A DNA stretch of 64,000 nt from Candidatus Marinacidobacterales bacterium (GTDB lineage: Bacteria; Acidobacteriota; Vicinamibacteria; Marinacidobacterales; SMYC01), in NCBI GenBank assembly GCA_965237955.1, contig OZ250169.1:704001-768000 (forward strand). The letters are read 5' to 3'. The position numbers and the translations under genes were made by a program. Shown in pieces: positions 1 through 64,000 of the stretch; the first letter of the stretch is position 1; the number at the start of each line of letters is the position of its first letter. Below the pieces are notes generated by a model. That model had not been told where the DNA came from and did not search any database. It saw nothing but the letters and a program-made list of their open reading frames with translations.

Positions 1-2
1 TT

Positions 3-869
3 CGCGTTCTGCGCATCGATTACCTGCCGGAAGTTGGGGCAAACAGGGAAAAGGACATCGCTGACCTTTGCGCCCAGGCACAGGGAACCCTCGAATGCCT
101 GACGTTCGACCGCGAGCATCCCGCCGGCGCCGGCGAGCGGATCCTAGCGCGCGTACCGGACAGCCATCGCCTCCACGTTGATTTGTCCGGTATGTCAAGG
201 ATCTTGATCGTCCAAATCGTGGCGGAGCTCGTACGCCGCGCGCGTTCGGCAAGCTCGGAGATATTGTATTGCAGCGCGAAAGTCTACCCTCCCAAACGGG
301 AACAAGTTGAATCGAAGCTTGCCGAGCACACGGACCTCGTCGGCCTAACAATGTTTATCTCTACGGGCGTGTTCGGCCTCACGGTTGTGCCTGAGCTCTC
401 CAGTGTTGCTATGCAGGGCCAGCCTATCCGTGTCATCACGTTTCCTTCTTGGAACACAACACAGCTTGCAGCAGTCTGCTCTGAAATGCAGGCCTCCCAC
501 TTTACTATTGTGCATGGAATTCCTCCGGATCCGCAGAATGCTTGGCGACGCAGCGCAATCCGGACACTAAATCGAGTCGAGTCGTTGCCTAGCCAAGAGG
601 AATTCGACGTGAGCACGCTGGACTATAGGGAAACGCTCGACTTACTGTTGAATATCTACGATACGCACCGACAGCACGAGAAACTAGTCGTATCTCCGAT
701 TGGCAGCAAGATGCAGTCTCTCGCGGTCGGGATCGTATGCGCGTTCCTGCGAGATCTGCAGGTCGTGTACCCCACGCCGCGTTTGTTCGCCGCTCCGGAG
801 GACTACACACAAGGTGTGGGGCATTTATACCGATTGCCACTTGAACAGTTCGTTGCACCGCGAAGGTGA
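3..869 (+). CDS. 5'-truncated hypothetical protein, tandem CARF-like Rossmann-fold candidate
   Basis: Frame is open from the window edge (RVLRIDYLP...). Motifs VDLSGMSR and VVSPIGSKMQSLA...VVYPTP resemble CARF-like folds found in conflict systems. Confidence 0.45.
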   Translation, partial: RVLRIDYLPEVGANREKDIADLCAQAQGTLECLTFDREHPAGAGERILARVPDSHRLHVDLSGMSRILIVQIVAELVRRARSASSEILYCSAKVYPPKREQVESKLAEHTDLVGLTMFISTGVFGLTVVPELSSVAMQGQPIRVITFPSWNTTQLAAVCSEMQASHFTIVHGIPPDPQNAWRRSAIRTLNRVESLPSQEEFDVSTLDYRETLDLLLNIYDTHRQHEKLVVSPIGSKMQSLAVGIVCAFLRDLQVVYPTPRLFAAPEDYTQGVGHLYRLPLEQFVAPRR

Positions 870-968
870 TGTGGCTAAAAGTGCGGTTTAAGATTCACAG
901 TGACGGTAACGGTAACGGTAACGGCGGCCAGATCATGCCCGTCTTGTTGTTATAGGTCACCGGCAGCC

Positions 969-1185
969 CGTCCTGTGCGGTGCTTCCGCAATCAAGTGTT
1001 GGTGGCTGCCGCGTAACCCGCTCGTGTGCTAGAGTTTGAGCCTGATTTCGGGAGACGCAGTTCTTTCGGCGATGCGGGCTGGGCTGACCACACGGTGCCT
1101 GACGTTCAGGGACACCTTCGTGTGCACGCCGACATCCTTATTAATGGCGTTCGCCGACACAGGCAGGCCAGCTGACATTAGCATT
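969..1185 (+). repeat. ~210-bp dispersed repeat B, copy 1
   Basis: Near-identical to 16815-17013 and to the reverse complement of 40058-40258. Confidence 0.85.
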
Positions 1186-1194
1186 CAAGCACGG

Positions 1195-1340
1195 CGTAGC
1201 AACACCTGATGGCGGAAGCACCCTCCTTCCCTGAACAGCCGGACCGCTTCCTTCTTGAACTCCCCCGTGAACTTCCTGCGTCGTTGTTTTCCCATGGACG
1301 CCTCCAGGCGCATTGTCGCGCCTCGGTTGGTGTCCACAAA
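1195..1340 (-). pseudogene. IS3-family left-end/orfA fragment
   Basis: Minus strand reads MGKQRRRKFTGEFKKEAVRL, a typical IS3 OrfA start, then breaks off. Confidence 0.65.
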
Positions 1341-1354
1341 ACCCGGGCAGGGCC

Positions 1355-1838
1355 ACGTCACGCCTACGTGCTCCAGACGATGAAGAAAGCCTACAAGTGC
1401 AAGAGTGCCGACAAGGCGCGCAAGCGACTTCAGGCATTGGTGTCGTGGCTCGAGCGAAACGGCTACGACGAAGCTGCCGGAAGCCTTCGTGAAGGGATGG
1501 AAGAGACACTCACGGTCGTGAAGCTCGCGCTGCCCGCCTTACTTCGCCAGTCTCTTGCCACGACGAACGCCATTGAGAATCTCAACGGAACCATTCGCAG
1601 AGTATCGAGAAACGTCAAGCGTTGGAAGAGTCCTTCCATGGTTCGCCGATGGACCGCTCTCGGCGTCGTCACGGCGGAGAAAGAGTTCCGGCGTATCAAA
1701 GGCTATCGCCATATGGGCGCTCTCGTTTACGCGCTTAGAAGCAAACAGAAATCTCTTGACAGCGATGAGTTTGCTGCCTAAGAGTATTCACAGGTGCCGC
1801 CGCTACCCGACTAAATTCAACAGCGGCCGGGACATCCC
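1355..1838 (+). pseudogene. IS256-family transposase 3' fragment with right end
   Basis: SLREGMEETLTV...TTNAIENLNG...FRRIKGY motifs, stop at 1781, terminal ...GGGACATCCC. Confidence 0.8.
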
Positions 1839-1871
1839 CGCAAGCACCCCCGTCCTGTGCCAAAACTCGGC

Positions 1872-3217
1872 TGTCCTTCATCATTATTGATCCAGCGGGA
1901 ATGGTACCGCTGGTGGCCCTACGACGAACGAAGAAACCCGGGTCGGCGCGCGCGGGCACTTGCCGAGATCACGCGATCAATGGGCCGCGGAGCTGGACAA
2001 CGCAATCGCGAGGGACCCCAGCAATCGACGCGCAGCGACTAAACTGGCTCAGGCGGCGTCGCGCCATTCGTAGCGGTGGTGGAGCCCACCCACTCGCGGC
2101 AACGCGACGACTTTTGCGGTCGGTGATGGTCGGGGCGTGACGGGTCTTGAGTTCGGGGTGTCTTTGTCGAGACCCAAGTGGCAACGGTCCTCGTGGTAGT
2201 AGCTGATGTACAAGCGCATGAGCCGGACGAGATGCCGCTCACTGAGGACAACTACATGCTCTAACATCTCGCGGCGGCAGTTTCCGATCCAGCGTTCGGC
2301 GGTACCGTTTTGCCAAGGGCTGCGATAAGAAATGCGAACAGGCTTTGTGCCCATGGCCCTGATGAACTCCACCACTGCAGGGCTGAAAATCGCGTCGCGG
2401 TCAAAGACCAAGTATCGTGGTGCCGTGTCGTATGGGAACGCCTCGCGCAGTTGTTGAATCACCCACGCTGACGTGGGGTTGTACGTCGCGTTGAAGTGCA
2501 AGATATGGCGACGGCCGTGCTCGATGACGAAGAAGCCGTACAGCAGCCGTAGCGACGCCGTCGGTACGGCGAACAGATCCATCGCGGCGATGTCGTCCTT
2601 GTGGTTCCGCAAGAACGCAATCCATCGCTTCACTTCGTCGGGTTCGGCTCGGCGGCGCGGCATGTATCGCGACACCGTCATCTCGCTGACAACGAATCCG
2701 AGCTTCGTCAGCTCAGCGTGGATACGAGGTGCACCCCAGCCGTCTTGGGCCATCGTGCGGACGAGACGACGAATCTCGGCATCAATCCGAGGTCGACCTG
2801 GATAGCGCGGACGGGAGATCCGAGCCCAGTATCGGCGGAACCGATCTCGATTCCACCGGGCGACCGTGTCGGCGTTCACGATAACGAGCCGGCTCGCCCA
2901 CGCTGGCCACGAGCTTCGGAGCGCAACCCAGAATGCTCGGTCCGTGTCCTCGAGCGGTGGCCGGGGGCGCTCCTTCTTCAACGCCGTAACTTGCTGCCGC
3001 AGGGCCAGGTTTTCAATCACGAGGTCGGCTCGGCACCGACACATCGCCCGGATCGCACGGGCGCCGAGTGAGACGAGGAAGATGAGGACACGGAGCATGG
3101 CGGCAGAGTTTGCCGTCTCAAGACCGGGATCTCAAGCGGGAGATGCGCTCGTTGGCCGAGGCGTGAACGGTGCGTAAGTCCTTGATTTCAGGAGCGGACG
3201 GATATTGATGATGCACA
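1872..3217 (-). mobile_element. 1,346-bp rve-integrase element (IS481/IS3-like), copy 1
   Basis: Imperfect TIRs TGTCCTTCATCATTAT / TGTGCATCATCAATAT. Same length and near-identical at 19900-21245 and 34379-35724. Confidence 0.9.
2049..3098 (-). CDS. Integrase-core (DDE) transposase
   Basis: 349 aa with WGAPRIHAEL, AMDLF, FDRD and SPWQNGTAERWIG motifs. Confidence 0.9.
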   Translation of the reverse strand: MLRVLIFLVSLGARAIRAMCRCRADLVIENLALRQQVTALKKERPRPPLEDTDRAFWVALRSSWPAWASRLVIVNADTVARWNRDRFRRYWARISRPRYPGRPRIDAEIRRLVRTMAQDGWGAPRIHAELTKLGFVVSEMTVSRYMPRRRAEPDEVKRWIAFLRNHKDDIAAMDLFAVPTASLRLLYGFFVIEHGRRHILHFNATYNPTSAWVIQQLREAFPYDTAPRYLVFDRDAIFSPAVVEFIRAMGTKPVRISYRSPWQNGTAERWIGNCRREMLEHVVVLSERHLVRLMRLYISYYHEDRCHLGLDKDTPNSRPVTPRPSPTAKVVALPRVGGLHHRYEWRDAA

Positions 3218-3435
3218 GGCTCCGCGACCTGCAATGCTTTGGTTCTAAGGATGAGCTATTGGAAGAGATGTTCGGCTCTCACGTCACTCACTTGCAGGCT
3301 CTGTACGTTGGTCGTACTTTGGTCCCCAGGCCCGACGCATTGCCCCATCGATCAGGCTCCATGCGCCTTCGGTGGCTTCCGCAATCTGAGCTTGACCAGT
3401 TGGGATCTCATCGGTCCATTGTGTCTGTCACCGCC

Positions 3436-4089
3436 TCAATTTAACGGTACCCTGGGAGTGTTGGCGAGACTCAAAAGTATCATTGCGACAGCGGATCCAT
3501 AGTTACCAGCCATCGCATCTGCCATAACGCGCGAGTACGTTGGCCCTGGCCGCCTGACGATAGAGAACCGTGGAGAGAAACCGAATCTAGAGAGCAGTGA
3601 CGTCCAAAGGATACGTGAAGTTCGCCCGTTGCCATTCAGGAACGGATGAATATGAACGAATCGCGCGACGCCGACACCTACAATCGTCGCCAGTTCTCGT
3701 GTGAAGTTTGACACCTTTCCCTCTATCCACCGACCTGTCAGGGTATCGACCGCGCTAGTTAAGTAAAGGCTGAGTAGCGCCATCTCGGCCGAAACAATCT
3801 GAAACTGCAATCCAGATAAGCCTCCGACTCTGACGTTTGTGGCTAGACAAGGGCGATCAGGATCCAACTGTCGAAAGTTTCCAGCGTAGTACGGAAGTGG
3901 CACAGCAGTCTCGAAAAGGCTCTTGTGCCAGGATTTTATCGTTGTGAGGTCTGGGCACCGCTCACGAGATTCCTCAATGGCTCGCTTCCGGACTTCTTGT
4001 GTCAGCGCCGCGAAACTCTCCGACGCATGTTCACCAGTGCCTCGCCATTGCGGGCATTTATCTGTTCGGGATTTGGTTTGGCGCGCCAA
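3436..4089 (-). CDS. Fic-domain protein (putative AMPylating toxin)
   Basis: Canonical Fic motif HPFLNGNGRTSR. Confidence 0.9.
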   Translation of the reverse strand: MARQTKSRTDKCPQWRGTGEHASESFAALTQEVRKRAIEESRERCPDLTTIKSWHKSLFETAVPLPYYAGNFRQLDPDRPCLATNVRVGGLSGLQFQIVSAEMALLSLYLTSAVDTLTGRWIEGKVSNFTRELATIVGVGVARFVHIHPFLNGNGRTSRILWTSLLSRFGFSPRFSIVRRPGPTYSRVMADAMAGNYGSAVAMILLSLANTPRVPLN

Positions 4090-4095
4090 CGTACC

Positions 4096-4500
4096 TTAGA
4101 TTTCGTCGCCGTGCGGGTCCAGTTCTTCGTGAAGAACGTCCACGTCCTCACTTGAGCCATCGATCGCACGAGCTGCGCGGGCTAGGACATCATCTGGGTC
4201 TTCTCCGAGTTCGCGCAAAACATCCATGGCAGAATTCCATGTTCCGTTGAGAGCTTCTTGAGAGAAGGGTGAGCCCTCGAGTACGTAGTGGTGGGAGGTG
4301 GCGTCAACGGAGTCGATTTGCATTGGAGCAGCGTTCCCTGCTGCTCCCACAATGCAGGTAGAAACAGCGAAGGCCACCACAGTGGGGAGCCTCAAAGCCT
4401 TCCGCGCAACTCTCGTAGAAGCACTCTCAGTTGCTTCAGTGATGTCATGGACCCACGTCGGTTCCTTTTTCTCGAAAATCGTTTGCATCTCTGTCCTCAC
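4096..4500 (-). CDS. Hypothetical protein, possible antitoxin with a hydrophobic segment
   Basis: 134-aa ORF tightly packed (10- and 6-bp gaps) between its neighbours, acidic C-terminus. Confidence 0.6.
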   Translation of the reverse strand: MRTEMQTIFEKKEPTWVHDITEATESASTRVARKALRLPTVVAFAVSTCIVGAAGNAAPMQIDSVDATSHHYVLEGSPFSQEALNGTWNSAMDVLRELGEDPDDVLARAARAIDGSSEDVDVLHEELDPHGDEI

Positions 4501-4510
4501 GTTTCTTAGC

Positions 4511-5134
4511 TCAATATGCTGGCATGTCGTCCTTACTTATCAAAGTTTCCAATTTCCTGCATAGGAAACCAAGATGCTCAGTGGACATATCTATCTTCAC
4601 GACGGCCGCGACAGCACCCTTCCCTGCCTTCTTGAGGGCACCAGCTTTTAATTCGTGAATGGCACGCGGAGATACCGCGTAGAATCTCAGTTCGGCCGCT
4701 CCGTTTGCGTAAGCGATATCCAACGTACTGGCTCGATCAAATACTACCCGCTCACCGTGTTGGGGGAACGCTACATTTCTCTCCTCGATCGTGTTGCCGC
4801 CGATTCGTTTCGCAAGGTCGGAAACGAATGTTGGGTTTTCTTTGCTATATAAGGCCTTTGCGATATTTCCGGGAGACATGGAAACCAAAAAGACCGCTGA
4901 TAGGATAGCAGTTGAAGGTGCCAACTGTCCAAACGCCAAGGAAATGTCTTTGCCTTCGCGCGTAGCATCAACCCAGTTGGCATACATGGACCGTTTCGGG
5001 ATGGGGAGTTCCGCGGAGACCAAAAATAGCACAAGCTCTCCATCTGATACCTTCGTCAAGTAAACGCCTGGAGACAGTTGTGTCTTTTTGGCTAACGCAA
5101 GCTGCTCTGCGGGCGTACTCTGCTTTGCGCTCAA
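4511..5134 (-). CDS. Hypothetical protein, DUF3467-like
   Basis: 207 aa with a GAGGA RBS. YANWV...DISLAFGQ resembles the DUF3467 motif. Confidence 0.55.
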   Translation of the reverse strand: MSAKQSTPAEQLALAKKTQLSPGVYLTKVSDGELVLFLVSAELPIPKRSMYANWVDATREGKDISLAFGQLAPSTAILSAVFLVSMSPGNIAKALYSKENPTFVSDLAKRIGGNTIEERNVAFPQHGERVVFDRASTLDIAYANGAAELRFYAVSPRAIHELKAGALKKAGKGAVAAVVKIDMSTEHLGFLCRKLETLISKDDMPAY

Positions 5135-5309
5135 TTTCGTCCTCTCCCACCCTCAAATATCACACGGTCCTCAAGAGGGGGCAAACTCAAATGGAACATG
5201 TACAAGCTCATTTCTCGACGACCTTGGCGAATATCGCGCCGGGTGGAAGATCCATCGGCGTGAACGGGTGCTCTCATAGCATTGCCGGACCTGATTGAGG
5301 CCGAATCCG

Positions 5310-5410
5310 AGGCAAGTAAAGACATCAAGGAGGCCCAGGCTCACCTGGACTAGAACGTGCTAGCCCGCTACGCTACAGTAGCCCAGCCTCAATTCTGGAC
5401 CTCTCGGGCA
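5310..5410 (+). repeat. Dispersed repeat A, partial copy
   Basis: GACATCAAGGAGGCCCA...AACGTGCTAGCCC...GGACC is shared with 40350-40445 and related to 16660-16815, 17790-17860 (rc) and 50097-50290 (rc). Confidence 0.7.
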
Positions 5411-5447
5411 GGTACTGTCAAGTTTTCCAAGGCCTGACGGCCACCCC
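5411..5447 (+). mobile_element. Junction of an IS6-like TIR with an IS110 left end
   Basis: GGTACTGTCAAG|TTTTCCAAGGCCTGACGGCCACCCC closely matches the reverse complement of 63669-63705. Confidence 0.75.
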
Positions 5448-5838
5448 GTCCTGTGCCAAAACTCGACCCTTTCGAAATAGACCATAAATCACCGGCTTAG
5501 TGTCTGTGTTTGCGACCGGGCCAATAAAAGGCCCACCGATGAGGCTCCTTCACTATTATAGTCGGCACCCTGGGCATCAGCGGGGGAACTGTCCGGCCCA
5601 GCAGGCTTCTGGTCAGGCTCCATCGCGGTAGGGTCGAGGGCTGGCACGGTGCTCCGTAGGCGCGGCCTATCTGTTTCTCCCCGTTTCCTGTGGGAGTGCC
5701 CGTAAGGTCAAAATACTCATGCGGCTTCCCTATGGTAGAAACGTAGCAACCCGCCAAGCCGTTCACGGGAGCGCACCATAGACACTAAGCTGCTGATTTG
5801 TGGTCTATTTCAAGAGGGCCGAGTTTTGGCACAGGACG
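5447..5838. mobile_element. Non-autonomous mini-element bounded by inverted CGTCCTGTGCCAAAACTCG termini
   Basis: Terminus at 5447 (forward) and at 5838 (reverse). Confidence 0.75.
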
Positions 5839-5894
5839 GGATAGTAGTCGCGGTTCGCGTCGATCAGGACGTTGGCGTCGAGCAGGTAGAGCAA
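5839..5894 (-). pseudogene. N-terminal stub of a DUF4411/PIN-like nuclease
   Basis: GGAG RBS, then (M)LYLLDANVLIDANRDYY, cut by an element terminus. Confidence 0.75.
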
Positions 5895-5905
5895 GCACGA
5901 TCTCC

Positions 5906-7168
5906 TTACCGTGCCGTCGGGGGGCGAAGCATTCTGCCAACGTGCGCGGGCTTGACACCCAGGATTCGGGCCACCTTGGTCGTCGACAACGCACCAGAAT
6001 CCATCATGCGGTGGGCGAACCCGAGCAAGGCTTGTCCGACTCGGTGACGGCGCACGACGTAGTAGTCGACGCCGCTCTCCGATTCACGCGCCTTGGCTCG
6101 CTGTCGGTCGCGTTGTTGCCGCCACCGGTCGTGGAAAACCACTCGTAGGCGATCGAACGTCTGCCAGTCGAGGCGACCCGCACGTAGGAGCCTGTAGGCG
6201 ACCATGGTGCGGCTCAGGTTCCGCGGCCGGGCGAACTCGTCGATGAGGCGCTGTTGTTCGAAGAGGTCTCGATCCCGGTCGATCTGGATCTGGTCGAGCG
6301 TCTGCACAGGCAGCATCCACTCGGCAGCGACGTTGTTGCAGAATTCCTCGACCTCCGTCCCGGAATGACCGCCGCTGATGCCAGTCTGGCCGAGCAACAG
6401 ATGGGTCAGCTCGTGCAGAAGCGTGAACGACCACGCTGCCCTGGAGTCGTTGTCGTTGATAACTACGAACGGGGCGACGTCGTCTGCGATGGTGAAACCG
6501 CGAAACATCTCCACGTCGATGGCCGTGTGATGGCTGCCCAGATTCCCCTTGAGCAGGACGAATACGCCGGCACCCTCTGTTCGCGTGCGGAGCAGAGTGA
6601 ACGCTTGGTCGGCCGAAGGCTGCGCGTAGTAGGTGGCGGCGTTCAGGTCATGTCCGAGCACTTCGCTCAGAGCCTTCGCCGCTAGCCGGGACGACCGGGC
6701 GGCGTCCGTCCTGCGTCGGAGTAAGTTGCTCAACGACTCCAGGTCCGTCCTCGCGCCCACGCTTCTCGACAGGGCTCCCACGAACGGCAGTGGCTCGGCT
6801 TCGTCCCCTGCTTCCAGCGCGGCCCGAACCATGTTCTGCTGACTCCGAACGTTCCGGACGAGCGCGTCGACTAGGGCGTCCGTCTCCGACGAACGCTCCA
6901 CGGGTAGCGTGCGAAAGTCCGCACCGCGATCACCCCGCTGAGGCGGCGCGGTGAGGTAGAAGGCGAGCAGCGGTCGGCGATAGTGCCGCGCCATCTTGAC
7001 CAGGGTCGGCCGCGTCGGCTCTTTCTCGCCGCGTTCGAGCTCGGCGAGCCGGTCGACGGCCACCATACCCCGTGCATCTCTGATGCCGACCTTCGCGACG
7101 GCATCCTGGGGTGTCAAACCGGCGGTCTTGCGCGCCCAGACGAGGATTTCAGGATTGACTGCCGGCAC
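5906..7168 (-). CDS. XRE-HTH + ImmA/IrrE metallopeptidase
   Basis: N-terminal VNPEILVWAR HTH and HELTH zinc motif. Probable GTG start at 7168. Confidence 0.9.
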   Translation of the reverse strand: MPAVNPEILVWARKTAGLTPQDAVAKVGIRDARGMVAVDRLAELERGEKEPTRPTLVKMARHYRRPLLAFYLTAPPQRGDRGADFRTLPVERSSETDALVDALVRNVRSQQNMVRAALEAGDEAEPLPFVGALSRSVGARTDLESLSNLLRRRTDAARSSRLAAKALSEVLGHDLNAATYYAQPSADQAFTLLRTRTEGAGVFVLLKGNLGSHHTAIDVEMFRGFTIADDVAPFVVINDNDSRAAWSFTLLHELTHLLLGQTGISGGHSGTEVEEFCNNVAAEWMLPVQTLDQIQIDRDRDLFEQQRLIDEFARPRNLSRTMVAYRLLRAGRLDWQTFDRLRVVFHDRWRQQRDRQRAKARESESGVDYYVVRRHRVGQALLGFAHRMMDSGALSTTKVARILGVKPAHVGRMLRPPTAR

Positions 7169-7271
7169 CGTTTTGACCCTAGCATAACACTTCGCCCGCC
7201 GCGCCGGGCGTCTTCGACGCGAGGGCATCTACCAGATGCGCGTGGGCCTGGCGATCTTTCTTCTGCGACCC

Positions 7272-7810
7272 CGTCCTGTGCCAAAACTCGGCCCCTTTGA
7301 AATAGGCCATAAATCAGCAGCTTAGTGTCTGTGTTTGCGACCGGGCCAAGGGCCGTGGGCTTTACAATCGTCTTGGGCGGGCGGGTCGTCACCATGCAGA
7401 TGACCACCACCTGCGCACAGCGGTAACCGAATACGTAGTGCACTATCACACAGAACGGAACCACCAAGGTCTCGGCAACGAGCTCATCACACCTCTGCCG
7501 GCAAGCGCGAATGACGCTGGCCCCATCGTGTCGCGAGAGCGACTTGGGGGCATTCTCAACTACTACTGCCGTGCCGCGTAGATTGTCGCCGGCGACGGTA
7601 GCCCCTCGGCGGGCTCGACCGGCGTAGCGTGGAAACCGCTTCAGGAACACGCTTCGATATTCGCTCTCGACTAGGTGGTCATCTGCATGGTGACGACCCG
7701 CCCGCCCAAGACGATTGTAAAGCCCACGGCCCTTGGCCCGGTCGCAAACACAGACACTAAGCTGCTGATTTATGGCCTATTTCAAAAGGGCCGAGTTTTG
7801 GCACAGGACG
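7272..7810. mobile_element. 539-bp mini-element with ~135-bp inverted repeats enclosing an integrase 3' end
   Basis: 7272-7408 is the near-perfect reverse complement of 7674-7810. The interior encodes ...[10 protein letters not shown]...[12 protein letters not shown]. Confidence 0.9.
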
Positions 7811-7883
7811 GCATCGCGGATCATGTCGTGCTTGGCAACGCACCGAGAGCTCGTATTCGCGGGGAGGTGAGAAACAGAAAATC

Positions 7884-8684
7884 TTACACTCCTCTTTTTG
7901 AGTTGGCATCGGCACCAGGGGCCGGTAGTCCCACCATTTTTCTGAGTGATGCGAGGTCTCCGGCGCAAATGTGCAGTGGCTCTATGCTCTCAAAGGAGCC
8001 AAAGTCAAAATCGGAGAACTGCAACCACTGGTCCATTCTGTTGTGTGCAGCAGCATACAGCATGACTCCGAAGCTTGTCGGCTTGGCCGTCGAATACAAA
8101 AACGAAGTTTTGCCGACAAGGTCACTATCCCATCTGTATTCGTTAAGCAATCCCTTCCGCCACAGCGCATTCAAATCAGTGTCTATCTTGATCCCATGAA
8201 CATCGACCAATTCTCTTAGTGACATCCAAATTGCTGTACTATTAACTTCTTGACCTTCAGCGACATTGATCGAGCGGCTCTGTTTTATCCACATTTTATT
8301 CAGAGTATGGTAGATGACGTAATGTAATGTGAGTTGTGTGGCTGATAGAGATTTGATCACATCAACGAATTGAATGGACGAGTCGTCCTTTCCGTCGTTG
8401 GTTCTCGAAGACGCCAGAATTCCACCAAAGTACTCAGCACAAACCTCGTCGTCGGAAAAGGTCCCATTCCAAAGTACGTCTCGAGTCACACGGAGGTTTG
8501 GGATTTTCCCGTCATCAATGTTTTCTATTTTCCGAGTCGCAGCCGCAAGAAGTTTGTTCCTTCCTGCCGCATACATCCGTTTAAGGTCTTCACCGAATTC
8601 AGACAGGACTGGCCCGAACAACTTCTTGATCGCCCATTCGCCCGGAATGGAGATTTCTAAATGCCCCTTGTCTAAATCACTCAT
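7884..8684 (-). CDS. Abi-alpha/DUF4393-like protein
   Basis: 266 aa, lower GC. KKLFGP...GEDL, DDEVCAEYFGGILASS and FVDVIKSLS pattern. Confidence 0.6.
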   Translation of the reverse strand: MSDLDKGHLEISIPGEWAIKKLFGPVLSEFGEDLKRMYAAGRNKLLAAATRKIENIDDGKIPNLRVTRDVLWNGTFSDDEVCAEYFGGILASSRTNDGKDDSSIQFVDVIKSLSATQLTLHYVIYHTLNKMWIKQSRSINVAEGQEVNSTAIWMSLRELVDVHGIKIDTDLNALWRKGLLNEYRWDSDLVGKTSFLYSTAKPTSFGVMLYAAAHNRMDQWLQFSDFDFGSFESIEPLHICAGDLASLRKMVGLPAPGADANSKRGV

Positions 8685-8920
8685 GACTACTAGCGTCTAT
8701 ATTAATTGTCACAGGCGGCCGCTCACTGGGATGTGTCCCGAGGTCTGTGGAAAAAGAACGGCGCCCTCCACTCCGTCATCAGGGTATCAGATCAGGCGGC
8801 AACCTCCACGTGTTCGAGAACCTCGCTCAGACGTTGCATCGAAGCGGTGCCCCGTCAAGACCAAAGCTGTTGCCGGTGACCCTCGGCGGCAGCATGCCGT
8901 CCGGTAGTCATAACTCCTCC

Positions 8921-9054
8921 CGTCCTGTGCCAAAACTCGGACAGCCACGACATCCCCAAGCGCCGGCCTACGGCCCTTGGGGGTGTCGCAAACACAGACA
9001 CTAAGTTGCTGATTTGTAGCCTATTTCAAAAGAGCCGAGTTTTGGCACAGGACG
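8921..9054. mobile_element. 134-bp mini-element with CGTCCTGTGCC termini
   Basis: Inverted termini at both ends. Confidence 0.8.
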
Positions 9055-9218
9055 GGGGCTGGAAACGGACTTACGGTGCCGCTAGTGAGGCACTCCCACA
9101 GGAAACGAGGAGAAACAGATAGGCCGCGCCTACGGGATACCGCGCCAGCCCTCGACCCTATCGACAAGCTCTTTGCATTCTTACGTTCTGTCCCCCGAGG
9201 AATCCTCCGGCGGTGCCA

Positions 9219-10097
9219 TCACCCCTGGTCGGAAAGATCCACTTCGACTCGCGTCCCGTTAACGACGATCACCGAACTATTTACGAACTCTTGGCTTGTG
9301 ATCTCAAAGTCTCGCAGCGCGGGAATGGACGCGCTATCTATGTACCAGGCCACCTCGTCGAGGCCGTGGTCAGACGAATCGACGAAATCTCGGTACGGAA
9401 TCCCAACGTCCAAACGGAGACCGGCCAGACCAACGCTCGCCAATGCCCCAGCGCCCTTGACACGATTCATCAACTCACCCACGACTAGCGCGAGCCTTTG
9501 GGCTTGATTGATTTGTCGCGTGTTGTAAACCGACTCCCAGTTACCAAGCCAGACCGCCAAGTATTCACCGCCCCTAAACGACTCTAGCGGTTGCAGCCTC
9601 CCGCCGCCCAAGTCTTGTGCGTAGCGGGCCAAGTCTCGCCACGAATCTCGAGGAACCTCCGTTCCAGTGAACGCTACAGCCGCCGCACTATCGAGAGCCG
9701 CGTTCACCTGGTCCTCAACATCTTCCTCGACCCAGCTTGGGACCGCGTACTGCGCAAGCCGTTTCACCATGTCCGCCTGGTCTCGAAAGCGGAGCTTGAT
9801 CCAAATGCCAGGCACACGGAACTCGATCTCCGATTTTTTCCTTTTCTCGAAGCGCAACTCGAACACCCTTGGCAAAGCCTCAGGAATCACTTCCCATCCC
9901 CGGGCTTGAGTGTCTAAACCGTAAATCTTGTGCACATTTGCCCAGTCGCTCCCTTCAAGCACAAGGGATCCTCCCGGAACGATAATGGTGTACTCCTCGC
10001 CCTTGTTTTGCGCGCTTGCTCTTATCGCAAGCAGAAACACGACGAAAGCCAAGCACACGACGACACCGAACTCACTCCATCTCCATGTATGCCTCAT
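9219..10097 (-). CDS. Exported hypothetical protein
   Basis: 292 aa, RBS AAGG(A)G, signal peptide ending ASA-Q. Confidence 0.7.
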   Translation of the reverse strand: MRHTWRWSEFGVVVCLAFVVFLLAIRASAQNKGEEYTIIVPGGSLVLEGSDWANVHKIYGLDTQARGWEVIPEALPRVFELRFEKRKKSEIEFRVPGIWIKLRFRDQADMVKRLAQYAVPSWVEEDVEDQVNAALDSAAAVAFTGTEVPRDSWRDLARYAQDLGGGRLQPLESFRGGEYLAVWLGNWESVYNTRQINQAQRLALVVGELMNRVKGAGALASVGLAGLRLDVGIPYRDFVDSSDHGLDEVAWYIDSASIPALRDFEITSQEFVNSSVIVVNGTRVEVDLSDQG

Positions 10098-10180
10098 CCT
10101 TCTCCCCTTTCCTTTCGCCGCTCTTTCGAGCTGCGATCCACCATGTTAGGCAAGTCAAAACCCACCTGTGCCTTCTATTT

Positions 10181-10407
10181 TGAACCGCCCCGGGTTTTCC
10201 GGAGACTGTTTTAGTTGAGTCTCGCCATCTCTGGCGAGCCTTCCTGCGACCGATAGTAGTTCATCTCGTACTCGACGGGGGCGACATTTCCGATCGGCTC
10301 CAAGAGTCGTTGGGTGTTGTACCAATGCACCCACTCGAGGGTGGCGAACTCGACGTCCTCAGGACCACGCCAGGGCGCGCGTCGACGGGTCACCTCGGTC
10401 TTGTAGA
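10181..10407 (-). pseudogene. IS3-family (IS51-group-like) 3' fragment with TIR
   Basis: LYKTEV...WYNTQRL and TGAACCGCCCCGG terminus. Confidence 0.85.
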
Positions 10408-12029
<1,622 letters not shown>

Positions 12030-12032
12030 AAG

Positions 12033-13347
<1,315 letters not shown>

Positions 13348-13630
13348 ATTAGAGACTACAACAACATCTGGCTCGACCTGCTCCTCGTCAAGCTGCACTC
13401 TAGGCCAGAACAGCAACTTGACGTTGCTCCAATCAACCTGTGACAGCTCGGGTGATCGGGCCGTTTCATTGAGTGCGACCACTCTCTCAAGGAAGCACGA
13501 CAGGAAGGGATCGCGTGGTAGGTAGTCGAGTGCGCCGAAGAAGTCGCCCGTCAGAATGTCCTCCACTCTGGCCCACCCAGGGTCGAGCTGGAACATCTTG
13601 GCTCGCAACTCCGCTTTAAGCACAGTAACA
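13348..13630 (-). pseudogene. PD-(D/E)XK nuclease-like N-terminal fragment
   Basis: EDILTGDFFGALDYLP...FWP...EPDVVV, truncated by IS3. Confidence 0.55.
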
Positions 13631-13689
13631 GAGTAGACCGTGCCCCATGAAGCGGTCAAAGTCGGGCATCACCGCGCCTCCCCCGCGCC

Positions 13690-14205
13690 GTTCCGTGGCC
13701 GGAAGGGAGACGGCCGGTCGGATGCGGCGCGCGCCAAGGTCCGGCAGTTCAAGGCCGACCCGGGGGCAAGCCCTCGCCCATCCCGCTCGAGAACTGCCCC
13801 TGGTGCGGGACGCGCTTCGGACCGGACTCCTTCGCGCTCATGCCCAATGACGACCATCCCCAAGAGCTCCGCATCGTCTGCACGAACTTCGAGTGCGACT
13901 TCACGCGCGCGCGAGCGCTTCCCATCGTCGCGGTGGACGAACCACTCTACCGGCCGCTCCCGGCGTTCCCGATTGCGACGGTGGACAAGTTCGCGTCGCT
14001 TCCGTGGGTCGGGCAGTGCGGCGCGCTCCTCGGCGGCGCTGGCCGCCATGACAAGTCGGGCTTCTATGGGGCTGCGGAGCCCCGCAAAGGCACGCGCTTC
14101 ACGGTACCGCTGCCTCCACCCGACCTCGTCATCCAGGACGAGTTGCATCTGATTTCCGGACCACTGGGGACGATGGCAGGGCTCTACGAGGCGGCGATCG
14201 AGGCC
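13690..14205 (+). pseudogene. drmA: Internal fragment of a DISARM helicase DrmA-like gene
   Basis: CPWCG, ATVDKFA and PPDLVIQDELHLISGPLGTMAGLYE motifs, frameshifted and truncated. Confidence 0.75.
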
Positions 14206-14390
14206 GTCGTGTCCAAAAACACGAACGAACTCAAGACCTGCATCAGCCGGAGCGTTTCGGATAGACGCGTCTAGGCTCTGCTCGCCGATCGCCTCTCACC
14301 AGCCCGGCGCCTGCAGAAAGTTTTTGCGGACTTCAACAACGCCTCTAGGATTCGAGCTTCTCGGCGACGTTCAAGTTTTTGGACACGACG
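14206..14390. mobile_element. Mini-element with CGTCGTGTCCAAAAA termini
   Basis: Inverted termini at 14206 and 14390. Confidence 0.75.
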
Positions 14391-14510
14391 GGATTGAAAC
14401 GTGACTGCGAGCTCGGCAGTAGACCGCCTCGCGGCAGTCTCCCCTCGCTTCGGCGGGGGGAGTGGATTGAAACGTCACATAAGGGGATTGCTGTACTAGC
14501 TGGACTACCG
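14391..14510 (+). CRISPR. CRISPR array remnant: partial repeat, 36-bp spacer, 37-bp repeat, 37-bp spacer
   Basis: Repeat GTCTCCCCTCGCTTCGGCGGGGGGAGTGGATTGAAAC (14437-14473) has a hairpin and an ATTGAAAC end. GGATTGAAAC also occurs at 14391-14400. Confidence 0.8.
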
Positions 14511-14780
14511 CGTCGTGTCCAAAAATGCGAACGGAGCCGAGATCTCGAATCCTGGAGGCGTTCTCGAAATTCGCGGAGACCAGGCGACGCGGTACTGGCT
14601 CTGCGATAGGTTGAGCCCGAGCAGAGCTTTCCCCCAGAGCATCCGTTCCGTCCAGCTTGCGCGCCCGAACTCCTATGACCGAGGATTTTAGCTTCCATTG
14701 GCGAACCAAGCCTAGGCACCTCTAATCCGAAACGTCCCGGCGCGCCGGTCTTGAGTTCGTTTGTGTTTTTGGACACGACG
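14511..14780. mobile_element. Mini-element with CGTCGTGTCCAAAAA termini
   Basis: Inverted termini; the right part matches 28575-28680. Confidence 0.75.
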
Positions 14781-15098
14781 AGACTTACTCGTTCTTATTA
14801 AACTCGAACGCTACGAAAAGGAATCCTACCGTTGCAATAGTCAGTACACCCATACCGTCGCCGTAGATCGCATAACAAACGCATGCGATCTAGACTACTT
14901 CAAGGACCGCATCAATCATGTCCACAAAACGTGATGGAACTCAAATTTGGTGACGGATGGAGCAGGCAATCTATTCAAGAGCTACGCCAGTTAGTACCTC
15001 GTTGTATCTCAGTAATTCGGCGCTGCGCTCCGTTCAGGAGACGCTTTCCCAAGGCAGCCGCGAGAGCGAGGCAAGAGTACGAAAACGGAGAGGGGGTT

Positions 15099-15908
15099 AT
15101 GAAGACACGCTGGCCGACGGGTAGCGATGCCAGACCTGATGTGCTTGAGCAGCTGCATAGCAGCCTAACGGTGGACCTGATCATGACCCCTCGCGCCCGC
15201 TTGCAGGTCTGCCGGCGCGGCGATACAGCGAGTGCAGTCATGGCCAGGAACATAGACAATTTCAGCTTCCTGCCCGTGGTGGACGAGGCCGGGCGCTTCC
15301 TAGGCCTCTATCAGGCGGAGCGATGGTTCGGCAAGGAAGTGCCGCAACAGTTGATCGGCGATGATTTCGAACCGTTCTCCGAAGAGCTCGTGATCGGTGC
15401 CGACGCGAGCATCGTTGACTTCGTGACGAAGGCTGATCAACGCCCGACGCGGCTCGTCGTCTCGGGTGTTGGGGTCGCCGGTCTAGTCAGCCTGTCGGAC
15501 CTACAACAGCTTCCGGTCCGCGCCGCGCTCTTTACCGTGATCACCTGCTTCGAAATGGCAATGGCTAAACGGATCGAGAAAGAATGGCATCGTGACGACC
15601 CCACTGGCTGGCTCCAACTGCTAAGCGACGAGCGCCAGGCGGGCATTTCGAAGGTGATCAGCAGGGCCAAGCAGGAAGACGGGTTCGTCAGCGAGATCGT
15701 CTTCACCCACTTGTCGGACAAGGCCACCATCATATGCAAGAAGGGGCTAGTTCCCGGAAGTGCCTCACAACTGGAATGCAATTTCGACGCGATCCGTAAG
15801 CTACGCAATGACATCGCCCATGCAAATTACTATGCCGAGACGCCTAAAGCGGCTCGTAACGTCTGTGCGGTGGTCAGGACAATTCTCCAGATCTTGGCCG
15901 ATTTGTGA
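15099..15908 (+). CDS. CBS-pair + HEPN-like protein
   Basis: RBS GAGGGGG. CBS motifs LIMTP...FLPVVD and GLVSLSDL; C-terminal RNDIAH (Rx4H). Confidence 0.75.
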   Translation: MKTRWPTGSDARPDVLEQLHSSLTVDLIMTPRARLQVCRRGDTASAVMARNIDNFSFLPVVDEAGRFLGLYQAERWFGKEVPQQLIGDDFEPFSEELVIGADASIVDFVTKADQRPTRLVVSGVGVAGLVSLSDLQQLPVRAALFTVITCFEMAMAKRIEKEWHRDDPTGWLQLLSDERQAGISKVISRAKQEDGFVSEIVFTHLSDKATIICKKGLVPGSASQLECNFDAIRKLRNDIAHANYYAETPKAARNVCAVVRTILQILADL

Positions 15909-15914
15909 GAATCC

Positions 15915-16454
15915 ATGAGTAAATCCCTCAAGGAACGCGTCTTCGAAACCGTGCTCAGTCGGTACGACCGTCGAGTTATGAACAATATTCACCGCGCCGA
16001 GTACGTCGAGTGCCTCGTGGCAAACCTCCTCGGGAACGCGTGGACCCTCCCCTGGACCGAAGGATGGGACTGGGCTCCGTGGGACCTTCGGCACGACTCC
16101 GGCAAGACCCTTGAGATCAAGCAGTCGGCGGCGCGTCAATCCTGGCACAGGGAGGAGAATGTTCGCGCAAAACCTCCGAGGTTCGACATTGCGCCGCGGA
16201 AGGGGTACTGGACGACCGAAAGCGACTGGGTCGACGAGCCGGGAAGAGCCGCCGACATCCACGTCTTCGCCTGGCATCCAGAGACCGACAAGAAGCTCGT
16301 CGACCAGCGGAATCAGGATCAGTGGACCTTCTACGTCTTGCGAACTAAGGAACTCCCGCCACAGCAGAAGAGCATCGGCCTTGCCGGCGTCGAAGCCCTC
16401 ACCCTCTTGGTCCGAGCCGAGTCACTCGCTGACGCTGTTCTGCGACTGACGTAG
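15915..16454 (+). CDS. PD-(D/E)XK restriction-endonuclease-like protein
   Basis: AEY...WDL...LEIKQSA motif spacing. Confidence 0.65.
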   Translation: MSKSLKERVFETVLSRYDRRVMNNIHRAEYVECLVANLLGNAWTLPWTEGWDWAPWDLRHDSGKTLEIKQSAARQSWHREENVRAKPPRFDIAPRKGYWTTESDWVDEPGRAADIHVFAWHPETDKKLVDQRNQDQWTFYVLRTKELPPQQKSIGLAGVEALTLLVRAESLADAVLRLT

Positions 16455-16504
16455 GCCGAGTTAAAGCGCACCGTCGCGGCGCCACCGCGAAACCGACCTG
16501 ACCC

Positions 16505-16620
16505 CGTCCTGTGCCAAAACTCGGCCCTTTTGAAATAGACCACAAATCAGCGGCTTAGACGCCCTTGGAATCCGCGCAGAATCGAGGGTATTTCACGCCG
16601 CAGGGCTGGCTTCCGACCCC
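16505..16620 (+). mobile_element. CGTCCTGTGCC terminus, extended variant
   Basis: Matches both tandem units at 62480-62707. Confidence 0.8.
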
Positions 16621-16659
16621 TGGGCTGCGGGTGGCGAGCGACAGGCCCACCGGGGGTGC

Positions 16660-17013
16660 GCACGGGCTAGGCCAGCTACGCCGCGGTAGCCCCGAGCTCG
16701 ATTCTGGGGCCTCCCGGATGGCTTCTTTTCCGACGCTGCACGGCCCTGTCAGCGGCCCGCTCCCCCCTTTGGCGCGAACGTGGCACTCGAAAATCGAGAT
16801 TAGAGACGAAAACCGGTGCTTCCGCAATCAAGTGTTGGTGGCCGCCGCGTAACCCGGTCTCGTGCTAGAGGTTGAGCCTGATTTCGAGAGACGCAGTTCT
16901 TTCGGCGATGCCGGCTGCGCTGACCACGTGGTGCCTGACATTCAGGGACATCTTCGTGTGCACGCCGACATCCTTATTTATGGCGTTCGCCGACACGGGC
17001 AGGCCAACTGACA
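16660..17013 (+). repeat. Repeat A joined to repeat B
   Basis: 16660-16815 matches the reverse complement of 50097-50250; 16815-17013 matches 980-1180. Confidence 0.8.
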
Positions 17014-17146
17014 CTAGTCCCCTGGATCTTTGATTACTATACAAAGTTAGGCTTTTCGCCAGCCCATAAGATTCATAAGATTCATGCACTTAGAAGGGTT
17101 TCGGCAAGCTATGCTTTATCTAGTTTGTTCTGATACAGGGGACTAG
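17014..17146 (+). mobile_element. CTAG-flanked MITE, copy 1
   Basis: 133 bp including both CTAG, ends CTAGTCCCCTGKATC; four copies in the window. Confidence 0.92.
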
Positions 17147-17205
17147 CGTACCAATCACTCTGAAGTTAACTTCTCGCTCGCGACGCGTGGGCTTATACTC
17201 GCCAC

Positions 17206-17553
17206 ATGGATATGTGGGATCAACAAGATGGTGAGAGTGCGAAGGCGTGGGCGGCGTTCATCGTCTATCGTAGTATGGGCCCGAGCCGTACGTTGCGGGC
17301 GGCTGCTGCGGCTGCTGCGGAGCTTTCACCTAGCCTGAACACTTGGAAGGGCTGGGCGAATCGTGGGGCTTGGCGTGCCCGGGCAGCGGCATGGGATGCG
17401 GCGTCGGACCGCCAGGGGATGGAGGACCACACGGTGGACGATCGACCGCAGCGGAAGCAGGACTGGGGCCAGGTGCTGGACCGAGCCCGCGCGGACTCGC
17501 GAACGCGCCCCAGTGTCAGCCGCTACCGAGTACGACGCGGCCTTCCGGAATGA
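17206..17553 (+). CDS. Phage terminase small-subunit-like protein
   Basis: WDQQDGESAKAWAAF..YRSMG..R...W..RAAAWD pattern. Confidence 0.5.
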   Translation: MDMWDQQDGESAKAWAAFIVYRSMGPSRTLRAAAAAAAELSPSLNTWKGWANRGAWRARAAAWDAASDRQGMEDHTVDDRPQRKQDWGQVLDRARADSRTRPSVSRYRVRRGLPE

Positions 17554-17953
17554 CGCGGGCGGCTACTTTCTGCCTGCCGACGCCAGCTCTCCTGCATTTG
17601 GTCGTAAACGTTCCCGCGCGGTTTCAAAGATAATCCGTTGTGTCCGAAACTTCCGCGCCAGATTATCCAAAGTCGATGGCCTCGATCTTCGTCACGTCCA
17701 GCTTGCCCTCGACGATTGGGGCACGCTTCGCGATCTTTATGGTCTATTTCAACAGGGCCGCGTTTTGGCACAGGACGGGAGCGGGTGCTGACCGGGCCGT
17801 GCGACGGCGGGAAGAGAGGCCGCCCCGAGAGGTCCAGAATCGAGGCCAGAGCTACCGCCGGAAGCTCTTTCCCCGTGATTTACTTTATGGTCTGCTTTCT
17901 TGCCTAGCTGCTCGGATCTGCTACCCTTCAATCACTCGGTAATACTCGCCTCC

Positions 17954-19879
17954 ATGAACAACGCTGACGACAAGCCCAAGGTTGGTCGGGATTGGATCGC
18001 CTTCGTTGTCGCGTGGATCCCCTACTCGTTGTTGACCTATAGATTCTGGCACAACGTCGATGACGCCTTCATCAGTTTCCGTTACGCAAAGAACTGGGCG
18101 ATGGGGTACGGACCTCGTTACAACCTGGGGCTGCAGCAACCGGAAGAAGGATACAGCAACTTCCTGTGGGTAGTCGTTTGTACGTTTATCGAGTACCTGG
18201 AACTCGACATTACTTTCTGGGCACCGATGCTCGGTTTCGTCTGTGGTTCTTTGCTCTTGTACCTTGTTTTTCGAACGCTCCGGCGAGATTTCGACATGGG
18301 GCTTGGTGTAGCTTTCTCCATAACGCTGGGCCTGGGCCTTTTCCCACCTTACGCTTTGTGGTCGACGGGTGGTCTGGGCACCATGGCGTTCGCCCTTTCC
18401 ATCTTTGCGACGGCCTACTTTCTTGTTCTGCGTCCGGCTGGCATCGCGCCTTACCGCGGTGCGCTCGCCGGCGTAGCCACGACATTGTTGCGTACCGAAG
18501 GCATTGCCTGGTCTTTGCTCATTGCCCTGCTGGGCATCGTCACCCGACGGCTGAGAGGGGAAGCGGTCTGGCGACCGGTGGCCGTCTATGTCGCGATCGT
18601 GGGCACTGCTTTTTCAGTCTATTTTGCATGGCGATACTCCTATTACCAGCTCCTTTTTCCCAATCCGGTCTACGCCAAGGTTGGTTTCAGTCCCGAGGTC
18701 GCACTGCGAGGCTTCCGATACGTGGCTGCCTTCGTTCTCACATTTGTGACACCGCTTCTATTGTTGCCGGCGGCTGGCTACGTGGCTTGGCGGGAAGCAC
18801 CGAAGCCGGTAGGGCTTGTCCTCGGAACCTTGAGCCTGGCATTTCCCGCCTACGCTGTGATGGTCGGCGGGGATTGGATGGCTATGGGACGGTTTCTAGT
18901 TCCCGGTTTCGCCTTCGGAGCACTCTTGATGGGATGGTTGATGACTAGGCTGTGGGAACACCTCTCATCCATGGTCGAGACGGCAACAGTAGCTAGGCTC
19001 GTCAAGCACCTTGTGTTCGTCGTGCTTGTCGGCTCCACAATCGCGGTCGGTCTGCTTCCCGCTTGGAATGTGCATCTCGTGCCCGACTCAGTGCGCCACG
19101 CCTTTCATTTTCGGTATGATTGGGAGTATAAGGCAACCGAGTTTGAGCTATGGAGAGAGTTTCGTTTTCGATCGGTGAACCAAGTGGACAAAGAAGTAGC
19201 TCTAGCACTCAGGACGCATCTAGAACCGGAAGACAGCATCGTTGCGGGCGCTATCGGGAGACTAGGTTACTACTCAGGTTTGGAAATCTATGATCGCGTT
19301 GGGCTAGTCCCCTGTATCAGAACAAATTAGATAAAGCAGAGCTTGCCGAAACCCTTCTAAGTGCATGAATCTTATGAATCTTATGGGCTGGCGAAAAGCC
19401 TAACTTTGTATAGTAATCAAAGATCCAGGGGACTAGTCGATCGTCGTGTCGCCCTGCTCCCACGCAATCCAAGTAAACTCCGCTCTCCGGGACATGACAG
19501 CCAGGTCGAGCGTGCCTCCCCAATCTTTCTAGAGGACGTGCCAACGGTTTTGGATTACCGACGAATAACGGGACCAGCACCGGACCAAAAGAACCCAGAG
19601 TATCCATTATCGCGGCGCATTCGATTGAGAACTGAGGGTTGGAGGCGATGGGGGCCGGTTCCGATCTGGCGACGCTATGCGCCTGAGATTCTACCGTTGA
19701 AGCCGTCGCCCGACGGTAGCCCTAACGTGCTTTTGATCTTTAAGTTGATTGAAGAAGCTCCGCATATCAGCACACTTCCCCCTCCCGAACGCGTCGCCAC
19801 GCGCAAGAAGCGCGCCAGAAGAGCGTGGAATGACTTTTACACTCGCTTGGATTCTGCTTTTGATCGACTGATTTTTTAG
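17954..19879 (+). pseudogene. Polytopic GT-C-like (arabinosyltransferase-like) membrane protein split by a MITE
   Basis: DDAFISFRYA..EGYSN motif. Removing the MITE rejoins IYDRVGLV|DRRVA...GH in frame. Confidence 0.8.
19304..19436 (-). mobile_element. CTAG-flanked MITE, copy 2
   Basis: Reverse complement of 17014-17146. Confidence 0.92.
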
Positions 19880-19899
19880 GAAAATCGACGATCTTCGGC

Positions 19900-21245
19900 T
19901 GTGCATCATCAATATCCGTCCGCTCCTGAAATCAAGGACTTACGCACCGTTCACGCCTCGGCCAACGAGCGCATCTCCCGCTTGAGATCCCGGTCTTGAG
20001 ACGGCAAACTCTGCCGCCATGCTCCGTGTCCTCATCTTCCTCGTCTCACTCGGCGCCCGTGCGATCCGGGCGATGTGTCGGCGCCGAGCCGACCTCGTGA
20101 TTGAAAACCTGGCCCTGCGGCAGCAAGTTACGGCGTTGAAGAAGGAGCGCCCCCGGCCACCGCTCGAGGACACGGACCGAGCATTCTGGGTTGCGCTCCG
20201 AAGCTCGTGGCCAGCGTGGGCGAGCCGGCTCGTTATCGTGAACGCCGACACGCTCGCCCGGTGGAATCGAGATCGGTTCCGCCGATACTGGGCTCGGATC
20301 TCCCGTCCGCGCTATCCAGGTCGACCTCGGATTGATGCCGAGATTCGTCGTCTCGTCCGCACGATGGCCCAAGACGGCTGGGGTGCACCTCGTATCCACG
20401 CTGAGCTGACGAAGCTCGGATTCGTTGTCAGCGAGATGACGGTGTCGCGATACATGCCGCACCGCCGAGCCGAACCCGACGAAGTGAAGCGATGGATTGC
20501 GTTCTTGCGGAACCACAAGGACGACATCGCCGCGATGGATCTGTTCGCCGTACCGACGGCGTCGCTACGGCTGCTGTACGGCTTCTTCGTCATCGAGCAC
20601 GGCCGTCGCCATATCTTGCACTTCAACGCGACGTACAACCCCACGTCAGCGTGGGTGATTCAACAACTGCGCGAGGCGTTCCCATACGACACGGCACCAC
20701 GATACTTGGTCTTTGACCGCGACGCGATTTTCAGCCCTGCAGTGGTGGAGTTCATCAGGGCCATGGGCACAAAGCCTGTTCGCATTTCTTATCGCAGCCC
20801 TTGGCAAAACGGTACCGCCGAACGCTGGATCGGAAACTGCCGCCGCGAGATGTTAGAGCATGTAGTTGTCCTCAGTGAGCGGCATCTCGTCCGGCTCATG
20901 CGCTTGTACATCAGCTACTACCACGAGGACCGTTGCCACTTGGGTCTCGACAAAGACACCCCGAACTCAAGACCCGTCACGCCCCGACCATCACCGACCG
21001 CAAAAGTCGTCGCGTTGCCGCGAGTGGGTGGGCTCCACCACCGCTACGAATGGCGCGACGCCGCCTGAGCCAGTTTAGTCGCTGCGCGTCGATTGCTGGG
21101 GTCCCTCGCGATTGCGTTGTCCAGCTCCGCGGCCCATTGATCGCGTGATCTCGGCAAGTGCCCGCGCGCGCCGACCCGGGTTTCTTCGTTCGTCGTAGGG
21201 CCACCAGCGGTACCATTCCCGCTGGATCAATAATGATGAAGGACA
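19900..21245 (+). mobile_element. 1,346-bp rve-integrase element, copy 2; CDS 20019-21068
   Basis: Near-identical to copy 1. Confidence 0.9.
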
Positions 21246-21489
21246 GGCCCGGTTTCCTCCTCCTGGGCCGGGGCGCGTCCCAGTTCACAAGCTTGCCGTC
21301 GGTGAGCGAGAGCCAGACGGTCAGGCTCCCGCGGTCGCGTAGACCCGCCTCATATTCACGCCAATTCCTCAAGCGATAGGCCTTCTTCGCATACTTCCGC
21401 TGAGTGCGTTTGAAAATGGTCATGGGGAACCTCGAATCCGCGAGTATAGGACAATTGTGGACCGAGATCGCGAGTTGTGCACCAAGGCA
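21246..21489 (-). pseudogene. 5' fragment of a second IS903-like element
   Basis: MTIFKRTQRK...NWREYEAGL, TIR TGCCTTGGTGCACAAC. Confidence 0.8.
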
Positions 21490-21611
21490 ACGAAATCCCA
21501 CCGCTCGTCTGAGGCTGCCGGCCCTGCGAGGGGTCGCATGAGAATGACTCATGGGCTGGCCTGGAAAAGGTCGTTTGCAGGTACCCGGCCCCGGGGTTAT
21601 CGTGCGCCACG

Positions 21612-24600
21612 ATGTTTCTCGACAGTCGACTCTGGCGGTTCACCGAAGGGCTGCGCTGGCGCATTGCCGGCGCCGTATGCGTGGGCCTGCTGGCCGCCCT
21701 GGTGGGCATCGGCCGGCTGGCTTTGCTCGGCTGGCTCCTGGCCCAGGTGTTCGCCGGGGCGCCAGCGGAGTCGCTGATCCTGCCGGTGGCGCTGGTGGCA
21801 GTGGTCATGGGGCTTCGGGGCGTCCTCGAGTATTGGCGCAACATGATCGCCCACCGCACAGCGGCGCGCGTGCAGCTCGCTTTGCGCGAGCGCCTGTTCG
21901 ACAAGATCGTCGAGCTGGGTCCCGCCCATTTCGGCTTCGAGCGCACCGGCGACGTGCTGCTTGCCATGGTCGACGGGGTCGAGCAACTCGAAACCTACTT
22001 CGGCCAGTACTTGCCGCAGCTATTCGTCGCGGCGCTGACGCCGGTGATCGTCTTTGCGCTGATTGCGACCCTGGATCTCCCCGTGGCCCTGGTGATGTTC
22101 GGCTTCGCCCTGGTCACGCTCATCGCGCCGTCGGTCTTCCAGAAGTGGGACAGCAGCAACAGCCTGCGGCGCCAGAAGGCCTATGCGGCGTTCGCGGCAG
22201 AGTTTCTGGACGCAATTCAGGGCTTCGCCACCCTCAAGGCCTTCGGCCAGAGTGCCGCCCGCGCGAGGCTCCTGGCCCACAAGGCGCACGAGCTTTTTCG
22301 TGCCACCATGTGGGTGCTCGCCACCAATTCGCTTTCCCGTGGCATCGTCGATACGGGCCTCGCCGTGGGGGCGGCAGCGACCCTCGGCTACGGTGCCTAC
22401 CGCGTGAGCGCTGGAAGCACGAGCCTGGAGGTGCTGCTCATCGTCCTCATGATGGGAATCGAAGTTTACAGACCCCAGCGCGATCTGCGCGCACTGCTGC
22501 ACCAGGGCATGGTCGGATTGTCCTCGGCCAAGGGAATATTCGCGGTGCTGGATGCAAAGCCCGCGATTACTCCGCGCGACGACATCGTGGCGGCGGAGGA
22601 AGCCCTGGTGCCCACGGTCAGCTTCGATCACGTGAGCTTCGCTTACCCGGGTGGGCGGCGACAGGCCCACCAGGATCTGAGCTTCCACCTGGCCGCCGGG
22701 GAGCGCGTAGGAGTCGTGGGCGCGAGTGGTTCCGGCAAGTCGAGCATCGTGCGTCTTCTATCGCGCTTCTACGACCCGCAGAAGGGCACCGTGCGCATCG
22801 GCGGGCGCGATTTGCGGAATCTTCACCCGCGCGACATTCATCGCAACATCGCTGTCGTCAATCAGGATAATTATCTGTTCCACGGCAGCGTCGAAGAAAA
22901 TCTGCGATTCGGCAGACCCGACGCGAGCCAGGAAGAGCTGGAAGCGGCTGCGCGCGCCGCCAACGCCCACGGCTTCATCAGTCAGCTCCCCCAGGGCTAT
23001 CGGACTATCGTCGGCGAGCGTGGCATTCGGTTGTCCGGCGGGCAACGCCAGCGCGTCGCCATCGCCAGGGCGTTGTTGCGCGACGCGCCGATACTCGTTC
23101 TCGACGAGGCGCTCTCCGCCGTGGATGCGGAGAACGAGGCGATCATCCAGGAGGCCCTGGATCGGCTCATGCAGGGCCGCACGACGCTCATCTTCGCCCA
23201 TCGCCTGTCGAGCGTCATCGGTGCCGACAGGCTGCTGGTACTGGAGCAGGGGCGGCTTGTGGAGACTGGCAGCCACGCGAGTCTCATGAAAGCGGGCGGT
23301 GTTTATCACTCGCTGATGGCGGCCCAGGCCGCAGAGAGCGCCCGTGCCTACACCACGCTCGCCCTCGGCAGGCCGGCCGAGGATCGCGCGCCCGCCGCAC
23401 AAAGTGTCGACGAGGCGGAGAATGCGCACCTGGAGCCGACGGACGCCATCCTGCGTGCCGAGGGCATGGGTTGGCTTGACGCGTTCCGCGAGCTGTTTCG
23501 TCACGTGCAGCCATGGAAGGGCAAGCTGACAGTGGTGTTCTTTTTCGGTGTTACTCGCGTATTTGCATTGATCGGCGTCGGCGTCGTGAGCGCGCTGGTG
23601 GTGGCCGCGGTCAAAAACGACGCACCCTTCGATCATTACCTGGTAGTTCTTGCCGTGATAGCCCCATTCGCGGGCATTCTTCACTGGACGGAGTCCTGGC
23701 TCGCCCATGACATGGCTTTTCGCATGCTGGCGGAAATGCGCATCGCCCTGTTCGAGAAGCTCGACAAGCTGGCGCCGGCCTACCTGCTGCGGCGCCGCAC
23801 TGGCGACCTGGTCGCGATGGCGACCCATGACGTGGAGCTGGTGGAATACTTTTTTGCGCACACGGTGGCGCCGGCGCTGGTTGCGGTCCTCGTTCCCGCG
23901 CTCGTATTCGCAACACTGTCGTACTTCGGTTGGCCGATGGCGATCGCGCTGCTGCCGTTTGTGTTCATCGTCGCCCTGAGCCCCTTTTTCATGCGCGCCC
24001 GCATCGATACCCTGGGTTCCCGGGCCCGGGAGGCGCTCGCGGATCTCAATGCCCATGTGGTGGACACCATCCAGGGTCTCAACGAGATCATCGCCTTCGA
24101 GTACGTCGCGCGGCGCAAGGCCGAGATGGTTGCGCGTACCAATCGCAACCTGAGCCTGCGCGTACCGTTCTTCAGAGATCTCACCGTCCAGATGGCACTG
24201 CTGGAAGTGGCCACCGGCCTCGGTGGTCTCGCCATCGTCGTCACCGGCGCCCGGCTGGTGGCGGCCGGAGAGCTCGCCGCGGGCACGCTGCCGCTGCTCA
24301 CGTTGCTCGCCATGGCGGCATTCCTGCCGGTTTCCGAAATCGCCCACATCGGCCGTCAACTGGCCGATACCCTTGGTGCGACCCGCAGGCTGTACGCCGT
24401 GCACAACGAAAAGGTCGCGGTCGCCGACGGGCTCGGTGTAGCGCTTCCCGTCGTGCGCGGAGGCGCCTCTCTGGATTTCTCAGACGTGGATTTCTCGTAC
24501 TTCTCCAACCGTCGTCTGGCGCTCGAGGACGCGAGCTTTTCCGCGCCGGCGGGCAGCACGGTGGCACTCGTGGGATCTTCCGGCGCCGGTAAAACCACCG

Positions 24601-25205
24601 CCGCGCATCTACTTATGCGTTTTTTCGATCCCCAGAAGGGCGAGGTGCGCATGAACGGTGTGAGCTTGCGGGACTACAAGCTCGATGCGCTACGTGATCA
24701 AATCGCGCTAGTAACCCAGGATACCTATTTGTTCAACGAAACCCTGCGCGCGAATATCTTGCTGGCGCGCCCGGATGCGAGTGAAGAGGATATTCGCCAG
24801 GCGGTGGAGCGTGCGGCCCTTGCCGAGTTCGTCGATGCACTGCCAGAGGGTCTGGAAACCCGGGTCGGTGAGCGTGGAGTTCGCCTCTCTGGCGGACAAC
24901 GACAACGGGTAGCTATCGCGCGTGCGTTTCTCAAGGATGCGCCGATACTGATCCTGGATGAGGCCACGTCGCATCTGGACGCCGTGAACGAACAGGCGGT
25001 ACGCTGGGCTCTGGAAGAGCTCATGGCGAATCGCACCACCGTGGTCATCGCGCACCGCCTGTCGACCATTCGCAACGCCGGGCAAATCGTCGTCCTCGAC
25101 GCCGGCCACGTCGTCGAAACGGGCACGCACGACGAGCTCCTGTCCCGCCGCGGGTTGTACAGCCAGCTCGTTGGCCGGCAGCTCGCAAGCGCCGCGGCTG
25201 AGTAG
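21612..25205 (+). CDS. Fused double ABC transporter (TMD-NBD-TMD-NBD; CydDC/IrtAB-like)
   Basis: 1197 aa with two Walker A motifs (GASGSGKS, GSSGAGKT), two LSGGQRQR and two LDEA motifs. Confidence 0.9.
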   Translation: MFLDSRLWRFTEGLRWRIAGAVCVGLLAALVGIGRLALLGWLLAQVFAGAPAESLILPVALVAVVMGLRGVLEYWRNMIAHRTAARVQLALRERLFDKIVELGPAHFGFERTGDVLLAMVDGVEQLETYFGQYLPQLFVAALTPVIVFALIATLDLPVALVMFGFALVTLIAPSVFQKWDSSNSLRRQKAYAAFAAEFLDAIQGFATLKAFGQSAARARLLAHKAHELFRATMWVLATNSLSRGIVDTGLAVGAAATLGYGAYRVSAGSTSLEVLLIVLMMGIEVYRPQRDLRALLHQGMVGLSSAKGIFAVLDAKPAITPRDDIVAAEEALVPTVSFDHVSFAYPGGRRQAHQDLSFHLAAGERVGVVGASGSGKSSIVRLLSRFYDPQKGTVRIGGRDLRNLHPRDIHRNIAVVNQDNYLFHGSVEENLRFGRPDASQEELEAAARAANAHGFISQLPQGYRTIVGERGIRLSGGQRQRVAIARALLRDAPILVLDEALSAVDAENEAIIQEALDRLMQGRTTLIFAHRLSSVIGADRLLVLEQGRLVETGSHASLMKAGGVYHSLMAAQAAESARAYTTLALGRPAEDRAPAAQSVDEAENAHLEPTDAILRAEGMGWLDAFRELFRHVQPWKGKLTVVFFFGVTRVFALIGVGVVSALVVAAVKNDAPFDHYLVVLAVIAPFAGILHWTESWLAHDMAFRMLAEMRIALFEKLDKLAPAYLLRRRTGDLVAMATHDVELVEYFFAHTVAPALVAVLVPALVFATLSYFGWPMAIALLPFVFIVALSPFFMRARIDTLGSRAREALADLNAHVVDTIQGLNEIIAFEYVARRKAEMVARTNRNLSLRVPFFRDLTVQMALLEVATGLGGLAIVVTGARLVAAGELAAGTLPLLTLLAMAAFLPVSEIAHIGRQLADTLGATRRLYAVHNEKVAVADGLGVALPVVRGGASLDFSDVDFSYFSNRRLALEDASFSAPAGSTVALVGSSGAGKTTAAHLLMRFFDPQKGEVRMNGVSLRDYKLDALRDQIALVTQDTYLFNETLRANILLARPDASEEDIRQAVERAALAEFVDALPEGLETRVGERGVRLSGGQRQRVAIARAFLKDAPILILDEATSHLDAVNEQAVRWALEELMANRTTVVIAHRLSTIRNAGQIVVLDAGHVVETGTHDELLSRRGLYSQLVGRQLASAAAE

Positions 25206-25354
25206 CACGCTCGACCATTTCCGAAACGGACGGCTTCACGATCTGATTGTTGTACTATTCCCTCTGGAACTACGAGCCTGAGCGCAGAACCAGCGAGGTG
25301 CATACGATGCCGCGAGGTGGACGAATACTGATGGTCGTCGTCACGGCCAGCTTA

Positions 25355-26095
25355 GCCTGAAGTTCCTGGCTGAAAAAACCAAGATCCAGTGTTGATCCAA
25401 TGAGATAGATGGAATCAAAGGTGTTGGCTTCTGTCTACACGGTGATACCTTTGAGCAAGTCGTAGGCTCTCTGCTGTTTCGAGTCTGGAGTTGTGCTGAC
25501 ATCGAAGGTGGGTTCGTCGGGTCCGGCTTCCGGTCGCCGACATTTGTTTCGGACGATGTTGGTAAGAAGGCCCAGCAGCGTGCGGAAGCTGGAAGCTCGA
25601 CTCCCATCGTCAAGCTTCTTGGTTTGTATCTTGCGCAGGGCGGCCTCGGAGCGCTTCGCGGGAGCAACCGGGTCACGCGTGGCCTTCGCCTGCTGGTCCT
25701 CGTCAGAGAATAGCAGCGGCCGCCAAGCTTCCATCATGTACCACTGAACGTAGTAGGCCAGCATGCACAAGAAGATGTGCGCCCGGACTCGGTTTTCGCG
25801 CCGGTGACGAATCGGCCGCACCTTCAGGTCCATGCTTTTGAAGGAACGAAACGCCCTCTCGACCTGGGTCAGCAACTTGTAGCTGCGCACGGTGTCGTCG
25901 GTGTCCATCCGCTGCTTAGCAAGACTGGTGCGGATCACGTAGATGCCGTCAACGGCAGCTTCCGCAGCGACCTTTGTGTCGTCGATTTCGAAGCTAAAGC
26001 TGTCGTCGCGAATGTTCAGCTTGAAGTGCTTGCCGACTTTGTACTTGTTGAGAACTCTGCCTACCCGCACACCGATTTTACCTTTACCATACAGC
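25355..26095 (-). pseudogene. IS1634-family transposase 3' fragment
   Basis: DGIYVIRTS, YKLLTQVERAFR and RPIRHR..RVRAHIFLCMLAYY motifs. Confidence 0.85.
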
Positions 26096-26160
26096 TGACC
26101 CCGTCCTGTGCCAAAACTCGGCCCTTATCTCATCCAGTCGTTTCGCAGCGCCCACACCGG

Positions 26161-26216
26161 TGTGATCCGCAAAAAAGAAGATCGCGTACCGCTGGATCGA
26201 CTTTTTGCGGAGCACA
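26161..26216. mobile_element. 56-bp minimal MITE
   Basis: TGTGATCCGCAAAAA...TTTTTGCGGAGCACA; related copy at 42144-42201. Confidence 0.75.
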
Positions 26217-26345
26217 GGTTCGGAAGGATCCCTGTAAGTGACGCAACCCGGGGGTACCTCCAGGTCGTCCGATGACTCCAACGTCGCTCCTGAGCCAATC
26301 TCGAGCGTCTCGTTGTTTGGCGGCGGGTTGATCCAGGCTGCGACC

Positions 26346-26775
26346 GGCGTTGTTGCACCGCTCTTGGCTGAGCGCGAAATCTACCTATGGTGGTGGCCGA
26401 GGTAACGTTCGACCATGAAGTATCCCAAGCGCAGCCAGTACAAGCACGCGAAGCAGAAGAAGTACCACGTTTCTAACTGGGCGGAATACAACGAAGGGCT
26501 GCGCCGCCGGGGCGATTTGACGGTCTGGTTTGACGAGGAGGCAATCGCGAACTGGAAGGCCGACAAGAGCGGTAAGCCTGGCGGTCAACGGGTCTATTCA
26601 GAGATGGCGATTGAAACGGGCCTGGTTGTCCGGATGGTGTACAAGCTTGCCTACCGCCAAACCGAAGGCTTCTTGCACTCGATCGCCTCGCTTCTCCGGC
26701 TGTGTATCGAGATCCCGGACTACTCGACGTTGTGTCGGCGGTCGAGGCTGCTCCGCAAGAAGCTGCGGATTCGAA
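26346..26775 (+). pseudogene. IS903-like element, 5' fragment
   Basis: Matches 10408-10835. Confidence 0.88.
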
Positions 26776-26849
26776 AGGGGATTATATATAACACTTGACT
26801 TGATTAGACCCACCAGCCTATGACACTTGGCACTTCTGCACCAATTGCT

Positions 26850-27938
26850 TGCCTTGGTGCACAACTCCGATAGAGGCCGAGAGCTCGCTTGGCCCCGACT
26901 CCCATCATCCGATCATCTCGCTATCAGGCATCCCGAGCGCCGTCATGGTGTTCAGAATCTTGCACCCGATCCTTGCCTCAACTCTCTGTGCCGCCAACCC
27001 TCTCGCTCGCATCGCTGAGCCCACGATAGCCTTGTAGCGATGGAACGTTGTCTCGACTTTGCTCCGTTTGCTGTAGCCCGATTCTGTGTGCCACTTTCGT
27101 TTGCCGAGCCGAGCTTGTGCTGCAATGTTGCGATTGCGCTGTCGGCTGCTCGCCGGCCCCGATGCGAGCAGGGTGCCCTTGCGCGGCGGTATCAGCACCC
27201 TCGGCGAGAGCGATGAGCGCTGTGATTCTCGATCGCCTCATAGACGCCGCTGGCGTCGTATGCGGTGTCAGCTCTGGCCGATGAGATGGGACTGTCGATC
27301 TGTCCGACAAGCGATGCAACCCGCGATGAATCGCGGGCTCTTTTGCTCGTCAGCTCGCCGACGACGACTTCGCCAGTCTGCTCGTCGACACACAGATGGA
27401 GCTTGCGATAGTCCCTGCTCTTTGGTGCTCTGCGCAGCTGGCCGGCGTGGACAGCGAGACCGCTGCTGTCGATCAAGATGTGCAACGGCGTCTTCTGCTT
27501 GTCTTGGTAGAAGGGGACCTTACCCAGCTTCGCCTTGCGCCTCGAAATCGTGGTGTGATCGGGCACATCATTGTCTAGCTTCATCAGAGCGAACAACGAT
27601 CGCAGCAATCCCTCGCTCTGCCTAGATGACAGATGAAACACCATGCCCAGGGTGACAGCCGTCTCGATGGCGTGGTTCGAGTACTTGCGTTGACGGCCCG
27701 GTTTCCTCCTCCTCGGCCGGGGCGCGTCCCAGTTCACAAGCTTGCCGACGGTGAGCGAGATCCAGACGGTCAGGCTCCCACGGTTGCGTAGACCCGCCTC
27801 ATATTCACGCCAATTCCTCACGCGATAGGCCTTCTTCACATACTTCCGCTGAGTGCGTTTGAAAATGCTCATGGGGAACCTCGTATCCGCGAGTACAGGA
27901 CAATTGTGGACCGAGATCGCGAGTTGTGCACCAAGGCA
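26850..27938 (-). mobile_element. Second IS903-like element; frameshifted transposase 27872-26905
   Basis: TIR TGCCTTGGTGCACAACTC at both ends; frameshift near 27200. Confidence 0.88.
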
Positions 27939-28263
27939 CCGTAGCGTTCGTTCATGACGTGCAAGCTGATCCTGGGTCAACGCAGCCTGTACCTTGCTTT
28001 CGATCAGACGGCACCACGAAGCTCCATCATGAATGATGAAGTCAGGTAAACCCCTGCGCCCCGCCTCCTCCTCATCGAATTCCGCCGGGTCGCCGGGCAC
28101 ACTTTGCTCTGCAATCAGAAGCTTCGTTTCGTGGACCGGAGCCTTCACACTCATCCAAGCGAGGAACCCTCGGAGAAGATTTCGATCTTCGTTCAAACAC
28201 ACGGCCAGCGCATGAGTCAGTCCGATTCTCAGGCTGGTTGTACTGGTCGAAGAGGTTTCGCAT
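27939..28263 (-). pseudogene. PD-(D/E)XK nuclease-like fragment
   Basis: MRNLFDQYNQPENR, frameshift, then GLPDFII...IESKV...DQL; truncated by IS5. Confidence 0.65.
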
Positions 28264-28409
28264 CTATCTATCGTCGTACGATGCTAGCGAATTCGTGGAA
28301 CTTCAAGCGATCCGGTTCCGATTCTGCCCGTGAGGTCAAAATACTCATGCGGCTTCCCGACGGGCAGAGACGAGAGCGCGAACAAACGACGAAATCATGC
28401 CGGCATGGT

Positions 28410-28680
28410 CCCGGCAGACCGGAGACTAATCAAGTTCGGTGCGCGCGGATGAATAAATAGAAGGCACAACTCTGTTCTCCTCGAGCAAGTAGACCATAGC
28501 GGCCTGTTGGTCACGCTGAACCCAACCAGCGATGGCGACCACCAACAGTGTCAAGGGCTGGACCGGCGTGCTCATGACCGAGGATTCTAGCTCCCATCGG
28601 CCAACCAAGCGTAGACACGTCTATTCCGAAACGTCCCGGCGAGCCGGTCTTGAGTTCGTTTGTGTTTTTGGACACGACGA
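28410..28680 (-). mobile_element. Left end and N-terminus of an rve-integrase element, closed by another terminus
   Basis: CGTCGTGTCC end, ...AGWVQRDQQAAMVYLLEENRV, and a TGTGCCTTCTATTTATTCATCC end. Confidence 0.7.
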
Positions 28681-28707
28681 CGACGCGGGAACCATTCATG
28701 ATTTTAC

Positions 28708-28737
28708 TTGACCGACCGACTTAGTCGGACATATAAT
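28708..28737 (+). promoter_or_regulatory. Sigma70-type promoter with a palindrome in the spacer
   Basis: TTGACC-N18-TATAAT, with CCGAC-TTA-GTCGG at 28716-28728. Confidence 0.7.
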
Positions 28738-28746
28738 CCTCAAATT

Positions 28747-28765
28747 GATAATGACATTCAGTTTC
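28747..28765 (+). promoter_or_regulatory. Fur box
   Basis: GATAATGACATTCAGTTTC, a 15/19 match to GATAATGATAATCATTATC. Confidence 0.8.
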
Positions 28766-29021
28766 AATATTGCCAGTCGCTGCCAGAGGTCCCGGCCACA
28801 CACTTTAGAGAGACAGTCGCCTGTTACAAACGAACCGTGGAGAGGCTGATGAAGTGTTCTAATCCCTGAGGCAAAATAAGCGCTCGCCAGGTGTTGCCAC
28901 ACCCGGCGAGCTGCACGAACGCACGGTCCACAGACCTGATCACACGTAAATACGCGCGACAACGCTCGCCTCACTGCATTTTAGCGGCGAGAGAGTGTGG
29001 CGCGCAAGTAGGAGAAATGCC

Positions 29022-32000
29022 ATGACTTATATCGCTCGGCTTCTATTGTGCTCGACCCTCTTTCTCTCACCTGTCGGCTCGACACTCGCTGCGGCGGCTG
29101 ATGAGCAACTCGGCGTGTTGGTCGTGGCTCATGGCTCGACGGCGGCGTGGAACACCAACGTCGAGGCCGTGGTGACGATTATTCAACAACACATGCCATC
29201 TAAAGCGGCGTACCTGATGGGTGCGAAGAACCGCACACCGCAGGAGGCGTACGACGAACTGGTCGCGGCTGGTGTCCAGCGGATTGTCGTCGTGCCGCTC
29301 CTGGTGTCTTCCTACAGCCTGCACTACGAACAGGTCCGCTTCATTGGCCGCCTTCGCGACGATTACTCGGGCTCCGAACGGATGGAACTCACGCCGCTGC
29401 ACGGGCCTGCAGACGTTGTCGGCGTCACGCCGGCTCTTGATGCAGATCCGATCCTCGCTGGCATCTTGTCCGACCGGGCGCGTGCGCTCAGTCGTGACCC
29501 ATCCACGGAAAGCCTCGTCATCGTGGCGCACGGGCCGAACGGCGCCGCAGACGCAGACCGGTGGATGGACGTGATCCGAGAACTTGGTGTCCAAATACAG
29601 TCCCTCGTGCCGTTTAAGGAGGTCGATGTCCGCCTATTGCGGGACGATGCGCCCACACCGGTCAAAGACCAGGCGCTCGCGGAGCTCAGACACTCGGTGG
29701 CCAACCGTGCAGCGTCGGGGCGGGTCGTCGTCGTGCCGCTCCTGCTCGGGCCGGGACGCCTCGTCGACCAGATACCCAACGTACTCACTGGATTGGATTA
29801 CCTCTGGGACGGTCGACCCGTGCTCCCGGACAGCCGGATCGCTGACTGGGCCATGTCCCAGGTCGAGCGTGTATCGGCGCAGCAAGATGCAGCCAGCCGG
29901 CAGTCGACAGCTGATTTGCTGACTTTCTTGGATTCCGTGACCGTGACCGCGACGCTCCGGCCGGCGCCGGTACGGGAGATCCCCGGCATGGTGACGGTCG
30001 TCGACAGCGAGGTCATTCAGGCGAGGCTATTCGAGAACCTGTCTGATCTCGTCAAGTACGAACCCGGGGTGTACGTCGAAAACAATATGACCCGTCTTGG
30101 TCTCAACGGATTCAACATCCGCGGCATCGGAAGGAATCGCGTGATGACGCAGGTGGACGGCATTCAGACGTCGGAGCAGTTCGACTTCGGGCCGTTCAGC
30201 GTGCATCAGCTGGCGCTCGATCTCGATGCGTTGAAATCCGTCGAGATCGTGCGGAGTGCCAACTCGGCGCTCTACGGCAGCGATGCCCTCGGCGGCGTGG
30301 TCTCGCTGTTCACTAAGGATCCCGGCGACTACCTCCGCGGCCGGCGGTTCCATATCGGCGCCAAGACGACTTGGAATGGTCGCGCCGAGGATATCAGTGG
30401 GAACCTCACTCTGGCCGGGGGTACCGGACGGCTCCAAGCGTCGTTCTTCGCCAGCTTCAACCGCGGGAACGAGGTCCGTAATAAAGGGACGGTAAAAACC
30501 CGTGAGGCCACCCGTACCGCGGCGAATCCGCAAGACGTACGGGGCACCCAACTACTGGGCAAGCTCGTCTTCACAGCCTCGCCAGGCAATATGTGGCGCG
30601 TGGCAACGGAAGTCTACGATACCCGTGTCGAAACGACATGGTTCTCGGACATGGGATTGACGCAGCTCGGTCCGTTTCTTTACGACACTTTGGACTCGGT
30701 TGCTGTTGACACGCAGGGCCGCCAGCGCCTGTCGCTCGATCACACGCTAGTCGACCGCGCTGGTCTCGATCAGCTGTCATGGCGTATCTACGGCCAGCGC
30801 AACGACACATTTCAGGTCGTCGATCGTGAGCGCATGACGTTTGGCTTCGGGCCGCCGATTCATTCGACGCGCCGCGAAACGGTCGACTTCGAGCAGATTG
30901 GCTACGGCGGATCGGGTCGGGGTCAGAAGTGGCTGGGTGGTCCGAGTAACGGTGTGCTAGTCACGTTCGGCGCCAGCTACCAGACCGACACCTTCGACAT
31001 CCTGCGCGACCGGAGCGAGCTCAACGTTCGGACGGCGGCGCCCGTGCCGACCAGCCTGATCTTCCCGAACAAGTACTTCCCCGAGAGCGACGTCGCCGAG
31101 TCCGGTACGTACGTCCAGGCGGAGCTCCAGTTCGGCCGCGTCACGCTCGTGCCCGGGGTGCGCTACGATCACTTCTCGCTCGACGCCAACCAGAGCGACC
31201 CGATCTTCCTTGCAAGCCTGAACCCGGAGCCGACCGACTTCTCCTACAGCGCCATATCGCCGAAAGTTGGCGTGTCGGCGCGATTGACGGACGTGGTGAC
31301 CGTCCACGCGCAGTACGCCAGCGGATTCCGGGCGCCACCATACAGCGCCATCAACACCGGCTTCACGAACCCACAGGGAGGCTACGTCACGCTTCCAAAT
31401 CCCGAGCTCAGGGCGGAGACGAGCGACAACATCGAAGTCGGGGTGCGGACCGCGTTCGACCGCGCGAGCTTCGGCGTGACCGTCTTCTCGAACCGGTACG
31501 ACGACTTCATTGACCTGACGACGATCGGCTTCAATCCAAGAACCCGGCTGCTCGAATTCCAGAGCAGGAACCTCGAAAAGGCCGAGATCAAGGGTGTCGA
31601 GCTGCGCGGCGAGGCGTACGTGACCGACCGCGTGATGATTCGCGGGAGCTACGCGAGAATCGACGGCGTTGAGATCTCGAAGGACGCTGCGGTCCCGCCG
31701 CTCGCGGCCGAGACGCCGCTTGGTTCCATCGCGCCGAACGAAGGCGTGCTCGGTATCCAGTACCTCCAACCCTCCGGCCGTTGGGGTGCGGAGCTGTCCG
31801 TCAGGCTGGTCGAGTCGTACCAGGGTGCCCCTGATGAAAACCAGTTCACGCCGGACGCCTACCAGGTCGTCGACCTGGTGAGCCACGTCTCGCTCGCGGA
31901 GGCCCTCACGTTTCGTCTTGGCCTGCTCAACCTGACGGATGCGACGTACTTCGAGTGGTGGAACGTGCGGGGACGCCAGGCGAACGACCCGGTGATCGAT

Positions 32001-32054
32001 CGGTATTCGAGCCCGGGGATTAGTGTCATCGGGTCACTGGCGTACGACTGGTAG
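29022..32054 (+). CDS. Heme/hemoglobin-type TonB-dependent receptor with N-terminal CbiX/SirB-like domains
   Basis: AGGAG RBS and signal peptide; VAHGS, VVVPLL..H and VAHGP modules; TonB box DSVTVTAT; plug SALYGSDALGGVV; FRAP and NPEL motifs; terminal W. Confidence 0.9.
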   Translation: MTYIARLLLCSTLFLSPVGSTLAAAADEQLGVLVVAHGSTAAWNTNVEAVVTIIQQHMPSKAAYLMGAKNRTPQEAYDELVAAGVQRIVVVPLLVSSYSLHYEQVRFIGRLRDDYSGSERMELTPLHGPADVVGVTPALDADPILAGILSDRARALSRDPSTESLVIVAHGPNGAADADRWMDVIRELGVQIQSLVPFKEVDVRLLRDDAPTPVKDQALAELRHSVANRAASGRVVVVPLLLGPGRLVDQIPNVLTGLDYLWDGRPVLPDSRIADWAMSQVERVSAQQDAASRQSTADLLTFLDSVTVTATLRPAPVREIPGMVTVVDSEVIQARLFENLSDLVKYEPGVYVENNMTRLGLNGFNIRGIGRNRVMTQVDGIQTSEQFDFGPFSVHQLALDLDALKSVEIVRSANSALYGSDALGGVVSLFTKDPGDYLRGRRFHIGAKTTWNGRAEDISGNLTLAGGTGRLQASFFASFNRGNEVRNKGTVKTREATRTAANPQDVRGTQLLGKLVFTASPGNMWRVATEVYDTRVETTWFSDMGLTQLGPFLYDTLDSVAVDTQGRQRLSLDHTLVDRAGLDQLSWRIYGQRNDTFQVVDRERMTFGFGPPIHSTRRETVDFEQIGYGGSGRGQKWLGGPSNGVLVTFGASYQTDTFDILRDRSELNVRTAAPVPTSLIFPNKYFPESDVAESGTYVQAELQFGRVTLVPGVRYDHFSLDANQSDPIFLASLNPEPTDFSYSAISPKVGVSARLTDVVTVHAQYASGFRAPPYSAINTGFTNPQGGYVTLPNPELRAETSDNIEVGVRTAFDRASFGVTVFSNRYDDFIDLTTIGFNPRTRLLEFQSRNLEKAEIKGVELRGEAYVTDRVMIRGSYARIDGVEISKDAAVPPLAAETPLGSIAPNEGVLGIQYLQPSGRWGAELSVRLVESYQGAPDENQFTPDAYQVVDLVSHVSLAEALTFRLGLLNLTDATYFEWWNVRGRQANDPVIDRYSSPGISVIGSLAYDW

Positions 32055-32091
32055 CCGCGACTGACGAGAGCCAAAGTGAAAGGGGACACGC

Positions 32092-32280
32092 ATGCATCGC
32101 CATCACGAATCGGAGACGCTAGCCAGCGGTTCTCAACACTCAAGCCGGAATCTGGCCAACACTATGGCGAGTCGAGGGGAGCTGGATGCGGCATCGGACC
32201 TTTTTCAATCGGTTCTTTCCGAGCAACCGGATCACCAACGCGCCAAAACGAACCTGATGGCGATACTCGAGGCTAAGTAA
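32092..32280 (+). pseudogene. Possible TPR-like remnant
   Basis: NLANTMASRGELDAA..LF..VL...PDH..AKTNL pattern. Confidence 0.4.
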
Positions 32281-32328
32281 GGCAGTGCCCGGGGCATGCC
32301 GTAGGCATGACATTCAAGGAGACCCAAA

Positions 32329-33954
32329 TTGGGTATACCCACAACGTTAAGAGCGCTCATCATCGTTGTCGCGTTGTTAGGCCTAGGCTTACCGACTGCT
32401 ACGGCTGGCACCCGCACGGCGTTTCTAGTGATCGCACCCGATCGTGGCTTTCTCGGTAACGAGGAAGTCCGCGAAGTTTTTGCGGACTTCGCGACCTCTG
32501 TCGATGACGCACAACTAGCGTTCGTCACGCAAGAGCGGGCTGAGGAGAACCTACGCAACGTTTGGAAGTCTCTCCCAACGGAAGGGCAGATCGCGAGGGT
32601 GGTGGTCCTGCCCCTTTTTTTGTCCAAGCACGACGCGCTCTACAAGAAGGCTCAAGGGGTACTCGACGCTTTCGGAGGACCGCTTGTTTCCTTCGGCATT
32701 CCACTGGGAGCAAGCTACCTGGCGGAGGAGATCCTCTTTGACCGCGTCGAAGCTCTCGCCTCCTCGCATGTCGGCAACGAGCAGCTCGTCGTGATAACGG
32801 CGGGCGCTAACTCCAGCACTGCAGAGTCCGGTATCCGGGAGGACCTCGAACCGCTGGTGGATCGCGCGGCCAAGAAGTACGGCCTAGCAGGCGGCCGCCT
32901 CTACGTCATCCATGACGGTGCCGAGACCGAGGAGGCTCGCAGCGCATCCATCGAGGGAATGATGAAGGATCTGGAATCCGTCTGCACCGGCGAGGAACGT
33001 ACCCTGGTCGTCCCGTTCAGCCTCGGGATGAAATACACGACCATGATGTCGGAGTGGAGCTACCTGAAAAGAAGAATGCGTGAATTCTCCGGTATCGTGT
33101 CCGACGGACGGGGGGTGTTGCCGCACGCGAACGTCGGCCACTGGCTGCAAAAAAGCGTGAACCACGCCCTGCCGCTCGACCGAGAGGACATCGGCGTCAT
33201 CCTGGTGCCGCACGGCAGTGATTACAATTGGAACGAGACCATGCGTCGCGGAATCTCCCCTATTCGTGACGAGTATGTAACTGAGGATGCCTTTAGCATG
33301 GTCGACCCTCTGCTCATCGAGAACGCGGTGCGAAAACTCGAGGCACGGGGAGTTCGGGCGGCGTTGGTGGTGCGCATATTCTTCATGGAGTCCAGTTTTC
33401 GAACCAAGGCGGAATACGTGCTGGGTCTGAGGCCCGATTATCGCAGTTTTCCGCGAAGGGTCCGTAGCGGCCTTGTCTTCCATACCGCGGGAGGTGTAGC
33501 TGCTAGCCAGCACCTCGCTCGGGCACTCGTCGATCGGGTCGACGAGATCAGTACCGCCCCCAACCGAGAGACCATCGTGTTGGTCGGGCATGGAAGCGGC
33601 AACGACAAGGTCAACGACCGCTGGCTCGAACTGCTCGCGAGCTTGGCGCGGGATATCGGCGAGCGCTGGGACGGTTTCCGAGCGATCCGCTACCACACCT
33701 GGAGGGAAGACTGGCCCGATAAGCGGCGGGACGCGGTGGCGGCCATTCGTGCTGATGTGGAGGCTGCGTCCAAAGACGACGGCATTGCCCTCGTTCTCCC
33801 GATACGCACGACAGGTCAGGGCCCGGCCACGCGTTACCTCGATGGTCTGAAGTATCGGTACGGGACTGGATTTGCCCCGCATCCAGAGTTCACCGCCTGG
33901 CTACAATCGGTCATCGAACAAGGACTGTTGAAGCTCACCGGAGACCCGCGGTGA
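32329..33954 (+). CDS. Exported protein with repeated CbiX/SirB-like modules
   Basis: AAGGAG RBS and signal peptide; VVVLPLFLS, VPHGS and VGHGS motifs; APHP..W module ends. Confidence 0.75.
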   Translation: MGIPTTLRALIIVVALLGLGLPTATAGTRTAFLVIAPDRGFLGNEEVREVFADFATSVDDAQLAFVTQERAEENLRNVWKSLPTEGQIARVVVLPLFLSKHDALYKKAQGVLDAFGGPLVSFGIPLGASYLAEEILFDRVEALASSHVGNEQLVVITAGANSSTAESGIREDLEPLVDRAAKKYGLAGGRLYVIHDGAETEEARSASIEGMMKDLESVCTGEERTLVVPFSLGMKYTTMMSEWSYLKRRMREFSGIVSDGRGVLPHANVGHWLQKSVNHALPLDREDIGVILVPHGSDYNWNETMRRGISPIRDEYVTEDAFSMVDPLLIENAVRKLEARGVRAALVVRIFFMESSFRTKAEYVLGLRPDYRSFPRRVRSGLVFHTAGGVAASQHLARALVDRVDEISTAPNRETIVLVGHGSGNDKVNDRWLELLASLARDIGERWDGFRAIRYHTWREDWPDKRRDAVAAIRADVEAASKDDGIALVLPIRTTGQGPATRYLDGLKYRYGTGFAPHPEFTAWLQSVIEQGLLKLTGDPR

Positions 33955-34378
33955 TACGGAGGAATAACTTCTTGGAACCAGCGACTGGCCGTGAGGGCAA
34001 AATACTCTTGCGGCTTCCAGATGGTAGAAACGTAGCACCCCGTCCTGTGCCAAAACTCAGCCCTTTTGAAATAGGCCATAAATCAGCAGCTTAGTGTCTG
34101 TGTTTGCAACCGGGCGAAGGCGTCGTGTCCAAAAGCACGAACGAACTCACCACGTCGGGCCTTTAGGAAGGTGCAAACTGCTGACCCGCTGGGCGTTCGA
34201 ATATTTGGACCAGACGCATTCAGACGGTAGTGGTCTAGTTTGGGATTCGACCCAAGAACCATCCGACAACGACACCAAGCAGCGGAATCAGTCCAAGGCA
34301 GAGCTTCCGGTAAAATTCTCTCCTCTCACGCCTTAACTCGGCCTCTAACTCTAGGTGTTCAGAAGGCGTTCTTCCGGG

Positions 34379-35724
34379 TGTCCTTCATCATTATTGATCC
34401 AGCGGGAATGGTACCGCTGGTGGCCCTACGACGAACGAAGAAACCCGGGTCGGCGCGCGCGGGCACTTGCCGAGATCACGCGATCAATGGGCCGCGGAGC
34501 TGGACAACGCAATCGCGAGGGACCCCAGCAATCGACGCGCAGCGACTAAACTGGCTCAGGCGGCGTCGCGCCATTCGTAGCGGTGGTGGAGCCCACCCAC
34601 TCGCGGCAACGCGACGACTTTTGCGGTCGGTGATGGTCGGGGCGTGACGGGTCTTGAGTTCGGGGTGTCTTTGTCGAGACCCAAGTGGCAACGGTCCTCG
34701 TGGTAGTAGCTGATGTACAAGCGCATGAGCCGGACGAGATGCCGCTCACTGAGGACAACTACATGCTCTAACATCTCGCGGCGGCAGTTTCCGATCCAGC
34801 GTTCGGCGGTACCGTTTTGCCAAGGGCTGCGATAAGAAATGCGAACAGGCTTTGTGCCCATGGCCCTGATGAACTCCACCACTGCAGGGCTGAAAATCGC
34901 GTCGCGGTCAAAGACCAAGTATCGTGGTGCCGTGTCGTATGGGAACGCCTCGCGCAGTTGTTGAATCACCCACGCTGACGTGGGGTTGTACGTCGCGTTG
35001 AAGTGCAAGATATGGCGACGGCCGTGCTCGATGACGAAGAAGCCGTACAGCAGCCGTAGCGACGCCGTCGGTACGGCGAACAGATCCATCGCGGCGATGT
35101 CGTCCTTGTGGTTCCGCAAGAACGCAATCCATCGCTTCACTTCGTCGGGTTCGGCTCGGCGGTGCGGCATGTATCGCGACACCGTCATCTCGCTGACAAC
35201 GAATCCGAGCTTCGTCAGCTCAGCGTGGATACGAGGTGCACCCCAGCCGTCTTGGGCCATCGTGCGGACGAGACGACGAATCTCGGCATCAATCCGAGGT
35301 CGACCTGGATAGCGCGGACGGGAGATCCGAGCCCAGTATCGGCGGAACCGATCTCGATTCCACCGGGCGACCGTGTCGGCGTTCACGATAACGAGCCGGC
35401 TCGCCCACGCTGGCCACGAGCTTCGGAGCGCAACCCAGAATGCTCGGTCCGTGTCCTCGAGCGGTGGCCGGGGGCGCTCCTTCTTCAACGCCGTAACTTG
35501 CTGCCGCAGGGCCAGGTTTTCAATCACGAGGTCGGCTCGGCGCCGACACATCGCCCGGATCGCACGGGCGCCGAGTGAGACGAGGAAGATGAGGACACGG
35601 AGCATGGCGGCAGAGTTTGCCGTCTCAAGACCGGGATCTCAAGCGGGAGATGCGCTCGTTGGCCGAGGCGTGAACGGTGCGTAAGTCCTTGATTTCAGGA
35701 GCGGACGGATATTGATGATGCACA
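34379..35724 (-). mobile_element. 1,346-bp rve-integrase element, copy 3; CDS 34556-35605
   Basis: Near-identical to copies 1 and 2. Confidence 0.9.
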
Positions 35725-36281
35725 GGTACGAAGAACTCGTGCTCGTCCGGGTCTCTCCATGCCACCGTCTCGGAGAAACCCTTAGCGATGAGCTTTTCCG
35801 CTTCCTCCTCGAAGCGGTCCGATAGCCGTTTCAGAAAGAGCAGACCGAAGATGTAGGTTTTGTAGTCGCTGCTGTCGATGGAGCCGCGCAGGATGTCTGC
35901 GGCGGACCAGAGATACTGCTCGAGCTGCGCGACGCTCAGCTCTTCACTCCGCGGTTCTGGCGCCTCTGCCACGGAACGGGTTGGCGCGGGCACGTTCCCG
36001 GTGTTGTTCTTCGACGCAGCGGCCGGTCGGATAAGACGGGCTACGAGATCCTCCTTTTTCCTGCCGGAATCATCGAGGTCGAACGTTCGACACAGCTCCT
36101 TCAGGCGCTCTCTAGAGAGGTCTTGCAGAATCTCATAGAGCCGCGCCTTCCGCGAGCGGGCAAGCGTATCAACGAGTTGCGGCTTGACGCGGCGATCCGC
36201 AACCGCCAGCTCATAGAAGTCGATGCTGGCGCGCAGCTCGTTCGCTGTCAGCTCGGCGAGAATTGCGTGTTTTGTTGGCAT
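35725..36281 (-). pseudogene. hsdM: Type I methyltransferase N-terminal fragment with an extra helical N-domain
   Basis: LEQYLWSAADILRGSIDSSDYKTYIFGLLFLKRLSD, truncated by the IS. Confidence 0.85.
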
Positions 36282-36607
36282 CTCCGTATCACTCGTGGAT
36301 CCACTTGCCGTGGTGGCAGCCGGAGTGGTCTTAGCCAGCGTGATCCTCGTCAGTGCTCGTGGGAGGCTACCACGAGGGCGCGCTGTGGTTTTCGGAAATT
36401 CTAGCCACCTGAGTTTTTGTCTCAGAATCGAGGACTTCGTCAAGTCTGCACTGGTAATTGTGATGAGTAGCCGCCGCCACACTCGTCTGCCCGGCCCCCC
36501 CGTGACGACGAGATCGGCTACGGCAAACCTCTGGTCTGCCATAGTTCTCTGAACAGAGCGCGGCACATTCTCAACCGAAGCCCGTCGTGTCCGGGGTATC
36601 TCAGACA

Positions 36608-37692
36608 GGCATTGTTGCACCGCTCTGGCTGAGAGCAAAATGCGCCTCTTGTGGTGGCCGAGGTATGTTCGACCATGAAGTATCCCAAGCGCTGCCAGTA
36701 CAAGCACGCGAAGCAGAAGAAGTACCACGTTCGCAACTGGGCGGAATACAACGAAGGGCTGCGCCGCCGGGGCGATTTGACAGTCTGGTTTGACGAGGAG
36801 GCAATCGCGAACTGGAAGGCCGACAAGACCGGTAAGCCTGGCGGTCAACGGGTCTATTCAGACATGGCTATTGAAACGGGCCTGGTTGTCCGGATGGTGT
36901 ACAAGCTCGCCTACCGACAAACCGAAGGCTTCTTGCACTCGATCGCCTCGCTGCTCGGGCTCGGTATCGAGATCCCGGACTACTCGACGTTGTCTCGGCG
37001 GTCGAGGCTGCTCCGCAAGAAGCTGCGGATTCCGAAAGCCGCAAGCAATCAACCAACCCACCTGATGATCGATAGCACGGGCTTGAGGATTCATGTTGGA
37101 ACCGCCCGCAAACCGCCAAAGCAGCGCGCATGGCGCAAGTTGCACATCGCCGTTGATCGCGAGACCGGCAACATTGTTGCGTCCGAACTGACGGCGTCAC
37201 GTGCTCGCGACGCAACCCGAGTCCCCGCTTTGCTAACACAGATTCAAGCACCTCTAGCGTCCGTGGCGGCGGACAGTGCATACGACAAGGAAGCGGTCTA
37301 CGAAGCGATCGAAGCGCACAGCCCTGGACGAAGGACGCGCGTGGTGATTCCGCCGCAACGAAACGCGACGCTCAATCAGAATTCGAACACCGCCATGCAG
37401 GAGCGCGACCGCCATATTCGTGCCATCGAAAGACACGGCCGACGTGAATGGTACAAGCTCTCAGGCTGCACCAAGCGAAGCATGGTGGAGAACGCGGTCT
37501 ATCGTTACAAAGCGATCATCGGGCCCGAGATGCGGACACGAACGTTGGCGAGGCAACGAGTTGAACACCGAATTGGGTGCGAGATACTCAACAAGATGAC
37601 CGCGCTCGGGATGCCCGATACGTACTGCGCCGGGTGACTCTACGACCGGCACAGGGAGGTCAGCGATTTGCTCCGGGCCGTGCAACAACGCC
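36608..37692 (+). mobile_element. IS903-like element, complete; CDS 36651-37637
   Basis: Slightly diverged copy of 10408-11492. Confidence 0.92.
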
Positions 37693-37762
37693 GCGGATCA
37701 CAACTAAGCTGCTGATTTATGGGCTATTTCAAAAGGGCGGAGTTTTGGCACAGGACGGCGTC

Positions 37763-38014
37763 TTATTGCTTCGCTGTCTTCTTCGCCTTCTCTGCCGCTT
37801 TGGCTTCTCGCACCTTTGCCTTCTCCGCCGCTTTGGCCTTGGCTTCCCGCACCTTTAGCCACGCCCGGACCTCCCGCAGACGGAATTGAGACGCCACGCC
37901 GCGCCCTCTAGTGTGGACCGGCATCCCAGACCGCTCCCATTTTGTTACCATCTGTTTATCGACGCCCAAATGCTCGGCTAGTTCCGACCTCGTCAACACT
38001 CGCGCTTTGGCCAT
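37763..38014 (-). CDS. Nu1/terminase small-subunit-like HTH protein with an Ala/Lys-rich tail
   Basis: GGAGGAGG RBS; SELAEHLGV....VTKW.RSGMP...F.L.EV.AW. Confidence 0.65.
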   Translation of the reverse strand: MAKARVLTRSELAEHLGVDKQMVTKWERSGMPVHTRGRGVASQFRLREVRAWLKVREAKAKAAEKAKVREAKAAEKAKKTAKQ

Positions 38015-38229
38015 AGTCCTCCTCCAAACGGCACTGCCCTCTTCTGCATTGAAAGACGCTCTTAGGGTACTACGGTTTCCCCTTGAACGAAGGATTCCAA
38101 TTACTTTACTTCATTTCCACTCCTTTTGAGGGTAGCTCGTGTCCGTCAATTCATGACACTGATGGTCTATTTCAAATGGGCCGAGTTTTGGCACAGGACG
38201 GGGATGGTGTGGGCGGCAACCAACGCGCC

Positions 38230-38625
38230 CCGATGCTCGCAAAGCCTATGACGAGTCTCGTCGCCAAGTGGACGCCTCTCGCGCCGGCCGTCGTCCGAGG
38301 CCTAGAGGAGGCCGGTAATCAGCTACTGACCTTCTACGAATTCCCTCGTGCCATGTGGAAATCGATTCGAACGACCAATGCTCTGGAGAATCTCAACCGC
38401 GAGTTTCGACGCCGGACGAAAATCCAAGCGTCGTTCTCCAGCGAGGAGTCCGCAGTCGCTTTGCTGTTTGGGCTTATCGCCTCTGGCCAGATTCAACTAC
38501 GACGCATCGACGGCTACCAACGTCTGAGCGAGGTTCTCGAACACGCGCAGGTTGCCGCCTGATCTGATACCCTGATGACGGAGTGGAGGGCGCTGTTCTT
38601 TTTCCACGGACCTCGGGACACATCC
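38230..38625 (+). pseudogene. IS256-family 3' fragment
   Basis: SIRTTNALENLNREFRRRTK motif. Confidence 0.85.
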
Positions 38626-39199
38626 AAGATGTTGATTAAAATATACTTACGTTATGTGCAAGCCACGCAATCTTCGGTCGCGCGCGAAGCACGGAGGCGG
38701 ACGGACGAAGCCGACGACTGATCGCCAGACTTCGCAGTAAATGCGTGAAAGAAGACAAGTTATTCTCTTTCAACATAGGCTCCTAGATCTCGTCCTGTGC
38801 CAAAACTCGGCCCTTTTGAAATAGACCGCAAGAGCAAACTGAACCTTTCGACGTTTACAATGACGTCGGATCACCTCATCCGTTCGCCGCGAAGCCGCTA
38901 ATCCTGGCAGCTCTAAACTGCGGAATCAACGACGGATCGAGTTTTTGCGGAGCACAACTCAAGCAGCGCGTCGAGTGTAATAATGATGGAGACCACCAAC
39001 CTTTGGAATGGCGTCCTGTACGGTGCTTCCGCCATTAAGTGTTGGTGAGATGACGCTAAGACGTTACGCTGCATTAAATTACAGCCAAAATAGAGCTCAC
39101 GACCTTCGCCGCGCGCTAAATGGAGCGTAAGCGCTTTTTTTACAAAGAGATACGTACACATCACCAACAGCAAACAGCGCAAGCACCGGATGTGACTCA

Positions 39200-39904
39200 A
39201 TGAGAGCTCATTACTTGCAGCACGTTCCATTCGAAGGACTCGGCAGCATTGAGTCATGGCTCCGGTCAGCTCGATATGAGCTAACACACACGCCGTTCTT
39301 CGAATCAACCGATCTGCCTGCGGCCCGGGATGTCGACTTCGTGATCGTGATGGGCGGCCCCATGAGCGTGAACGATGAGACCAAGCATCCCTGGCTGGTG
39401 GACGAAAAACGTTTCATTCGCGATTGCATCCAGACGGGAAAGCCGGTTCTGGGCGTGTGTCTCGGGGCCCAGCTGATTGCCAGCGCTATGGGTGCGAAGG
39501 TTTATCCGAACCCCGCGAAGGAGATTGGCTGGTTCCCCGTCTACGCGGCGTCCGCGGAGAACGAGTTCGGCTTGCCGTCCTCTATGGATGTGTTCCACTG
39601 GCACGGCGAGACGTTCGATTTGCCGCATGGTGCGCGATTGCTGGCCAGGGGCGAAGCCTGTGAAAACCAGGCGTTCCAGTTTGGAAACCGTGTGCTGGGG
39701 CTTCAGTTTCATCTGGAAACCACACCCGAAGCGGCCCGTCAGCTTGCCGAGCACTGTCGAGGAGAGCTGCTGCCGTCAAAGTACGTTCAGTCCGAAGGGG
39801 AAATTCTTGCCGCACCGGCCGAAAGGTATCAGACGATCAACAATCTGATGGGTCAAATACTGTCCCGACTGCATGGTTCGAACGGTACTGACCTTGCCCC
39901 CTAA
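39200..39904 (+). CDS. Type 1 glutamine amidotransferase domain protein
   Basis: MGGPMS, GVCLGAQ, WHGE and QFHLE motifs. Confidence 0.92.
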   Translation: MRAHYLQHVPFEGLGSIESWLRSARYELTHTPFFESTDLPAARDVDFVIVMGGPMSVNDETKHPWLVDEKRFIRDCIQTGKPVLGVCLGAQLIASAMGAKVYPNPAKEIGWFPVYAASAENEFGLPSSMDVFHWHGETFDLPHGARLLARGEACENQAFQFGNRVLGLQFHLETTPEAARQLAEHCRGELLPSKYVQSEGEILAAPAERYQTINNLMGQILSRLHGSNGTDLAP

Positions 39905-40057
39905 CTGAACCGCCCCGGGTTTTCCGGAGAGTGTTTTAGTTGAGTCCGGCCTCAGCGAGGCCGGACCGTACGACGTGGTTTGCTCATGACAGCTCCTTTT
40001 TCCATGTGCGTATTTTAACTTCAGGACTGTCATGTTCCAGCTGAACCGAAACAATCT

Positions 40058-40258
40058 GGCCTGCCTGTGTCGGCGAACGCCATTAATAAGGATGTCGGCG
40101 TGCACACGAAGGTGTCCCTGAACGTCAGGCACCGTGTGGTCAGCCCAGCCCGCTGCGCCGAAAGAACTGTGTCTCTCGAAATCAGGCTCAAACTCTAGCA
40201 CACGAGCGGGTTACGCGGCAGTCACCAACACTTGATTGCGGAAGCACCGCACAGGACG
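40058..40258 (-). repeat. Repeat B, copy 3
   Basis: Reverse complement of 969-1170. Confidence 0.85.
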
Positions 40259-40365
40259 GGTATAAACTGAAAACCCTCTCTTAGAAATACGGCCGTTCTG
40301 TCCGAAATGCTTTGACGACGTACAGGAGGCGATAGAACACGCCAAATTCGAGACAAGTAAGGACA

Positions 40366-42027
40366 TCAAGGAGGCCCAAGCGGACCTGGACTCAAACGTG
40401 CTAGCCCACTACCCCGCGCGCTAGCCTCGGCCTCGATTTTGGACCCCCACTCCAACAGGTCCACGGGTGAGCACCCGTCGGCAGATCCGAGAACCTCAAG
40501 TCTTAGTCGCGCGCGCGCGGCGAGCTCAAGTGGACTCGTGTTCGCGGCAAACGAGGCATGTACAACGCGGTCCATTCCCGCACCTACCAGAGGGGCAGCC
40601 GTTCTCAGTGCGGCTCGAAGACCAACTGCATTCGTTCGGCCCCAGTGTAAGACGAGATTTCTCTGGCGGTACAGTCGTCGTAAGGTGTGCTTTGCATGCT
40701 GCTCGATATCAAGCAGGGCAGCTCTAGGTTCCTGAAGGATTTTCTTCAATCGTTGTTCGGCCAGCCGATCCGTGTCTGACGTGAGTTGAAGTGGTGTCCC
40801 GTTCAATATTGCGTCGCCCACGAGCGTCGCCCTGTCCCGGTTAGTCGCCGCATCGGCTATCGAACTGGCCAACTCGTCATCGCATGCTTTCCGATGCGCG
40901 TAAGCCAGGGTGGTGAGCTCTGCGCGGGGAAAGGAGCAAGCGACAAACGAGGCCATGCGGTCTCCGGCCACACCGCGATCCCCGGAGTCACCGGGACCGA
41001 GCAAGAGCGTCTCAATCGCGGCCCACCCGCCAGACACAGCTGTCCCTGGTGACCCTCTGTCGAGTGGGTCGATGAGCTCAAGTGCCGCATTGATCCGATC
41101 GTCGTCGGTCTTTCGGTACAGACTGTTTTCTCGATCCAATGCATGGATCTCTACTCCCCTTCGATTCCTGCGAAGTTGGAATGGCTTCCCTTCCCCTGCG
41201 ATCCAAGCGCTACCGTGAAATTGGAGTTGCGAACGAGTACCCACCGCAATTCTCGCTGCGAGCCTCTCAACACCTTCGAAGACTTCATCGATAGCCGACC
41301 ATGGGTCGCGAGCTGTGACTCTAAACAGCATTCCGCCACCCTGTCGAATATCGGTCGCGCTATGGTGGTTTTCCTTAAGCCAATCAGATACCTGCGGGGC
41401 GCTTCGCCACTCGTCGGGCATCTCCGCCCGCGACCGCGGTGCTTTGAGAAAAGCGACTAAGACCTCAAATGCTTTCGCCGGACCGGTCACGAGGTCATGA
41501 GCGTCTTCCAGAAGCTTAGCTAACGTTCGCGTTGAATGCTCGTGATGGATCCGATATGACCACCAACGATGAAGGTACGTAGAGCTGAAGCCCGAGTCGA
41601 GTAGGTGTGTCGCGATGGCACGGGCAACTCTTTCTTCGTTGGGCTGATCGGAAGAAGGATCGCCAACGGCTCGCGACCATCTGGCCAAGTACGTCCGTTC
41701 GATTTGCCTACGAATCTGCTCAAGGAGTCGAAACTCCACACCTTCCGGTTTGGGTGAAAGCCGGAGCAGTTTTTGGAGCACACGGTGCTGCTCGGCACCC
41801 CCCACTCCGGGATCCCGAGAAGCGGTCAGTTCGACGGTCTTACGAAGATGCTTGAGCGACTTTTCGCTCAGGACACCGGCGTGAAATGCCTCGCATCCTT
41901 CGAGAACTTCGCGCACACCGAGCTTGAGTCCCACAGCCCAGAGCCTTCGTTGCCAAGGAGTAGGGCGGCTGAAGAAATCGAGGAGGATAGCTGTAACACG
42001 GCGATCGTACGTATTGACAGAGACCAT
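40366..42027 (-). CDS. ApeA-like HEPN domain protein
   Basis: 553 aa; WAAIETL and RLYRQRNLVLHWG (Rx4H) motifs. Confidence 0.65.
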   Translation of the reverse strand: MVSVNTYDRRVTAILLDFFSRPTPWQRRLWAVGLKLGVREVLEGCEAFHAGVLSEKSLKHLRKTVELTASRDPGVGGAEQHRVLQKLLRLSPKPEGVEFRLLEQIRRQIERTYLARWSRAVGDPSSDQPNEERVARAIATHLLDSGFSSTYLHRWWSYRIHHEHSTRTLAKLLEDAHDLVTGPAKAFEVLVAFLKAPRSRAEMPDEWRSAPQVSDWLKENHHSATDIRQGGGMLFRVTARDPWSAIDEVFEGVERLAARIAVGTRSQLQFHGSAWIAGEGKPFQLRRNRRGVEIHALDRENSLYRKTDDDRINAALELIDPLDRGSPGTAVSGGWAAIETLLLGPGDSGDRGVAGDRMASFVACSFPRAELTTLAYAHRKACDDELASSIADAATNRDRATLVGDAILNGTPLQLTSDTDRLAEQRLKKILQEPRAALLDIEQHAKHTLRRLYRQRNLVLHWGRTNAVGLRAALRTAAPLVGAGMDRVVHASFAANTSPLELAARARLRLEVLGSADGCSPVDLLEWGSKIEAEASARGSGLARLSPGPLGPP

Positions 42028-42143
42028 AGACGAAGCCTATTATAGTCGCAGGACATAGGTCCGACATCTAACAAAGGAGGGCGTCGCCCGCCGTTGGCTT
42101 CGGCTGGCTGTGGGCTGCCCCCTCCGGTTTAGCCTACCTATGC

Positions 42144-42201
42144 TGTGGTCCGCAAAAAAAAGAATATTGCGTTACCTCTGGACCGACTTTTGCGGAGCAC
42201 A
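42144..42201. mobile_element. 58-bp minimal MITE
   Basis: Related to 26161-26216. Confidence 0.7.
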
Positions 42202-42544
42202 GGGCTCTTTCGGCCATTTGCGCGGACTGATCAGGCGTCTGATCGACCGCTGGGGGCGTCTGACGCGCGCCTGGGGGTCCAAAGGGATACCGGCGGCGGC
42301 GCTCGTCAACTCAATCGCTCATCGCCAAGCTCGTGAGGTCAAAATACTCATGCGGCTTCCCGATGGTAGAAACGTAGCAGCCCGCCAAGCCGTTCACGGG
42401 AGCGCATAACGTGTGCCTGACGAAATCGCGAAGCGCAACAGTCAACCGGGACCAGTCTGGCTACAATGACGCCAACTAATAAGAAACTCAGGGTGTAGCG
42501 TTTGGGGCAGTGACGTCAAACCCGAGCTCCCTCAGGCGTCCTGT

Positions 42545-42624
42545 TGAGCCGGTGCCACCTCCAGAAACTACCGCGTTTCATTCATTCGGGGTGGCCGTCA
42601 GGCTGTGGAAAACTTGACAGTACC
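42545..42624 (-). mobile_element. IS110 left-end remnant joined to an IS6-like TIR
   Basis: Matches 63626-63705. Confidence 0.8.
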
Positions 42625-42850
42625 TGTGCCTTCTATTTATTCATCCGGGCGCCCCAAACTTGATTAGTCTCCGGTCTGCCGGCACCATGCCTGCTTGATT
42701 TCGTCGTTTGTTCGCGCTCTCATCTCCGCCTTCAAGGCTCGTCGCGAGCTGGCTCTCGACAATGTCGCTCTTCGGCAGCAGCTCGCCGTCCTCCGCCGTT
42801 CGGTGAAACGGCCGCGGCTCTCGAACGTCGACCGCGGGTTTTGGGTAACT
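42625..42850 (+). pseudogene. rve-integrase left end and N-terminal fragment
   Basis: RRELALDNVALRQQLAVLRR; a near-identical fragment occurs at 50455-50550 (minus). Confidence 0.75.
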
Positions 42851-43048
42851 GTAGAGCCTAAGGGCCCTTGGCCCAGTCGCTAAGCTGCTGATTTATGGTC
42901 TATTTCAAAAGGGCCGAGTTTTGGCACAGGACGGGGTACGGTCCTGACAATGCGTCGTTCGCGTCAATCGTGCATGAGGCTACGTCGATCGCGTTCACGA
43001 TGCTGCTCAGCCATCTGACGTGTGCGGATAGTGGTTTCAAATCGTACG

Positions 43049-43621
43049 TCAGGAGATACGACGCCAGCCTCCAACCGGTCGAGACCGTCGTGAACGGAAA
43101 GTCCAGTGACAATATACCGTCGTGCTCGATGACCCTCTGAGGTGGGCGTCCCGTCCGACGATCTCCCCGTTGACGATGGCGATGAAGTGACCCGGTAAGA
43201 GTGCAACGCACCTCGCCGGCCGGCTGCCTAGTCCCCTGGATCTTTGATTACTATACAAAGTTAGGCTTTTCGCCAGCCCATAAGATTCATAAGATTCATG
43301 CACTTAGAAGGGTTTCGGCAAGCTCTGCTTTATCTAGTTTGTTCTGATACAGGGGACTAGCAGCGCGCCCAGTGTTTCCAGGTCCGTGGAGTAGTGACTC
43401 TTCGCCTTCAGGTACTTCAGGGCTATCTGGAACTCCTTGTTGGTGACGCCGCCATAGGGCCAGTTCTCCGTGCAGAAGCCGAAAGCTTCGACTATCCGGT
43501 TCTCTGGAATCCACGGCGCGGCCCAGTAGAGGGAAGCCAACGCGCAGTCGTGGTCTCCCGCGCCTATCGTGGTCGGGGCCACGAGATGAGCCCCCCCTAG
43601 CCAGACCCAGATTGTGTCCAT
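43049..43621 (-). pseudogene. Small papain-like (C39-like) peptidase candidate split by a MITE
   Basis: DHDCALASL...GGVT before, and LPGHFIAIVNG after, an in-frame MITE. Confidence 0.55.
43228..43360 (+). mobile_element. CTAG-flanked MITE, copy 3
   Basis: Matches 17014-17146. Confidence 0.92.
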
Positions 43622-43749
43622 TATCCGACGAAGAGCGAATGGACCTCTATTGCGTGCCGGTGCTGTGGTTACGGCCGGCCAGACCCGATCAGATGCGTTC
43701 TCCATGCAGTCTGGATTGTACAGCCATTGACTGTGGCTGGATATTGGTG

Positions 43750-44430
43750 ACACCAACCCGCCCTGAGTCCACACTTGCGTGGTGAAGAAATCTGTTGCCG
43801 CGAGGACGTCCATGTGCGAGCGGATGAACTCCCTCCACGTCGTGGTCTTCCGACGCTCTGGTGCGAACGGAATGCCGTGGCGTTTCAGAATGTTACCGAC
43901 GGTTTGATCGGCCACTTCATGCCCGAGGTTGGCTAGCGCCCCGGCAATCCGGTCGTAACTCCAGGATTTGTTCTCCTTGGCGAGACGCACCACCAGCTCT
44001 TCGATGTCGGCGTCGACCCGCGGTCGCCCTGGATACTGACGGTTCTTGGAGCCATCGAACTTCTTCGCGACAAGCCTCCGGTGCCAACCTAGGATCGTGT
44101 CGGGCTTCACGATACTCGCGACCTCATCAAGGGCTTGCTTACCCAGACGCTTTCCGAGCTCGGCCAGAGACCGCCGTTCACCATCGGTCAGACGCAAGCG
44201 ACCCTGGAGCTGATTTCGAAGAACTCGATTCTCTGCTACAAGATACTCGTTGCGCAGGAGCAACTCCTCATCCACGGACCCTGAGATGTAGCTCAGCATG
44301 GTCTTCCAGTCCATCGCGACTCCTTCCGCTGAACTGGAATACGTATCCGACCACGATGGCGGATTCAAGCAGCCTTTGGAAAGGTGCAAACTGCTGATCC
44401 GCTGGGCGTTCGAGTATTTTGACCAGACGA
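43750..44430 (-). pseudogene. rve-integrase element left end plus 5' half of the transposase (start 44314)
   Basis: EYLVAENRVLR...WSYDRIAGAL...AATDFFT; terminus CGTCTGGTCAAAATACTCG. Confidence 0.8.
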
Positions 44431-44744
44431 CCACTTCGAAGTCCCCAGCGATGTCCACCACGGTGAGGCGAATCTGATGGCGTTCGATTCGTCTCCGTAC
44501 GAGGTGCAGCGGTGGAGGCGCTATCGGTTTATGTTACGGATCGACCTGCCGCTTTGGTCCGAGGTTTAACCCCAGACGCCGGCATTGACCACTCGGAAAC
44601 AGGCAGAATCTGGTTGATGGTGCTACAATCCGCCGTCTCGGCCCACTTGGCGACTGACAAAAATTTCCGCAAAATTCAGGGATATCGCGTAACCTCTGGA
44701 TGCCTAAAGCGAAGCTTATGACGACAATGTGAGGAGGTCGCTGG

Positions 44745-45215
44745 ATGAAGCTGTGGATTGACTGGACTCGTCCGATCCAGCTCAGAGACGTCAGAAGGGG
44801 TGTCATGATCTACAGCCTCGACCTTAGCAAGGTCGACGATGCAGCAGGGATCTACATCTTTGGAAGGCAGTGGGGCCGTCACTTCGAAGCGTTGTATGTG
44901 GGCAAGGCGAGCAACATCCGCGCACGCGTCAAGGGGCATCTCAACAACCTGCGTTTGATGCGGCATCTTCACGCCGCCAAAACCGGAAAGCGGGTTCTGC
45001 TGGCCGGTAGACTTGTGACGAAACGCGGCCAACGACTATCCAAGTGCTTGGCCTTGGCTGAGCGGGCTCTCATCCGGTATCTCTTGTCGAAAGGCCACGA
45101 CCTAGTCAACAAGCAAGGAACCAAGCTTCGTAGGCATCAACTAGAATTCTCAGGTCAGTATCCGAAACGATCCTTCCCGACAACGATTTACCTGGAGAAA
45201 ACCAAAGGCGAATAG
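44745..45215 (+). CDS. GIY-YIG nuclease-family protein
   Basis: GIY..YVGKA..IRAR...H, E and N motifs; GAGGAGG RBS. Confidence 0.75.
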   Translation: MKLWIDWTRPIQLRDVRRGVMIYSLDLSKVDDAAGIYIFGRQWGRHFEALYVGKASNIRARVKGHLNNLRLMRHLHAAKTGKRVLLAGRLVTKRGQRLSKCLALAERALIRYLLSKGHDLVNKQGTKLRRHQLEFSGQYPKRSFPTTIYLEKTKGE

Positions 45216-45369
45216 TAGATCAACGTGGCGACGTGACAACGTGCCAGATTACCGGAATCCGTTACGCCGTCGGGATCCAGCGTTGGGACAATGACAAAGG
45301 GTACTTTCGAGTGAACGAACGATTTCGCTCACTCCCCGATGACCTCCGCCCACGCGGGCGGTGCCATTG

Positions 45370-45485
45370 CTGTCAAGTTGAGGTCTCAAGCTCGGAGCGG
45401 GCCGCTAAATAATGGGGCTTGAGCGCACCGTGTTGCCAACATCTTGGGGTCGGATCGGCCCTGAATGCCTCAACTTGACAGTACC
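45370..45485. mobile_element. IS6-like MITE
   Basis: CTGTCAAGTTGAGG...CCTCAACTTGACAGTACC; related copy at 60417-60532. Confidence 0.7.
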
Positions 45486-45581
45486 TTGCGGTGTATTCGA
45501 TGGCAAGCGGTGCCACGACGTTTCGCTGACGATCCTGCCCAACGCGTTTGCCGGTGGCTCGGCCGGACCCGAGGTCATAAG

Positions 45582-46100
45582 ATGAGCCCGAACGACGTCC
45601 AATTGGATAACCCCTCGCTCCGGCTGGCGCGCTACCTGAAGGAGTTCGTCGGGCTTCGGACAACCACAGTCCGAGATGTGACGAATTATGACACCGTTCT
45701 TTGGTTTGGCAACATGCCTCAAGAGTCGGACTGTCGATGCGCGGCATGGATGGACGACCACGATACAGACGACCCTTGGCTGGAGGTCAAGAAGCAGCGA
45801 TTCGAAAAGACGCCACCACCGCCCGCGTCGACGCTGCCGTGGCTAGACGAGCAAGCACTCAGGCGCGCGACGACCGAAATCCCCGCGTTGCGGCCGACCA
45901 TATTCCTGCAGGACCAAGAAGCTGAGCTTGAAGAGGGAGAGACTCCACCGCTGAGGGAACGGTCACTCAGCGACCATCCGGAGGTCCAGAAAGCCTACGA
46001 CAGCTACGCGCCACACTGGGAGGCGTGGTCGACGGAGCATCGTCGTCGCGAGGCGATTCAGAGAGTCTACGCCCAGCTGTTCCGCTTGCATACGCAAGTA
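45582..46100 (+). pseudogene. N-terminal fragment of a probable large AAA/SF1 helicase-type protein
   Basis: RLARYLKEF..LR...VRD..Y..VLWF and VYAQLF.LH pattern, truncated. Confidence 0.5.
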
Positions 46101-46546
46101 CAACCTTCGCACCTCTGCCACCAGCTCTTTGGAGAGCATCACCATCCCTCGATCTCGAGCCATCGACTGCGTCGACCGCAGAGCCGACACCGTGGAGGGA
46201 ACTCGAATGCGATTTCTCGGTCGCTGACATCCTCGAAGCCGATGCCCGCAACGACTACCGCCACCTTGACAGAACCCGTGGTTAGGTCTCTACCCTGATC
46301 CGTCACCCGTCGTTTCAGACGTTCTAGATACGCGCGCTGGTGATCTCGGTGATCCAGCCGACCTTCAGGACTTTCTTGATGCAGACGATTCGCCGCACGA
46401 CACTGCTCACGACGACATCGTTGTTGACACTCTTCGCTGCAGTAGCGCTGACCCCGGTCGCACGAACGACAGATGTGAAACTCCCGACCACATCGGCGGT
46501 CGCGGCAAAACCTCCGCCGCAGAACGGGTTCGCTCGTCTGCACCAT
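46097..46546 (-). pseudogene. IS21-like remnant: Cys-rich accessory ORF (46546-46139) plus the start of istA
   Basis: C..C...ICRSCDRGQRYCS..C, followed by MLSKELVAEVRRLY. Confidence 0.6.
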
Positions 46547-46551
46547 TGTCC

Positions 46552-47635
46552 GGCGTTGTTGCACCGCTCTGGCTGAGAGCGAAATCCGCCTATGGTGGTG
46601 GCCGAGGTATGTTCGAGCATGAAGTATCCCAAGCGCTGCCAGTACAAGCACGCGAAGCAGAAGAAGTACCACGTTCGCAACTGGGCGGAATACAACGAAG
46701 GGCTGCGCCGCCGGGGCGATTTGACAGTCTGGTTTGACGAGGAGGCAATCGCGAACTGGAAGGCCGACAAGACCGGTAAGCCTGGCGGTCAACGGGTCTA
46801 TTCAGACATGGCGATTGAAACGGGCCTGGTTGTCCGGATGGTGTACAAGCTCGCCTACCGACAAACCGAAGGCTTCTTGCACTCGATCGCCTCGCTTCTC
46901 GGCTCGGTATCGAGATACCGGACTACTCGACGTTGTGTCGGCGCTCGAGGTTGCTCCGCAAGAAGCTGCGGATTCCGAAAGCCGCGAGCACTCAACCCAT
47001 CCACCTGATGATCGATAGCACGGGCTTGAGGATTCATGTTGGAAACGCTCGCAAACCGCCAAAGCAGCGCGCATGGCGCAAGTTGCACATCGCCGTTGAT
47101 CGCGAGACAGGGAACATTGTTGCGTCCGAACTGACGGCGTCACGAGCTCGCGACGCAACCCGAGTCCCCGCTTTGCTAACACAGATTCAAGCACCTCTAG
47201 TGTCGGTGGCGGCGGACAGTGCATTCGACAAGGAAGCGGTCTACGAAGCCATCGAAGCGCACAGTCCTGGACGAAGGACGCGCGTGGTGATTCCGCCGCA
47301 ACGAAACGCGACGCTCAGTCAGAATTCGAACACCGCCATGCAGGAGCGCGATCGCCATATTCGTGCAATCGAAAGACACGGCCGACGTGAATGGTACAAG
47401 CTCTCAGGCTACACCAAGCGAAGCATGGTGGAGAACGCGGTCTATCGTTACAAGGCGATCATCGGGCCGGAGATGCGGGCTCGAACGTTGGCGAGGCAAC
47501 GAGTTGAACACCGAATTGGGTGCGAGATACTCAACAAGATGGCTGCGCTCGGGATGCCCGATACGTACTGCGCCGGGTGACTCTGCAACCGGCACAGGGA
47601 GGTCAGCGATTTGCTCCGGGCCGTGCAACAACGCC
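46552..47635 (+). mobile_element. IS903-like element with a 1-bp deletion frameshift
   Basis: 1,084 bp versus 1,085 bp for the intact copies; split ORFs. Confidence 0.9.
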
Positions 47636-48379
<744 letters not shown>

Positions 48380-48483
48380 ATTGCCAATCAGACCAAGAGG
48401 AGGGCCTTGATGCCCGAGGCTTGGCGCTGGTACACCCAGCGGCACCTTCGTCGGAGAATTTCTCAACTTCTACACAAATCTTA

Positions 48484-48981
48484 CTACTTGATCATCGAGA
48501 AAATGATCGAAGGCACCAATGGTTCACCGGCCGGCTGGATAGCTTCAATGCATAGGTTCGCCTCTGAATTATTAGCTGACATCATGACTTCTACAACATC
48601 ACCCGCCTTCAGTGGGACGATTCCCTGCGATATGATGACGTCTTTCGCCCTGCTGTCGGCATCCTGACACAGCTGTACGTTGGAGTTCGCTACATCATCT
48701 CCATTAACACGTAGCCATAAATCGAAGCAACCATAGGGTCCTCCACCTTCGCGTCCCACTTGGGGTGCAGCGACTATCAGATAGGGTCCGGCTTCACTTA
48801 CAGTGATTTTGTTGTCTTTTAGGGCAAGGCCATTGGCTGCATCCGTGACATCCATTTTAACGACCACGGGTGCATTGCCGGGGCACTGGGTAATCGTTGA
48901 GGATGCCTGCAAATACTGGTCGGCGTTTGCCATACTCATGGATGTCAATAATACAAACACTGTAGAGATAATCTTCTTCAT
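48484..48981 (-). CDS. Secreted C1q/TNF-like beta-sandwich protein
   Basis: AAGGAG RBS, signal peptide, ITVSEAG.Y...WLRVNG...L.AGD.VEV. Confidence 0.65.
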   Translation of the reverse strand: MKKIISTVFVLLTSMSMANADQYLQASSTITQCPGNAPVVVKMDVTDAANGLALKDNKITVSEAGPYLIVAAPQVGREGGGPYGCFDLWLRVNGDDVANSNVQLCQDADSRAKDVIISQGIVPLKAGDVVEVMMSANNSEANLCIEAIQPAGEPLVPSIIFSMIK

Positions 48982-50096
48982 GCTCTTGCGCTCCTTTTCA
49001 GTCCAGGTCAAAGCTTTTTGGGCATTCAGCTCAGCCAGTCGGGCAGGCGGTCCCCCTGACACCTGACGATGGCTTGCCGGTCAACTAAGTCAGTACAAGT
49101 AGAGTACTTTAGCAGAATTTATGGCGTAGTCAAAGGATGCTGGGCAGGTCGTAGGTGCAAACTGCTGACCCGCTGGGCCTTCGCGTATTTTGACCAGACG
49201 GGTTTTGGCGCTTTTGGCGCAGGATCTATTCGGTCGCAGCTCCGGAGCTCGTGTTTGTGGGTGTCCATTCGAGTCTGGAGAGACGGTTTCCCGAAGAGTT
49301 CGGACGCCGGGTCGAGAACGCCAGACCGGAGACTAATCAAGTTCGGTGCGCGCGGATGAATAAATAGAAGGCACAGGTACCAGCGCAGGAGTCAAGCCCA
49401 TTCTCCTAAGAAACTACCGCCTGAACGACGTCGCCCGTTTGAGTGTCGATGAGAGCGAAACCGAGGTCAGCGGCGCGTTGGGTCAGGCGGCGCACGGCAC
49501 GGGAGCGATCTTGAGCGTTGTAGGCGGCGGCCCCGGGGTCTTGATAGACGAGCCCATCCTTGAGAGTGCGGTAGACGAGAATGGCGAGCTTTCGAGCGGT
49601 GGCGGTGATGGCTTTGGATTTACCGACGCGATAGGCGAGACGTCGATAGTAGGCGCCAAGGAGGTTGAGGTTGCCGTCGAGAAAAGCGTATTGAAGCCAA
49701 TTCGAATTCCGGCTCGAATGGCCACCCGTCCATGAGGTGTGCGGGGACCGAGCACGTGAAGGCAGCCGTTAAATCACTGTAGAAAAAGAGGATAAAATGA
49801 TGTGGACACCACTGCTTCTCTGAGTATTCGCTACATTGCCCCAACACGCGCATGGCGAAAAGGGCGATATGACTCGCAAAACTCGCAAAGCCCCCCGTAT
49901 GGGCCAGGACGTAGGTTCCGACCTGTGCTTCGGGGTTTCCAGCCGAGACCGGATAGCTCCGGACTTCACCATCCGCCACCCAGTCTTGCAAATTGTGGCA
50001 CTGCAGAGACGGGTGAGATTTTCCGCGCGGTTTGCGGGGTTTTATAGGATTAGGTGTCACCAGAGACGCGCTAGAAGGGCTGAAGAGGCCTCATTT

Positions 50097-50290
50097 TCGG
50101 TTTTGGTCTCTAATCTCGATTTTCGAGTGCCACGTTTGCGCCAAAGGGGGGATTGGGCCGCTGACGGGGCCGTGCAGCGTCGGAAAAGAGGCTACCCGAG
50201 GGGTCCAGAATCAAGGCCAGGGCTACCGCGGCGTAGCCGGCTAGCACGTTCTGGTCCAGGTGCGGCCCGGGCCTGGATCCAGGTCTCCGT
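50097..50290 (-). repeat. Repeat A copy
   Basis: Reverse complement of 16660-16815 plus the 5340-5400-like part. Confidence 0.75.
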
Positions 50291-50594
50291 GGCATCCCGT
50301 TGCTGGACGGTGTTTCCCCTGCGCGTACGGGGAACCCGAATCGCCGACATCGCCTCCGAAACGCCCCAGATCTGGGGCTCGCCACGGGGCGATGACCATC
50401 GAAACGGCCCGGCGCGCCAGTCTTGAGTTCGTTTGTGTTTTTGGACAGGACGGGTCGACATTCGAGAGCCGCGGCCGTTTCACCGAACGGCGGAGCACGG
50501 CGAGCTGCTGCCGAAGAGCGACATTCTCGAGAGCCAGCTCGCGACGAGCAGCACCCGCCTTCTGTAATTTGGTGCTGATATCATGGCCGGAGCA

Positions 50595-53045
50595 ATGGAC
50601 AAGAAAAGCCTCAGTGAACGTGACATCTGCACCAAGTTCATCACACCGGCCTTGCGCCAAGCCGGGTGGGACGAGATGGCGCAGATCCGGGAGGAGGTCA
50701 GCTTCACCAAGGGCCGCATCATCGTGCGCGGCAAGCTGGTCAGCCGGGGAAAGGGCAAGCGGGCCGACTACATCCTTTATTACAAGCCCAACATTCCCAT
50801 CGCCCTGATCGAGGCCAAGGACAACACCCACGCCACCGGCGACGGGATGCAGCAGGGGCTGGACTACGCCGAGACCCTGAATATCCCCTTCGTGTTTTCC
50901 TCCAACGGCGACGGCTTCGTCTTCCACGACCGGACGGGAGCAGGCGCCGAGCGGGAAACGACCCTCGGTCTTGACGCCTTCCCGCCGCCCGACGACCTGT
51001 GGGCGCGCTATCGCGCCTGGAAGGGGCTGACGCCCGAGGCCGAATCCATCGTCCTGCAGGACTATTTCGACGATGGCGGCGACAAGGCCCCGCGCTACTA
51101 CCAGGTCAACGCCATCAACGCCGCCATCGAGGCTATCGCCAAAGGTAACGAACGTATCCTGCTGGTCATGGCGACCGGTACTGGCAAGACCTATACCGCT
51201 TTTCAAATCATCTGGCGGCTATGGAAGGCGGGCCGCAAGAAGCGCATCCTGTTTCTGGCAGATCGCAACGTGTTGGTCGACCAGACGATGGTCAACGACT
51301 TCCGGCCTTTCGGCGCGGCGATGGCGAAGCTCTCGACAAAAGCAAAGACCATCGAACGAGCGGACGGCACTTCCGAAGACCTGACCAGCGCCATCGACGC
51401 AAGACGGCGCATCGACCCCGCCTATGAAATCTATCTCAGCCTCTATCAGGCGATCACCGGACCGGAAGAACATCAGAAGATTTTCCGTGAGTTCTCGCCC
51501 GGATTCTTCGACCTCATTGTGATCGACGAGTGCCATCGCGGCAGCGCCGCCGATGATTCGGCCTGGCGGGAGATTCTGGAGTACTTTTCGTCAGCCACCC
51601 AAATCGGCCTCACCGCCACACCCAAGGAAACCCGCTACGTTTCCAACATCCACTACTTCGGCGAGCCGGTGTACACCTATTCCCTGAAGGAGGGTATCCG
51701 CGACGGTTTTCTGGCACCCTACAAGGTCGTCAAGATCCATGTTGATCGCGACGTGGAGGGCTATCGTCCCGAAAAGGGGCAGCTTGACCGCAATGGCGAG
51801 GAGGTCGAGGACCGCATCTACAACGTCAAGGACTTCGACCGCACGCTGGTCCTAGATGAGCGGACCAAGCTCGTGGCCCGAAAGGTCACGGCGTTCTTGA
51901 AGGAAAGTGGAGACCGTTTTCAGAAAGCGATCGTTTTCTGTGTCGACCAGGAACATGCTGCTCGCGTGCGCCAGGCACTCATCAACGAAAACGCCGACCT
52001 GGTGGAAAAGAACCACCGCTACGTCATGCGCATCACCGGCGCCGACCTTGAGGGGCAGAAGCAACTCAGCAACTTCATCGACCCGGAATCCAGATACCCC
52101 GTGTTGGTCACCACATCACAGCTGCTATCGACCGGTGTCGATGTGCAGACTTGCCGGCTCATCGTGCTGGACCGCGAGGTCGGCTCCATGACCGAGTTCA
52201 AGCAGATCATCGGGCGCGGGACGCGCGTGCATGAGGATACCCGCAAGTTCTACTTCACCTTGATGGATTTTAGGGGCGCGACCACCCATTTCGCGGACCC
52301 GGATTTCGACGGCGAACCGGTGCAAATATACGAACCCGGCGATGACGACCCTATCCTGCCGCCCGAAGATACTTCGCCCAACGGCGACAGCGATGACCCC
52401 ATACCGCCGGAACCGGGCGATGACGAAACCGGTGTTGACGAACCGCCCGACATCATCGTGCCGAATACCGATGGTAGTGTGCGCAAGGTCTATGTGGATG
52501 GTGTCGCCGCGGCCATCGTCGCCGAACGGGTGGAATATCTCGATGAGAACGGCAAGCTCGTCACCGAATCCCTGCGCGACTTCACAAAAAAGGCGCTGAG
52601 GAAGCGCTTCGCCAGCCTCGACGATTTCTTGAAGCGCTGGAAAGCCGCCGAACGCAAGCAGGCGATTGTCGAGGAGCTGGAGGCCGAGGGCTTGCCGCTC
52701 GACATCATCGCCTTGGAATTGGGCAAGGACCTCGACCCCTTCGACCTCATTTGCCATGTCGCCTTCGATGCCAAGCCACTGACCCGGCGCGAGCGGGCCG
52801 ACAACGTCAAGAAGCGGGGCGTGTTCAACAAGTACGGAGACCAGGCCCGCGCTGTGCTCGACGCGTTGCTCGCCAAGTACGCCGACGAAGGTGTGTTCAA
52901 CCTCGACGACATAACCGTGCTGCGCATCCCACCCTTCACCCAACTCGGCACGCCGGTGCAGTTGGTCGAGGTCTTCGGCGGGAGAGCGGGTTTCATCGAG
53001 GCCGTCCACGAGCTTCAATCGGCCCTTTATCGGGAGACTGCTTAG
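50595..53045 (+). CDS. hsdR: Type I restriction subunit R (EcoEI-like)
   Basis: ADY..IEAK, MATGTGKT, DECH, TATP and QIIGRGTR motifs. Confidence 0.95.
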   Translation: MDKKSLSERDICTKFITPALRQAGWDEMAQIREEVSFTKGRIIVRGKLVSRGKGKRADYILYYKPNIPIALIEAKDNTHATGDGMQQGLDYAETLNIPFVFSSNGDGFVFHDRTGAGAERETTLGLDAFPPPDDLWARYRAWKGLTPEAESIVLQDYFDDGGDKAPRYYQVNAINAAIEAIAKGNERILLVMATGTGKTYTAFQIIWRLWKAGRKKRILFLADRNVLVDQTMVNDFRPFGAAMAKLSTKAKTIERADGTSEDLTSAIDARRRIDPAYEIYLSLYQAITGPEEHQKIFREFSPGFFDLIVIDECHRGSAADDSAWREILEYFSSATQIGLTATPKETRYVSNIHYFGEPVYTYSLKEGIRDGFLAPYKVVKIHVDRDVEGYRPEKGQLDRNGEEVEDRIYNVKDFDRTLVLDERTKLVARKVTAFLKESGDRFQKAIVFCVDQEHAARVRQALINENADLVEKNHRYVMRITGADLEGQKQLSNFIDPESRYPVLVTTSQLLSTGVDVQTCRLIVLDREVGSMTEFKQIIGRGTRVHEDTRKFYFTLMDFRGATTHFADPDFDGEPVQIYEPGDDDPILPPEDTSPNGDSDDPIPPEPGDDETGVDEPPDIIVPNTDGSVRKVYVDGVAAAIVAERVEYLDENGKLVTESLRDFTKKALRKRFASLDDFLKRWKAAERKQAIVEELEAEGLPLDIIALELGKDLDPFDLICHVAFDAKPLTRRERADNVKKRGVFNKYGDQARAVLDALLAKYADEGVFNLDDITVLRIPPFTQLGTPVQLVEVFGGRAGFIEAVHELQSALYRETA

Positions 53046-53048
53046 CCC

Positions 53049-54506
53049 ATGTCCGTCCGTACCCTTGTCAAATCCATCCAGAACATCATGCGCCAGGACA
53101 CCGGCGTTGATGGCGACGCCCAGCGCATCAGCCAGTTGTGCTGGATGTTCTTCCTCAAGATCATCGGTGATCAAGACCAGGAACTAGGATTGATGCGGCC
53201 CGGCTACGCCTCGCCGATACCCAAGCGCTACCAATGGCGCGCTTGGGCGGCGGACCCCGAGGGCATCACCGGTGAAGAACTGCTTGCCTTCATCAACGAC
53301 GACCTGTTCCCGGCCTTTAAGAACCTCCGGATGACCGGGCATCTCGGCGACCGACGCCGCGTCGTACGCGCCGTGTTCGAGGATGCCCACAACTACATGA
53401 AATCCGGTCAGTTGATGCGCCAGGTGGTCAACAAGATCAACGGCGTCGACTTCAACAACCTGACCGAACGCCAGCATTTCGGCGACATCTACGAGCAGAT
53501 TCTCAACGACCTGCAATCGGCGGGCAACGCTGGCGAGTACTATACGCCCCGCGCCGTCACCGCCTTCATGGTCGACCGCATCGACCCGAAGCTTGGCGAG
53601 AGCTTGCTCGATCCCGCCTGCGGCACCGGAGGGTTCCTCACCTGTTCGCTGCGTCACATGCGCGAGCGTTACGTCAAGCGGCCCGAGGATGAGCAGAACA
53701 TGCAGGCGGCGTTGCGCGCGGTGGAGAAAAAGCAGCTTCCGCACATGCTCTGCGTCACCAACATGCTGCTGCACGGCATCGAGGACCCGAGCTTCGTCCG
53801 CCACGACAACACCCTAGCCCGTCCCTATATCAGCTGGGAGCGGAAGGACCGGGTGGACATCGTGCTTACCAATCCACCCTTTGGCGGCAAGGAGGAGGAC
53901 GGCATCGAGTCGAATTTCCCGCAACATTTCCGCACGCGGGAGACGGCAGACCTGTTTCTCGCTCTCATCATTCGCTTGTTGAAGCCGAATGGTCGCGCCG
54001 CCGTGGTGCTGCCCGACGGCTCGCTATTTGGCGAGGGCGTCAAGACACGCCTCAAGGAACACTTGATGGAGGAATGCAACCTCCACACCATCGTCCGGCT
54101 GCCCAACTCCGTGTTCCGGCCCTATGCTTCCATCGGCACCAACCTGCTGTTCTTTGAGAAGGGCGAACCGACCGTGGATATCTGGTTCTACGAGCACTTG
54201 GTGCCCGAGGGCCAGAAGGCCTACTCCATGACCCGGCCGATCCGGCTGGAGCATTTGCAAGGCTGTATAGACTGGTGGGGTGGGGCGAAGCGCGAGGGTC
54301 GGAAGGAGACGGAGCGCGCCTGGAAGGTGACGGTCGACGAGGTCAAGACGCGAAACTACAACCTCGATATCAAGAACCCGCACACGGAGGACGACGACCA
54401 CGGCGACCCCGAGGAACTGCTGAAGGAACTGACTGCTGCCGAGGCTGAAACGGGATACTTACGCGACCGCTTGAAGGCGATCCTGGCCGAGGCGCTCATG
54501 CGATGA
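53049..54506 (+). CDS. hsdM: Type I methyltransferase subunit M
   Basis: GEYYTP, DPACGTGG and NPPF motifs. Confidence 0.95.
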   Translation: MSVRTLVKSIQNIMRQDTGVDGDAQRISQLCWMFFLKIIGDQDQELGLMRPGYASPIPKRYQWRAWAADPEGITGEELLAFINDDLFPAFKNLRMTGHLGDRRRVVRAVFEDAHNYMKSGQLMRQVVNKINGVDFNNLTERQHFGDIYEQILNDLQSAGNAGEYYTPRAVTAFMVDRIDPKLGESLLDPACGTGGFLTCSLRHMRERYVKRPEDEQNMQAALRAVEKKQLPHMLCVTNMLLHGIEDPSFVRHDNTLARPYISWERKDRVDIVLTNPPFGGKEEDGIESNFPQHFRTRETADLFLALIIRLLKPNGRAAVVLPDGSLFGEGVKTRLKEHLMEECNLHTIVRLPNSVFRPYASIGTNLLFFEKGEPTVDIWFYEHLVPEGQKAYSMTRPIRLEHLQGCIDWWGGAKREGRKETERAWKVTVDEVKTRNYNLDIKNPHTEDDDHGDPEELLKELTAAEAETGYLRDRLKAILAEALMR

Positions 54507-56188
54507 ACGCCGATCGATTGCTGACCCATTACGAACGGATCGCCGACGCTCCGGATGCGATTGTGCGCTTTCGCCGCTTCATTCTCGATCTGGCCGTACG
54601 CGGCAAGCTCGTGGGGCAGGACCCGAACGATGAACCGGCGTCGGAACTGTTGAAGCGAATCGCGGCGGAGAAAACGCGACTGGTAAGGGCGGGACAGATC
54701 AGGAAGCAAAAAGCCTTTCCCTTTTTGGAGTCGCCGCCCTTCTATGTTCCAGAGAACTGGCGTTGGGCTCGGATCCGAGAGGTCACAAGCGATCGAGGAC
54801 AGAAGGTTCCTGACGCAGTATTCACATATATCGACGTGACTGCCATAGATAAGGAAAACGGCTTGATAATTGGCCCTAGAGTTTTGGCGCCTAGCGAAGC
54901 TCCGAGCCGCGCGCGCAAGATCATACAACGGGGCGATGTAATTTACTCCTGCGTTCGTCCCTACCTTCTGAATATTGCAGTTATCGAGGATGATTACGAT
55001 CCAGCCCCAATCGCTAGTACGGCATTTGCGATTTTGAATGGACACGGTTTTGTGCTCCCGCGATACCTTTGGATCACGCTCCGCAGTCCGTTCATGGTTG
55101 CATGCGTCGAGGAGAATCAGCGCGGCCAAGCTTATCCGGCGATTAATGACGCTGACTTCGCGGTCCTTCCATTACCTCTCCCGCCACTGGCCGAGCAGCA
55201 CCGCATCGTCGCCAAGGTCGATGAACTGATGGCGCTCTGCGACCAGTTAGAGGCGGCACGGGCGGAGCGGGAGGCGACGCGCGACTGGCTGACCAAAGCT
55301 AGCCTCGCCCGTCTCAGCGCATCCGATATAGACGACAAGACATTTCGTTCCTATGCACGCTTTGCCGTCTATGCCCTTCCAGCACTGACGGCTCGTGCCG
55401 ACCAGGTGGAACATCTCCGCCAGACCATCCTTAACCTCACCGTGCGCGGCAAACTGGTGGAGCAGGACCCGAACGACGAACCGGCGGCGGAATTATTGAA
55501 ACGGATTACTGCAGAGAAGGTGGGGGGGAGAAAGAAGACCAAACCGACGACCAACCTGACCAGTTCAATTACAGGATGGGACGTGCCACAGGGATGGGTG
55601 ATTACCGGTCTCCAAACCGTGTGTGCGTCGATTACCGATGGAGACCATCTTCCACCGCCGAAGACCGAGAGTGGAATCCCATTCCTGGTGATCGGTAACG
55701 TCCGTAGCCAAACGATTGAGTTCGCAGGGTCACGATTCGTGTCGCCGGAATACTACGAAGCCCTTGACCCGATTCGCCGCCCAAGAAGTGGTGACCTTCT
55801 TTACACCCTGGTTGGGTCGTATGGGATACCCATCGTTGTCCGTGACGATCAACCTTTCTGCGTTCAGCGCCACATTGGAATATTGCGGCCTTCCAAACTC
55901 ATTGATGTGTTGTTCTTGGCTCGTGCGATGGAAAGCCGTCTGGTATTCGAGCAAGCAATCGCTTGTGCGACAGGCATCGCACAAAAGACCGTTCCGCTTT
56001 CTGGTCTCCGGCGTCTCTTGATCCCGCTCCCACCCCTTGCCGAACAACACCGCATCGTCGCCAAGGTCGATGAACTGATGGCGCTTTGCGACCGGTTAGA
56101 GGCGAACCTCGCCACCGGTGACAACACCCGCTGCCGCCTGCTTGACACCCTCCTACACCAGGTGCTGTCGCCGGTTGCGGATCAATAG
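54503..56188 (+). CDS. hsdS: Type I specificity subunit S
   Basis: Two TRDs with repeated PLPPLAEQHRIVAKVDELMALCD; ATGA overlap with hsdM. Confidence 0.95.
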   Translation: MNADRLLTHYERIADAPDAIVRFRRFILDLAVRGKLVGQDPNDEPASELLKRIAAEKTRLVRAGQIRKQKAFPFLESPPFYVPENWRWARIREVTSDRGQKVPDAVFTYIDVTAIDKENGLIIGPRVLAPSEAPSRARKIIQRGDVIYSCVRPYLLNIAVIEDDYDPAPIASTAFAILNGHGFVLPRYLWITLRSPFMVACVEENQRGQAYPAINDADFAVLPLPLPPLAEQHRIVAKVDELMALCDQLEAARAEREATRDWLTKASLARLSASDIDDKTFRSYARFAVYALPALTARADQVEHLRQTILNLTVRGKLVEQDPNDEPAAELLKRITAEKVGGRKKTKPTTNLTSSITGWDVPQGWVITGLQTVCASITDGDHLPPPKTESGIPFLVIGNVRSQTIEFAGSRFVSPEYYEALDPIRRPRSGDLLYTLVGSYGIPIVVRDDQPFCVQRHIGILRPSKLIDVLFLARAMESRLVFEQAIACATGIAQKTVPLSGLRRLLIPLPPLAEQHRIVAKVDELMALCDRLEANLATGDNTRCRLLDTLLHQVLSPVADQ

Positions 56189-56369
56189 TTTGTGGCGTAG
56201 CGATCCAGCTGATGGTTCGGAGATAGAGACATGATGACCGAACGAAGGGAACTCGAGAGCCACGTGATGACGAAGTGGAGGAGCGCCGTTTTCTTCCACG
56301 GACCTCGGCACGCGCTCCCTGGGCCGTCACCGAGTTCATCTCTTCGTCTACGGCACGCTCCAAGCGGGG

Positions 56370-57552
56370 TGGACCGGGGCCCGACCGCCTGTGGGTCGCC
56401 GATATCAGTGTGCCGCAGCAAGCGGCGCGAGAGATGGGGGTAGGTCCCCCGGAATCGCTTTGCAGGAGGAGATTCCAAACCACCGTAAGCGGCTGTGGTC
56501 AAAAGCCATGGTCGTGAGCGTTACGGAAAAGGTGCAGTGAGATGCATCAGGTGAGAACCAGGAAGACGAACACCAGTGAACCGCCGTTCACGTGTCGAAA
56601 GTGGTTAGACGGTGTCAAAACTGGGGAGGTGATGTTGCCCCAGGATGAGCTTGGCGGATTGCCTGCTGACTGGCCAAGCGGCACCCGGCATAGAGGCGGC
56701 GTCAGCCTGGTTTGGGCTCTCGTGTTGAACTGCGGGATCCTCGACGTGCAATGCTAAGGGAAAGGCACAAGCAGCGACCCTGTGAGGCCGATAGTACCGA
56801 TGTGTCGTCGAGGGGCGGACGAGCTCGTAGTAGCGATGAAGCGGCTGTAATGGTCGCGGAGCGAAGGGGCTCGATCATCATGTCGTGCGCATGCGTCAAC
56901 TGGATTTTCAGGATGAGCAAATGAGTACGGCGAAACCGTTTGGGAAAAGGGAATCATCCCTGCGGTTTGATGATGGGAGCCGGATGAGCTGAGAGGTTCA
57001 CGTCCGGTTCTGAGAGGGGCTGGGGGTGCAACTCCCCCGGCCTACTCACCCCTACGTGCCCACGTGGTCGGGCTTCTTGTTCCTCGCCGTCGTGCTGGAC
57101 GCCTTCAGCCGACGCATCGTCGGATGGGCGATGGCTACCCGCCTGCGGACGTCGCTCGTCTTGAGCGCCTTCGACATGGCGCTGTTCCAACGCAAGCCCG
57201 GCGACGTCACCCATCACTCGGACCAAGGCACGCAGTACACGTCACTAGCGTTCGGCCAGCGATGCCGGGAGGCCGGGGTGCGACCGTCGATGGGTTCGGT
57301 CGGGGACTGTTACGACAATGCGATGTGCGAGAGCTTCTTCGCGACGCTCGAGTGCGAGCTGATCGAGCGCCGATCGTTTCGCTCCCACGCTGAGGCGCGC
57401 ATGGCGGTCTTCGATTTCATCGAAGGCTGGTACAACCCGCGACGCCGACACTCCGCCATCGACTATTGCTCGCCGATCCAATTCGAAAGGAGGTACTATC
57501 GCGCCGCTTGATCCCTAACTCTTAACCTGTCCACGAAAGCGGGGTCACTTCA
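56370..57552 (+). pseudogene. IS3-family orfB 3' part interrupted by a group II intron
   Basis: PDRLWVADI|TYVPTWSGF...HSDQG...DNAMCES, stop at 57511, TIR ending CA. Confidence 0.85.
56408..57050 (+). ncRNA. ORF-less group II intron (class D-like), 643 nt
   Basis: 5' GTGTG; domain V GAGCCGGATGAGCTGAGAGGTTCACGTCCGGTTC; domain VI; removal restores the host codon. Confidence 0.9.
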
Positions 57553-57650
57553 AATCAACGCCGGATCGATTTTTTGCGGAGCACAAGCCGCCAGGAGTGA
57601 CTGGAAAAATTGGAAAAACGCTCCCGCCCAATGATCCCTGGCGGGAAGGC

Positions 57651-58957
57651 CGTCCTGTGCCAAAACTCGGCCTTTTTGAAATAGGCCATAAATCAGCAAC
57701 TTAGTGTCTGTGTTTGCGACTGGGCCAAGGGCCGTGGGCTTTACAATCGTCTTGGGCGGGCGGGTCGTCACCATGCAGATGACCACCTAGTCGAGAGCGA
57801 ATATCGAAGCGTGTTCCTGAAGCTGTTTCCACGCTACGCCGGTCGAGCCCGCCGAGGGGCTACCGTCGCCGGCGACCATCTACGCGGCACGGCAGTAGTA
57901 GTTGAGAATGCCCCCAAGTCGCTCTCGCGACACGATGGGGCCAGTGTCATTCGCGCTTGCCGGCAGAGGTGTGAGGAGCTCGTTGCCGAGACCTTGGTGG
58001 TTCCGTTCTGTGTGATAGTGCACTACGTATTCGGTTACCGCTGTGCGCAGGTGTCGCTCACTGAGAGGTACGAAGCGGTCGAGACACTCTCGACGTATGG
58101 AGAGAACGAATCTTTCCGCATATGCGTTCAGATTCGGACTATTAGCGGGAAGGCGAAGGGGCTTCACGCCTGAATCTCTCAACAGCCCACGTACCGCCTC
58201 GGTGAATAGCGGGTCCCGGTCGTGGATGAGGTATCGCTTGCCAAGGAGGAAACCATCCCACATGTCAGTGAGGTTTCTTGCCACCTGCTTCATCCACTCC
58301 CCGTTGGGGTCCGACGTTATCCCACCGATGCACACGCAGCGAGTGGCGATATCGATGACAAACAGGACATGGTAGCGGACGAGCCCGAACGGGTTCACAA
58401 CCTCGACGGTGAACAGGTCTGTCGCAGCGATGGCGCCCCAATGAGAGCCTTGATGAAGGTGCTCCACAACATGCTCCTGCCCCGCTCCGGCGCAGGAGCG
58501 ATACCGTGCTCGGCGAGGATCCTCTTGATAGTATTGCGTCCGAGTTCATGTCCTAGGTTCTTGAGTGCGCCTCGCAGGCGCGTATATCCCCACGTCGGGT
58601 TCTCCCGCGCCATGCGCACAATGAGCTCACGGATGTCCTTCGCCGTCGGAGGTCGGCCTGGACTCCGGTTCTTGCTGCCATCGTACTTGGCTGCGATGAG
58701 GTGGCGGTACCAGCGCAGAAGCGTAGCGGGTGTGGCAACGGACGCAATCTGGGCCAGCGCCTCGCGGCCCAAAGCCTGGGCCTTGACCGCGAGCCTGCGC
58801 CGGTCGTCGTCCGAGAGACTGAGACGCTTGCCCCGAAGCCCGGCTCGGAGCACACGGTTCTCCTCTTGCAGGTAGTCGATCACATCCTGCTGCTGGCGGT
58901 TGACCCAGCCAGCTAGAACGAGCAGTAGGAATTGCACGTGGTACGTCATCATGGACC
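57651..58957 (-). mobile_element. CGTCCTGTGCC integrase element; frameshifted transposase 58952-57880, left end replaced by IS5
   Basis: ENPTWGYTR, ATDLF, HDRD and [11 protein letters not shown] motifs; frameshift near 58445. Confidence 0.85.
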
Positions 58958-60042
58958 GGCGTTGTTGCACGGCCCGGAGCAAATCGCTGACCTCCCTGTG
59001 CCGGTTGCAGAGTCACCCGGCGCAGTACGTATCGGGCATCCCGAGCGCAGCCATCTTGTTGAGTATCTCGCACCCAATTCGGTGTTCAACTCGTTGCCTC
59101 GCCAACGTTCGAGCCCGCATCTCCGGCCCGATGATCGCCTTGTAACGATAGACCGCGTTCTCCACCATGCTTCGCTTGGTGTAGCCTGAGAGCTTGTACC
59201 ATTCACGTCGGCCGTGTCTTTCGATTGCACGAATATGGCGATCGCGCTCCTGCATGGCGGTGTTCGAATTCTGACTGAGCGTCGCGTTTCGTTGCGGCGG
59301 AATCACCACGCGCGTCCTTCGTCCAGGACTGTGCGCTTCGATGGCTTCGTAGACCGCTTCCTTGTCGTATGCACTGTCCGCCGCCACCGACACTAGAGGT
59401 GCTTGAATCTGTGTTAGCAAAGCGGGGACTCGGGTTGCGTCGCGAGCGCGTGACGCCGTCAGTTCGGACGCAACAATGTTCCCTGTCTCGCGATCAACGG
59501 CGATGTGCAACTTGCGCCATGCGCGCTGCTTTGGCGGTTTGCGGGCGTTTCCAACATGAATCCTCAAGCCCGTGCTATCGATCATCAGGTGGATGGGTTG
59601 AGTGCTCGCGGCTTTCGGAATCCGCAGCTTCTTGCGGAGCAACCTCGAGCGCCGACACAACGTCGAGTAGTCCGGGATCTCGATACCGAGCCCGAGAAGC
59701 GAGGCGATCGAGTGCAAGAAGCCTTCGGTTTGTCGGTAGGCGAGCTTGTACACCATCCGGACAACCAGGCCCGTTTCAATCGCCATGTCTGAATAGACCC
59801 GTTGACCGCCAGGCTTACCGGTCTTGTCGGCCTTCCAGTTCGCGATTGCCTCCTCGTCAAACCAGACTGTCAAATCGCCCCGGCGGCGCAGCCCTTCGTT
59901 GTATTCCGCCCAGTTGCGAACGTGGTACTTCTTCTGCTTCGCGTGCTTGTACTGGCAGCGCTTGGGATACTTCATGCTCGAACATACCTCGGCCACCACC
60001 ATAGGCGGATTTCGCTCTCAGCCAGAGCGGTGCAACAACGCC
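58958..60042 (-). mobile_element. IS903-like element, complete; CDS 59013-60002
   Basis: Same protein as 10448-11437. Confidence 0.92.
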
Positions 60043-60416
60043 ACTTCGCCCCGAGACGCTGGCCGCGTTGAGGCCCATCGTCAAGGCAGCCACCAGCGGC
60101 CATGCGATGCCGTTGCCCGGATTCACCGAATACTTTCTAAGCATCAGGAACACCTGGATCGGCGCGGTGGGCTGGCTCATTGAGGGAACCGAGGGCCGAG
60201 TCATGGTTCGTTGCGTGACGGCCTGGACGGTCGGGGGCGCAGCGAAGGGCGTGCGCTGGTTGGCGGCGGAGCTACCGGCGGAGCTGGACTTGCCCTGTTG
60301 TTTGGTCAGGCTTGGAGTACCACTGCTTGAGGACCCCGCCGCGGCAAGTTTGCTTGATGATGCTGAGCGGTGCATTGGCTGGGCGTTGCTACCCACCGCG
60401 CCCTAGCCTTTTTACC

Positions 60417-60532
60417 GGCATTGTCAAGTTGAGGCTGACGGCCGTTTCTGATGCCCAGCATGGTGGGTTCACCACGGGCTTGAGCCCAGTATCTTGGGGG
60501 TCGGTCTGCTAGCTTTTTCATCAACTTGACAG
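60417..60532. mobile_element. IS6-like MITE
   Basis: GGCATTGTCAAGTTGAGG...TCAACTTGACAG. Confidence 0.65.
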
Positions 60533-60629
60533 TTGTGATCCGCAAAAAAGAAGATCGCCATGCAGAGCGCGCCCGATCACGGCCGTCTGCGGCGCACGGC
60601 GGTGTGCCGGGAGGCCCGGGGCGGGCGCG

Positions 60630-60724
60630 CACGGCGCTCGGGATGCCTGATAGCGAGGTGACCGGATGATGGGAGTCGGGGTCAAGCGAGCTCTCGGCCT
60701 CTATCGGAGTTGTGCACCAAGGCA
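60630..60724 (+). mobile_element. Right end of the second IS903-like element
   Basis: Reverse complement of 26850-26943. Confidence 0.8.
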
Positions 60725-62331
60725 GCAAGACGCTGCTGATCGGCGACGCGCTCATGGCGGCAGGCACCGGCTCGGCGAACTGCCCCACGGTCGCAATCAC
60801 CGACCACGTCGCCGACCCGGCCTCCCTGGAGCAGGTGTTCGACGACCCGAACTGCTTCTCGTTCAGGGAGCGGTTTCCAGGCGGTTTCACCCCGAACTTC
60901 GGTGGCGAAGCGACGGACGTGTCACTCGTTGTCGGCGTCCGTGGCTTCACTGCGGCCGGCTTCGTCTGGGACGTGAGCGGCTCGGTCGGGGCTCACGAGA
61001 CTGATCTGTTCATCTCCGACACCGTCAACGCCTCGCTCGGTCCCGACACGCCGACCGCGTTCGATCTCGGTAGCAACCGGCAGCGGGAGACCGGCGTCAA
61101 CTTCGATGTCTCCTACGCCGCTACCGAGATGGTCAACCTCGCCGTTGGCGCGGAATGGCGTGACGAGCAGTACCAGACTACCGAGGGTCATCCGACATCG
61201 TGGACAGTCGGTCCCTATGGACGCGGGCAGGGCTTCTCGGCCGGTTCCAACGGCTTCTTCGGCTACGGGCCGCTCGCCGCGGGCACCTGGAACCGGAGCA
61301 ACGTCGCGGTCTACGGCGATCTGGAGCTGAACGACCCAGACGACGGCTGGACCCTCGGAGCCGCAGTCCGGGTCGAGAACTTCGAAGATTTCGGCACGAC
61401 GACGAACGGTAAGGTCTCCGGCCGGCTCGGTTTCGTGCGCGCCAGCGTGAGCAGTGGCTTCCGCGCGCCGACCCCAGGCCAGCAGAACGGGTTCAACATT
61501 GCGACCATCTTCGACCCGGCGCTCGGCGATCTAGTGAACAACGGCACCATCCCGTCGAACTCCCCGGTGGCGGCACTTCGCGGCGGTGTGCCTCTGCGTC
61601 CCGAAACGTCGATCAACTACACAGCCGGAGTGGTTTTCGATACCGGGCTGTTCAATTTCACGGCCGACTACTTCCGCATCGACGTCTCGGACCGGATCGG
61701 CATCACGAGCAACTTCACTCTCGAGAATGACGAGATCGACGCGCTGCTGGCGCAGGGTGTGGACGCCGCACGCGACCTGAAACGATTCAGGTTCTTCACC
61801 AACGCGTTCGCCACCCGGTCGCAGGGCATCGACCTAGTCTCGACCTTCACGCCGATCGCCCTGCGGGGCAACACCGTCATCAGCGCCGTCTTCAACTACA
61901 CCGACACCAAGGTGACCAACAACGACCAGGGACTGCTCAACGACCGGCGGCTCACCGAGTTAGCCTACGCGCTGCCACGGACCCGCTGGAATATCGGCCT
62001 CACCCAGCGGATGGGGCGCATGAGCTTCCTCGGCCGGGTCAACTACTACGGCGGCTGGTACGACTACGACAGCGGATTCGCCAGGCTCTACACGCCATCG
62101 GGCGGTATCGACAACGGCTTCTTCGGAGGCAAGCCGGTCGTCGATCTGGAGTTGACCATTGACGCCGGCGCCAGCGCGACGGTGACGGTTGGTGCCCAGA
62201 ACGCGTTCAACACCTACCCGGACGAGAGTGCGCGCGCGATGTCCGTCGGCGAGAAGTACAGCGAGTACACGCCATGGGGCTTCAACGGCGCCTACTACTA
62301 CGTGCGACTCGGGTACGGATGGGGCAGTTAG
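60725..62331 (+). pseudogene. 5'-truncated TonB-dependent receptor (barrel portion)
   Basis: GFRAPTP, LRPETS and GAQNAFNTYP motifs; no signal peptide or plug; start lies in the IS end. Confidence 0.85.
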
Positions 62332-62479
62332 TCAACCGTCCCGGCGCGCCGACCTTGAGCTCGTTTGTGTTTTTGGACACGATGCGCTCGCGACCTTCGC
62401 CGCGCGCTAAATGGAGCGTAAGCGCTTTTTTTCGCAAAGGGATACGTACACATCACCAACAGTAAACAGCGCAAGCACC

Positions 62480-62707
62480 CGTCCTGTGCCAAAACTCGGC
62501 CCTTTGAAATAGACCACAAATCAGCAGCTTAGACGCCCTTGGAATCCGCGCGGAAGCGAGGGTATTTCACGCCGCAGGGCTGCCTTCCGACCCCGTCCTG
62601 TGCCAAAACTCGGCCCTTTTGAAATAGACCATAAATCAACAGCTTAGACGCCCTTGGAATCCGCGCAGAATCCAGGGTATTTCGCGCCGCAGGGCTGACT
62701 TCCGACC
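62480..62707 (+). repeat. Tandem pair of ~114-bp element termini
   Basis: Units start at 62480 and 62594. Confidence 0.85.
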
Positions 62708-62741
62708 CATAGGCTGGCGGATGAATAAATAGAAGGCACAG

Positions 62742-63463
62742 GCTTTGAGTCGGCTCGAGCCAAGCTCGCTCAGCTTGTGAGGGTCGCTTTCTCCCGCAAT
62801 GATCCCTCGGATAATCGCTCGCCCGCTTACTCCTAAATTGCTGCTCATCACGCTCGTCAATTTGATGTTCGCATCTTCCAACGTCTTTTGAATCCGTTGG
62901 GTCTCCCGAGCGATTTCTCGAACGAACTGCTTTCGCGTTCGGGTCAGCTCTCGCAGTTCCTGGATCGGTGTTGGCGGAACGAAGCTAGTCCCATGGATCT
63001 TTGATTACTATACAAAGTTAGGCTTTTCGCCAGCCCATAAGATTCATAAGATTCATGCACTTAGAATGGTTTCGGCAAGCTCTGCTTTATCTAGTTTGTT
63101 CTGATACAGGGGACTAGCACGAATGAGACTATGGGCAAGCAAATCCGCTATCCAGAAGGCATCACTGATATCGCTCTTACGACCCGGCATGTTCTTGACG
63201 TGGGCCGGTTGTGCCAACACCAACTCGAAATGACCTTCGAGCACATGCCACACCGGCTTCCAATACACTCCGGTCGCTTCCATCGCTACAATCGTGCAAC
63301 CGCTCTGCCCCAGCCAATCCGCCATTTTCAGCAATTCGCTCGTGGCTGTACCGAACACACGCGTCTCGCGCACCACCTTCCGCTTCAACGCAACCCGCAC
63401 GCAAGCCGTAATCGATTTCTGGTGGACGTCCAATCCGGCGCATCGCTTATGAACCACTCTCAT
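62742..63463 (-). pseudogene. IS110-family recombinase, N-terminal half, MITE-interrupted and truncated
   Basis: AGLDVHQ, AMEATGVYWKP and PGRKSD.SDA (DEDD) motifs; GAAGGAGG RBS. Confidence 0.9.
62985..63117 (+). mobile_element. CTAG-flanked MITE, copy 4
   Basis: Matches 17014-17146. Confidence 0.92.
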
Positions 63464-63479
63464 CGCAGCCTCCTTCACG

Positions 63480-63695
63480 TCGCACCGGCGTGGAGCCCAC
63501 GAACTTGTAATCTAATAGACGCGCTCAACAATCCCAGCTGGATAGAAAACGCAATTTGGGGTACGCGCAGGACTCCCAGCCAAACTTGACAACGGGCTCA
63601 GCCGCACCAACGTTGAGCCGACCTCTGAGCTGGTGCCACCTACAGAGACTACCGCGTTTCATTCATTCGGGGTGGCTGTCAGGCCGTGGAAAACT
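63480..63695 (-). ncRNA. IS110 non-coding left end, putative bridge/seek RNA
   Basis: ~215-nt leader containing both half-sites of the apparent target. Confidence 0.65.
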
Positions 63696-63925
63696 TGACA
63701 GTACCAATTTAAGTGAGTTTTTACGAGATACCTAAAGTAATTCCTAAGCAAATCTGTAAAAACCATTGTAAACAAGAGATCTTTCATGTAAAGTTCGAAG
63801 TTACCGTGGATGGACTCTTCGGCAAGAGCATTCACCGAGGTTAGATACCAACCAGGACGGGTTAGCATGGGCCAGGAAAGCATTCGAAGAATCCTCACCA
63901 TCGCGCTCCTGACCCTGCCCTTGTC

Positions 63926-64000
63926 CGTCGCTACGGCTGCTGTACGGCTTCTTCGTCATCGAGCACGGCCGTCGCCATATCTTGCACTTCAACGCGACGT
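63926..64000 (+). pseudogene. Internal fragment of the 1,346-bp element transposase, running off the window
   Basis: Identical to ~20560-20634. Confidence 0.85.

Follow-up and report, generated by a model that had tools for sequence, protein, structure and literature searches.

The window analysed here, a stretch of 64,000 nucleotides, contains a gene whose single uninterrupted forward frame (29022-32054, 1010 aa from an ATG) starts with a signal peptide, continues with a class II chelatase fold of two modules and ends in a PhuR-like heme receptor (Table 1). AGGAGA is found 6 nt 5' of the ATG at 29022. There is also an alternative GTG start at 28995, which would give a protein of 1019 aa. Pfam recognises CbiX (E 8.6e-11, in two stretches), a plug (317-426) and a barrel (560-971) in the 1010-aa protein, and the combination of signal peptide, chelatase-like modules and TonB box in one continuous ORF, claimed in a first-pass annotation, is thereby borne out. 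The two AHG modules described there are present too, their motifs containing the histidines H37 and H170, and only the length of the insert ahead of the TonB box has to be adjusted, from about 270 to about 260 aa. The signal peptide was recognised by reading the residues, without a predictor. Since the linker matches the mature N-terminus of unfused PhuR-like receptors, it is the fusion junction. A single contig of the independent run X3 covers 28671-33885 without a gap, differing by 37 substitutions, and because it spans the frame in this way the fusion is not an assembly artefact; among four runs, each from a different study, the sole indel listed adds 3 bases in frame to the signal peptide.

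Table 1. Features of the fusion gene and its surroundings, in coordinates of the window.
Feature	Position	Strand	Basis
Single-copy cassette between high-copy repeats	28680..33980	.	repeat ends ~28679 and 34037-34120
Sigma-70-type promoter-like site TTGACC-18-TATAAT, 11/12	28708..28737	+	1 found, 1.3 expected by chance
Fur-like box just behind the -10 element, 15/19	28747..28765	+	genome scan
Signal peptide, residues 1-26	29022..29099	+	read from sequence: basic start, hydrophobic core, Ala-rich end
Two-module class II chelatase-fold domain, residues 27-284	29100..29873	+	Pfam, alignment, model, fold search
Module 1 of chelatase domain: H37, M66-G67, H101			
Module 2 of chelatase domain: H170-G171, R207-D208-D209			
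Short linker, residues 285-303	29874..29930	+	match to P0175, E 2.7e-15
TonB-box-like DSVTVTA, residues 304-310	29931..29951	+	motif reading
Plug domain, residues 317-426, with H395	29970..30299	+	Pfam, PhuR alignment
PhuR-like beta-barrel, FRAP 769, Y788, NPEL 793; incl. stop codon	30318..32054	+	Pfam, NCBIfam, PhuR alignment
Second cassette gene, predicted exported 541-aa paralog, two tandem chelatase-like units	32329..33954	+	Pfam, alignment

The receptor part has the features of a TonB-dependent receptor (TonB box, plug and beta-barrel), and the periplasmic location claimed for the domain before the TonB box follows from the known topology of such receptors. It passes the cut-offs of TIGR01786 (342.1 against 323.75) and TIGR01785 (317.6 against 316.85). 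The closest solved relative is by far PhuR (E 1e-84, the next 7e-21), and plug and barrel align with P. aeruginosa PhuR (PDB 8THE) over about 700 residues. PhuR lacks the N-terminal chelatase domain and its Y519 is replaced by Asn778 here, but in the alignment the heme-ligating Y529 is kept as Y788 and H124 as H395. These two residues, together with PhuR as the best solved relative, point to heme as the cargo, and the assignment to the FRAP/NPEL heme-type receptors was correct. B12 or siroheme as cargo of this receptor was rejected (TIGR01779, 96.8 against a cut-off of 599.7). PhuR works with PhuT, PhuUV, PhuS and a heme oxygenase; no counterparts of these were identified beside the fusion gene.

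The promoter-like site counts only by its position beside the Fur-like box, as 1.3 such sites are expected by chance. The box, scored against the E. coli consensus, is the tied best Fur-like site in the genome, where only 5 sites in 8.1 Mb score at least 15. Another Fur-like box lies directly before feoAB with the same promoter-plus-box layout, and the genome has a Fur gene. Iron control is supported by these observations taken together, and from the sequence we predict that the fusion gene is iron-repressed via Fur. A consensus search allowing 3 mismatches found no Fur site, the one at 28747..28765 having 4, and upstream of about half of 33 loci (L046, L051 and L052 included) the Fur-like score is not above that of shuffles. 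Nine related loci contained no riboswitch or other match from Rfam, and no RNA holder was listed; one related locus, L038, is 99% identical to the window over the cassette. Siroheme or a corrinoid, also considered as cargo in the first-pass annotation, is unlikely in view of the Fur-like box, the lack of an Rfam riboswitch in those nine loci and a separate B12-type uptake operon in the genome.

Residues 27-290 gave an AlphaFold model with a pLDDT of 96.9. The best structural match lies with SirB/long CbiX and CfbA/CbiXS, headed by B. subtilis SirB (PDB 5ZT7; Z 22.2, rmsd 2.5 Å, 234 residues), and class II chelatases and proteins structurally akin to them fill the 11 best rows of a wide fold search (Z 22.2 to 11.1, the next 9.7). 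As modelled, the domain consists of two alpha/beta modules around a cleft, the fold of ferrochelatase, CbiK and SirB, and so it came out as a class II chelatase fold in the test that had been set for it beforehand. The sequence of the domain by itself had no significant match in the PDB (best E 0.69), and a profile of the domain reached CfbA only at E 1e-4. The full-length model is poor over linker and plug (pLDDT below 50 for model residues 265-412, pTM 0.52) and is therefore silent on docking.

The conserved core of the domain family, His37, Met66, His170 and Arg-Asp-Asp, differs from the His-Glu-His triad of SirB. Most conserved are the two histidines after the first strand of each module and the methionine at the position of SirB Glu43, found in 127 of 128 aligned rows when equivalence is judged by motif position. 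From the metal triad that SirB and CbiX-L have in the N-terminal module, H37 and H101 are kept (equivalent to SirB H10 and H76) with Met for Glu, and from the CbiK-type pair of metal histidines in the C-terminal domain H170 is present, the second being Arg246 or variable. Unlike SirB the domain is predicted to be exported, and it has His for Arg134, again by motif position and not by superposed coordinates, so that each module has a histidine, a layout shared with CfbA and with the R134H variant of SirB (PMC11301274). Only 54 of 141 distant matches retain H101, the metal-entry His, a position at which the second fusion lineage (P0338, P0308, P0323 and P0281) has Val, and the His-rich loop of relatives has gone from the present lineage (H117 and H120 in 26/26 against 0/10). 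The domain is under purifying selection, with dN/dS of 0.17-0.36 across six diverged pairs, near that of the receptor.

Clustered at 50% identity, the domain family comprises 877 clusters. The fusion also occurs outside this assembly: the independent contig has it, and in 51 relatives the domain precedes a plug. Their receptors fall into three classes, of which the two other than the present one pass no NCBIfam cut-off. A tree test rejects a single origin of the fusions, which implies that the domain was joined to receptors independently more than once. Free-standing relatives have a TonB receptor directly upstream in 30 of 61 loci and none upstream in 31. In 16 of the 61 the upstream receptor is accompanied by HmuY, and these hmuY-receptor-chelatase runs resemble hmuYRS of Bacteroidota, the gene holding the third place like the dechelatase HmuS (PMC12094164, PMC12583661). 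Like the CbiK-type chelatases the family is predicted to be exported and is encoded with a TonB receptor, by fusion here and by adjacency in those 30 loci, and a crude test found a hydrophobic stretch before the domain in 121 of 127 relatives. A cytoplasmic siroheme or cobalamin enzyme would not have the signal-like N-terminus and the fusion to a receptor. Ferritin, DtxR, Fur, FTR1 and a multicopper oxidase are neighbours, each in single loci.

The host genome is 98% complete and contains HemB, the ferrochelatase HemH and feoAB; since HemB and HemH are present, the need should be for iron and not for porphyrin. Within it we found no match to HemS, heme oxygenase, ChuX/HutX, CobN/HmuS (PF02514) or DyP, and HutZ and HutW matched only far below the cut-off. 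Its one ABM protein was considered as an IsdG and dismissed, as judged by eye it looks like a quinol monooxygenase. Heme-degrading enzymes of a novel type would escape family searches. No known heme ABC importer was found in the genome, and the last gene of its only intact PBP2 ABC system is for a cobalamin adenosyltransferase. Heme could enter unnoticed through ABC systems for peptides or B12.

Exported chelatases of this class are known as separate proteins. Desulfovibrio CbiK-P (PDB 2XVX) is a periplasmic class II chelatase of the same fold (Z 18.7), but it is a free protein, unfused to a receptor, and its active site lies in the C-terminal domain; heme binding and an oligomeric state are described for it. 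P. gingivalis has IhtA and IhtB/FetB (PDB 9B86), an exported class II chelatase fold encoded with a TonB receptor as here, and FetB superimposes on our domain with Z 17.9 (rmsd 3.1 Å, 220 residues). IhtB is however a separate, surface-exposed CbiK-type lipoprotein with its own ABC system, whereas the present domain is fused, on the periplasmic side and SirB/CbiX-like. The statement that no characterised receptor has such an architecture holds in so far as our literature search found no paper on a chelatase-receptor fusion, but it overlooked this separate-gene precedent. IhtB/FetB is proposed to take iron from heme (PMC12094164), while FetB in vitro inserted Co and Mn and removed no iron from hemin (PMC13065792). 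HmuS frees Fe(II) from heme in a step depicted ahead of FeoB, and Met-Gly and His-Gly motifs hold a heme in it (PMC12583661); both motifs occur in our domain. It is a 1450-aa, membrane-bound and NADH-dependent class I chelatase relative, a six-domain protein like CobN/ChlH with dechelation at a separate site, against the 264 aa here.

The best reading of the locus, with a probability of about 0.45, is in our opinion periplasmic capture of heme followed by release of its iron for uptake by FeoAB. Iron shortage would relieve the repression by Fur, heme would be bound outside by Y788 and drawn through with TonB energy, and the tethered domain would then clamp it across the cleft, one face being held by H170 and the opposite one by H37 or M66; that these three steps hold jointly we find quite probable. 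H170, backed by D208/D209, would protonate the ring and H37, M66 and H101 would take the Fe(II), in a reversal of the class II chelatase reaction, after which Fe(II) would enter via FeoAB. Demetallation is the weakest step and probably needs ferrous heme, and no reductant for this was identified. The three-His layout of the domain resembles the SirB R134H variant, where the added His is proposed as an acid-base residue (PMC11301274). Capture and demetallation, two of the roles offered in the first-pass annotation, are both plausible, and the third, re-metallation, is unlikely on the same grounds as siroheme or corrinoid cargo.

It is not unreasonable to ask whether iron is released at all. FetB is the nearest tested precedent, and its lack of reverse activity on hemin (PMC13065792) counts against it, as do the poor conservation of H101, the lost His-rich loop, the absence of a recurrent reductase or porphyrin exporter in the loci scanned and the free loci without a receptor upstream. 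The main rival, which we consider unlikely but still well ahead of the remaining ones, is a non-catalytic His/Met or bis-His module that would draw heme from the barrel, buffer it and hand it on intact to a putative inner-membrane carrier or periplasmic hemoproteins, in place of PhuT/HmuT. The same FetB result and the dispensability of H101 across the family agree with this, as does the fact that H37, H170 and the methionine are the best conserved residues. In HmuS a heme lies between class II-like domains, bound through Met79-Gly80 and His254-Gly, and because this Met/His-ligated heme is assigned as non-substrate, such a site favours plain binding; HmuS is however absent among the 50 rows listed in the wide fold search and the parallel is only an analogy. 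Against a relay, the loci scanned have no recurrent heme ABC importer, and in the genome, which makes its own heme, we found no enzyme for degrading heme in the cytoplasm.

A periplasmic chaperone whose ligand is not a tetrapyrrole but free Fe, Co, Ni or Zn, for delivery to a permease of the inner membrane, is improbable. Many relatives have His-rich loops, one has part of an FTR1 permease in the same frame, and fusions to FmdE and to S-layer anchors occur in others, but the S-layer/FmdE group forms its own clade, where Glu replaces Met, and the present lineage lacks the loop and is nevertheless under purifying selection on a heme-type receptor. Slightly less probable still is a forward chelatase like FetB, inserting Co, Mn or Fe into imported metal-free porphyrin: the retained H37 and H101, and the Co and Mn insertion by FetB (PMC13065792), would suit it, yet the predicted iron-starvation control and the heme-iron ligand in the receptor fit a gain of iron, and the genome encodes its own ferrochelatase. 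Least probable of all is a passenger role, in which recombination in IS-rich genomes picked up a domain of little use to the receptor. Unfused receptors (70-79% identity) do far outnumber fused ones among the best 120 matches, and 4 of 14 close loci are broken; against this stand a dN/dS of about 0.2-0.3, near that of the receptor, the repeated fusion, and a chelatase-family frame that is fused or adjacent in all 8 of the 61 relative genomes in which the receptor is present.

Returning to capture with iron release, we tentatively suggest, at somewhat below even odds, that the protein is a receptor with its own periplasmic class II dechelatase, a one-protein machine for taking iron from heme, and that its wide family of exported Met/His chelatase-fold proteins does the work of HmuS or heme oxygenase in Acidobacteriota and Gemmatimonadota, was joined to receptors repeatedly and now moves between genera as a mobile cassette. 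To our knowledge the periplasmic extensions of TonB receptors are otherwise signalling or carboxypeptidase-like domains, and a catalytic one would, if true, be a new receptor design. For bacteria that have no heme oxygenase, a way of releasing iron from heme was established only lately, with HmuS, and what exported class II chelatases do is still disputed (IhtB/FetB). Through the fusion a large unstudied family becomes physically linked to heme import and placed on the periplasmic side, and a soluble domain of 260 aa with five candidate residues makes the question directly testable.

The 36-nt inverted repeat around the cassette consists of high-copy repeat ends and the flanks vary between genomes, which does not establish a defined composite transposon. 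A nearby ABC exporter gene is absent from the related loci compared. The second cassette gene (P0002) has no sequence match in the PDB; its N-terminal unit lacks both histidines, and its C-terminal unit keeps the equivalents of H37, M66, H170, R207 and D209 with H101 lost. The 5.4-kb cassette is 93-99.7% identical between genera whose recA genes are 78-82% identical.

The fusion of a chelatase fold to a TonB-dependent receptor is real and recurrent. Signal peptide, CbiX-like modules and receptor lie in a single continuous reading frame, as the first-pass annotation had read it, and the Pfam order agrees. Contigs of four runs from four studies cover the gene, and one contig spans 28671-33885 without gaps. 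Residues 27-290, when searched against proteins 555-1768 aa long, gave 51 matches, the cluster of the window itself included, all with CbiX and plug (51/51) and 47 with the barrel as well, and the architecture is thus not unique to this assembly; a further 175 matches came from shorter proteins, and as the length filter selects fusions, these numbers do not make fusion the common state. Three receptor classes are represented: 20 of the fused proteins are PhuR-like, 15 are ~911 aa long, and 16 are ~1035 aa long and include a CarboxypepD-like domain. The two latter classes are ~30% identical to the PhuR-like fused receptor, and they passed no NCBIfam cut-off (five tested). Class-wide, the family occurs in 82 of 351 genomes, and 14 contain a frame of 927-1082 codons with at least 55% identity, the nearest named loci being from Ca. 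Marinacidobacterales and Vicinamibacterales (Acidobacteriota, Vicinamibacteria). The receptor is present in 8 of 61 relative genomes, and in all eight the family frame is fused to it (seven, some broken) or adjacent (genome G009).

Positions of the fused gene, its parts and other features of the window
Feature	Position	Strand	Remark
Fused receptor gene	29022-32054	+	1010 aa
Signal peptide	residues 1-26		by reading of the sequence
CbiX, two stretches	residues 27-284		Pfam
Plug	residues 317-426		Pfam
Barrel	residues 560-971		Pfam
Fused ABC transporter	21612-25205	+	1197 aa; two membrane and two ATPase domains, MsbA/CydDC-like
EcoEI-like type I restriction-modification trio	50583-56188	+	
Separate hsdM N-terminal fragment	35625-36848	-	continues into insertion sequence
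Fic-domain, HTH-IrrE/M78 peptidase and Abi-alpha genes	3436-8684	-	suggest defence or mobile island
TonB-receptor barrel frame	60712-62331	+	no plug match; probably truncated

The pairing itself is not new, since in the Iht system a TonB receptor is already accompanied by an exported chelatase of class II, encoded there as a separate gene (PMC12094164, PMC13227078). What sets the present case apart is the chelatase fold in one chain with the receptor; among the papers listed from the open-access literature, no title or abstract described such a fusion.

The receptor half was rightly taken to be of the heme type: it passes two heme-receptor model cut-offs (one narrowly), and its best solved relative is PhuR of P. 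aeruginosa (E 1e-84; runner-up 7e-21). Once the 13-residue offset of the deposited chain is taken into account, H124 of PhuR aligns with H395 and Y529, the heme-iron ligand in the structure paper (PMC10418163), with Y788, while the Y519 position is Asn778. Of 119 close receptors, 111 matched a search pattern for the plug His and 110 one for the loop Tyr.

The proposed chelatase fold was borne out by a predicted structure (pLDDT 96.9), for which Foldseek and VIA place SirB first (TM 0.70; Z 22.2, rmsd 2.5 Å over 234), followed by ferrochelatases, CbiK-P, CbiX, CbiK and FetB. Across an alignment of 128 rows, H37 and M66 are each conserved in 127, H101 in 109 and H170 in 128, and in module 2 also R207 in 123, D208 in 127 and D209 in 128. 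In a more distant set (187 domain matches from 135 representatives, counting only rows without a gap at the position), H37 is found in 123/134, H170 in 134/149 and D209 in 115/133, M66 in 87/138 with Glu in 25, and H101 in 54/141. The metal ligands of SirB are H10, E43 and H76, with R134 and L200 on the opposite module (PMC11301274). Judged by motif position, H37, M66, H101, H170 and R246 would be their equivalents in that order, which would give a His on both modules and a Met in place of the Glu; active-site layouts were also compared with those in PMC4063343 and PMC11568245. The domain has neither the metal triad of SirB nor the two C-terminal metal histidines of CbiK, and we therefore assign it to the fold and to neither family. 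The PhuR-fused lineage has lost a His-rich loop that the other fused classes possess (H117/H120 in 26/26 versus 0/10), and dN/dS in six diverged pairs is 0.17-0.36 for the domain versus 0.17-0.22 for the receptor.

In TonB receptors the segment between signal peptide and TonB box is periplasmic, and by this established topology the chelatase-fold domain would sit in the periplasm. Across linker and plug the full-length model is unreliable, and it gives no information on docking. The domain rides on unrelated receptors and one class has an interposed domain, which suggests that it is tethered rather than held by a specific interface.

The linker resembles the mature N-terminus of unfused receptors (e.g. 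protein P0175), and the junction of protein P0013 retains an apparent first strand of a CarboxypepD-like domain, which Pfam does not detect. All 10 PhuR-fused rows of the domain tree, built from 63 of 128 rows, group in a single clade (100) within the other fused classes, and the receptor tree (75 of 119 rows) requires at least five changes for 15 fused rows, four of them forced by starred branches. At locus L046, dS is 0.31 for the domain versus 0.83 for the receptor. Most simply, a PhuR-like receptor would have received the 5' half of a chelatase-receptor fusion, with exchange of receptor halves still going on; a possible alternative is repeated loss. A second lineage (P0338, P0308, P0323) is joined to receptors from elsewhere in the family, in two cases to PhuR-like ones (53-54% identity). 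One origin of all fusions was rejected (p-AU 6e-5; 59 rows in a quick tree, one free row added to the group after the tree was seen).

The stretch 28671-34120 recurs, 99% identical, at two sites ~82 kb apart in genome G018 (C1:8352351, C1:8434858), and for the receptor part, identity is 98.6-99.7% with G008 and G015 but 93-96% with G021 and G033. The recA genes of these five relatives are 78-82% identical to that of the window's genome, and from this comparison of sequences it follows that the cassette moved recently between genera. It is single-copy in its genome, bounded by short repeats (28627-28679, 34037-34120) with ~100 to >400 genome matches. Ten of 14 close loci are intact and four broken; G021 has two broken copies (C2:21002, C2:213489). 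Insertion sequences are very abundant in the window, and they also separate the fused receptor gene from the fused ABC transporter gene 3.8 kb upstream of it, which the related loci do not share.

The Fur-like box, the gene neighbours, the genome inventory and the receptor type lead us to favour heme as an iron source that is handled in the periplasm. The Fur-like box (15/19 against the E. coli consensus) follows a promoter-like site and is one of five such sites in 8.1 Mb, among them one that lies before feoAB in the identical arrangement. Among 61 free-standing loci, 12 with <2.5 kb of upstream sequence, a TonB receptor is directly upstream in 30, with HmuY too in 16, and absent in 31, counts that are not independent because kin share layouts. 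The genome encodes HemB, HemH, Fur and FeoB; a search of it found no HemS, heme oxygenase, ChuX/HutX, CobN/HmuS or DyP, and for HutZ and HutW only matches far under the cut-off. One of two PBP2 matches is interrupted by a stop and the other is inside a receptor-ABC operon ending in cobalamin adenosyltransferase. This operon, at ~5.27 Mb (G000:C1, L117:7420-13086), has its TonB receptor, binding protein, ATPase, permease and PduO-type adenosyltransferase genes in a row and likely serves B12 uptake.

Within this heme-iron reading, our preferred explanation is that the periplasmic domain would capture heme and then release its iron, to which we give a probability of roughly 0.45. Against release, FetB did not take iron out of hemin and inserted Co and Mn (PMC13065792), and HmuS is NADH-dependent with its Met/His heme assigned as non-substrate (PMC12583661); H101 is not conserved family-wide, and no reductant was found for the proposed reaction. 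Capture alone, without release, is the main rival, and we consider it somewhat less likely.

In two loci with the 1035-aa fused receptor, genes for a DtxR-type repressor and ferritin are divergent from it (L051:6669-7672, L052:6683-7715), and no Fur-like box above shuffles was found upstream of it in either; L051 has an FTR1 match 3' of the receptor (10610-11869). Protein P0317 joins domain and FTR1 iron-permease part in one frame, where an internal signal-like stretch suggests two merged adjoining genes. The receptor-chelatase pair is followed in L056:8887-10422 and L057:8785-10447 by a cupin and a small multicopper oxidase, the latter identified from the scan of L056, and an unknown ~200-aa gene and a ComEA-like helix-hairpin-helix gene recur beside the fused receptor (L044:10984-12278, L045:10987-12513, L036:6221-7341). 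The domain is in one frame with DUF3386 in P0307 and P0333, and with a molybdopterin-binding domain in L110:7857-9701. Other relatives (P0352, P0373, P0390, P0283, P0284, P0296, P0301) are joined to S-layer, dockerin, copper-amine-oxidase N-terminal or FmdE domains; they are possibly a surface metal-handling branch, and the three inspected have Glu at the Met position.
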